Assembly (NCBI GenBank): GCA_000025185.1
Contig: CP001848.1
Coordinates: 3,780,001-3,812,000 of the forward strand
Reading direction: 5' to 3'
Source of the DNA: Pirellula staleyi DSM 6068
GTDB lineage: Bacteria > Planctomycetota > Planctomycetia > Pirellulales > Pirellulaceae
Length of the DNA: 32,000 nucleotides
The notes under the pieces are model-generated. The model was not told the DNA's origin. It made no database searches and saw only the letters and a program-made list of their open reading frames with translations. The position numbers were made by a program, and so were the translations under genes. Position 1 is the stretch's first letter. Each line of letters opens with the position of its first letter. Below are positions 1 through 32,000 of this stretch, in pieces.

Positions 1-669
1 CACACGCGAGAGGTGAATAATGCTCGCTGCATCGAGTGTGGGGGCAATCGTCGTTTCGATATCGGCTGTCGTTCGTTTGACGATTTCCAATTCTTCATCG
101 TGCGAAGGATAGTCGACCCAGACTTGAAACATGAATCGATCGAGCTGTGCTTCGGGGAGAGGATACGTCCCCTCTTGCTCAATGGGGTTTTGCGTTGCCA
201 GCACAAAAAACGGATCGGGGAGTGGATGCTTTTGGCCCGCAACCGTGACTTGCCGTTCCTGCATCGCCTCGAGCAGCGCGGCTTGTGTTTTCGGCGGAGT
301 CCGGTTGATTTCGTCGGCCAGCACAATACTGGCAAAAACAGGACCTCGCAGAAATCGAAACGAGCGTTCCGAAGTGGTGCGATTCTCTTGAATTACTTCG
401 GTCCCGGTGATGTCGGAGGGCATCAAGTCGGGAGTGAATTGCACGCGCGAGAATGAAAGATCAAGCGACTCGGCAAGGGAACGGACGAGAAGCGTTTTGG
501 CAAGTCCCGGGACACCTACGAGTAAGCAGTGACCGCGCGCAAAGAGGGTGATCAGCAGTTGCTCGATCACTTCCGTTTGACCGACCACTACTTTGGAAAG
601 TTCGGCTGTGATCCGTTCACGCGCAATCCGGAGCTTGTCGACAGCTTGGCGATCGTCGTACTGTTCCAT
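1..669 (-). CDS. MoxR-family AAA+ ATPase, N-terminal 223 codons; the 3' end runs off the left edge of the window
   Basis: Absent from the ORF track because it is open at the window edge. My minus-strand translation from the ATG at 669-667 reads [69 protein letters not shown]... It has Walker A GVPGLAKT, Walker B VLADEINR and the FFVLATQNP block typical of MoxR ATPases. The plus-strand ORFs 13..456 and 131..391 are antisense artefacts. Confidence 0.9.
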
Positions 670-849
670 CCGTTACTCGCTGGTTGGTCTAACGTGAATC
701 ACGCTGATTGCGGGCTGCTCATCGACACACGAAACGAAGTTGGTTGCTCGTCGAGAATCATCAGAAGAGCAGCCGGAAAAGCTCGTGTCATTTCTATTAA
801 GTGTACGCTGGTGCAAGGCTATCGCGAAGCGGCAAACTGCGGTGAAGCT

Positions 850-3324
850 TTACTTCATCGTATCTGGGGGCGAGAGCGGAAGTGGAAAGCAAATCAGTTC
901 TTCGCCGGTTACCAGAAGCAAGGAGTTTCCCGCTTGCACAAGATTTCCGCCGGAAAAGCCACGCTGAGAGAGAATGATTTCACCCAGAGGCTGTGGAATC
1001 ATCCCCAGCGGGCCCCGCGTTGGGCTCGTCGAGAAGAGATAGATGCTGTCGCGGGTCGGAAAGTAGACTTGCGAGCCGATGATAAGTCCGCGGCCGAGCC
1101 CGCGCGGATTCGCAGCTGCGTCTCCCGCCGTCCCTGGGGAACCAGCGGGAAATTGCGAGGCGAGTGTTCCAGTGCGAGTGTCGATCCAGTAGAGCCAGTC
1201 GCCACTTGCCAGTAGATAGTCCCCTTGCACTCCCAGCAGATGCATGGCGTCGCGGCACAACGAGGCGGGCAATGCCCAGAGCATACGACCACTCAGCCGA
1301 TCGAGGGCAAAGATCCGGTCGCAGTCGGATGGTGCGCAAATCACCATCGAGTCGTGCACTAAGCAGGGGGTGAGATCGCGAAAGAAAACATCGTCGGATT
1401 GATCTGCGTCGGCGCTGCGAAAAGTAGAGCGTGGATAGCGGTGCATCCACGAAAGCTTCCCCGAACGTGAATCAAGCGCAGCGATGAGCCCTTGCCCTGA
1501 ATTCACGAAAAGTTGGTGGCCATCGAGCGACAACAGGTGGTGCGAGAGTTCGTCGATATCGCCGTTGCCGAGCGTTGCCGATGAGGCGAGTCGAGTGCGC
1601 CAGCGAAGCGTTCCAGTAGGGCGAAAATCGGCTGCATTTCCGTCTGCTGGGGGTGGCGATGATCCGTGGGCAAATGCAGCGACATAGAGTTGTGAGCGGC
1701 CTCCATCGACACGCCGCATCAAGACAAACAGCCCCTCGTCGCTGACCACTGGGGTCCCTTCAAAACTCCAGAGGCTCGACTCGGGGCGAATCGGAAATCC
1801 ATCCACCGGTTTGCCATCGGCCGTGAGGTCGTAGCCCCAGAGCGACGCTTGATCAGCTGCCAGAAGTCGATTGACGCGCCGCGAAGATGCTCCGGTGATT
1901 GGAGAACCCATGCGCGAATAGACGATGCCGCGATGGGCGGTGAGTGTGAATCTCGCGACCCCAAAATGGCGAATCAAATTGGCATGCGTGTCACTGACGT
2001 CGGTCGGCGTAGTCGTCGGCTCGCTATCAGGCACTCCCGCCTCATGCTGACGCCGCTCTTCGTTTTGCCAGTTACGAGTTCCCGTCTGGATATCCAGCGA
2101 GGTAATCAGCGACGAGCCGCGCGCGTCGACACGTACCAGCACTTGCGATTCGACTATGATCGGGTGGTAGCTGCGTAGTGATTTCATATCGTCAGCGGGG
2201 CGCAATCGGCCGGAACCGATCACTTCACGATCGCTGGTTTGACGTGGGAGAGGAAAACGCCAGCGAGGTTCGTCGAGCGAAAGGAGCGGAATTGTTCCCG
2301 CTCCATTTCTTGCATAATTGCCTGCGAAAGTAGGCCAAATGACATTGGAATCGCGCCGAGGCCACTTATTGGCGGCACTTACAAAGCCCGCGAGAATCTC
2401 GGCCAGCGGGCCTGTTTTTCCCCCAATGGTCCCTCGAGTTTCAGGATCGAGAGCACGCAGCATAGCCAGTTCGAACTCGGCACGTGGAAGGTCGAGTTCG
2501 ATGAGTGAAGCGAGGACGAGTCGAGCACGAACTTGTGCCAGGGGAATATCGGTATCTGGATAAGTTCCCGGCAGTGCTCTTGGTTTCTCGCTGGTGACCT
2601 GACGGAAGAATTCGGCATATTTGTCGGCCAGCACTTTTGTGCGCGCTAGTCCCCACGCACTTCCTTGGGGAATTTTCGTGAGTGCAGCAGCTTGTGGCGT
2701 GATGGTTAGCAATGGGCTAATGCGTTGCCAATAAGCCCGGGCCAGTGCTGGCTCGTCACGCTCGAGCCAGTAGTCGCCGAGCAACAGCAGAGCATCGTCG
2801 GCGTTTCGGCTAGCAAACGCTTCGTGAAGGATCCGTTCCAGTGGCTCGGGTTGCCCGGGCGCCCGATACTCGGCGAGCCAGTTGGCAGCGAGTGGGTCGA
2901 CCAGTTTTCGAAAAAGCACGAGAGCTGCGGGAGCATCATCGGCCAGTTGAGCGATTCGATTCGCTGCTTCACTACGCACTGGATAGTAAAGCTGAAATCC
3001 GGTCGGCTGCTGCGAGCTGGCTGGCTGCAGCACCAACCGATCGGGTGTGGTGTCGGCTGCTCGTCGGATCGAGTCGATCGCTTCTTCCCACTGCGATGTT
3101 GCGAGAAAGCGACGGGCATTTTCGAGGTGGGTCGCCGCCTGGTTATCAATCTCGTCGATCTCCGCCGCAGGCAATCCACTTGGCCGCTCGAAGACTTGGC
3201 CCCAGAGCTGTGTGCCCAAGACCAGCAGCGCCACAAAGCAAAGCGTGCCAAGGGCTCGAGTGGCGCAGAAGGGAGTCCGAATAAGGAGCCGAGCAAGGGA
3301 GTTCTCGAAGTGCGTCGCTTGCAT
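850..3324 (-). CDS. Membrane-anchored PQQ-like (BamB-like) beta-propeller repeat protein with an N-terminal helical/TPR-like region
   Basis: 824-aa ORF with an ATG start. One N-terminal TM segment (ALGTLCFVALLVLGTQLWG), then a helical region (ATHLENARRFLATSQWEEAIDSIRRAAD). The C-terminal half has repeated short beta-strand/W/G-rich blades (GIVYSRMG, GLFVLMRR, QLFVNSGQGLIAALDSRSGKLSW, RIFALDRLSGRMLW, WLYWIDTRTG) typical of PQQ-like propellers. Confidence 0.7.
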   Translation of the reverse strand: MQATHFENSLARLLIRTPFCATRALGTLCFVALLVLGTQLWGQVFERPSGLPAAEIDEIDNQAATHLENARRFLATSQWEEAIDSIRRAADTTPDRLVLQPASSQQPTGFQLYYPVRSEAANRIAQLADDAPAALVLFRKLVDPLAANWLAEYRAPGQPEPLERILHEAFASRNADDALLLLGDYWLERDEPALARAYWQRISPLLTITPQAAALTKIPQGSAWGLARTKVLADKYAEFFRQVTSEKPRALPGTYPDTDIPLAQVRARLVLASLIELDLPRAEFELAMLRALDPETRGTIGGKTGPLAEILAGFVSAANKWPRRDSNVIWPTFAGNYARNGAGTIPLLSLDEPRWRFPLPRQTSDREVIGSGRLRPADDMKSLRSYHPIIVESQVLVRVDARGSSLITSLDIQTGTRNWQNEERRQHEAGVPDSEPTTTPTDVSDTHANLIRHFGVARFTLTAHRGIVYSRMGSPITGASSRRVNRLLAADQASLWGYDLTADGKPVDGFPIRPESSLWSFEGTPVVSDEGLFVLMRRVDGGRSQLYVAAFAHGSSPPPADGNAADFRPTGTLRWRTRLASSATLGNGDIDELSHHLLSLDGHQLFVNSGQGLIAALDSRSGKLSWMHRYPRSTFRSADADQSDDVFFRDLTPCLVHDSMVICAPSDCDRIFALDRLSGRMLWALPASLCRDAMHLLGVQGDYLLASGDWLYWIDTRTGTLASQFPAGSPGTAGDAAANPRGLGRGLIIGSQVYFPTRDSIYLFSTSPTRGPLGMIPQPLGEIILSQRGFSGGNLVQAGNSLLLVTGEELICFPLPLSPPDTMK

Positions 3325-3398
3325 GTCGCGGTGTTCCTGCGAGGGAGTTGCAAGCGTAAAGAAAACGATTCGAGTGCCGCGATGCCGAGCCTAACCCG

Positions 3399-3635
3399 CT
3401 AGAGTGAGTCGATTCGCGCGCGTCCAAAACCTTCGAGCATTCGCCCGACGCTAAACAGGGCGATCGAAAAAATCAAAAGCAGCAGCATCACACTGAGACT
3501 ATGGGCCCGCATCTCGGCGGTAAGTTCCATCAGCATCGAAGCTGGCAGAAGGATCAGCGAGACGATCTGCATCAGTTTGCCAATTAGAGGTAACATATAG
3601 ATGAGAATACTGTGAACGCTGGCGGTTCTCAACAT
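3399..3635 (-). CDS. Hypothetical small two-TM membrane protein (about 78 aa)
   Basis: The track ORF 3399..3641 starts at TTG-GTG-ATG; I take the ATG at 3635. The product is two hydrophobic stretches (ILIYMLPLIGKLMQIVSLILLPA and SVMLLLLIFSIALFSVG). No recognisable family; support is only ORF integrity and hydrophobicity. Confidence 0.35.
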   Translation of the reverse strand: MLRTASVHSILIYMLPLIGKLMQIVSLILLPASMLMELTAEMRAHSLSVMLLLLIFSIALFSVGRMLEGFGRARIDSL

Positions 3636-3691
3636 CACCAAGGCGGTTTTGGGGAGGTTGATCCACAGCGGAGCAGGGGAGTGAACAGGTT

Positions 3692-4099
3692 ATGCGGTTT
3701 TGGAAATTGTTTCGTCGAGCCATGATGCTGCGATGCCCCGTTTGTGGCATCGGCGGACTCTTCAAAGGTCTGCTCGCCATGCACGATAGCTGCTCGCATT
3801 GCGGCACGAAATTCGAGCGTGAGCCAGGCTTTTTCCTCGGCTCAATCTACATCAACTATGGCCTCACGGCCTTGATCACCGCGATTGCCTACCCAGTGCT
3901 GCTGTTCGGCGGCTATGTGAAGGAACAGCCTCTACTCTGGTCGATGCTGGTGTTTGTAGTGATTTTTCCACTATTTTTGCACCGCCATGCCCGGAGCCTA
4001 TGGCTCGGATTCGACCAATGGCACGACCCGCGCGAAGGTGAAACAGGGGTTGGGGGAACTGTCACAGCCAGTGCCAATAGCGAGAAGCCGGCGGTTTAA
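3692..4099 (+). CDS. DUF983 family protein (zinc-ribbon plus two TM helices)
   Basis: 135 aa with an ATG preceded by GGGGAG. CPVCG...CSHCG four-Cys ribbon followed by FFLGSIYINYGLTALITAIAYPVLLF and a second TM, which is the DUF983 layout. Confidence 0.7.
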   Translation: MRFWKLFRRAMMLRCPVCGIGGLFKGLLAMHDSCSHCGTKFEREPGFFLGSIYINYGLTALITAIAYPVLLFGGYVKEQPLLWSMLVFVVIFPLFLHRHARSLWLGFDQWHDPREGETGVGGTVTASANSEKPAV

Positions 4100-4155
4100 G
4101 ATGCGGTGAAACTTAGCAACTGAATCGGCGGGGCGGGCGCCAAGTGCAACTCTGA

Positions 4156-4488
4156 CTACGAAACACTGGCGAGCTTGGTCGATGGTTCGGCTGCCTGAGT
4201 CGCGATCACTGCCGTGGCGGAACTACTGGCCGCAACTTCTTTAACGCGGCGGGCTTTCGCCTTGCGGACCTCGAGGTAGAACATGAGCGAGAGGGCCGTC
4301 AGGATCGTAAACGGCATCGCCATCATGAACAGGATGCTATAAAAGTAACCCCGCACCAGATTGGCCGCATCGGGATCGGCTGCCAGGTTGTCTTTGCAGG
4401 TGGGGCAGGCGAGGGCAACTGACGAGAGCGCGAGCAGCATCAGCAGTGGCAACACTTGGTTGATCGATGGGCGGATCAGCTTGTTCAT
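4156..4488 (-). CDS. Small exported/membrane protein with a CPTC motif (signal peptide, CxxC, one C-terminal TM, disordered tail)
   Basis: 110 aa; ATG preceded by AAGGAG. N-terminal hydrophobic signal (VLPLLMLLALSSVALA) is immediately followed by CPTCKD. One TM follows (YFYSILFMMAMPFTILTALSLMFYL), then a basic stop-transfer KAKARRVK. It is the last gene of the oxidase-maturation gene string. Confidence 0.6.
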   Translation of the reverse strand: MNKLIRPSINQVLPLLMLLALSSVALACPTCKDNLAADPDAANLVRGYFYSILFMMAMPFTILTALSLMFYLEVRKAKARRVKEVAASSSATAVIATQAAEPSTKLASVS

Positions 4489-4526
4489 CGTCGACTCCTT
4501 GATTCCTCTATCCTCATCTTAGGCTG

Positions 4527-4985
4527 CTATGCCTGGGGCGGGTAGAGTTGATACAGCATCACGTAGACAACGACACCTGTAATCGAGACGTAAAGCCAGA
4601 TCGGAAATGTCCATTTGGCCAGTCGAAGATGAGCAGCCCGTCGATTCGTTAAACCGAGCCAGATGGTGATAACCGCGAGGAACGGAACAGCAGCGGCGAG
4701 CACCACGTGCGTCAGCAAGATCAGGTAATAGGTATATCGAATCGCATCGCCTGGATAGGTGGGAAACTTTTTGCTTCCCCCCTCGATATTGAAGTGATAG
4801 GTGAGGTAGCTGATTAAAAAGATCGCGCTTACCCCAAAACAGGCGAGCATCACATTTTTATGCGCCACTTCCTGACGTCGCTTGATCAGCACAAAGCCCA
4901 GCACAAGCAGCAGGGTAGCCAGCACGTTCAGAGACGCGTTGATGTGCGGCAGTAGTGGAACAATCTCGCTCACGTTCACACTCAA
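4527..4985 (-). CDS. DUF420 family membrane protein (CtaM-like oxidase accessory protein)
   Basis: 152 aa. LPHINASLNVLATLLLVLGFVLIKRRQEVAHKNVML, LTHVVLAAAVPFL, HLRLAKWTFPIWLYVSITGVVVYVMLY match the conserved DUF420 pattern, with 4 TM and conserved His residues. The start is non-ATG (TTG at 4985; GTG at 4979 or 4973 also possible), 15 nt after the SCO stop. Confidence 0.8.
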   Translation of the reverse strand: MSVNVSEIVPLLPHINASLNVLATLLLVLGFVLIKRRQEVAHKNVMLACFGVSAIFLISYLTYHFNIEGGSKKFPTYPGDAIRYTYYLILLTHVVLAAAVPFLAVITIWLGLTNRRAAHLRLAKWTFPIWLYVSITGVVVYVMLYQLYPPQA

Positions 4986-5000
4986 TCCATTTGCTCAGGT

Positions 5001-5798
5001 CTAAGGGGTAGCGACTTCGAGTGACGAGGCCGACTCGGGCTTCGAGTCCACTTCTGCGGTAACCGACGGTTCTTCATTCGACTTGGCAGAGGTTTCGGCG
5101 CTTGGTGCATTTGTGGCCGATTCGCTAGATTCTGAAGTCTTGGAATCGTCTTGTTTGAACTCGGCAGGCTCTTCACTTTCGGTGAGCAGTTTCGCGAGCA
5201 GCGATTTCATCTCGGTGATTTTGGCGAGTTGATTCCACTCGAAATGCCCACGCACATTGCCCCATTTATCGGTGACAAAATACATGTCGACATGCGTTTG
5301 TTTGTCGAGTGGCGCTTTATAAATTTCACCAGCGATGCGACGAATGTAGGTGAGATCCCCCGTGGCGAACCACCACTCCTTCTCATCGGCGCTCAGTTTG
5401 TGAGCATACTCGCGAAGGCGGGCCGGTGTATCGATTTCTGGATCGCACGTGATGCTGACAAATTGCACCCCTTGCTTCCCAAATTCACGCTGAATCTCTT
5501 GTACCTTTTGGTTCTGCAGCAAGCAGGTTCCGGGGCACGATGAGAAGAAAAAGTTGGTCACGTACACACGACCATCCAGGTCGGTGGAACTCACTTTTTT
5601 CCCACTACGCTCGGTCAGCTCGAACTGCGTCAGCATCGGCTCGTTGGAACTCATCGGAACATTGCGATAGCTGGTATCGACCTCGAGGGCCGAGGCACCG
5701 GTGTCGGGTGTTCGCGACATTTTCCAGCCGAGATAAATGACCGTGCTTCCCATAAACACGAGAAGCAGTGCAAGCCATCCCAGTGCGGCTCTGTTCAT
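5001..5798 (-). CDS. SCO1/SenC family copper chaperone / thiol-disulfide oxidoreductase with an acidic Ser/Glu-rich C-terminal tail
   Basis: Thioredoxin-fold SCO signature VYVTNFFFSSCPGTCLLQNQKV (CxxxC), a downstream conserved His (THVDMYF) and an N-terminal TM anchor (LGWLALLLVFMGSTVIYLGW). I place the start at ATG 5798 (MNRAALGW), which overlaps the permease stop as ATGA. The track's 353-aa version (to 6062) reads through the permease gene. Confidence 0.85.
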   Translation of the reverse strand: MNRAALGWLALLLVFMGSTVIYLGWKMSRTPDTGASALEVDTSYRNVPMSSNEPMLTQFELTERSGKKVSSTDLDGRVYVTNFFFSSCPGTCLLQNQKVQEIQREFGKQGVQFVSITCDPEIDTPARLREYAHKLSADEKEWWFATGDLTYIRRIAGEIYKAPLDKQTHVDMYFVTDKWGNVRGHFEWNQLAKITEMKSLLAKLLTESEEPAEFKQDDSKTSESSESATNAPSAETSAKSNEEPSVTAEVDSKPESASSLEVATP

Positions 5799-6661
5799 AA
5801 CAAATCTCCTGTCGTACGCAGCGACGACATCCAAACGGCGAGCCCGAAACATAGTCCCGCAAAGACGACCGAAACGATCACGCAAACACCAAGCCCAGGC
5901 TGCCACACAGCAGCGGCGAGGTCGCCGAGCAACAGGCGATGAATGGCAGCCATGCCATAGCTGAGTGGGTTGGCACGCATCAGAGTACCCATGGCCCATT
6001 GTCCGGGTGAACTGTCGCTCGTCAGTTGTGCGACAGGAAAAAATGCCCCGGAGAGTAGCCACATTGGCATCAGCAGTAAATTCATGATGGCATGGAAACC
6101 TTGGGTGCTATCCATGCGCCAGGCGAGAGCAAATCCGAGGGAGGAAAGCCCAAGCGAGATAATAAATAGTAGGGGGATGGCGAGCAGGAGTGAAGGGAGC
6201 GGGATGTCGCGTTTCATCACTACGGCAATTGCCAGGAAGAGCAAGCTCTGAAGCATCGCCACTGCGACACCTCCGAGGACTTTGCCAAGCACCATCGACC
6301 AGCGCGGAATCGGCGCGATCAGAACCGCCTGTAGGAAACCTTCACGTCGGTCTTCGATGATCGAGATCGAGGAGAAAATCGAGGTGAAGAGGACCATCAG
6401 CATGAGGCTGCCGGGAAAGGTGTAGGCCAAAGCGCCCGGGCTGTTCTCGTCGCTGCCAGGGAGCCGAAACGAACTTTGCAATCCGACTCCAAAGAGGAGC
6501 CAAAACATCAGCGGCGTCGCGATGCTTCCGATCACTCGATTCCGCTGTCGAAAAAAACGAATGATCTCGCGCCAGGCCAATGTTTGGGCCGCCAAGAGTG
6601 GTTGCGCTGTGAGCCTGGGGGCTCCCTCTTCAGCGGTCGCTTTTACGAGGGCATCAGCCAT
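5795..6661 (-). CDS. ABC-2 type transporter permease
   Basis: Six predicted TM helices with ABC-2 permease topology, starting MADALVKATAEEG... The start ATG 6661 overlaps the ATPase stop by 8 nt (ATGGCTGA). The upstream 18 codons of the track ORF are unlikely. Confidence 0.8.
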   Translation of the reverse strand: MADALVKATAEEGAPRLTAQPLLAAQTLAWREIIRFFRQRNRVIGSIATPLMFWLLFGVGLQSSFRLPGSDENSPGALAYTFPGSLMLMVLFTSIFSSISIIEDRREGFLQAVLIAPIPRWSMVLGKVLGGVAVAMLQSLLFLAIAVVMKRDIPLPSLLLAIPLLFIISLGLSSLGFALAWRMDSTQGFHAIMNLLLMPMWLLSGAFFPVAQLTSDSSPGQWAMGTLMRANPLSYGMAAIHRLLLGDLAAAVWQPGLGVCVIVSVVFAGLCFGLAVWMSSLRTTGDLL

Positions 6662-7625
6662 GCGATTGCTCCTCGACTTGCCAAAAGCGATGTCCGGTCC
6701 GGGCAATAAACACATCCTCGAGAGTTGGCTTACCGACGCGAATGCTCTGAATCGATCCTGGGGAGAGTTCTACGAGTCGTGAAACCCATGTATGTCCGTC
6801 CGGAACTTCCAGGCGAACAATGCCATCCATCACCGTAGCGGAGAGTGACAATTGTCGCCGAATCGTGGCGGCTAGTTCGTCGGGGCGAGGAGTTTCCATC
6901 AGCACCGCATCGCCACCCACACTGCGGCAAAGCGCTTCGGGCGTATCGACCCCCATCAGCTTTCCTTGACTCAGGATTGCCACGCGATCGGCGCCGGCAG
7001 CTTCGTCGAGGTAGTGAGTCGTGAGGACCACCGTCACCCGGTGGTTGACGACGAGTGAACGGAGGATTTGCCACAGGTCGCTTCGAGCGCCAGGATCGAG
7101 GCCGGTGCTTGGTTCGTCGAGTAAAAGAATCGTCGGCTGGTGCACCAGTCCCTTGGCGAGTTCTACGCGTCGACGAAGACCGCCCGACAGTTTCTCAACG
7201 AAGTCGTGTTGGCGATCGGTCAGACCAAATTGCTCGAGAACGATGGCAAGGCGTGACTGGAGTGCTACGCCTGTGAGGCCGTAGAGATGTGCCTGATAGC
7301 GAATATTCTCGCCGACAGTTAGTTTGCGATCGACACTCGGCGCTTGGAACACAACGCCGATGTGCGGGCGAATTTCAGCGCTGCTGGTCCGTAGCGAATG
7401 CCCCAAGATTTTGGCATCGCCTGCTTGGGGCCGGATCAGCGTGGAGAGGAGACGAAAGAGGGTCGTCTTGCCGCCACCGTTAGGACCAACGATGGCAAAA
7501 AGTTCGCCACGCTCGATAGTGAGTTGAAGTTGATCGAGCGCAGTTCGTGAGCCGTAGCGGTGTGTCAATCCTTCGACAGCGATCGCCGGACAGGAGTCGG
7601 CTGTCACTGGACGAGAGGCGTTCAT
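6654..7625 (-). CDS. ABC transporter ATP-binding protein (ABC-2/DrrA-like with C-terminal accessory domain)
   Basis: Walker A GPNGGGKTT, Q-loop VFQAPS, signature LSGGLRRRVELA, Walker B ILLLDEPSTGLD, H-loop TTHYLDEA. The ATG at 7625 lies only 5 nt after the subunit IV stop. Confidence 0.9.
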   Translation of the reverse strand: MNASRPVTADSCPAIAVEGLTHRYGSRTALDQLQLTIERGELFAIVGPNGGGKTTLFRLLSTLIRPQAGDAKILGHSLRTSSAEIRPHIGVVFQAPSVDRKLTVGENIRYQAHLYGLTGVALQSRLAIVLEQFGLTDRQHDFVEKLSGGLRRRVELAKGLVHQPTILLLDEPSTGLDPGARSDLWQILRSLVVNHRVTVVLTTHYLDEAAGADRVAILSQGKLMGVDTPEALCRSVGGDAVLMETPRPDELAATIRRQLSLSATVMDGIVRLEVPDGHTWVSRLVELSPGSIQSIRVGKPTLEDVFIARTGHRFWQVEEQSHG

Positions 7626-7630
7626 AAGTG

Positions 7631-8152
7631 TTACGGCTTGGCCTCAGCAGCTTCCGCTGGGGCATCTGTTGCAGGAGTTTCGGTCGCTGGCTTGGCAGCG
7701 TCGTGAGCCTCAGCCTTGTGGTCATGTTCACTAGCGCCATGCTCGCCGCCAGCGTGTTCTTCGTCGTGATGTTCACCCGCGTGATGCGTTTGTTCTTCAG
7801 CGGCGTAGAGCCAGCGTTCTTCCGTGTAGTAGTTTGTGCGGCGAGCGATGTCAGGAATGAGCATCAGTACGAGAAAGAAGCTCATGATCGAAGCCGGAAT
7901 CGTCAGCACATACTTCCAGTTGGCCTCGTACTTCAGGTGCATGAAGAACAAGATGACGAGCGACGCTTTGGCACACGAGACTGCCATCATCATCGCCATC
8001 ATCACGCCCGGAGCGTTCTCGCGGAGTTGCTGCGAGTTGCCAACGGCGAACGAAATGGCAGTGAGAACACACAATGCGACGAACACGGCAACATACTTGC
8101 CAACTCCGCCGGGCACATGCGTGTGGGTGTGACTTCCTGAAGCGTGTCCCAT
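7631..8152 (-). CDS. Cytochrome c oxidase subunit IV family protein (prokaryotic 3-TM type) with a His/Glu-rich C-terminal tail
   Basis: 173 aa. Three TM helices, including the conserved AKASLVILFFMHLKYE block of bacterial subunit IV (CtaF/QoxD-like). Lies directly downstream of subunit III. Tail: HHAGEHHDEEHAGGEHGASEHDHKAEAHD. Confidence 0.75.
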   Translation of the reverse strand: MGHASGSHTHTHVPGGVGKYVAVFVALCVLTAISFAVGNSQQLRENAPGVMMAMMMAVSCAKASLVILFFMHLKYEANWKYVLTIPASIMSFFLVLMLIPDIARRTNYYTEERWLYAAEEQTHHAGEHHDEEHAGGEHGASEHDHKAEAHDAAKPATETPATDAPAEAAEAKP

Positions 8153-8173
8153 GAAACGTATCTCGCAAAGTGT

Positions 8174-8191
8174 GCCGCGAAAACTCGCGGC
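8174..8191 (-). promoter_or_regulatory. GC-rich 7-bp stem / tetraloop hairpin between oxidase subunits III and IV
   Basis: Plus strand GCCGCGA aaac TCGCGGC. As minus-strand RNA it reads GCCGCGA-GUUU-UCGCGGC, 21 nt upstream of the subunit IV ATG. No following U-tract. Confidence 0.45.
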
Positions 8192-8252
8192 TGTGATCGT
8201 TGTGCTTAGTTCAGTTTATTTTTGGAGCTAGATCTTCTGTCGGGCTGACCTA

Positions 8253-9713
8253 TTAAAACAGATACAGCATTGGGAACAGGAAGATCCAGACGAGATCGAC
8301 AAAGTGCCAGTAAAGGCCTGTATTCTCGAGGATATGCGCCTTCTTGTTGTCGAGGTGCATTGGCAGGATGAGAGCAAAGGCGAGCAGCCCCACCGCGACG
8401 TGAATCGCATGGAAGCCTGTCATTAAAAAGTAGGTGCTGGCCCACATATTGCCGCTGGGAATCTTCATCGGAAGCATCAGCCAGTGATGTTCGTCGTTCA
8501 GACCATGCTCGGGAGAGCTCATGATCGGAAGGGCAGCAGCACGTACTTCCAAAGCCAGCTTACGAGCTTCTCGAGCCGCTTTCGATTCGCTGATTTTGCC
8601 AGCTTCAATTCGTTTGCTCGTCAGCTCTTCGGTGAGTGTTGCAGTCTCAGCGTCGACAGCCGCAATCTTCTCATTGATTGCTGCAATCTTAGCTTCCAGT
8701 GCGGGGTCGACCTTCGGCTCCTCCGCTGGAACTTCAGCAGCAGGTGCTTCAGCAGCCGGATCCGCAGCGACGAACGATTCGGTCAACGTTTGATTCGACG
8801 ATGTTGCTTCAGGTGCTGGAGCGGGTTGGAGAGCTTCAAGCTCTTTAGCCAGAGCCTCACGTTGCTCGGTGAGCGCTGTTTGTTTCGTTTCGAGCGTGGT
8901 TAGTTCCGTGGTCATGCTGGTCAGCGTTTTGTCGATGCTCGAAATCTCGGCAGCGACCGTTTTACTTTCGGCTTCGGCCAACTGAATTTCTTTTTCAATC
9001 TTCTTCAGGAACAGTTCGCGATCGGCTGGCTTATGATGACGTGGATAGATCGCTTCAGCCATTAGTTCGAGACCGTCGCGACGGACAATCGGATCGTCAT
9101 TCTTAGCCGCTTGGAGTTCAGCCCATTGCAGCATCCCAGATGAAAGGGCATTCACGAGGTTCAGTTTTTCTTGATCTTCCGTCGTGAAGTTCGCTTCCGA
9201 CTCGCTCTTTACTTTCTCGAGCGCGGCACGGTGTTTCGCAAGTTTTTCCCGAACGGCTTGGGCGTAATAAACGTCGGCCTTTTCGTGCAACAAGCTGCGT
9301 GGCAGCGAAGGGTAGATGCCGTGCTTAAACTTCGAGTTGTATTCGACCCCTTTCACGCCCAGGAACAGACAGCCGAGGGCCAGTGTGAGGGCCAGCCAAC
9401 CTTTGGCAATCGTCGGCTGATTGGTTTCAGCAGCGTGATGCGCTAGCACCATCGTGACCGAAGAGCAGAGGAGCACAGCGGTGTTGATCGCGCCGATCCA
9501 TTCCACCAAATGCACATCGTGCGGCAGTGGCCACGATCCGGTCGGAGCACCAAACCGGATGACAACATATGCACCAATGAGGCCGGCGAAAAACATAATT
9601 TCCGTCGACAGGAAGAGCCACAAGCAGAGCTTGCCATTGGCAAGTGGCAGCGCTGGTTGATACTGCAGTTTGAGGTGGCCGTGGCCATGATCGTCGTGGG
9701 CGTGATCGCTCAT
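8253..9713 (-). CDS. ctaE: Cytochrome c oxidase subunit III with an insertion of about 280 aa, predicted coiled coil
   Basis: Start ATG 9713 ([19 protein letters not shown]). Conserved subunit III blocks are [50 protein letters not shown] and [21 protein letters not shown]. The block pair EY...TGFH is separated by about 280 residues instead of a short loop. The track's extra 54 N-terminal codons cover an intergenic hairpin and are rejected. Confidence 0.85.
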
Positions 9714-9737
9714 GTCGAATTTTCTCGGTCTTTCGTG

Positions 9738-9786
9738 GATCAGCAGCGTTTGTCGCGTCCATGTCGCGAACAAGTTGCTGCTGATC
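9738..9786 (-). promoter_or_regulatory. 49-nt imperfect hairpin in the ctaB-subunit III intergenic region
   Basis: Outer stem GATCAGCAGC / GCTGCTGATC is a perfect 10 bp. An internal loop is followed by an inner stem of about 8 bp (TT-GTCGCG / CGCGA-ACAA, with single bulges) and a 7-nt loop. The near end lies 25 nt upstream of the subunit III ATG. Confidence 0.45.
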
Positions 9787-9837
9787 AGTCGTTCGTCAAA
9801 CTTGTTTTGGGAAGTCGTAGGCTCGCGGCGTTTGCTT

Positions 9838-10743
9838 CTACAGCAAAGGAAACACAACAACCACAAGCAACACAAGGGGCAGGTAAATTAGTGTGCCACG
9901 CATCAAGGTGCGGGCGGAAATTTCGTCGCGTCGCCAAGCAAACCACATGGCGAGAGCAAGTTGTATAAGTCCGAGGATCGCGACCACAGCCACTCCAGCA
10001 ACCGCCCAGGGGGTTGGTGTCGAAAGTAGTGGAAGGACACTTACCGGTATCACGGCGATCGCAGCCAGAATCGATTGAATGCCAGCTCGCACACCACTCG
10101 GGTCGACAACGGTGAGCATCTTCATCCCCGCTCGGCCGTACTGTTCCCGGTAAATCCAGGCGATCGCCATGAAGTGTGGAAATTGCCAGAGAAAGAGGGT
10201 CAGGAAGAGAGCCCAGCAGCGCCAATCGAGATCGGCACCAGTCGCTCCCCAGCCAATGATCACAGGCATCGCGCCGGCAACAGCTCCCACCGCAGTGTTT
10301 GTGGGAGAGACAATCTTCAGCGGTGTGTAAATCAGAACGTAAAGAATCCAGGTGAGAGCCCCAGCAATGGTGCTCGTGATTCCTACAGTAAAGATCAGGT
10401 AGGCAATTCCGGCGATCAGCGTGACGGTGATGAAAGTGAGTGCTTCCCACTGCGAAATTCGTCCCGCAACGAGCGGACGCTGCTGGGTCCGCCGCATCCG
10501 CGCATCGCGATGTTGTTCGAGCCAGTGGTTCGACGCACTCGCACTGGCGGCCACCAGAACGGCGCCGATCGAAACGTTGAGCAGTTGCAGTGGATCGGCC
10601 TGGCCGAATGTCGCCACAAAACCAGAAGCGATCACGACAAAGAGCACGAGGGTCGCAATGCGGGGCTTGCAGAGCTCGACGAAATCACGCGCTCGAGCGA
10701 GCGCAGATGGCTGCGAGTCAGCGATAGCAGTCGATGTGCTCAT
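9838..10743 (-). CDS. ctaB: Protohaem IX farnesyltransferase (haem O synthase)
   Basis: 301 aa, UbiA-family polyprenyltransferase. [46 protein letters not shown] and [19 protein letters not shown] match CyoE/CtaB signatures. ATGA overlap with ctaA. Confidence 0.9.
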
Positions 10744-11888
10744 GCGCTGGCTCCTTGGTGAAGCGGAAGATGCGTCTTAGTCGACATCAAGTGGCTGCCG
10801 CTGAAGCTTTGCACCAGCACTCTCGAAGCGAGCAGTGTGACACCGGCCAGCAGTAGCGAACCATTAGCCACATGAGCTGTGGTGATCATCGCCTGCACGA
10901 ATCCTTTTTCGATTACCGTAAAACCGGCTACAGCCCGTTCGGTAGAAAGACCGAGCGAGCTGAAAGCAGCTTCATCGACCAGGATTGTGGGGAAGGCGTA
11001 CTTCACAACGTATGTGGCAACACCAAGACTGATTTGCACAATCACAACAGCAGCGATCAATGTAGCGATGCCTCGAAATGCTCGGGCGACTGCCAGTGAA
11101 CGAAGTTTCCAGACGATCGCCAGTGACTGAATTGCAATCACCAACCCGAGCACAACGTGAATCAGTACTGCTGATTTGAAGTAACCCGCTGTCGCAGTCA
11201 CAGGGACGTGCCTAACCATTGCACCGACAATCATCTGCAAAGCAACAGCAACTGCCAGCGGCAGCACAATGGTTAGTAGCTTCTTTACTTCTGAGCGATC
11301 GGTGGCTGAGGGAGATTTCATCGCAGCGACCAGTTCAGGCGTAAGATTCATCACCACAGTGCCACGAGACTTCACATGCACAGCCGACTCGCGGGTCGCT
11401 GCTTCGATGCGACTCTGGCGAATCCAAAAAGCGAGCGTGCAAACGTAGGCGAAAAATCCAGGTCCGACGCAGCCGTGAACAGTTGCCACCACTCGCTCAT
11501 CGAGCAGCACACGTGCTCCACCAAGTGCACCTTGCATAATGACGAGCACAAGCGCGGCAATGGAGGCTACTCGCAACCACTGTGGCGAGTGGCCAACAAG
11601 TGATGCTGCGACGAGGCCTATTGCGATCATGCCAGCCAAAGCCCCGAGGAGGCGATGACCATGCTCGATAAACAGATCCCAAGGACCATAGAACCAGGTT
11701 TGCCAGGGATACAAAAACATGTTGTATCCATAGGTACCTGGCCAATCGGGAACAGCCATCCCCGCATCGTAGGTCGTCACCAGTCCGCCTACCCAAATCA
11801 ACGGAAACGTGACACTGGCCAGCAGCACGCAGAGAGCGTACGCCAGCAGCGATGGTTTCGCGTCGAATTCAGCAGGGGCAGACTTCAT
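10740..11888 (-). CDS. ctaA: Haem A synthase (COX15/CtaA family)
   Basis: 382 aa, multi-TM. Motifs GGLVTTYDAGMAVPDWPGTYGYNMFLYPW, IEHGHRLLG, HGCVGPGFF and AHVANGSLLL carry the paired-His motifs of CtaA/COX15. Confidence 0.85.
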   Translation of the reverse strand: MKSAPAEFDAKPSLLAYALCVLLASVTFPLIWVGGLVTTYDAGMAVPDWPGTYGYNMFLYPWQTWFYGPWDLFIEHGHRLLGALAGMIAIGLVAASLVGHSPQWLRVASIAALVLVIMQGALGGARVLLDERVVATVHGCVGPGFFAYVCTLAFWIRQSRIEAATRESAVHVKSRGTVVMNLTPELVAAMKSPSATDRSEVKKLLTIVLPLAVAVALQMIVGAMVRHVPVTATAGYFKSAVLIHVVLGLVIAIQSLAIVWKLRSLAVARAFRGIATLIAAVVIVQISLGVATYVVKYAFPTILVDEAAFSSLGLSTERAVAGFTVIEKGFVQAMITTAHVANGSLLLAGVTLLASRVLVQSFSGSHLMSTKTHLPLHQGASA

Positions 11889-11994
11889 GTCAACTCAAAT
11901 GGGGAAATTCAAATCAGTGGCACTCGGAGCGACTGACGGGCAGAAGATCGATCTCTTCCGCCCGCAAGGTTTCCGCTGGTCGAGTGAGGCAGGA

Positions 11995-13800
11995 CTAGTG
12001 ATGCTCGACCTTCACCCGCTTGGCAGGGTCGGCAGGTGGCGGCTGAGTTTGAGGATAAAAGTCGGTATCGACTTCGGGAGATCCGTACTCATAAGGACCA
12101 CGATAAACAACAGGCTGGAAGTCAAAGTTGCCGTGTCCAGGAGGACTTGGCGCCATCCATTCCAGCGAGTTCGCACCCCAAGGGTTACGACCTACGGGAG
12201 TACCGTAGAAAATGCTGCGAATGAAATTGAATGCAAAAATCGCCTGACAGCTCACCATGCCAATGGCACAAATGGTCATGAACTGATTGAGTGGCAGGAG
12301 GTGACGGAAGGTTTCGTATTCGTAGGGATCTGCCAAACGACGTGGGAAACCAACAGCACCCAGGATATGCATCGTGAAAAACGTGCCGTTAAGGAAGATG
12401 AAGGTCAGGAAGAAGTGAACCTTGCCGAGATTCTCGTCCATCATCCGGCCGAACATCTTGGGGAACCAAAAGTAGATCGCTCCAAACACTGCCATCGCTG
12501 TTCCACCAAAGAGAACATAGTGGAAGTGGGCCACGATGAAGTAGGTGTCGTGGATGAAGATATCGACAGGGGTCGCGGCCATGAAGATGCCCGACAGACC
12601 ACCGATCACAAACATCGAGACGAACGACAGCGAGAACAGCATCGGAGTAGTGAACGAGATCTTGCCACCCCAGAGCGTACCGAGCCAGTTGAACACTTTC
12701 ACAGCGCTGGGGAGGGCGATCATCATCGTCGAGACCATGAATGTCATGCCGAGCATTGGATTCATGCCCGAGACGAACATATGGTGACCCCATACGATAA
12801 ATCCGAGGCCTGCAATTCCCGAAATCGAATACACCATCGGTTTGTAGCCGAACAGTGGTTTACGGGAGAAGCAAGCGAGGATGTCCGAGACCATTCCCAT
12901 CGCGGGAAGGATCATGATGTACACAGCAGGGTGCGAGTAGAACCAGAAAAGATGCTGCCACAGAATAGGCTGTCCGCCACCAGTAGCCATCTCCGAGTTG
13001 TTAACCTGCAAGCCTTCCGGCAGGAAGAAGCCGGTACCGATCATCCGATCGGTGAGCTGCATGAAGCCGGCGGCTGTGAGCACAGGAAGTGCAAACGCCT
13101 GCAGAATGGCCGTGATGAACATGCCCCAAATGGTCATGGGGAGGCGGAACATGGTGAGGCCAGGAGCACGCATCTGAATGATGGTGGTCATGTAGTTCAC
13201 CGAACCCATCATCGACGACACACCCACCCAAGTGATGCCGAGGAGCCACAGCGTTTGCGGCCAGTGGCTACCAGGCGCTGCATCCCAGACAACCGACAGA
13301 GGTGGATACGACGTCCAACCACCACCGGCACCATAAGGTGGCCAGAGGAAGCTCATGCCGATGCAGAAAAACGCGGGCCACATGAACCAGTAGCTGAGCA
13401 TGTTGAGTGTAGGGAACGCCATATCATCAGCGCCGATCATCAGCGGGATGAGATAGTTTCCAAATGCGCCAGCGAGAATCGGGATGATCACAAAAAAGAT
13501 CATCACGGTGGCATGCATGGTGAACAGGGTGGTGTAGAACTCCGGCGAGATCTGACCACCTTCCGCCGAGAAGAGCATCCGACCGATGATCGGCATGTCT
13601 GTCCAAGGCCACGCCAGCTGCCAGCGAATCCCCAGGGCGAGCAAACCGCCAACGAGGAACCACAGTAGCGTGGAGAAAAGGAACTGCAAACCAATGATTT
13701 TATGGTCGAGCGAAAAGACGTAAGTCCTTACGAATTCACCGACCGACATGCCTGCATCATGCCCCTTGGCATCATGGGCCCCAATAACTGTTGAGCTCAT
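11995..13800 (-). CDS. ctaD: Cytochrome c oxidase subunit I (haem-copper oxidase, A-type)
   Basis: Canonical HCO blocks: DHKIIGLQFLF, MIFFVIIPILAGAFGNYLIPLMIGADDMAFP, WFYSHPAVYIMILP (CuB His and cross-link Tyr), GFIVWGHHMF, FIHDTYFIVAHFHYVLFGG. Start ATG 13800 (MSSTVIGAH...) overlaps the subunit II stop as ATGA. Confidence 0.95.
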   Translation of the reverse strand: MSSTVIGAHDAKGHDAGMSVGEFVRTYVFSLDHKIIGLQFLFSTLLWFLVGGLLALGIRWQLAWPWTDMPIIGRMLFSAEGGQISPEFYTTLFTMHATVMIFFVIIPILAGAFGNYLIPLMIGADDMAFPTLNMLSYWFMWPAFFCIGMSFLWPPYGAGGGWTSYPPLSVVWDAAPGSHWPQTLWLLGITWVGVSSMMGSVNYMTTIIQMRAPGLTMFRLPMTIWGMFITAILQAFALPVLTAAGFMQLTDRMIGTGFFLPEGLQVNNSEMATGGGQPILWQHLFWFYSHPAVYIMILPAMGMVSDILACFSRKPLFGYKPMVYSISGIAGLGFIVWGHHMFVSGMNPMLGMTFMVSTMMIALPSAVKVFNWLGTLWGGKISFTTPMLFSLSFVSMFVIGGLSGIFMAATPVDIFIHDTYFIVAHFHYVLFGGTAMAVFGAIYFWFPKMFGRMMDENLGKVHFFLTFIFLNGTFFTMHILGAVGFPRRLADPYEYETFRHLLPLNQFMTICAIGMVSCQAIFAFNFIRSIFYGTPVGRNPWGANSLEWMAPSPPGHGNFDFQPVVYRGPYEYGSPEVDTDFYPQTQPPPADPAKRVKVEHH

Positions 13801-14606
13801 TCCCCTTCTCCCGACTCTGCAGTGAATTCTGCAACGTTCTGATCGCGGTATGCTTGAGCGAGCCACTCATCGAAGTCGGCTCGAGATTGAACAGTGATTC
13901 GGCCACGCATTTTGTAGTGACCCCAGCCGCAAAGTTCCGCACAAACGATGTCGTAGACACCGGTCTTGTTGGCCCGGAACCAGACGAATTGCTTCATGCC
14001 CGGAACAACGTCTTGCTTCAGACGAAGGTTGGGGAGGAAGAAGCTGTGGAGCACATCTTGGCTCTTAATAGCTAAAACGATTTCTTCATTCGCAGGGACA
14101 CGTAGTTCGTTAACAGTCAGGACATCGTCGGGGGTACCGACAACTCCATCAGCGCCAGCGTAACGAATCCGCCATTCAAACTGCCGTCCGGTAACTTCAG
14201 CGATGGCTGGCTTGGGGGAACCATCGGCGAGTTGTGGGCGTCGCATCTTGGCATCGGCCCAAGCGTTCATCTGGTAAATAGCGATGAAAAGCAGTGCAGC
14301 AGCCGGAATGATCGACCAGACCACTTCCAGGGTGTGGCTGCCGTGAGTGTATTCGATCGGCTTGGTGTTGGTGGCGACGTCGTACTTCCAGAGGAACCAG
14401 AAGAGCGCAACGCCGGTACCAACGAAAATGATCCCCGTGAGGTAGAGGATGAACATGAAGAGGTTGTCGATCACTTTACCGTGATCGTTGATGTTCTCGG
14501 GTAGCCAATGTCCTTGGAGAGGCCATAGGTCGGCCATCGCCCAGGCAAAGATGCCTACGCCGAGGATCGGAACCATCAAAAAGAACAGGCTCCAAAAACG
14601 TCCCAC
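13797..14606 (-). CDS. ctaC: Cytochrome c oxidase subunit II (CuA type, no fused cytochrome c domain)
   Basis: 269 aa, two N-terminal TM helices. CuA ligand pattern DVLHSFF...CAELCGWGHYKM. No CxxCH is present. GTG start at 14606 with AGGGAG 8 nt upstream. Confidence 0.9.
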   Translation of the reverse strand: MGRFWSLFFLMVPILGVGIFAWAMADLWPLQGHWLPENINDHGKVIDNLFMFILYLTGIIFVGTGVALFWFLWKYDVATNTKPIEYTHGSHTLEVVWSIIPAAALLFIAIYQMNAWADAKMRRPQLADGSPKPAIAEVTGRQFEWRIRYAGADGVVGTPDDVLTVNELRVPANEEIVLAIKSQDVLHSFFLPNLRLKQDVVPGMKQFVWFRANKTGVYDIVCAELCGWGHYKMRGRITVQSRADFDEWLAQAYRDQNVAEFTAESGEGE

Positions 14607-14697
14607 AGCTATACTCCCTACCCAGTCACTGGCGTCGTTTGATGCTTGTATGGTTGGTCACTCACCTCTAGCGAAGGAGCGACTTGATTTCGACTTT

Positions 14698-14715
14698 TGA
14701 ACGCTCGAGCGTTCA
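14698..14715. promoter_or_regulatory. Perfect 18-bp palindrome TGAACGCTCGAGCGTTCA between the dihaem cytochrome c gene and oxidase subunit II
   Basis: Verified base by base; it equals its own reverse complement. It starts 6 nt after the TAG of the cytochrome gene. No U-tract follows on the transcribed (minus) strand, so it is not a canonical intrinsic terminator. The function (RNA stem-loop or operator) is unresolved. Confidence 0.45.
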
Positions 14716-14720
14716 GTTCA

Positions 14721-15977
14721 CTACATTCGCTCGCGGGCGTTGATCGGATCTGCTTGTCGGGGATCACTGATCGATTCGTAAGGGAGCGACTGGACGTAGT
14801 TCACGATGTCCCAGATGTCGTTTTCAGTAAGACCCTTCGAGTTGGCGTCCCCTTCGATTTTCATCGAAGCTGCGGGCATCGGTGTTCCCTCGATCCCATT
14901 GCGAATCCGCCAGTAGATATCGAGGGGACGCATGCCGCCTCGGAAAACTCCTTGACGAAGGTTGCGTGGACGGATGTTGCGAGGTTCGGGAAGTCCCAGA
15001 GCGACATAATCCTGGATGGCAGCTGGATCGCTGGCGTCCATGAACTCTTTAGTCCATTCGTCGTAGTCGGTGAGCTGACCATCTCCCAGGGCCGAATCGC
15101 CGTGGCATTTTGCGCAGTTGGCAACCGCTCCGTAGAACAGTTCGCGACCACGTTTCTGAGACTCAGCTAGTTCAGCTTCGGTGGTTTCGGGGCGTGCACT
15201 GACAGGGGCTGATGTGAGCGATTCAGCCGAGGTTGCCCATGCGCTAACGATATCGGTGACAATCGTTTTCACGGCGTCGATCTGTTCGACGGCAGCAGCA
15301 CGCTCTTCAGCCGAAGACTTCTCGCCGGGTACGCTCACGAGGCGAGCATCAGGTTCGAGGTCGGCAGCATATTCCAGCAGTTTACGCTCCGTCTCGCCTC
15401 GAATGGCTAAGTACTTCACGTAGTGCACCAGCGATTCCACTTCCTGATCGGTGAGGAGCTTGAACGATGGCATGGCCGTTCCCGGAATACCTTCGAGCAA
15501 GATCTTCTTCAGGTCGTCGTGGGTAGGCTTGGTGCCCACCTTCGTCGATTTGAACTTGAACCACCCTTTGCGATAGTCGCGTGGGTAGGGGTTGAGGAAC
15601 GCAGCTGTTGGGCCCGCGCCGTCGCCGGTGACACCGTGGCAATGGGCGCAGTGTTCGCGGTAAAGACCTTCAGGGCGATTGAGTTCGTCGCTACCCACCT
15701 TGCCTGCCGACATTTTCAGCAGCGGCAAATTCATGACGGTTGCTGGATCGACATCCGCCAGTGCAGGGAGCGCTGGATCATCAGGCGTGCCGAAGAACGC
15801 CGCGAGTGTCAGGTCGATATCAGCCCGCTGTTCTTCTTTGAACTCGACTTCCTTCGCTTTTTCGACCTTCAAGGCATAGGTCTCATAGCGACGGAACTGC
15901 GGAGCGGGTGATCCGCAACCGGCGAAGGCAAAAGCCAACATCAGGCTGGCAGCGATACTAAGGCGCGTGGCACTCAT
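14721..15977 (-). CDS. Dihaem c-type cytochrome lipoprotein (CcoP/FixP-like class I domains)
   Basis: 418 aa. Lipoprotein-type signal ending AFAFAGC. Two CxxCH motifs: CAHCH (nt 15636-15650) and CAKCH (nt 15102-15116). Each is followed by a distal Met block (GIPGTAMPSF; GIEGTPMPAA). Confidence 0.85.
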   Translation of the reverse strand: MSATRLSIAASLMLAFAFAGCGSPAPQFRRYETYALKVEKAKEVEFKEEQRADIDLTLAAFFGTPDDPALPALADVDPATVMNLPLLKMSAGKVGSDELNRPEGLYREHCAHCHGVTGDGAGPTAAFLNPYPRDYRKGWFKFKSTKVGTKPTHDDLKKILLEGIPGTAMPSFKLLTDQEVESLVHYVKYLAIRGETERKLLEYAADLEPDARLVSVPGEKSSAEERAAAVEQIDAVKTIVTDIVSAWATSAESLTSAPVSARPETTEAELAESQKRGRELFYGAVANCAKCHGDSALGDGQLTDYDEWTKEFMDASDPAAIQDYVALGLPEPRNIRPRNLRQGVFRGGMRPLDIYWRIRNGIEGTPMPAASMKIEGDANSKGLTENDIWDIVNYVQSLPYESISDPRQADPINARERM

Positions 15978-16308
15978 GCTTCAGATGACCATCTTCAAGA
16001 GAACTGATCGGAGCAAACTCGTTCGCGAGGATGCCAGGATCGAGGACTCGAAATGTGCGATACGGTGCTATTTGTAAGGGGAGGGTGTCTGCTGTTACTC
16101 GGCCGACCACTCACCCGACTTGGTCGCAAGTCTCTAAATCATTTAACCGCAAGGATTTCACCAGCTACAACGTTGAAAACCCTGTTTGAACGAATTTGCC
16201 GAGCAGGTAACTTGCCTGACACTAGCGAACTATGAGGGAATCACTGCTTGCTGTGGAACTGCGAGTGTCGGGTGTTAATTAACGTCAGCGATCAAACCTG
16301 AGAAGCTA

Positions 16309-17250
16309 CTACTTGGTCACTAGTCCGGCATCGATCACGACGTTCATGTCGTGCACTTCGTCGGGCTGAAGGGTGACGGTGTAGGTACCTTTGCTGAACT
16401 TGGTGGGCGAACCATTGAGTTCGGCATTGCTCAGGAAACTGGCCGCTTCTTGCCAGATTTTGAATTCGAGGGGGACACCAGCAGGGACATTCGCAATCTC
16501 AAAAGTCCCATCGGGTTTGCTGACAGCGAAGTAAGGATTAGTGCGGATGATCATGCGAGCGGCCATCCAGGGATGGATGCTGCACGAAACGGCAAATGGC
16601 TCGTTCGATTCGCCACCTGGCTCGTACATGGCATAGCCGTTAGAGGCAATTGTTTGATTGAACTGCGATGCTTTGCCCGAAGCCTGAATGTTCGTGTTGT
16701 GACCGACAGGATCGCTGTTGAGGATTTTCAGTTTTTGCGTCGATCGCATCGCGAACACGTGGCTGAGGAACACGCATTCCTTCTGGTCGTACTCGAGGGT
16801 CGAATCGACAGTTGCCGCGTAGCTCTCGTGAACCCAGGCAGGATCGTCGACAGGGTATTTTTTGTTGTTGAGGTAGACGAGCACATCCTTGATGCCGCCA
16901 CTGGCAGGGTCGACGACAATTTCTTCGGCTAACACCGTCTTACCGCCCGGTGCACAAACCGCTTGATCGGAGCCGATGGTGAGCGTGCGGCGAGCGGGGG
17001 CCGAGCCGTTAAGCTTGAAAGTTCCTTTGATTGTGGCCCATCCGGTGGGTGTGGCGCTGGTCGTTGGAGCCGCTGCTTCCGTGGAGGCTGGACCTCCCAT
17101 CGATTTACGCAGGGCAACGACACTCGCCTCTTTAACGCTAGGGTTTGGGGCGACGTAACGCTGGCATCCGGCGAATCCGAACAGCGCGATGGCGATGATA
17201 GGCAACACTGCTGCCGACGATTGCTTCAGAGCCCACAAGCACACATTCAT
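16309..17250 (-). CDS. Cupredoxin-like lipoprotein (amicyanin-type C-x2-H-x2-M loop) with a C-terminal Ig-like/carboxypeptidase-regulatory-like beta-sandwich
   Basis: I start it at ATG 17250 (MNVCLWALKQSSAAVLPIIAIALFGFAGC, lipobox-like). Putative type-1 Cu ligands are His in SDPVGHN and CSIHPWM (nt 16564-16584). The tail FEIANVPAGVPLEFKIWQE resembles the family often annotated 'methylamine utilization protein'. Paralogue of 17400..18194. Confidence 0.7.
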   Translation of the reverse strand: MNVCLWALKQSSAAVLPIIAIALFGFAGCQRYVAPNPSVKEASVVALRKSMGGPASTEAAAPTTSATPTGWATIKGTFKLNGSAPARRTLTIGSDQAVCAPGGKTVLAEEIVVDPASGGIKDVLVYLNNKKYPVDDPAWVHESYAATVDSTLEYDQKECVFLSHVFAMRSTQKLKILNSDPVGHNTNIQASGKASQFNQTIASNGYAMYEPGGESNEPFAVSCSIHPWMAARMIIRTNPYFAVSKPDGTFEIANVPAGVPLEFKIWQEAASFLSNAELNGSPTKFSKGTYTVTLQPDEVHDMNVVIDAGLVTK

Positions 17251-17293
17251 TGCTGCTACTACTTTCCTGTCGTCGTTCAACTTCCACTGCCAC

Positions 17294-17319
17294 GAGTTGA
17301 TCGAACTGGCGATCAACTC
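17294..17319 (-). promoter_or_regulatory. Perfect 10-bp stem / 6-nt loop hairpin between the two cupredoxin genes
   Basis: GAGTTGATCG aactgg CGATCAACTC, verified pair by pair, 44 nt upstream of ATG 17250. A second 6-bp hairpin AGCACT tgtg AGTGCT lies at 17337..17352. Confidence 0.45.
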
Positions 17320-17399
17320 TTCATTCGTTCGCTCGGAGCACTTGTGAGTGCTGGGCGAGCGCTATTGGGATGATCACTAACCAACCGAGCAGGTCGGCA

Positions 17400-18194
17400 C
17401 TACTTGCGAAGTTTCTTGTCGATGGTCGAAGCAGGAACGACGAAGCTACCGAGGTCGTTCTCCCCCTTCTTCACGGTCACGCTCATGCGACCGCGTTTCC
17501 ATTCGACTTCCTTCGTCCCTTGCTTCACCTTGTCAACGTAGCCAGCTTTTTCTTGCCAAACGACGAAGTTCCAGGTGCCAGCAGGTACGTTCGAGATCAC
17601 CACTTCGCCAGCCTCGTTGCTGACACCAGCGTAGGGGTCGTCTTTCACGAGCAGCCAGCCGTTCATCCAGCCGTGGATGCTGCAGGTGAGCGGGCTAGGC
17701 TGCGTTTCAGCTTTAGCGAAGGGGTTCTTCTTCAGTTCACCCTTGGCTGGAATCAGTTCGTTGAACGAACCGTTGTTGAACAGATCACCCTTCACGTTGT
17801 GACCGATCGGATCGGGGTTGCCGAGGACCAGTTTTTGCGTGGTGCGGATCACAGCTACGTGGGGCTCATAGCGACAGCCGATGTTATCGACTTTCACTTC
17901 GCCAGTAGCGGTCTTTTCGTAATCGGGATGGACAGGAACTTTCTTGCCGACAGCTGGCAGGAGATAGACGACCACGTTCTGCAGGCCGCCATCTTTACCG
18001 ACAACCAGCGATTCGTCCTTCAGCATTTTCGGACCACAGAAAGCGACGTCCTTATCAGGGACGAGCTTCTTGGCGGCGAAGTCTTTGTCTTCGTAGCTGA
18101 ACTTGATTTTCACATTGCCCCAGTCCTGGGCGACTGCTGAACCGGCGGTCGCAAGCAATGCGACAACCAGACTGAGCGAAAAAAATCGTTTCAT
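17400..18194 (-). CDS. Cupredoxin-like periplasmic protein (amicyanin-type C-x2-H-x2-M loop), paralogue of 16309..17250
   Basis: Start ATG 18194 (MKRFFSLSLVVALLATAGSAVA, cleavable signal) with GGAG upstream. Putative ligands are His in PDPIGHN and CSIHGWM (nt 17664-17684). Tail VVISNVPAGTWNFVVWQE. The track's 46 extra N-terminal codons are rejected. Confidence 0.7.
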   Translation of the reverse strand: MKRFFSLSLVVALLATAGSAVAQDWGNVKIKFSYEDKDFAAKKLVPDKDVAFCGPKMLKDESLVVGKDGGLQNVVVYLLPAVGKKVPVHPDYEKTATGEVKVDNIGCRYEPHVAVIRTTQKLVLGNPDPIGHNVKGDLFNNGSFNELIPAKGELKKNPFAKAETQPSPLTCSIHGWMNGWLLVKDDPYAGVSNEAGEVVISNVPAGTWNFVVWQEKAGYVDKVKQGTKEVEWKRGRMSVTVKKGENDLGSFVVPASTIDKKLRK

Positions 18195-18467
18195 GAGCCA
18201 AACTCCTTCGAGAGGCTGGAGCCGATCGTGGTCGGCCGATTGAGGGGGGAGGTTTTGCTCGCTCGCGAGAGATGCCAAAAGTTTGACACATTTCTCTCGC
18301 CGGCTAATCGGCAAAACCTGATGTACAGACACCTTATTTACTATACCGGGGCTGGCAGTCTCCAGCCACCTCCTTGCGGGAAGTGGCAGCTGACTACCGG
18401 CCCACGGCGGGCAGATTCAAACGAATGATTCAAACACGAAATTGAGCGAAAACGGACAGCGAGGTGA

Positions 18468-21400
18468 TTACTCAGCCGGTGCTGGAGCCGGCGTTGCTTC
18501 GATCGGAGCCACAGGCTGTTCTCCCGGAGGAGCTTCACCGGCAGGTGGCGCCGCACCACTGGCAGCTTCGACGAGCGGCGAAATCTTCGCCGCACCCTTC
18601 GTGTAGCGATCGTAATTCATCAGCAAGTCGACCAGACCATCCACTTGATCCACACTCGTACCGTGGTAGAGGTTTTGCGAAACACCACCGTCGAACTTCA
18701 CGTTCGGGTTGTACGGAATGTTCACCGGCATCGAAGTGTATGGCAGGATTGACTTCGGATTCGCAATCCAGCGTCGCAGGTAATCGGGACGGAGGCGGCG
18801 ATAGACGTCGGCAAGATTAGGAGCTCGTGCTCGCTGCGAACCGACAGGGCTGAAGTCGGCAACGATGTGACACTTCACGCAGTAGTTCTTGTCGACCACG
18901 ATCTTCATGGCATCATCAAATCGCGTCGAAGCTGGCAGACCTTCCTTCTGCAGGAGCTCGGCATACTTGGCTTCGGCTGAGGCGAGGAGATCGTCGTTTC
19001 GCGACTCGGTGGCAACGTACGGATAGGTAGCATTGTCGCGAGCTGCAAAGTAGTTCACCAAAGCCGTCGCTTCGTCGTCCGACATGTTGAACTTCGGCAT
19101 GCGGAGGAACGAGGCTGGGCGAATCGGATAGGGCTCGAGCAAGAAGTCGTGCAACCATCCAGTTTGGACCTTGTTGCCTTCTCCCATCAGTGGCGGTGGT
19201 AGCCAGCCCATCGCTTCTGCACCGGATGCAGAAGGGTTGGCTTGCTGTTCGTAAGCAGTCACCTTCGGCAGCAGGTAACGCGTCAGGGCGCCACCATTGG
19301 CCGGATAGCTACTTTCGACCCGAGCAAACGGAATCTGAACCGATGATCCACCGGTTTGGTAGGTCGAGCCATCAATCATCGCTGGTTGGTAGAGATCGAT
19401 AGAGTAGGAGACCGTGCGAGGATCGAATTCATCCTCGTTCGTCACCCCCACACCATCCATATCAATCACGATCGGCAGACCATCGTCCTTGGCGGTCGGA
19501 GGTAGACCCTTCACCTTGCTGGTGAGCAAGTTGCGCGAATCGGGCTTAGCCTGGGCTTCCAGTTCCTTGGTGCCGAAGTGAGCCTTCAGGAACGGGAAGT
19601 CCTTGAATTCACCTTGCGGGCCGTAGTCGCCAGCAGCGTAGGCAATATTCCAGGTTTCTGCTTCCAGAATATGGCAGCCACCGCAGTTGTACTTCTCGAG
19701 GACTTGCTGACCCTTGATGAGCGCTTCTTTGCGTGCATCGGGTGTGAAGATGTACTTCTCACGTGGAGGATCGGCAACCAACCCTAGGACAAACGTCATG
19801 ATCGCTTCCCGTTCCTCGACTGAAATCGGGAACAGAGGCATGCGAAGCCGTTCGTTGTACTTCTTATTGATCGTTTTCTGGAAGTCGTAGCTGCGTGGTT
19901 CCTTCAGCTTCTGATGAATGAAGCCGATGCGGTTATGCGCTTCAAGTTGGTGGAGATAAAACTCTTCATCTGCTTCACTACCGGCAGGACCAGACGAACT
20001 TGGCCAATTGTGGGCGTGCGAGTGATCACCCTCTGCATGGGCATCATGCGCGGCATCGGCCTTCAAGCTCGTATTGGTCGTGGCAACGGATGGAGCAGGA
20101 GTTTCTTCCTTGGCTTTCGGCTTGTGGCTTGGGCCGTGGTGCTCGAGGTAGTGCGTGATATGTTCGAAGGCGAGCTTCGAAGGATCTTTACGACCCCAGT
20201 CGGCCAGACCGGTTCCGATCGGCTTCGCATCTTCGAAGCCTGGGATGTCGTGGCAGCCGTAGCAGCCGTACTTCGAAATCGTCTTCATGCCGACATAGCG
20301 AAGCTTGTCTTTGTCGGTCAGCTTGCCACCATCGCGAACGATCAGTTCCTTCTCAGCACCCTTGAGTTCGCTTTCGATCTCGGCTGGGATGCCGTTCTGC
20401 AAGTATTCCTCGGCCTGATCTTTGTAGAAGGCATCGAGCAGATAGTCCTTCACATGCTCGTCGAGAGCTTGCTTGTTCTCTTTGGTAAGCGTGGTATCGG
20501 TGATACTCCCTTCAGCTACTGGCGTCCAATTTTCGAGCTTATTGGAGAGCAGGTAGGCTGTGATGTCATCAACAGGATCGAAAACCTTTCCTGCTGCATC
20601 CTTTTCAGGAGTCAGGTAGAGGTTAGGCATCACGGTGCGAACGTGATACTTCGTCGGTTCCTTGATCCAGCTGTAGAGCCACTCGCGACCTTGCGGATTG
20701 CGAGCGGGATCAAACTTGCTGCCGATGCCGGTCAGATCGGGACCTTGAACGATCTCACCTGGCTTCCGGTATTTCTCGATCGTGGGGAAGTCGCCGTGAT
20801 TGTGGCAGGCCAAGCAACCACGCACTTCGAACTGCTGTTTACCACGAGCAATCTTCTCTTCGTCGCTCCACTCACTGATCCCTTCGGGGCGGGGGAGTGG
20901 CTCGAACTCTTGATCGAAGGCCGAGAAATATTCCATCATGCCGAGAATTTCGATCGGCTCACGTACTTGAGCCATGTGATCGTCGGCATCGAGATGATCC
21001 CACAACTGGAAGAAGCGAGGCATGCGCGTACTGGGTCGGAATGCTTGTGGGTTCCAGAGCCAGTCGTACAGGAACGGACGATCGAGTTTGGCGCCGAGGT
21101 ATCGCAAGCTGGGGCCTGATTTGCGGAGGTCGCCAGGAGCTTCAATATCCTTCAGCATGCCCGCCAGCGTGTGAATCTCGGCGGGGAAGAGTGGCGTTTG
21201 GCTAACGGCATCTTCTTCGATCATCAGACGCAGGCGTGTACGTACTTCGTTGTCTTCGGGGTGGTGCACCACGTGATCGGTCGACTTGGCCAGTTCTTGA
21301 AGCTGGGCAAGTTCACCAGCAGCGGTGTTCTTGGCTGATGTGACCTCAGCCGGAGGTTCGCCAGCGGCGCTGGCGGTGTCGAAGGCAGTCGCGGCAGCGT

Positions 21401-23438
21401 TAAATTTCTCTTTAGCAGCAGCGAGCGGAGCCTTGATGTATGGCTGCATCGACTGGGCAACGGCAAAGTAGCCAGGTTCAAGACGCATGTCGGGACCAAC
21501 CCGGCGGGTGGGGCCGTCGTAGCCATTCACTTCGTGACAGCCGTAACAGCCGTACTTGCGAATGACGTGGTAACCGTGCACGAGCGAAGGTGCTGGTGGA
21601 TCGGGAAATCGCTCGCTCGCTTCGAGTTCGACCACTTCGTGGTGGCACTTGAGGCAGGAGGCTTCGGCAAATCGCTTGGGGAACATTGGATAAATCCAAT
21701 GGGCGTTGTCGAACCAGCCGTACTCGTTCATCCAACGTTCGGCGTCGAGGCTGTTGTTGGGGGTGTGCGACGCCCATTTGAAATCGGTGGCCGAGCCTTG
21801 GCCGTCGTGGCAGACGGTGCAAGCAAACGTAGAAAGCTTGTGCGGGCTGGAGTCGCTTACGAACAGGTCGAGGCGTGGGTGCGACGTGAACGGACTGGGA
21901 AGACCACGGCGAATCGTGACAGTGATCGGTTTACCCGAATTCGAGGCGTCGATCAGGTAAGATTCCGCACGACGCGCATCCAGGATGCGATCGCCGTTAA
22001 TCGCCTGAATCACATCTCCCAGCACGATACCGGGGAGATTCTTGAACAGTTCAACGCTTTCTTTGCTGCCGGGACCGATCGCGGCGGCGACACGGATATC
22101 TTCACCGAGCTTATCGCCGGTTGGTTCATTACCCACGGTAACAGCACGAGCTGCGGCCGACTTGGGCTTCACGAACTTCACGGTCACATCGTCGCGATTG
22201 ATCAGACCTTCCGCAGCGAGGCGAATACCGAGGTATTGCTCGAGCGTGTAAGGGAGCGGGTTACCTTCCGCATCGGTCTTCGGTGGGCCAAGTTCTTCGG
22301 GCGTCGGAGGGGTGATGACCAGATCGAAGGTCGTTTCCTTCACGAATGCTTGAGTGGTTGGCATGCCGGGGACCGACTTGGCCATCGATTGATGGCAAGT
22401 GGTGCAGCGGTCGTAGCGCTTGACCTTCTTGAAGTTGTAGTCTTGCTCGAGCCCTTCGCTCCATGCGGTCTCGATTTTACGAGGCGAACCGAAGGCATCG
22501 ATGATGGGAAACGTCAGAACCTTTTTGCCCAGGAAGGGGAAGGTTCCCACGAAGTAGGTTTCACGCTTTTCCGCGTAGGTCTTTTCTAGGCGAACGAGAC
22601 CAGCTCGGCTGTCGTCGAGTTTCTTCTGTGCGGCAGCAATGTCGGCGGTCATCGCCTTGATGGTGCCGTCGAGATTGGCGCGGTGGGTCGAGAGGGTTTG
22701 AGTGGCTTCGCGGAGCGCGTCACGTTCAGCTTCAAGCTTGCGGACGGTCTCGAGTGCCGTTTTCATCGTTGCGGCATTGTTGTCGCGAACGGCAATGTCG
22801 TAGTTGGCTTTCGCAGCATCGAGGAAGCCGTTCTTCCCCTTTTGATTGGTGGCAGCCTGGGTTTCGCGAATTTTAGCGCTGCGAGCATAACCCTCGAATT
22901 CGACAATCAAAGCGGCGCGAGCATCACCCGCCTGCTTTTCAGCAGCGAGGGCGGCAGCTTGGGCCTTCGCCGCAGCTTGCTGGGCAGCTACGTCGCTAGG
23001 AGCAGCTTCCGCCTCTTTAATGGCGGCAGTGGCAGCTTCTCGCAGCGGAACTGCGGCTTCGACGAGTTTTTTGATTTCGGCAGCTTCGGCATCAATCCAG
23101 GCAACATCGACGGTCGTCTTGCGATAAGCGGCGTCGTTTTCGAGTTCCGCTTTGAACTGTTCGATGAGCGCTGCAGGGATCTCTGTGGCAGAGACGCGCG
23201 ACAATTCCTCTTCCAGGTTCGCGTGTTCTTCCATGGCGTCGGCAGTTTCGAACTGCTCTTGCCGCCAAGCATTCAGTTTCAGATCGGCTTCGAGTGCCTT
23301 GGGTTGCACATGTTTCCAAGGCCGATCGTGGTCTCGATAGAACATCAAGACGGTAACGATTGCCAAGATAACGCCGGAAACCGCAAATAAGCGATTCAGC
23401 AAACCTTGATCACGCCAAGTTGATTCCGTTGCGGGCAT
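18468..23438 (-). CDS. Membrane-anchored octahaem c-type cytochrome (1656 aa) with an N-terminal coiled coil and a PDZ-like insert; likely the c-type subunit of the adjacent Rieske/cyt b complex
   Basis: Eight CxxCH motifs verified by back-translation: CTTCH 22392-22406, CTVCH 21807-21821, CLKCH 21642-21656, CYGCH 21534-21548, CLACH 20802-20816, CYGCH 20250-20264, CGGCH 19671-19685, CVKCH 18867-18881. One N-terminal TM (LFAVSGVILAIVTVLMF). Heptad-like Ala/Glu/Lys-rich region at aa 45-295. PDZ-like segment NLPGIVLGDVIQAINGDRILD...ITVTIRRG. Five class-I-like modules have W..P....MP distal-Met blocks. ATG with GGAG upstream. Confidence 0.9.
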   Translation of the reverse strand: MPATESTWRDQGLLNRLFAVSGVILAIVTVLMFYRDHDRPWKHVQPKALEADLKLNAWRQEQFETADAMEEHANLEEELSRVSATEIPAALIEQFKAELENDAAYRKTTVDVAWIDAEAAEIKKLVEAAVPLREAATAAIKEAEAAPSDVAAQQAAAKAQAAALAAEKQAGDARAALIVEFEGYARSAKIRETQAATNQKGKNGFLDAAKANYDIAVRDNNAATMKTALETVRKLEAERDALREATQTLSTHRANLDGTIKAMTADIAAAQKKLDDSRAGLVRLEKTYAEKRETYFVGTFPFLGKKVLTFPIIDAFGSPRKIETAWSEGLEQDYNFKKVKRYDRCTTCHQSMAKSVPGMPTTQAFVKETTFDLVITPPTPEELGPPKTDAEGNPLPYTLEQYLGIRLAAEGLINRDDVTVKFVKPKSAAARAVTVGNEPTGDKLGEDIRVAAAIGPGSKESVELFKNLPGIVLGDVIQAINGDRILDARRAESYLIDASNSGKPITVTIRRGLPSPFTSHPRLDLFVSDSSPHKLSTFACTVCHDGQGSATDFKWASHTPNNSLDAERWMNEYGWFDNAHWIYPMFPKRFAEASCLKCHHEVVELEASERFPDPPAPSLVHGYHVIRKYGCYGCHEVNGYDGPTRRVGPDMRLEPGYFAVAQSMQPYIKAPLAAAKEKFNAAATAFDTASAAGEPPAEVTSAKNTAAGELAQLQELAKSTDHVVHHPEDNEVRTRLRLMIEEDAVSQTPLFPAEIHTLAGMLKDIEAPGDLRKSGPSLRYLGAKLDRPFLYDWLWNPQAFRPSTRMPRFFQLWDHLDADDHMAQVREPIEILGMMEYFSAFDQEFEPLPRPEGISEWSDEEKIARGKQQFEVRGCLACHNHGDFPTIEKYRKPGEIVQGPDLTGIGSKFDPARNPQGREWLYSWIKEPTKYHVRTVMPNLYLTPEKDAAGKVFDPVDDITAYLLSNKLENWTPVAEGSITDTTLTKENKQALDEHVKDYLLDAFYKDQAEEYLQNGIPAEIESELKGAEKELIVRDGGKLTDKDKLRYVGMKTISKYGCYGCHDIPGFEDAKPIGTGLADWGRKDPSKLAFEHITHYLEHHGPSHKPKAKEETPAPSVATTNTSLKADAAHDAHAEGDHSHAHNWPSSSGPAGSEADEEFYLHQLEAHNRIGFIHQKLKEPRSYDFQKTINKKYNERLRMPLFPISVEEREAIMTFVLGLVADPPREKYIFTPDARKEALIKGQQVLEKYNCGGCHILEAETWNIAYAAGDYGPQGEFKDFPFLKAHFGTKELEAQAKPDSRNLLTSKVKGLPPTAKDDGLPIVIDMDGVGVTNEDEFDPRTVSYSIDLYQPAMIDGSTYQTGGSSVQIPFARVESSYPANGGALTRYLLPKVTAYEQQANPSASGAEAMGWLPPPLMGEGNKVQTGWLHDFLLEPYPIRPASFLRMPKFNMSDDEATALVNYFAARDNATYPYVATESRNDDLLASAEAKYAELLQKEGLPASTRFDDAMKIVVDKNYCVKCHIVADFSPVGSQRARAPNLADVYRRLRPDYLRRWIANPKSILPYTSMPVNIPYNPNVKFDGGVSQNLYHGTSVDQVDGLVDLLMNYDRYTKGAAKISPLVEAASGAAPPAGEAPPGEQPVAPIEATPAPAPAE

Positions 23439-23538
23439 TGCATCCGTCTCCGCGAGCGAGGCACTGTTTTGCGAGATCCCAGGGGTTCAATCACCCCCTG
23501 ATCGTCGCGACTACTGACCAGCCACAATCACTCGAGGC

Positions 23539-24921
23539 TTAAAAGTTGAGTACGTATTCAGGTAAATCGATGAAGTATTTCAGGTTAAACAGCCAGCGGC
23601 AGACCATCTTCAGAGGAAGTAGGCCCATCCACAGGAGCAAGTTGGTCATCACCATGTAGCGAATGAATCCCATCTTCATGAACATGTTCTGGAACATCTT
23701 CGAGCAGACCACCAGGGCTGGTGGAATGACGGCAAAGTATCCAATCAGCAGCATGATGCCGGGGAATTCTCGGAGCATGGCATAGATGAGTTTGATTCCG
23801 AAACTGGCCCCTTCAGGAGCGAGTGGGCGATGGCTTCGCAGCGCATCGATCCAGAAGAACTCCGACAGATTTTTATTGTTGAGGGCTTCGACTTTGTGGG
23901 TGTCCCAAATTTCATAGGGACCGAAGAAGTTCCAGTTCGGACCGCGAAGGAATGTTCCCATCACGATCAGCGTGATCCAGAGGACCAGGAAGCCAAACTG
24001 GAAGGTGATGTAAGCGAACTTCCGTTCTTCGATCGTGTAGTAGCCGTTGCCAGCTTTGTTGTAGTCGATGTAGGGAATGGCCATCAGACCAGCCACCACC
24101 ATGCTTGGGAGGACCACGCCTGCCATCCACGGATCATAGTACACCAGCATCTCTTGCAGACCGAGGAAGTACCAAGGGGCCTTCGAGGGGTTGGGGGTTT
24201 TCACAGCCGAGGCTGGTTCTTCGAGGGGCGCTTGGAGCGAGATGGCCCAGAAGAGCATGAACGCAGTGAGGGCGACCATGCAAATCAGTTCGGTGTAAAC
24301 CAGATCGGGCCAGACGAGCACTTTCTCGCTATCGAGCTTCTCGAGGGGTTCGAGACCTTGCTTGCGACGTTCGTCGTTGATCACAGCTCGGTAGGCGCTA
24401 AGCCAGGTGAAGAACGCGAGCAAGAAGATCAAACCGACGATCGGCACGTTATCGGGCTTCACCACGATCGAGGCAAAGTTTTGGTCGGTGAGCGACATAC
24501 CAAGCAGCAGCATGGAGAGGTTCAGCCCGGTCCAAGCGACGGCAGGTTGCACGAAGAATTTGCGACCGACAAACAGGACCGAAAGGAAAGCGAGCGAACC
24601 CAGCGTGTAGAACGTCGGGTTCATCAGGCTGTTGATGGTGGCGCGAACTGCCATCGGGAGAGAAATGATCTGCATCCATTTCTCATCGCCGCTAAACGCG
24701 AGGGGCGAGAGGAACAGGAAGAAAATCGAAACGCAAAGCCAAATGAGTTCCGCACCGAACGGCATTTCGATAATCGGAACTTTGCCGATCACTTTGGTCT
24801 TGTTCGACTTCCACAGGATGAAAGCAGCAATGCCGTTGATCACCGCAATCAGCAGATAGTACGACCCCAAGAAGCCGGAGATCTGCTTCAAGAAGATGTC
24901 ATAGGGAACGTGGCCGTGCAT
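23539..24921 (-). CDS. Cytochrome b C-terminal domain / b6f subunit-IV-like protein, extended to 460 aa by extra TM helices at both ends
   Basis: The core VWPDLVYTELICMVALTAFMLFWAISLQAPLEEPASAVKTPNPSKAPWYFLGLQEMLVYY aligns to the PetD / cyt b helix E-ef loop region including the Qo PEWY position (here APWY, nt 24169-24180). About 190 aa of additional hydrophobic N-terminal sequence and about 160 aa of C-terminal sequence flank it. Confidence 0.85.
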   Translation of the reverse strand: MHGHVPYDIFLKQISGFLGSYYLLIAVINGIAAFILWKSNKTKVIGKVPIIEMPFGAELIWLCVSIFFLFLSPLAFSGDEKWMQIISLPMAVRATINSLMNPTFYTLGSLAFLSVLFVGRKFFVQPAVAWTGLNLSMLLLGMSLTDQNFASIVVKPDNVPIVGLIFLLAFFTWLSAYRAVINDERRKQGLEPLEKLDSEKVLVWPDLVYTELICMVALTAFMLFWAISLQAPLEEPASAVKTPNPSKAPWYFLGLQEMLVYYDPWMAGVVLPSMVVAGLMAIPYIDYNKAGNGYYTIEERKFAYITFQFGFLVLWITLIVMGTFLRGPNWNFFGPYEIWDTHKVEALNNKNLSEFFWIDALRSHRPLAPEGASFGIKLIYAMLREFPGIMLLIGYFAVIPPALVVCSKMFQNMFMKMGFIRYMVMTNLLLWMGLLPLKMVCRWLFNLKYFIDLPEYVLNF

Positions 24922-24997
24922 CGCTACTGCTCTATCCGTGAGAAAACAAGTTGGAGGTCAAAATCGAGCTGCCAAGCATCAACAAAACACTCTCGAT

Positions 24998-25774
24998 TTA
25001 GAGAGGTCCGCTGATACCACCGTCTTTACGAACACGCCAGAAGTGGATGGCCAAGAGCAGCGAAACTGCCAGTGGAATGGCCACACAGTGGAGCACGTAG
25101 AAGCGGTTCAACGTCTCTTCACCCACAAAGCGGGCACCGAGCAAACCAAATCGAGCATCGGATGCGTTGGTGATCATCGCGATGCCGTCGATATTTAAGA
25201 ACTGAGCACCGGGACCTTCGTAACCAAGGATCGGTGTCGCGCGAGCCATGTTCGAACCGACGGTGATGGCCCATACCGCCAATTGATCCCACGGGAGCAA
25301 GTAGCCGGTGAACGACATCAGCAGCGTGAGCAAGAGCAAGACGACACCGACCACCCAGTTGAATTCTCGCGGCGGTTTGTAGCTGCCGGTGAGGAACACG
25401 CGATACATGTGGAGCCAGACGGTGATCACCATGGCGTGAGCACCCCAGCGATGAAGTTCGCGGAGAATGCCCATCGAGGTGACATCGCGAAGAGCCAGGA
25501 TGTCGTTGTACGCCCATTCGATCACGGGACGGTAGTAGAACATCAACAAAACGCCGGTGACCGTTTCGACCAGAAACAGGAAGAAGGTCACGCCACCCAT
25601 GCACCACGTGAAGCTGAGGGCGATCCCTTGCTTCTTGATCGAGACGGGGTGGAGATGGAGGAAGAAGTTGGTGAGCATCACCACAATGCGATTGCGGCGA
25701 TCGACCGGCATCGGGTGCCGGAAAATGCTCTTCCAAATCTGTGATTCGCGAATGATTTCGCTGAGCGATGCCAT
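24998..25774 (-). CDS. Cytochrome b6-like protein (cytochrome b N-terminal, four-helix haem-binding domain)
   Basis: 258 aa. Paired haem-ligand His blocks: [21 protein letters not shown] (helix B) and [28 protein letters not shown] (helix D). Conserved [16 protein letters not shown]. Confidence 0.9.
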
Positions 25775-25962
25775 GACTTTTAAGGGCCTTCCCTGCGGAC
25801 TTAATTTACAAGCGACAAAGGCAACTACTGACTTCGTCGATTCTGGTTAACTCAAAAAACGCTAGTTTGGAAGTTTCTGAGCCCAGCTTGCTGGCTGAAC
25901 TCAGTTACCGCAGCACTTGCAGAATCGCGGGTGCTGCAGGAGTCTCTCGCAGTTTAGGTGGA

Positions 25963-27054
25963 TTAGACCGGGACGAACGAGGAGGGGTCTTTCCATTGGC
26001 CGAGTTCTTGGTTGAAAGTTCGGCTCTTATCGACTTCAAGCTGACCGTCGTCAGCGAGACTAATGGCATAGCGTTCGAGTGGTCGCGGGGCGGGACCTTC
26101 GAAGTTCACCCCGTCTTTGTAGAAACCACTACCGTGGCATGGGCATTTGAACTTCTGTTCCCCTTCGAGCCAGTTCGGAGTGCAACCCAGGTGGGTGCAA
26201 ACGGCTTTCAGTGCATACAGCATCGGCTGGCCTTCGAATTCATAACGCACAATCCAGACACCGAATTGTGGGATGAACTTCGTTTCGACCTGGCCGGGAC
26301 CAAAGTTGCTGGGGAAGCCGACTTTGAATCGAGTTGGGGGCTCGATCAGGATGTTCGGGAACATGAAGCGGGCAAGTCCCAGCAGCCACATCACTTGCGT
26401 AGCGGCGAGCGACATAAACCCGACTGCCAGTGACGAGCCAAACATGCCACCGACAGCAGCGAGGCTGGCGGCTAGGAAGGTGCGACGCGAGGGATCGTCG
26501 CCAGCGGCAGCTTGCTTCGGCTGAGCGTAAGCCGGCTTGGCCGGCATCGGTGGAACTTCCAGCTTTTTCTTCGCGGGAGTTTCGTCTGGCTTGGCTTTCG
26601 CAGCGAGTTCCGACTTCGAAACGGGGCCGGGCTTGGCACCTTTGCGAACAGCGGCCAGGATGCTTGCGGTGTCTTTGGGGCCTGACTCTTTGGCAGGCTC
26701 TTTCGTGGCAACTTCAGCGGCTGGTTTGGCTGCTGCAGCTGGCTTGGGAGCAGCAGGTTTTTCAGCTTTAGGGGCCGGGGCAGCAGCGGCTGCGGGGGCA
26801 TCCCCCTTTTTGGCGCGGGCAGCGGCCAGAATGTCGGCCATGCTCATCCCTGCACCACCCTTGGGTGCTGCTTTCACAGGTGCTGAAGCCGCTGCCGATG
26901 CTGCAGGTTCGCTCGCAGCTGCAGTCGGTTCGCTTGGAGCAGGTGCGGCCGGAGCCTCAGGCTCGGGTGTAGAGGCAGCTGGGGCAGGGGAATCCGCTTT
27001 CTTCCCGCCACGTGCTGCTGCCAGAATTTCCTCGACCGACATTTTCTTGGCCAT
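25963..27054 (-). CDS. Rieske [2Fe-2S] protein with a 185-aa Ala/Pro/Lys-rich N-terminal extension ahead of the twin-arginine signal anchor
   Basis: Cluster-binding boxes CTHLGC and CPCHGS (nt 26128-26199). Twin-arginine motif SRRTFL (nt 26473-26490) followed by a hydrophobic anchor. Residues 1-185 are low complexity with three ILAAxR-type repeats. Confidence 0.9.
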   Translation of the reverse strand: MAKKMSVEEILAAARGGKKADSPAPAASTPEPEAPAAPAPSEPTAAASEPAASAAASAPVKAAPKGGAGMSMADILAAARAKKGDAPAAAAAPAPKAEKPAAPKPAAAAKPAAEVATKEPAKESGPKDTASILAAVRKGAKPGPVSKSELAAKAKPDETPAKKKLEVPPMPAKPAYAQPKQAAAGDDPSRRTFLAASLAAVGGMFGSSLAVGFMSLAATQVMWLLGLARFMFPNILIEPPTRFKVGFPSNFGPGQVETKFIPQFGVWIVRYEFEGQPMLYALKAVCTHLGCTPNWLEGEQKFKCPCHGSGFYKDGVNFEGPAPRPLERYAISLADDGQLEVDKSRTFNQELGQWKDPSSFVPV

Positions 27055-27250
27055 AAGCCGATCATCCGTCCCGAGAGACGCTCGCTAGTGGGTCAATCCC
27101 CAACTCGGAGACGTGCCATCACGCCACTGCTGGCGTTGGGCTCGTCGCTCAGGCGGCAACCTCCATGCGTACCTAACATCTTGTTAGGCCATGCTTTAGC
27201 TGCCGAGAGAGGGTGGCTGGGGTGATTGTGATATTTTTCACGAACCTTGA

Positions 27251-27315
27251 CTTACGTATCCTTACGCAAAGCCATACCGATGTCAACTACCCTTCCCGCA
27301 AAACCTTACGTAAAG
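27251..27315. promoter_or_regulatory. Three CTTACG(T/C)A boxes in the divergent Rieske-purD intergenic region
   Basis: CTTACGTA at 27251, CTTACGCA at 27261, CTTACGTA at 27305. The extended 12-mers CCTTACGCAAAG (27260-27271) and CCTTACGTAAAG (27304-27315) differ at one base and are 44 bp apart start to start. They lie about 200-260 bp upstream of the Rieske ATG. Confidence 0.35.
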
Positions 27316-27679
27316 GTAACCACATCCGAAATAGCCGCTCCACACCAAAAATTCGGTCAGTCAGCAGTCGCTGAAAAACGCTCGTTCAGGTGGTGTTGGT
27401 GCTGGTTATGTGCCAGCCTGCTTGTCGGTGCCGTGTGATTTCCCTGTTGTCGCATCGCAGGCCCGTCCCTGCAAGTTACTCTCCGCCGGAATGGTCGATT
27501 CCGTGGACCGTGGGGCGATGCTAGTGAAGCACCGGGCGAAACTCCGACCTGATTATCGCCGGGCAACTTCTAGAAAACGGTCCGCTGCTTTATATTCGAA
27601 CCCTTCTGAAGCGCTGATCTCCCGGCTACACGGTGTTCGTGGCCAACCACGCTAGCGAGTGAAGACTGGTAACGAAGTC

Positions 27680-28999
27680 ATGAAAATCTTGGTCGTTGGC
27701 AATGGTGGTCGCGAGCATGCTCTGGCCTGGAAGCTGAAGAAGTCCCCCCGGGTGACCCGCGTGTTCGTTGCGCCAGGGAACGCCGGAACCGCCATCGATG
27801 CCGAAAACGTCGACATCCCCTCCGAGGACATCCCGGCTCTGGTGAAGTTCGCAAAGCAAAACGCCATCGATCTCACGGTAGTCGGGCCAGAAATGCCACT
27901 GGTGGCAGGACTTGTCGATGCTTTTCAGGCATCCAAACTGCGCGTTTTTGGCCCCACACGAGCAGCAGCTCAGCTCGAGGGGAGCAAGGTCTTTTGCAAA
28001 AACTTGCTGCATAGCGCCGACGTCCCCACTGCCGATTACCACGTCTTTCGCGATCCCGAGAGTGCCACTCGATTTGTCACCGATCGTTATCCGTCGGACG
28101 ACGAAAGTGTGCCGCTAGTGATCAAAGCCGATGGTCTGGCGGCTGGCAAAGGGGTGGTTGTCTGCTCGACGCGTCGCGATGCCCTCTCTGCGATCGATCG
28201 AATTGGTCGGCAGAAAGAGTTTGGAGCTGCTGGTAAGCAAATCGTGGTTGAGGAACGACTCGATGGACAAGAAGCCAGCGTGCTAGCGTTCACCGATGGC
28301 CGCACCATCGTCACACTCCCACCGGCTCAAGATCACAAACCGGCCTACGACGGAGATGCTGGCCCCAACACTGGCGGAATGGGTGCTTACTGCCCTGCGC
28401 CACTGGTCGGCGACAAAATGCTCCGCTGGATCGAAGAGCACATTCTCGTGCCGACGGTGCATGCCATGAAGCGCTCGCGACAGCCGTTCAAGGGTGTGCT
28501 CTATGCGGGGCTGATGATCACGCATCAGGGGCCCAAGGTCCTGGAATACAACGTTCGACTCGGCGATCCCGAATGTCAGCCGCTGCTGATGCGACTCGAT
28601 AGCGATTTGGTCGATCTGCTCGAGGCGACGATCGATAGCCGCCTCGACGAAATCGCACCTCCCAAGTGGGACCCACGTCCGTCGGTCAGTGTGGTAATGG
28701 CGAGCGAAGGCTATCCCGGAAATTATGAAAAGGGACGCCCGATTCGCGGGCTCGAAGAAGCGGCTGCGATTCCCGACGTGAAGGTGTTCCATAGCGGCAC
28801 CACGATCGATGCCAATGGGAATGTCGTCACGAGTGGGGGACGTGTCCTCGCGGTCACAGCTCTGGGTACCACCATTTCGGCAGCGAAGCTGCAAGCCTAT
28901 ACCGCAGTGAAATGCATTCGCTGGCAAGGGGCCTGGTGTCGCAAAGACATCTCCGACAAGGCTCTGGCGGGACCACGCGAAGACTTCCGCAAGCGATAA
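27680..28999 (+). CDS. purD: Phosphoribosylamine--glycine ligase (GAR synthetase)
   Basis: MKILVVGNGGREHALAWKL N-terminus, ATP-grasp blocks VIKADGLAAGKGVVV and LVVEERLDGQEASVLAFTDG, and PNTGGMGAY, GVLYAGLMIT, PKVLEYNVRLGDPE. I prefer ATG 27680 over the track's GTG at 27659 because PurD proteins typically start at MKxLVxG. Confidence 0.95.
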   Translation: MKILVVGNGGREHALAWKLKKSPRVTRVFVAPGNAGTAIDAENVDIPSEDIPALVKFAKQNAIDLTVVGPEMPLVAGLVDAFQASKLRVFGPTRAAAQLEGSKVFCKNLLHSADVPTADYHVFRDPESATRFVTDRYPSDDESVPLVIKADGLAAGKGVVVCSTRRDALSAIDRIGRQKEFGAAGKQIVVEERLDGQEASVLAFTDGRTIVTLPPAQDHKPAYDGDAGPNTGGMGAYCPAPLVGDKMLRWIEEHILVPTVHAMKRSRQPFKGVLYAGLMITHQGPKVLEYNVRLGDPECQPLLMRLDSDLVDLLEATIDSRLDEIAPPKWDPRPSVSVVMASEGYPGNYEKGRPIRGLEEAAAIPDVKVFHSGTTIDANGNVVTSGGRVLAVTALGTTISAAKLQAYTAVKCIRWQGAWCRKDISDKALAGPREDFRKR

Positions 29000-29009
29000 T
29001 AGGGCTTTC

Positions 29010-29032
29010 GAGCGTCTGCATATCAGATGCTC
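29010..29032. terminator. Candidate bidirectional terminator hairpin between convergent purD and the NYN gene
   Basis: GAGCGTCTG catat CAGATGCTC: a 9-bp stem containing one position that is a G-U wobble on the plus-strand (purD) transcript but an A-C mismatch on the minus-strand transcript. It is centred in the 44-nt convergent gap. It lacks a clear U-tract on either strand, hence the low confidence. Confidence 0.3.
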
Positions 29033-29043
29033 CTGCAAGTCTA

Positions 29044-29676
29044 CTATTCAAAAAAGTCGAGCCACTTGCTCACTTCTCCAGGCGAAGCGGGTGGCGCGGG
29101 TTTCTCGCTCTCGAGTGATGATTTTTCCTTTTGGGCCTGCTGGCCAAGCCGCTTTTGCTCCACCAGCCACATATCACTATCGATGTAGTTGGCCCCGCGA
29201 CTTCGGGCACCGCGCTGCACGCGATGATCACTAGAAATCACCGTCACTTGCTTCGGGGCGGGGTGCTGCTCGAGAATCTCTTCGAGTAAGTCGTCGGCCG
29301 ACTGATTGCGAGTCGAGAACTGGACGGTTAGTCCACGGTAGTGAAACGATTTGGGAAGTCCTGGCGGCGAGTGCATCCCATCGAAGACAACGAGAGTGCG
29401 CGAGGCTTTGGTTTTGCTCAATAAGAGTGTCAGGAACGAAAGCAATAGCTCGCGCGAACGAGCCAGAACCGGTGCCTTGCCATCGGGTGGAATCAAATCC
29501 GAAGCATGCAGCAGGTTGTAGCCGTCGATAAGCCAGTGGAGTGTCACCAGTGGCGGCAAAGCCGCTTGCACAAAGCCTTCGATGCGAACATCGCGCGACT
29601 TAGCTTCGACCGAGCGCGCTAGCTGGTCGGCGAGCTGTTTCGCTTGCTCGGCTCGATTTCGCGAGTCCCTTCGCAT
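29044..29676 (-). CDS. NYN-domain (YacP/Rae1-like) predicted RNase
   Basis: WLIDGYNLLH..., TLVVFDG, VQFSTRNQSADDLLEEIL, VTVISSDHRVQRGARSRGANYIDS match the YacP-like NYN pattern. ATG at 29676, 27 nt downstream of the kinase stop. Confidence 0.7.
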   Translation of the reverse strand: MRRDSRNRAEQAKQLADQLARSVEAKSRDVRIEGFVQAALPPLVTLHWLIDGYNLLHASDLIPPDGKAPVLARSRELLLSFLTLLLSKTKASRTLVVFDGMHSPPGLPKSFHYRGLTVQFSTRNQSADDLLEEILEQHPAPKQVTVISSDHRVQRGARSRGANYIDSDMWLVEQKRLGQQAQKEKSSLESEKPAPPASPGEVSKWLDFFE

Positions 29677-29703
29677 CAACGGATTTCCAGTTCCAGTGCA
29701 AAA

Positions 29704-32000
29704 TTAACGGCCAAGGATACGACGGATTTCACTCAGTAGAGCGCGCGGGCCGGTCGCTTTTTGGACAAAGCCGACCCGATCATCCCCTGCATGCTTGAGC
29801 GCGATTTCTTCCGTCGAGTAACCACTCGTAATGATCACACGCACTTCGGGACATTGCTGACGCAAGACTCGAAACACTTGCTCCCCATCGAGGTCGGGCA
29901 TCGTCAGGTCGAGAATCACCAAATCGATATCCTTGATTTTAGAAAACAGCTCGAGTCCCTCGCGCCCATTGGCTGCCAGTTCGACACGAAAGTTCTCCGA
30001 GAGAAGTACCGCTTCGACACTCATGCGCGCCACTTCTTCGTCGTCGATCAAAAGTACCAGAGGCGAGGAGCCGATGGCTGTCGGTGCCGCAGGAAGTGGA
30101 GTCGCCACTTGCTCGGGAGCTTCAGTTTCACCAGCTTGAATCGGGAGTAGCACGCGAAACGTGGTTCCACTTCCAGGAACACTCTGCACTTGAATCGCGC
30201 CGTGGTGACCACGAACAATACCGAGCACAGCCGAAAGTCCCAGACCTCGACCGGCGAACTTGGTGGAGAAGAACGGATCGAAGATGCGCTGCAAGGTGGC
30301 GGGGACCATGCCGCAGCCGGTATCGCTTACCTCGACGCAAACATACTTGCCCGGAGGCAACAGGTCGCTGCTGTAAGGGGAAATCAGGCTCTCAGTGGTT
30401 GCTTCCACAAGATGTGTTTTCAGGGTGACGACACCGATCTCCGTCCCAATCGCTTCGCTGGCGTTGAGAATCAAGTTCATGATCACTTGTCGCAGCTGAG
30501 TAGCATCGGCGATTACAGCGGGCAAATTGCTCGTTAGCTGCAGCGAGAAGGTGATGCGTTTGGAGATCGAAGTCTGCAGCAGTTCGCGCATTTCGCTAAC
30601 AACGCTACTGACATTCAGCGGCTGAGTGACGAGCTTTCCCCGTCCCGAATAAGCGAGAAGTTGTCGTGTTAAATCGGCTGCTCGGCGAGCTGCGGTTTCA
30701 GCCTTTTCGAGGTACTCGACCGGGCTGCTTTTCGGTGCCAATTTCGACGCGGCAAGAACGGTGTAGTTGATCACCCCTGTTAGCAGATTGTTGAAGTCGT
30801 GAGCCACGCCACCCGCTAAGAGACCGAGACTTTCGAGTCGCTGTGTCTCTTGCAGTTTCCGCTCGATTTGCAGTCGTTCTTCGGCCAGTCGTTTACGATC
30901 GGTGATGTCGCGCGAGATGTTGATAAGCGCCACTGTTCGCTCGCCACTGCGAATCGGACTGACACGCACCTCGTAGTACTGCGATTCATGATTTTGCGGA
31001 GTCGCTTCAATTTCGAAGTCGACTGTTTCGCCGTAGTCCCAAGCTCGCGCGTAAGCGTCTCGAGCCCGCATCTGCGAACTGGGGCTGATGAACTGCAGCG
31101 AACTGGAGCCAATCACATCTTCGATACGAAAACCGGGGCCAGCTTTGTTGATGAAGCTGATCAGCCCCGAGCGATCGACCATCATGATGATGTCGGGAGC
31201 ATTTTCGACGAGCGATCGCCAGCGTGCTTCGGATTCGCGAAGCGCTTCTTCGGTCAACAGACGCTGGGTGACATCGCGGCCGATCACTTGAACTGCTGGT
31301 TTTCCGCCATAAACGCAGGGGCCAACACGCGTTTCAATGGTGATCACTTTGCCATCGCGACGCACCGCTCGAATTTGTCGCAGCGGAACAGCCTGCTGTG
31401 TAGCCACGACATGTTGCACCCGCTCGTAGGTCGACGTGAGGTCGTCGGGGTGGATGACATCTTCCATCTTCACCCCGAGAAAATCGTCGATATCGCGCGC
31501 GGCCAGAAGTTCGACCGCTGCTGGATTGCCGTAGACGAACGCGCCGTCCTGTACGATCCCAATCGCCTCGGGGGATAGTTCGACAAGTTCACGATAACGG
31601 GCTTCGCTTTGCAGCGCTGAGAGTTCGGCCAGTTTGCGATCGGTGATATCGCGTGCACAGCAAACAATCCGGTCGACCTTGCCATCTCCCAAGCCCACAG
31701 GAGTAGCTTTGAGGTCGAGCCAAATGAAGTTTCCATTCTTGCAGCGAAAGCGATATTCGATGCGTGTGCTAAGTCCGCGCAAATTGTCGAGCCGCGCTTG
31801 CTCCACAGCGGGGACATCGTCCGGGTGAATGCGCGTGCTAAAGTCACTCTGGTCGATCTCTTCTGGTGAATAGCCGGTGATGCGATAGAACGACGGGCTG
31901 ACATAGTGCGGCCGACGATTGAGATCCGAGAGGCTGACAAAATCCTCCATCGAATCGGCCAGCAAGCGATACTGTTCCTCTTGCTCGCGATGGCGGCGCT
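29704..32000 (-). CDS. Hybrid sensor histidine kinase / response regulator with at least three PAS domains; the 5' end lies beyond the right edge of the window
   Basis: The frame stays open upstream of the track's TTG at 31965 (..RRHREQEEQYRLLADSMEDF), so the gene is truncated by the window. Three PAS-like repeats each end in DIT(D/Q)RK. H-box GGVAHDFNNLLTGV. HATPase blocks EVSDTGCGM, FDPFFSTK, GRGLGLS, GSGTTFRVLLP. C-terminal receiver LVLLIDDEE...LVILDLTMPDLDG...IITSGY. Confidence 0.9.
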   Translation of the reverse strand, partial: RRHREQEEQYRLLADSMEDFVSLSDLNRRPHYVSPSFYRITGYSPEEIDQSDFSTRIHPDDVPAVEQARLDNLRGLSTRIEYRFRCKNGNFIWLDLKATPVGLGDGKVDRIVCCARDITDRKLAELSALQSEARYRELVELSPEAIGIVQDGAFVYGNPAAVELLAARDIDDFLGVKMEDVIHPDDLTSTYERVQHVVATQQAVPLRQIRAVRRDGKVITIETRVGPCVYGGKPAVQVIGRDVTQRLLTEEALRESEARWRSLVENAPDIIMMVDRSGLISFINKAGPGFRIEDVIGSSSLQFISPSSQMRARDAYARAWDYGETVDFEIEATPQNHESQYYEVRVSPIRSGERTVALINISRDITDRKRLAEERLQIERKLQETQRLESLGLLAGGVAHDFNNLLTGVINYTVLAASKLAPKSSPVEYLEKAETAARRAADLTRQLLAYSGRGKLVTQPLNVSSVVSEMRELLQTSISKRITFSLQLTSNLPAVIADATQLRQVIMNLILNASEAIGTEIGVVTLKTHLVEATTESLISPYSSDLLPPGKYVCVEVSDTGCGMVPATLQRIFDPFFSTKFAGRGLGLSAVLGIVRGHHGAIQVQSVPGSGTTFRVLLPIQAGETEAPEQVATPLPAAPTAIGSSPLVLLIDDEEVARMSVEAVLLSENFRVELAANGREGLELFSKIKDIDLVILDLTMPDLDGEQVFRVLRQQCPEVRVIITSGYSTEEIALKHAGDDRVGFVQKATGPRALLSEIRRILGR

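Follow-up and report, generated by a model that had tools for sequence, protein, structure and literature searches.

A predicted coiled-coil stalk domain inserted in the aa3-type oxidase subunit III of Pirellulales

The DNA analysed in this study, hereafter referred to as the window, is a stretch of 32,000 nucleotides from Pirellula staleyi DSM 6068 (CP001848.1, positions 3,780,001 to 3,812,000). This Pirellulales planctomycete has an aa3-type haem-copper oxidase encoded here, whose subunit III is of the five-helix kind. The genes for COX1, COX2, COX4_pro, CtaA and UbiA/CtaB all lie on the strand of the subunit III gene, and the same strand carries the genes of a bc-type complex further upstream (Table 1). 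Subunit III itself is encoded by one unbroken ORF, which holds both of the conserved blocks and both of the helical stretches on which the original prediction was built. We took the ATG at 9713 (MSDHAHDD...) as the real start because every homologue begins there, the common N-terminal start being MSDH or MADH. An alternative ORF of 540 aa starting with TTG was rejected as a mechanical over-extension into ctaB.

Table 1. Position of the subunit III gene, its parts and the neighbouring respiratory genes in the window.
Feature	Positions	Strand	Remarks
Subunit IV (COX4_pro)	7631..8152	-	Pfam PF03626, 54 bits; directly downstream of subunit III
Subunit III gene (ctaE/coxIII-like)	8253..9713	-	486 aa and stop; five-helix short form with internal insertion
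C-terminal membrane core, aa 422-486	8256..8450	-	Transmembrane helices D-E; aligns to 7q21_E 136-203 and bovine 185-257
Whole insertion, aa 134-421 (288 aa)	8451..9314	-	Gap between two aligned blocks in PDB and Pfam matches
Base, C-terminal part, aa 400-421	8451..8516	-	(E)HGLN... motif; returns chain to membrane
Hairpin arm 2, aa 337-399	8517..8705	-	Single 63-residue helix (AlphaFold2), about 10 nm if straight; heptads
Tip linker, aa 296-336	8706..8828	-	Pro/Ala/Glu-rich, predicted disordered
Degenerate tip motif FVAADP, aa 314-319	8757..8774	-	Compare F-V-A-[LV]-Q-[DE]-Q-P in relatives
Hairpin arm 1, aa 229-295	8829..9029	-	Single 67-residue helix (AlphaFold2), about 10 nm if straight
Base, N-terminal part, aa 134-228	9030..9314	-	Starts with invariant HGIYP..P.S motif; helices 148-171, 178-204 and 208-222
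N-terminal membrane core, aa 1-133	9315..9713	-	His-rich N-terminus and transmembrane helices A-C
Dihaem cytochrome c, coxII, coxI, ctaA, ctaB	9838..15977	-	Pfam; upstream, same strand
Rieske protein, cytochrome b, subunit-IV-like protein, 1656-aa multihaem cytochrome c	18468..27054	-	Pfam

The protein matches the Pfam family COX3 (PF00510) in two pieces, with a score of 70.1 bits (cut-off 23.8). When the PDB was searched with phmmer, 32 solved subunit III chains matched at E <= 0.01, the best of which was CtaE of C. glutamicum (7q21_E, 205 aa; E = 3e-20). Residues 33-133 align to residues 31-131 of this chain and residues 422-485 to residues 136-203, and in the same search residues 415-484 correspond to residues 185-257 of bovine subunit III (1occ_C). 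The protein is colinear with the solved five-helix chains and lacks helices I-II, as is found in the short, CtaE-like form. AlphaFold2 also predicts five membrane helices, and the three of the N-terminal core (27-53, 71-96 and 100-130) agree with the hydrophobic windows. The C-terminal core is identical at 65 of 65 residues to that of the closest relative (P0002). The best NCBIfam model was NF050119, which describes actinobacterial CtaE, with 115 bits against a cut-off of 190; our subunit III is related to this family and is not a member of it.

Where the CtaE-like form typically has a short P-side loop of about 4 residues between helices three and four, the window protein has 288. This replacement of 4 residues by 288 follows from the alignment, because the blocks 33-133 and 422-485 flank 4 residues of CtaE. 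It was originally predicted that an insertion of about 280 residues interrupts subunit III between two conserved blocks, and both the two-piece Pfam match and the PDB alignment bear this out. The interval first proposed (8466-9308, equivalent to residues 136-416) falls within the full span of residues 134-421 that alignment with the solved subunit III chains now delimits. The loop that has been enlarged is the counterpart of the helix V-VI loop of seven-helix subunit III. The insertion has a net charge of -15, and insertions at the same site measure 173-385 aa in 120 homologues from independent assemblies.

Such a large insertion might be an assembly mis-join, the product of a frameshift, an intein or a mobile insertion. 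The sole hint in this direction is the lower third-position GC content of the insertion, 0.53 vs 0.68-0.72 in the membrane cores. Against it, the ORF is uninterrupted not only here, but also in the 120 relatives, which come from independent assemblies and in part from complete genomes, and either half alone would be an incomplete subunit III. The mis-joined pair of genes that the original prediction had itself considered is thereby excluded, and a frameshift is rejected on the same grounds. As regards inteins and mobile elements, the insertion contains no Cys that could serve as nucleophile, matches no intein or transposase family in Pfam or NCBIfam, and is not flanked by repeats. We therefore regard an artefactual or selfish origin as already refuted by the comparative data, with a probability close to nil.

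The insertion did not resemble any described domain in our searches. Pfam scanning at E values up to 1 returned sub-threshold, generic coiled-coil families only (best E = 0.019), NCBIfam scanning gave only spurious SMC-like matches, and no PDB entry was matched by Foldseek at E <= 0.001. We found no description of the insertion in the literature and no solved structure describing it, and it is not mentioned in an account of COX3 architecture (Degli Esposti, 2014). The original statement that no function has been described for an appendage of this kind on subunit III holds, as none was found in the literature, Pfam or NCBIfam.

In the alignment with bovine subunit III (1occ_C), the insertion stands in for the loop at the beginning of helix VI, and the bovine V-VI loop is on the P side of the membrane. 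Across the 120 homologues, Lys and Arg reach a density of 0.14-0.19 in the loops predicted to lie on the N side, compared with 0.005 in the short loop on the P side. Judging from the homology to the bovine and actinobacterial chains and from this positive-inside bias, the insertion is located on the P (periplasmic) side, as first proposed. Altogether, our results demonstrate that the insertion is a lineage-specific extra-membrane domain in the P-side loop between helices three and four.

This domain is two-tiered. About 115 residues make up a conserved helical base, placed immediately at the periplasmic face of subunit III, and an antiparallel coiled-coil hairpin is nested in it. The hairpin accounts for roughly 170 of the 288 residues, and the first 95 or so together with the last 22 or so make up the separate and better conserved base. 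In the AlphaFold2 model, ten-residue blocks of the base between residues 141 and 228 have a mean pLDDT of 88-98, and a beta-bridge is predicted between residues 142-143 and 416-417. Invariant or near-invariant positions of the N-terminal part are P135, P138, S140, D147, Y149, Y150, V154, R155, W197, E199, A219, Y223 and P224; in the C-terminal part, G404, L414, P415, I418, P419 and G421 are invariant in the 120 homologues. The base is kept in every Pirellulales copy, even when the insertion is only 112-154 aa long. An exhaustive phmmer search of 1.84 billion representatives with residues 134-232 produced 62 matches. All but one of them were located at the same cox3-like site or were fragments, and hence this single-sequence search, of limited sensitivity, revealed no stand-alone or donor protein; the exception (P0133) is a protein of 527 aa with five short matched stretches. 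One homologue has an EF-hand in its base, and His/Gly-rich loops adjoin the HGLN motif in several relatives.

Nested in the base, AlphaFold2 predicts two long helices. The run was based on the 120-sequence alignment and gave an overall mean pLDDT of 81.9 and a pTM of 0.73, high scores which suggest that the two helices may pack on each other. Both arms, like the helices of the base, have ten-residue blocks with a mean pLDDT of 85-98 over most of their length. Disorder, the outcome that could have overturned the original prediction, is predicted for the linker, where residues 304-329 have a pLDDT below 50 and the alignment shows low occupancy and conservation. The heptad register is unbroken over residues 231-295 (65 residues) and 337-360, and across the 120 homologues the a and d positions are occupied by V, I, L, M or F in 64-67% of cells vs 3-7% elsewhere. 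The helical and coiled-coil character of the arms is thus far beyond chance. Heptad periodicity with hydrophobic a and d positions, and two long, matched helices joined by a linker, are what a coiled-coil hairpin displays, and the original description of two long helices connected by an Ala/Pro/Glu linker agrees with both the model and the heptads.

That the hairpin is antiparallel, also proposed from the start, is supported by the co-variation of the two arm lengths (r = 0.83), which is expected of such a structure; the length of arm 2 does not co-vary with that of the base (r = 0.17). Arm lengths were counted in alignment columns, as many homologues have prolines inside arm 2 and proline-based boundaries were unusable. 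The sequence of the arms is poorly conserved and the heptad pattern is conserved: 13-19 of 60-67 aligned residues of the arms are identical at an overall identity of about 50%. Arm 2 includes one nearly invariant residue, R391, and no conserved surface stripe appears on the arms in the homologue alignment. The net charge of the hairpin is -12 here, negative in 98% of the homologues, and -8.7 on average. An origin of the hairpin by internal duplication was rejected, since the arms are mutually dissimilar (E = 13) and the insertion has no tandem repeat at the DNA level.

The tip linker, flexible and acidic, is largely unconserved, with the exception of a short motif, F-V-A-[LV]-Q-[DE], that occurs in 58 of the 120 homologues, all of them with insertions of 231-367 aa. 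The cox3 of Anatilimnocola (P0020 and P0024) has it in the canonical form FVALQD. The counterpart in the window, FVAADP, does not satisfy the strict pattern.

The sequence type of the insertion is restricted to one order. HMMs built either from the insertion or from just its base match only Pirellulales-type loci, a result that addresses the taxonomic distribution suggested as a check and on which we rejected homology to the insertions of Planctomycetaceae and Gemmataceae. Other orders of Planctomycetia also have an enlarged loop at this place, with sequences that show no detectable relationship to the Pirellulales type; the insertion of Gemmataceae is basic, with a net charge of +8. Among the 79 genome loci measured, 24 have a loop of 4 residues, and these belong to many phyla. 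Loops of 11-47 residues are found in Acidobacteriota, Gemmatimonadota, Verrucomicrobiota and others, most other phyla ranging from 4 to 47, and single MAGs have loops of 82 and 93 residues. In Planctomycetia the range is 112-385. The hairpin is the dispensable, length-variable part of the domain, from near nothing to about twice the length seen in the window within the same operon type, and it has been lost or shortened repeatedly with no change in the adjoining genes.

The order ctaA-ctaB-cox3-coxIV(-ABC) is kept across Planctomycetia. It is the same around hairpin-less homologues (P0031 and P0055) and around the one with the longest hairpin (P0115), and the idea that the hairpin is tied to a particular gene neighbourhood was thus discarded. 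The order of oxidase and bc genes recurs in metagenome contigs, and all 13 loci that cover the full region, the window included, have both the multihaem gene and a cox3 gene with the insertion. This multihaem cytochrome c is a candidate partner of the stalk. It has 8 CxxCH motifs and an N-terminal membrane anchor, and its N-terminal 296 aa are predicted to be all-helical, with helices at 150-218 and 222-296 (69 and 75 residues) forming a membrane-proximal module. Across the 13 loci, the length of this module did not correlate significantly with that of the cox3 insertion (r = 0.22, p = 0.47), in a comparison of low power that ignores kinship. Starting from fragments of the module (P0122 and P0125), the 10-kb flank did not extend as far as cox3. 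The multihaem cytochrome and the dihaem cytochrome c are acidic, with pI values of 5.5 and 5.1; of two cupredoxin-like proteins encoded nearby, one is basic (pI 9.05).

The role that we find most likely for the stalk, held tentatively and at somewhat below even confidence, is that of a periplasmic arm for protein contact or tethering within the co-encoded bc-aa3 respiratory assembly. Such an arm would operate outside catalysis. The base would provide a P-side docking surface on subunit III, and the hairpin would carry the tip motif to a distance of at most some 10 nm, within reach of a partner that it could bind. Most plausibly, this partner would be one of the periplasmic components of the co-encoded bc-type complex and its electron carriers. 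The invariant residues of the base, its retention in all Pirellulales copies and the tip motif of 58 in 120 homologues speak for this role. So do the shared strand of the oxidase, Rieske/cytochrome b and multihaem genes, their recurring order, and the helical module that the multihaem cytochrome itself possesses. On the other side stand the poorly conserved arms, a tip motif that is missing in about half of the relatives and degenerate here, and the lack of length co-variation with the multihaem module. Since the tip motif of the window is degenerate, the contact may here be weaker, or be made by the stalk itself. The hairpin is so variable in length within the same operon type that it cannot form an obligatory interface with a precise fit. 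A bolder version of the contact arm, which we consider unlikely, holds that the motif F-V-A-[LV]-Q-[DE]-Q-P binds one specific partner, be it the helical module or haem domains of the multihaem cytochrome or a wall-associated protein. The oxidase would thereby be linked up in a supercomplex, or held in place within the enlarged periplasm, by a coiled-coil arm on its subunit III, and the enlargement of the loop in three orders of Planctomycetia would be a convergent adaptation to the cell plan.

Two other explanations are serious rivals to the contact arm, each of them on the improbable side when taken singly. The stalk may be a passive spacer or steric ruler, a rigid acidic rod of 10 nm that sets the minimum distance between the P face and other structures. 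It would hold off the outer membrane, the wall or a facing sheet of invaginated cytoplasmic membrane, and the periplasmic layer would stay open for diffusing electron carriers, with no specific partner involved. Planctomycetia have an enlarged periplasm and an invaginated membrane. A spacer accounts well for a hairpin in which physical character alone is conserved (heptads, negative charge and matched arms) rather than sequence, and whose length is free to vary; moreover, other Planctomycetia orders have enlarged the same loop with sequence of no detectable relationship, which may hint at a pressure linked to the cell plan of the class. However, it leaves the conserved tip motif and base residues unexplained, hairpin-less relatives live with the same operon, and the insertion of Gemmataceae is basic instead of acidic. 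Alternatively, and we find this equally doubtful, the hairpin may lack a specific function and be an expansion that a permissive loop tolerates. The base might then serve to stabilise the five-helix subunit, and the coiled coil would have lengthened and shortened by neutral change. In this loop, a hot spot that ranges from 4 to 385 residues across phyla, the repeated loss or shortening of the hairpin next to unaltered genes and the low sequence conservation of the arms fit that explanation. Nevertheless, a heptad core and matched arms have been maintained over hundreds of diverged sequences, the disordered tip harbours a short conserved motif, the acidity is consistent, and an abundant protein bears the cost of exporting and maintaining about 170 extra residues. 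These features argue for purifying selection on the fold at least.

The remaining explanations appear less probable. Self-association, in which the hairpins of at least two oxidases would form four-helix bundles that dimerise or array the enzyme, seems improbable to us. Long antiparallel hairpins often pair, and the weak Foldseek neighbours are oligomerising helical bundles (ClyA-family toxins, F-BAR, and SMC-/Rad50-like arms), but none of these matches is significant (best E = 0.024, TM-score <= 0.3 outside cox3 chains). Furthermore, the model is already confident as a monomer, the hairpin's charge disfavours self-packing, and a conserved surface stripe is missing. Still more improbable, in our opinion, is an electrostatic antenna, in which the acidic rod would concentrate cations (Ca2+, Cu or protons) or basic electron donors in the vicinity of the oxidase, in analogy to the acidic hinge protein of mitochondrial complex III. 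The nearly universal negative charge of the hairpin, the basic cupredoxin-like neighbour, the single EF-hand and the His/Gly-rich loops near HGLN would be in line with this possibility. By contrast, most of the neighbouring redox proteins are acidic, mild acidity is common in bacterial proteins, and the charged residues of the hairpin are not conserved in position.

Subunit III is among the most conservative parts of haem-copper oxidases, and the solved structures that we matched consist almost entirely of membrane helices and short loops. A confidently predicted, folded and exported domain of about 290 residues with a coiled-coil rod of 10 nm was therefore unexpected on this subunit. The stalk domain is found throughout an environmentally abundant order and marks a loop that has been repeatedly enlarged in Planctomycetia. 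Should the stalk prove to be a contact arm, it would offer a handle on how the bc-multihaem complex and the aa3 oxidase of planctomycetes are organised, and on the layout of respiration in cells with an enlarged, invaginated periplasm. A dedicated tether, if real, would represent an organisation of the respiratory chain not seen in any solved system. Even a merely tolerated expansion would be a clean natural example of the extra mass that a core respiratory subunit can bear. The hairpin-less natural variants, the tip motif and genetically tractable relatives make the role of the stalk testable.

Compared with known systems, the window protein is homologous to seven-helix subunit III (bovine, Paracoccus and Rhodobacter; 1occ_C, 1qle_C and 1m56_C) over the last five helices. 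Unlike these proteins, which have essentially no extramembrane domain and a V-VI loop of few residues, it lacks helices I-II and has its 288-residue domain in that loop. The top Foldseek neighbours other than cox3 chains, ClyA-family toxins (AhlC, MakA, XaxA/B and NheA) and F-BAR, share a helical bundle with a long coiled-coil extension, but the matches are not significant (E = 0.05-0.4, TM-score <= 0.34) and reflect a generic shape, not homology. The adaptors AcrA, MacA and EmrA have antiparallel coiled-coil hairpins of variable length that reach from an inner-membrane complex into the periplasm and make contact through the tip, and some members are hairpin-less. Their likeness to the hairpin described here is a functional analogy only: no sequence relationship exists (no Pfam hairpin family reached threshold), the window protein has no lipoyl or beta-barrel domains, and its hairpin has been inserted into a loop of a polytopic respiratory subunit.

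The closest solved counterparts are the actinobacterial CtaE proteins (7q21_E, 6adq_G and 8hcr_G), which are of the same five-helix short form, are colinear over both membrane blocks and are likewise encoded near a bc-type complex. In the solved actinobacterial supercomplex, CtaE is the subunit that makes the contact between complexes III and IV. CtaE has 4 residues in the loop that has 288 in the window protein, and its partner bc complex contains QcrC, in place of which the window encodes the 1656-aa multihaem cytochrome. Subunit III of the ACIII-aa3 supercomplex of Flavobacterium johnsoniae is also a five-helix protein without helices 1-2 and is the docking face for the quinol-oxidising partner complex (PMC8361435); a large P-side domain is not mentioned in that review. 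Five-helix subunit III is the known contact face in bacterial III-IV-type supercomplexes, the partner being alternative complex III in F. johnsoniae and a Rieske/cytochrome b complex in the window.

The cox3 region is one unbroken ORF on the minus strand, as seen in the ORF list and its translation. A mechanical ORF list opens it at a TTG at 9875, overlapping the end of ctaB. We took the ATG at 9713 (MSDHAHDD...) as the start because every homologue starts there, which gives a product of 486 aa. The Pfam COX3 match to this product is above threshold and split into two pieces, and the top matches among sequences of solved structures are CtaE chains from actinobacteria, which have five helices. 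One such chain (PDB 7q21_E) aligns through its residues 31-131 with residues 33-133 of cox3, and through its residues 136-203 with residues 422-485. Therefore, four residues in solved CtaE are replaced by 288 in cox3. The original prediction had placed the insertion at 8466-9308 (aa 136-416), between two conserved blocks, and had quoted its helical stretches; ORF and PDB-sequence alignment bear out each of these points.

The insertion is genuine, as that prediction had supposed, and not a mis-joined pair of genes. A homologue search in a collection of 5.8 billion proteins returned thousands of subunit III relatives, and the best 120 of these, at 40-71% identity and drawn from independent isolate genomes, MAGs and metagenomes, carry 173-385 residues at the insertion site in an ORF that is unbroken in every case. 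Database annotation of these 120 relatives reads just "cytochrome c oxidase subunit 3". Third-position GC is 0.53 in the insertion versus 0.68-0.72 in the cores, and identity to the closest relative (66 of 90 residues in the base, 29 of 67 and 33 of 63 in the arms) shows conservation at the protein level. Flanking repeats, Cys residues, and intein or transposase signatures were all absent from the insertion. Altogether, it is a real, inherited, lineage-specific and well-folded appendage on the P side, and subunit III is otherwise known without any such structure.

AlphaFold2, run on cox3 with the 120-sequence alignment, yielded a model with a mean pLDDT of 81.9 and a pTM of 0.73, in which ten-residue blocks of the helical parts of the insertion average 85-98 nearly throughout. 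In the homologue alignment, the insertion is organized in two tiers. The base is invariant or near-invariant at HGIYP..P.S, D147, Y149, Y150, R155, W197, E199, Y223-P224, G404 and L414-P415...I418-P419-S420-G421, and the hairpin with its tip shows low sequence conservation and variable length. The heptad register of arm 1 runs for 65 residues without a break, and across the 120 homologues V, I, L, M or F fills 64% of the cells at a/d positions versus 7% elsewhere. The residue counts of the two arms co-vary (r = 0.83, a correlation that is not phylogenetically independent, as the sequences are related), and arm 1 shows no such relation to the length of the base (r = 0.17); this combination would be expected of an antiparallel hairpin. 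At 1.5 Å per residue, each arm measures about 10 nm. Comparison of the arm sequences ruled out that the arms are duplicates of each other. Separately, in the homologue P0092 (540 aa) the base part holds an additional segment, at residues ~170-230, that contains an EF-hand (Pfam EF-hand_6, 26.5 bits, cut-off 25); this would represent a periplasmic calcium site.

Coordinates of cox3, its insertion and neighbouring features (aa numbering of the cox3 product unless indicated)
Feature	Position	Strand	Remarks
cox3	8253-9713	-	486 aa
Insertion	8451-9314 (aa 134-421)	-	288 residues
Base	aa 134-228, 400-421
Base helices	aa 148-171, 178-204, 208-222		AlphaFold2
Arm 1 helix	aa 229-295		67 residues; AlphaFold2
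Disordered stretch	aa 304-329		pLDDT below 50; AlphaFold2
Arm 2 helix	aa 337-399		63 residues; AlphaFold2
Short return segment	after arm 2		beta-bridge with residues 142-143; AlphaFold2
His-rich N-terminus of cox3	9680-9713	-	partly from tandem repeat
Tandem repeat	9680-9708		15 bp, 1.9 copies
Subunit IV (coxIV)	7631-8152	-
ABC ATPase, ABC-2 permease, SCO1/SenC, DUF420	4527-7625	-	after coxIV
Dihaem cytochrome c	14721-15977	-	upstream of coxII; lipobox-like LAFAFAGC after signal sequence
Two paralogous secreted or lipoprotein-like proteins	16309-17316, 17400-18332	-	between multihaem and dihaem cytochrome c
Multihaem cytochrome	18468-23438	-	1656 aa, membrane-anchored, eight CxxCH; adjoins Rieske and cytochrome b genes
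Its N-terminal part (aa 1-296 of the cytochrome)	22551-23438	-	predicted membrane anchor, then all-helical module of ~260 residues

Bovine subunit III aligns, from its residue 185 onward, with the residues directly after the insertion. The topology established for the bovine protein puts this stretch, the loop before helix VI, on the intermembrane-space side; the five-helix form comprises helices III-VII and has its N-terminus at the N side. As an independent line, the three predicted cytoplasmic segments of the 120 homologues have K+R densities of 0.144, 0.188 and 0.188, versus 0.005 for the short predicted periplasmic loop. Judged from sequence, bovine homology and charge bias both assign the insertion to the P side.

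Our survey covered one genome per GTDB species and the best 80 loci. In Pirellulales-type loci of this set, insertions span 112-220 aa (up to 385 among the best 120 relatives). Planctomycetaceae have 136-207 aa, and three single MAGs have 301 aa (Gemmataceae; rich in Lys and Ala, with a net charge of +8 and DPELAK-like repeats), 93 aa (Phycisphaerales) and 15 aa (Isosphaeraceae). In Acidobacteriota, Gemmatimonadota, Verrucomicrobiota, Actinomycetes, Bacteroidota and others, the loop usually has 4 residues, often 11-47, and once 82 (an Acidobacteria MAG). The shortest Pirellulales insertions (112-154 aa) correspond roughly to the base alone; therefore, the hairpin is a nested addition. All these cox3 genes lie in one arrangement, ctaA-ctaB-cox3-coxIV(-ABC), and are therefore orthologues. 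HMMs of the Pirellulales insertion or of the base alone recognized only Pirellulales-type loci, and not the insertions of Planctomycetaceae or Gemmataceae. Two histories would account for this: repeated enlargement of the loop, or a single old insertion that diverged past recognition. With the base (aa 134-232) as query, exhaustive phmmer searching of 1.84 billion representative proteins gave 62 hits and no stand-alone relative of the base; 61 are the same site in cox3-like proteins or fragments thereof, and the exception (P0133, 527 aa) has five short matched stretches. Enlarged loops that do not match the Pirellulales HMM occur at loci L003, L016, L018-L020, L025, L064 and L073, and a 16-26-aa "VPGxxFxF" loop is common to many Acidobacteriota. 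Three records titled Chitinophaga sp. (L013) or archaea (L043, L068) carry planctomycete-type or bacterial-type cox3 on their contigs, probably through MAG mis-binning.

The genes on the same strand encode, in transcription order, Rieske, cytochrome b, a subunit-IV-like protein, the multihaem cytochrome, two secreted paralogues and the dihaem cytochrome c, and continue with coxII, coxI, ctaA, ctaB, cox3, coxIV, the ABC transporter, SCO1 and DUF420. The downstream cluster, from the secreted paralogues through cox3 and beyond, accompanies the hairpin-less homologues P0031 and P0055 as well as the longest form, P0115. It recurs in metagenome contigs, and those covering the full span also carry the multihaem gene. 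AlphaFold2 predicts helices of 69 and 75 residues in the module of the multihaem cytochrome (pLDDT above 90), similar in length to the cox3 arms. This module has 281-441 aa among 20 metagenome loci, and its length showed no significant co-variation with that of the cox3 insertion (n = 13, r = 0.22, p = 0.47). The secreted paralogues have no Pfam or NCBIfam match, and both contain C-S-I-H-x-W-M, which has the C-x2-H-x2-M ligand spacing found in blue copper sites of the amicyanin type; they could represent an uncharacterised kind of cupredoxin-like electron carrier. Given its lipobox, the dihaem cytochrome c is probably lipid-anchored rather than soluble; its orthologue at locus L083 has a ~90-residue insertion between the two haem domains. 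The ATPase follows coxIV in every relative with a long enough flank; the permease, SCO1 and DUF420 were found in the P0055 contig only, and the P0115 contig departs after the ATPase. The two ABC proteins may serve in oxidase biogenesis. In subunit IV, GSHTHTH lies close to the N-terminus and the C-terminal tail, THHAGEHHDEEHAGGEHGASEHDHKAEAHD, is also His-rich; in the His-rich N-terminus of cox3, H11 and H13 are kept in relatives.

The hairpin is dispensable. Because it is absent from the same operon in some relatives, it is accessory and not catalytic. The base is always present and has invariant residues; it is probably a fixed cap that covers subunit III at its periplasmic face. Within the otherwise unconserved Pro/Ala/Glu/Thr-rich tip linker, 58 of the 120 relatives carry F-V-A-[LV]-Q-[DE]-[QA]-[PQ]-P, all of them with insertions of at least 231 residues. 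All 58 have V and 54 have Q, though the search pattern permitted alternatives there, and 44 have D or E at the following unconstrained position. Degenerate versions are found in the cox3 studied here (FVAADP, aa 314-319) and in its closest relative (PVAFDP). Short conserved motifs in disordered tips typically mark peptide-mediated contacts, and we infer such a contact for this motif.

In the two solved bacterial supercomplexes of this type, five-helix subunit III is the documented contact face for the partner complex, and its variability has been tied to differing partners (PMC8361435). Based on this precedent, the same-strand bc-type complex, the long-helix cytochrome module and the tip motif, we rank first, tentatively and short of calling it probable, that the stalk would act as a periplasmic contact or tethering arm of a bc-aa3 assembly. 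A passive acidic spacer would also explain the low sequence conservation and the free length variation, as would a tolerated neutral expansion; however, the tip motif and the maintained heptads are explained less well by either, and we regard the two as equally unlikely. Self-association of hairpins is less well supported and quite improbable, and a role as electrostatic or cation antenna, also less well supported, appears slightly less probable again. The appendage is relevant to bioenergetics and planctomycete cell biology, and the contact arm is a proposed mechanism for it.

By Pfam and PDB-sequence match, the cox3 product belongs to the subunit III family and, within it, to the five-helix short form. 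It fails the curated actinobacterial CtaE model, and its insertion violates the short-loop architecture of the family. Among PDB sequences, no subunit III is nearer to cox3 than actinobacterial CtaE. The insertion itself falls in none of the Pfam or NCBIfam families, and no PDB structure is a significant neighbour of it. Full-text literature searches and a paper devoted to COX3 architecture gave no description of it. Membrane-fusion proteins possess a periplasmic hairpin of variable length; although the insertion lies outside these proteins by sequence and has no significant structural match of any kind, their hairpin would offer its nearest functional analogy.

Follow-up and report, generated by a model that had tools for sequence, protein, structure and literature searches.

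An octahaem cytochrome with a PDZ domain is the most likely electron wire between Rieske/cytochrome b and aa3 oxidase complexes in Pirellula-type planctomycetes

A combined Rieske/cytochrome b and aa3 oxidase gene cluster

The window analysed here is a stretch of 32,000 nucleotides from Pirellula staleyi DSM 6068 (contig CP001848.1, positions 3,780,001 to 3,812,000 of the forward strand), and all coordinates below are counted from its first letter. Its minus strand carries a cluster in the order Rieske, cytochrome b, subunit IV (SUIV), octahaem cytochrome, protein X, protein Y, dihaem cytochrome c, COX2, COX1, CtaA, CtaB, COX3 and COX4. The Rieske iron-sulfur protein (25963..27054, minus strand, 363 aa) contains the boxes CTHLGC and CPCHGSGFY, a TAT motif at residue 189 and the C-terminal tail S[FY][VI]x[VA]. 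It is followed by the cytochrome b6-like N-terminal half of a split cytochrome b (24998..25774, minus strand, 258 aa), with the haem-ci motif WCMGG, and by a subunit-IV-like protein of 460 aa (23539..24921, minus strand) with about ten transmembrane (TM) segments and the Qo motif APWY. The split cytochrome b, the APWY and WCMGG motifs and the Rieske boxes are the features by which the APWY clade of such complexes is recognised (PMC4122944, PMC3509893). The Rieske boxes belong to the 'SF' type, which has been assigned a potential of ~200-230 mV (PMC3509893), a value that fits a menaquinol oxidase.

Downstream of the octahaem gene are two cupredoxins. Protein X (17400..18194, minus strand) is a predicted secreted, amicyanin-like type-1 copper protein from an unannotated family, with a C-terminal beta domain. 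Its paralogue, protein Y (16309..17250, minus strand), is a lipoprotein in which the putative copper ligands of X (His/Cys/His/Met) recur. The X/Y family profile matches residues 13-104 of the 105 residues of amicyanin 2gb2_A (E 0.0012) with the ligands aligned, and the predicted type-1 Cu ligands, His...Cys-x2-His-x2-Met, are invariant in 137/137 sequences. As a gap in current annotation, both cupredoxins are without family assignment. Next comes a lipoprotein dihaem cytochrome c of 418 aa (14721..15977, minus strand), with two class-I domains and a lipobox, and then the genes for an aa3-type haem-copper oxidase and haem A (7631..14606, minus strand): COX2 (13797-14606), COX1 (11995-13800), CtaA (10740-11888), CtaB (9838-10743), COX3 (8253-9875) and COX4 (7631-8152). 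A promoter and terminator scan of positions 7500-27400 returned counts at or below shuffle expectation and is thus uninformative on operon structure.

An octahaem cytochrome with a PDZ fold

The gene at 18468..23438 (minus strand, ATG start) encodes a c-type cytochrome of 1656 aa with eight CxxCH motifs and a PDZ fold, identical (100%) to P. staleyi DSM 6068 ADB17599.1. Database entries label it "PDZ/DHR/GLGF domain protein", 'PDZ domain protein' or, in RefSeq, "hypothetical", and the RefSeq start cuts off the membrane anchor. Full-text literature searches found nothing on this protein; the composition of the cluster may be covered by ten Brink et al. 2013 and Dibrova et al. 2013.

A first-pass annotation, made from the letters of the sequence alone, had described a 1656-residue reading frame 100 nt away from the subunit-IV-like gene (23539-24921), with one N-terminal TM helix and eight CxxCH sites, and all of this was confirmed. 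The gap is exactly 100 nt, hydropathy gives a single hydrophobic segment (residues ~13-35), and the eight motifs start at residues 345, 540, 595, 631, 875, 1059, 1252 and 1520. All 16 cysteines of the protein fall within these motifs, and shuffled versions of the sequence contain on average 0.002 motifs, compared with the eight observed.

Hydropathy and conservation delimit a conserved N-terminus (MPATE.TWR) with the TM anchor in residues 1-35 (23334..23438), where the majority-residue frequency is 0.67 and M1, P2, A3, T7, H15, F18 and T29 are conserved at >=90%. The charges flanking the anchor are not decisive for orientation; since haem attachment requires it, the protein is expected to face the periplasm. 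There follows a poorly conserved, Ala/Glu/Lys-rich, probably helical 'stalk' (residues 41-300, 22539..23318), recognised by its composition (67% A/E/K/Q/L/R/D, 4 Pro) and by weak matches to CCDC22_CC and the myosin rod, which may partly form a coiled coil. The first-pass description of about 250 residues of heptad-like helix therefore holds for the helix-like composition of residues 41-300, but 3.5-residue periodicity or weak coiled-coil matches are restricted to residues ~198-291.

The first haem site (C345-x2-C348-H349) lies in a conserved segment (residues 301-364, 22347..22538, conservation 0.70) with a weak Pfam match to PSCyt3 at residues 321-353. After the PDZ domain (residues 365-515, 21894..22346) comes a compact multihaem core (residues 516-660, 21459..21893), which contains haem sites 2, 3 and 4 (C540, C595, C631), weakly matches c7, c3 and MtrC-like Pfam models and belongs to the most highly conserved parts of the sequence. 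Distal ligands may be provided by its invariant residues H520, H533 and H558.

The remainder of the protein is built of class-I-like modules. Module 4 is interrupted by a variable helical insert (residues 661-765, 21144..21458; conservation 0.32, helices confident in AF2), after which its distal half (residues 766-850, 20889..21143) supplies the pattern W793-x3-P797-x8-M806-P807. Module 5 (residues 855-970, 20529..20876; C875, M937) is a SoxX-like class-I cytochrome c domain, retrieved by Pfam Cytochrom_C (E 4e-13), by TIGR04485 (E 8e-19) and, in Foldseek, by SoxX 1h32_B. Module 6 (residues 1046-1235, 19734..20303; C1059, M1200) includes a disordered His/Asp/Glu-rich insert at residues 1096-1160, and module 7 (residues 1236-1470, 19029..19733; C1252, M1447) a beta-rich insert of ~120 aa. 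Module 8 (residues 1506-1615, 18594..18923; C1520, W1557-x3-P1561-x8-M1570-P1571) weakly matches Pfam Cytochrome_CBB3.

Class-I-like modules with distal Met-Pro blocks had been anticipated, and the five pairs M806, M937, M1200, M1447 and M1570 are indeed all invariant, three of the five lying in a W-x3-P-x8-MP pattern. The near-identical cores taken earlier as a sign of internal duplication are both present (KYGCYGCHE at residues 628-636, KYGCYGCHD at residues 1056-1064), and the class-I modules can be matched to one another: over 20 aa, modules 4 and 6 are 55% identical (E 2e-6), and further matches link module 4 to module 5 and to module 8 (E ~5e-5 to 9e-5). Conservation reaches 0.62-0.84 in the haem modules, while the stalk and the inserts vary freely. 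Three invariant His and five invariant Met-Pro give eight candidate distal ligands, matching the number of haem sites; counted in this way, haems 1-3 would be bis-His and the five others His/Met haems of class-I type.

In the AF2 model, the region of haems 1-4 has a pLDDT <50, as expected for a model built without haems. Sequence searches retrieved no solved relative, the family profile matched only PDZ domains and chance-level cytochromes in the PDB, and Foldseek searches with the C-terminal half returned only single class-I domains (SoxX, CcoO, NorC) at E>0.1. A SoxX function was considered and rejected: the TIGR04485 score of 68 bits (cut-off 61) sums three stretches across modules and no Sox genes are found nearby, which together suggest a resemblance to the class-I fold and not SoxX function.

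The PDZ domain and its candidate ligand

In the P. staleyi sequence itself, the PDZ-like segment scores below the Pfam cut-off (PDZ_2, E 0.017, 15.9 bits versus 27). Precomputed PF13180 or PF17820 matches exist in several homologues, and the family profile retrieves the PDZ domains of site-2 protease and DegQ from the PDB (E 4e-4). Residues ~365-515 are modelled confidently by AF2 (pLDDT >85), and the best 50 Foldseek matches of this segment in the PDB are all PDZ domains (prob 1.0, target TM 0.6-0.75), so that the fold suspected from the letters is also the one obtained by modelling. Apart from a variable ~40-aa insert, the domain retains a conserved carboxylate-binding (GLGF-type) loop, [YLF]-G404-[LIVF]-R-[LF], in which G404, together with G411, is invariant.

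This domain probably acts as a clamp on the C-terminus of a partner subunit, for which a 20-residue extension of the Rieske protein is the best candidate. This tail runs beyond the Rieske fold and ends in S-[FY]-[VI]-x-[VA]-COOH; at its positions -4, -3, -2 and 0, 61-68 of 69 sequences agree. Such a clamp would hold the haem chain beside the mobile Rieske head. The conserved tail could also have a purely structural role, and the C-terminus of subunit IV, probably periplasmic and conserved as PEY[FL]LNF, is a second candidate ligand.

Conservation and synteny in Planctomycetota

The octahaem-PDZ family is present in at least 564 species genomes and comprises 872 clusters at 50% identity (E<=1e-30). 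All members examined come from Planctomycetota, none of them has been characterised, and they are full-length throughout, over hundreds of species. The eight CxxCH motifs are invariant in sets of 51 and of 83 aligned homologues (the latter at 38-84% identity), and 57/58 complete orthologous reading frames contain exactly eight.

The order of the cluster is just as stable, being kept, as far as the contigs extend, in 81/81 loci from different planctomycete species (39-99% identity). Upstream sequence is retained in 79 of these, all with SUIV adjacent; the other two begin inside the octahaem gene. The octahaem start lies a median of 54 nt (range 3-129 nt) behind the SUIV stop. In these loci, homologues are thus consistently encoded with Rieske/cytochrome b genes, and the adjacency to bc genes noted in the first-pass annotation stands, but the real context is wider: the gene is invariably linked to both bc and aa3 genes. 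A pairing of the stalk (~260 aa) with the helical insert of COX3 (~280 aa) was also considered and dropped, as their lengths do not co-vary across 30 loci (Spearman 0.26, p 0.16).

Comparison with known respiratory complexes

In the position of its gene, the octahaem protein resembles cytochrome c1 or f. The gene comes directly after those of cytochrome b and SUIV, and its product is predicted to be a membrane-anchored c-type cytochrome of the periplasm and is the presumed acceptor of Rieske electrons. In contrast to c1 and f, which have a single haem and a C-terminal anchor, it has eight haems and an anchor at the N-terminus; it is also ~6-7x larger and includes a PDZ domain. Homology to c1 or f was rejected: Pfam Cytochrom_C1 and Apocytochr_F and the NCBIfam models gave no match to the protein at E<=0.1, and Foldseek aligned the c1 chains 7rja_D, 3cwb_D and 6hu9_D only at E>1 (prob <=0.33), without a convincing fold match. 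No gene of the cluster matches a c1 or f profile, in agreement with the initial observation that a conventional c1 or f is absent.

The obligate actinobacterial bcc-aa3 supercomplex with QcrC offers a parallel in its logic, as it is a menaquinol chain with linked bc and aa3 genes in which Rieske and CuA are hard-wired without soluble cytochrome c. However, the planctomycete cytochrome b is split and b6-like, with the ci motif and APWY, whereas actinobacteria have an unsplit QcrB with PDWY, and eight haems, two cupredoxins and a dihaem protein are found here instead of one dihaem subunit. The octahaem protein does not match the NCBIfam model bc1_QcrC_actin and was not retained as a QcrC. Alternative complex III (ACIII) also resembles the present system in its anchored multihaem chain (pentahaem ActA and monohaem ActE) with bis-His and His/Met haems, which carries electrons from quinol to an aa3 oxidase encoded next door, but its core is the molybdopterin-family ActBCDF and not a Rieske/cytochrome b Q-cycle core. 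Identification with ActA was discarded, since only a chance-level match to 6btm_A (E 0.4 over 29 profile positions) was obtained.

For the partner core, which carries the APWY and WCMGG motifs of its clade, ExtP and ExtQ of the Geobacter ExtOPQ type scored best among the NCBIfam models, although both scores fall below the equivalog cut-offs (258.9 versus 290 and 58.9 versus 150). Module 5 of the octahaem protein weakly matches ExtS (E 6e-4). Complexes of this kind are associated with unusual multihaem cytochromes, and no such complex has been biochemically characterised (PMC4122944). Compared with the complexes of the clade in other phyla (such as the ExtOPQ type) and with the anammox Rieske/b complexes with multihaem subunits, the planctomycete cluster stands in an aerobic aa3 context and not in one of metal or selenite reduction or anammox, and the octahaem-PDZ protein was not found among the ExtOPQ-type and anammox systems examined.

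Outside respiration, magnetochrome units are minimal bis-His domains of ~20 residues which serve iron redox chemistry in magnetosomes. The Pfam scan of the octahaem protein gave no magnetochrome match, its haems are arranged in class-I and c7-like modules, and its gene belongs to a respiratory cluster, so that it differs in these respects from MamP and MamE of magnetotactic bacteria, in which PDZ domains are fused to CxxCH c-type haem sites (PMC3971196). As membrane-anchored proteins of the periplasmic side that combine PDZ and CxxCH, MamP and MamE nevertheless provide a precedent (PMC3971196): a PDZ domain in a multihaem cytochrome, reported at first as unusual, is rare but not unique.

Proposed electron path and alternative functions

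As its gene always lies between the Rieske/cytochrome b and the aa3 genes, the octahaem-PDZ protein is most likely the electron wire of the main respiratory chain in Pirellula-type planctomycetes. More precisely, it probably represents the c-type cytochrome of an APWY-clade menaquinol-oxidising complex and connects this complex to the aa3 oxidase, as part of a planctomycete-specific module. In the proposed path, a b6f-like complex, composed of Rieske protein, split cytochrome b with haem-ci Cys and a SUIV of ~10 TM helices, would oxidise menaquinol. Electrons from the Rieske [2Fe-2S] cluster would then pass to the octahaem protein, held by one N-terminal helix in the cytoplasmic membrane and exposing every haem domain to the periplasm, travel along its eight haems and reach CuA of the aa3 oxidase through the two amicyanin-like cupredoxins and/or the dihaem cytochrome c. 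The scheme presumes that the octahaem protein binds to the complex, that the Rieske cluster reduces it directly and that the carriers follow one another in this order.

The first-pass annotation had singled out the octahaem protein as the best candidate for the electron exit of the complex, which is supported by the absence of c1 or f but has to be qualified, as two cupredoxins and a dihaem cytochrome c are also encoded downstream. With these, the octahaem protein becomes one of four presumed periplasmic carriers, and it is not needed a priori for a path from Rieske to CuA. Actinobacteria bridge Rieske and CuA with a dihaem cytochrome alone. Further points speak against the octahaem protein as the wire: bis-His haems usually have low potentials, which is awkward downstream of a Rieske protein at ~+200 mV; the anchor, at the N-terminus, precedes the first haem by ~300 residues, an arrangement not seen in c1 or f; and reverse running has been proposed for APWY-type complexes by Kao & Hunte (PMC4122944).

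A stricter version, to be entertained only tentatively, is a hard-wired, planctomycete-specific megacomplex with the octahaem-PDZ protein as its backbone, in which an APWY-type Rieske/cytochrome b dimer containing haem ci would feed eight haems, two type-1 coppers and two further haems up to the aa3 oxidase with no diffusible carrier, the PDZ domain leashing the C-terminal tail of the mobile Rieske head. If true, it would constitute a new architecture for the coupling of complexes III and IV and the first functional assignment in the APWY clade, one that is forward and aerobic and not reverse.

Domains of the 'planctomycete cytochrome c' kind occur in many planctomycete proteins, and the octahaem protein might be a hub that, instead of conducting the usual forward flux from Rieske, collects electrons from diverse periplasmic dehydrogenases or cytochrome-domain proteins and delivers them to aa3 or, backwards via the APWY complex, into the quinone pool. 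The varied modules of its eight haems (SoxX-, CcoO- and NorC-like), the PDZ docking domain and the large surface inserts would suit multiple partners, the weak PSCyt3 match at residues 321-353 points in the same direction, and the reversed operation proposed by Kao & Hunte (PMC4122944) includes input from the high-potential side. This function appears unlikely, however. The cluster always continues into the genes for a complete aa3 oxidase and its biogenesis, as would suit a chain from quinol to O2, and it holds no conserved dehydrogenase gene; nor is it obvious why P. staleyi, an aerobic heterotroph, should require reverse electron flow.

It is similarly improbable that the dihaem cytochrome c (14721-15977) takes the part of c1 and passes electrons from Rieske to CuA, as QcrC does in actinobacterial bcc-aa3 supercomplexes, while the octahaem protein is an accessory: an electron buffer, a scaffold joining bc and aa3 through stalk and PDZ, or a side branch. 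The cluster retains the dihaem protein no less strictly than the octahaem protein, the dihaem gene lies 114 nt upstream of COX2, the lipobox of its product tethers two class-I domains to the membrane, and many-haem proteins can act as capacitors. Its match to the actinobacterial QcrC model (NCBIfam bc1_QcrC_actin) is nevertheless weak, at 29.5 bits far below the cut-off of 200, and its closest solved relative is an anammox cytochrome of the soluble type (6h5l_B). Three genes lie between its gene and the bc genes, whereas that of the octahaem protein is immediately next to SUIV (median gap 54 nt), and a pure scaffold would need neither eight invariant haem sites nor eight invariant distal ligands.

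That the reading frame is no functional cytochrome at all, its CxxCH motifs being due to chance, a pseudogene or a mis-called ORF, finds a footing only in the labels 'hypothetical protein' and 'PDZ domain protein' and can be dismissed, as it is refuted by conservation (eight motifs versus ~0.002 expected, invariant in 83 sequences at 38-84% identity, with full-length conservation across hundreds of species) in addition to class-I cytochrome c profile and fold matches.

Biological significance

Nearly all respiratory and photosynthetic chains are built around a Rieske/cytochrome b complex, and no part of these complexes has been replaced more often in evolution than the third, c-type subunit. 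In the whole of an environmentally abundant lineage, Pirellulales and relatives, the c-type position is apparently held by an unstudied 180-kDa octahaem-PDZ protein. While reverse operation of APWY-clade complexes was proposed in 2014 (PMC4122944), the constant linkage of the partner core to oxidase genes in aerobic planctomycetes speaks for a forward, oxygen-respiring function of this core, and Pirellula staleyi DSM 6068 is a cultured organism in which forward operation can be tested.

Gene Cluster and Core Complex

The octahaem protein is encoded by an ORF with an ATG start (18468-23438, minus strand), and its 1656 residues are 100% identical to ADB17599.1 / UniRef100_D2R8Q8 of P. staleyi DSM 6068, labelled 'PDZ/DHR/GLGF domain protein' in databases. 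As the first-pass annotation had described, it contains eight CxxCH motifs (residues 345, 540, 595, 631, 875, 1059, 1252 and 1520) and only one hydrophobic helix, at aa ~13-35 close to the N-terminus, and its gene lies exactly 100 nt from that of the subunit-IV-like protein (SUIV). All 16 cysteine residues belong to CxxCH motifs, of which residue shuffles predict 0.002 on average by chance. The RefSeq version (WP_123784761.1, 1625 aa, 'hypothetical protein') starts 31 codons downstream, which would cut off the conserved N-terminus and the sole transmembrane (TM) helix (window 23346-23438, minus strand); family-wide N-terminal conservation (MPATE.TWR...) supports the 1656-residue start. Two antisense ORFs inside the gene (19914-21119, plus strand, 401 aa; 21534-22589, plus strand, 351 aa) are probably a by-product of base composition and bear no sign of being genes.

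The cluster, entirely on the minus strand, opens with a Rieske protein (25963-27054), a b6-like cyt b with a WCMGG haem-ci motif (24998-25774) and SUIV (23539-24921), a 460-residue protein with the Qo motif APWY and ~10 predicted TM helices, 4-5 extra ones preceding and 2 following the 3-helix core. This upstream half had been recognised initially, but the downstream genes had been missed: two paralogous cupredoxin-like proteins, X (17400-18194) and Y (16309-17250), neither with a Pfam/NCBIfam assignment, a lipoprotein dihaem cytochrome c (14721-15977) and, in order, COX2, COX1, CtaA, CtaB, COX3 and COX4 (7631-14606). Beyond COX4, genes for an ABC ATPase, an ABC-2 permease, a SCO1/SenC copper chaperone and a DUF420 protein (4527-7625) probably serve oxidase and copper biogenesis.

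Two of the proteins carry additional segments. The Rieske protein begins with 185 Ala/Pro/Lys-rich residues that contain three 'ILAA(A/V)R' repeats. An internal twin-arginine motif (SRRTFL, aa 189) follows, and translation from near M170 instead would yield a normal TAT signal. COX3 (8253-9875, minus strand) reaches 540 aa because of a ~280-residue Ala/Glu/Lys/Thr-rich, coiled-coil-like insert between TM3 and TM4. Orthologues, with ORFs mostly of 312-492 aa, have an insert as well. The length of the insert and that of the octahaem stalk do not co-vary.

By its APWY and WCMGG motifs and its split cyt b, the core belongs to the 'APWY clade', which takes in Planctomycetes, had no characterised member at the time and for which reverse operation was deemed possible (Kao & Hunte, PMC4122944). 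P. staleyi was already among the species listed as having a cyt b that is split and contains the haem-ci cysteine (Baymann et al., PMC3509893). Rieske box II (CPCHGSGF) is of the 'SF' type, which has been linked to ~200-230 mV (PMC3509893) and is compatible with a menaquinol-oxidising enzyme.

Family Size and Conserved Linkage

With each GTDB species represented by one genome, relatives of the octahaem protein were identified by a scan in at least 564 species, and an exhaustive search of 1.84 billion representatives returned 872 clusters at E<=1e-30, most of 1300-1980 aa. In the best 80 loci of the scan and the P. staleyi locus, the order Rieske, cyt b, SUIV, octahaem, X, Y, dihaem c, COX2, COX1, CtaA, CtaB, COX3, COX4 is kept as far as contigs reach (81/81); homologues are thus not routinely encoded away from Rieske/cyt b genes, as the proposed association implied. 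In each of the seven loci lacking a cyt b match, the contig ends within 1.5 kb upstream of the octahaem gene. Between the SUIV stop and the octahaem start, the median distance is 54 nt (range 3-129, n=54). Of 58 complete octahaem ORFs, 57 have exactly eight CxxCH motifs.

Full-length homologues number more than 120 (1500-1870 aa, 38-99% identity); all originate from Pirellulales or other Planctomycetota and none has an informative name; our literature search found no paper describing the protein. The complete, aerobic bc-octahaem-aa3 cluster also occurs in MAGs labelled 'Candidatus Kuenenia' (anammox; loci L047, L050, L067, L074, L075) and 'Chitinophaga' (L065), with ~40% identity to P. staleyi; these labels are probably wrong.

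Candidate Haem Ligands and Domain Architecture

In alignments of 51 and 83 homologues, all eight CxxCH motifs are invariant, as are five Met-Pro pairs (M806, M937, M1200, M1447, M1570) and three histidines (H520, H533, H558) sited just before or between haem sites 2 and 3, providing eight candidate distal ligands for eight haems. This count, rather than a structure, suggests that haems 1-3 are bis-His and haems 4-8 His/Met, class-I-type. Majority-residue frequency, used as the conservation measure, is 0.62-0.84 in the haem modules and falls to 0.40 in the helical stalk, 0.32 in the module 4 helical insert, 0.29 in the module 6 insert and 0.27 in the tail. The insert of module 6 (aa 1096-1160; window 19959-20153, minus strand) is disordered and His/Asp/Glu-rich (9 His in 64 residues); its composition, not its sequence, is kept in 49/51 homologues, and it may form a metal-binding loop.

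Pfam and NCBIfam detected a class-I cytochrome c at 863-965 (E 4e-13; SoxX-like E 8e-19) and, around haems 2-4, sub-threshold c7, c3 and MtrC-like matches only. AF2 models the C-terminal half (aa 850-1625) confidently (pLDDT 82, pTM 0.76); the only solved analogues are single class-I domains, SoxX, CcoO and NorC among them. The N-terminal half (aa 296-860) is confident at aa ~365-515 and poor around haems 1-4, as expected because cofactors are absent. The two KYGCYGCH(E/D) cores, earlier taken to imply internal duplication, are present, and over 20 residues their modules are 55% identical (E 2e-6). In its distal half, module 4 is similar to modules 5 and 8 as well; it is therefore fair to speak of repeated class-I-like modules of common origin. 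The 250 residues of heptad-like helix announced with them could be verified only in part.

PDZ Domain and Candidate Ligands

The best 50 PDB matches of the AF2 segment at aa ~365-515 are all PDZ domains, the family profile matches the PDZ domains of site-2 protease and DegQ (E 4e-4), and G404 and G411 are invariant in a conserved carboxylate-binding loop; the PDZ assignment of the first-pass annotation therefore stands. Its description of the combination as unusual holds in the sense of rare but not of unprecedented, since MamP and MamE are earlier examples of PDZ-c-haem fusion (PMC3971196).

This domain is predicted to clamp a partner's C-terminal tail. The Rieske protein extends ~20 residues past its fold (Pfam/NCBIfam envelopes stop at aa ~329-343 of 363) and its end, S-[FY]-[VI]-x-[VA]-COOH, conserved in 61-68 of 69 sequences, is a candidate class-II-type PDZ ligand on the right side of the membrane. 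The SUIV C-terminus, PEY[FL]LNF, is also strongly conserved (N at -1 in 79/79) and probably periplasmic. No such conservation is seen at the C-termini of the octahaem protein, X, Y, the dihaem protein or COX2.

Proposed Electron Path

The octahaem protein is probably, with appreciable room for doubt, the c-type cytochrome partner of the Rieske/cyt b complex, passing the Rieske electron on towards aa3. Its N-terminal helix would hold it in the membrane, and its haem domains would all lie in the periplasm; the electron would enter from the Rieske protein, travel along the eight haems and reach CuA of aa3 through the cupredoxins and/or the dihaem cytochrome. The role of electron exit assigned at first is thus favoured, but not that of sole periplasmic carrier, X, Y and the dihaem cytochrome being encoded downstream.

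The X and Y genes are kept in every locus between the octahaem and dihaem cytochrome genes. A profile built from 29 orthologues aligns with amicyanin along practically the full length of the domain (E 0.0012), all four copper ligands falling in register, and His, Cys, His and Met (His...C-x2-H-x2-M) are invariant in 137/137 X/Y sequences. X and Y are predicted amicyanin-like type-1 copper proteins, each fused to a C-terminal beta domain. X has a Sec signal and Y a lipobox. With tethers predicted for the octahaem protein (TM helix), Y and the dihaem cytochrome (lipoboxes), and none for X, the sequences suggest a largely hard-wired chain.

Three points count against the favoured path: more carriers are encoded than a Rieske-to-CuA route needs, the anchor is distant from the first haem, and bis-His haems, as proposed for haems 1-3, are usually low-potential. 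The octahaem protein might instead act as a hub that serves other periplasmic donors or reverse flow, an unlikely reading; in aerobic planctomycetes the core is invariably joined to a full aa3 oxidase cluster, which speaks for forward operation, from quinol to oxygen. Next in likelihood, and likewise improbable, the dihaem cytochrome would be the true c1 equivalent and the octahaem protein a buffer or scaffold. The closest solved relative of this dihaem cytochrome is 6h5l_B (E 4e-23), an anammox (Kuenenia) 'conserved hypothetical cytochrome', which hints at a planctomycete-wide family. That the ORF is non-functional as a cytochrome is excluded by its conservation.

Relation to Known Systems

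In position and presumed role, the octahaem protein is akin to c1, f and QcrC, yet profile and fold comparisons did not place it in any of these families. Its cluster resembles ACIII-aa3 and actinobacterial bcc-aa3 in logic only. The family is real, very widespread and uncharacterised. The most apt description of the system is that of a Rieske/cyt b complex which has an unprecedented octahaem-PDZ cytochrome and is encoded in a strictly conserved bc-cupredoxin-cytochrome-aa3 cluster. This finding overturns no paradigm. It places the APWY clade in a functional setting for the first time, and P. staleyi, tractable and in culture, lends itself to testing what may be a new way of coupling complexes III and IV.
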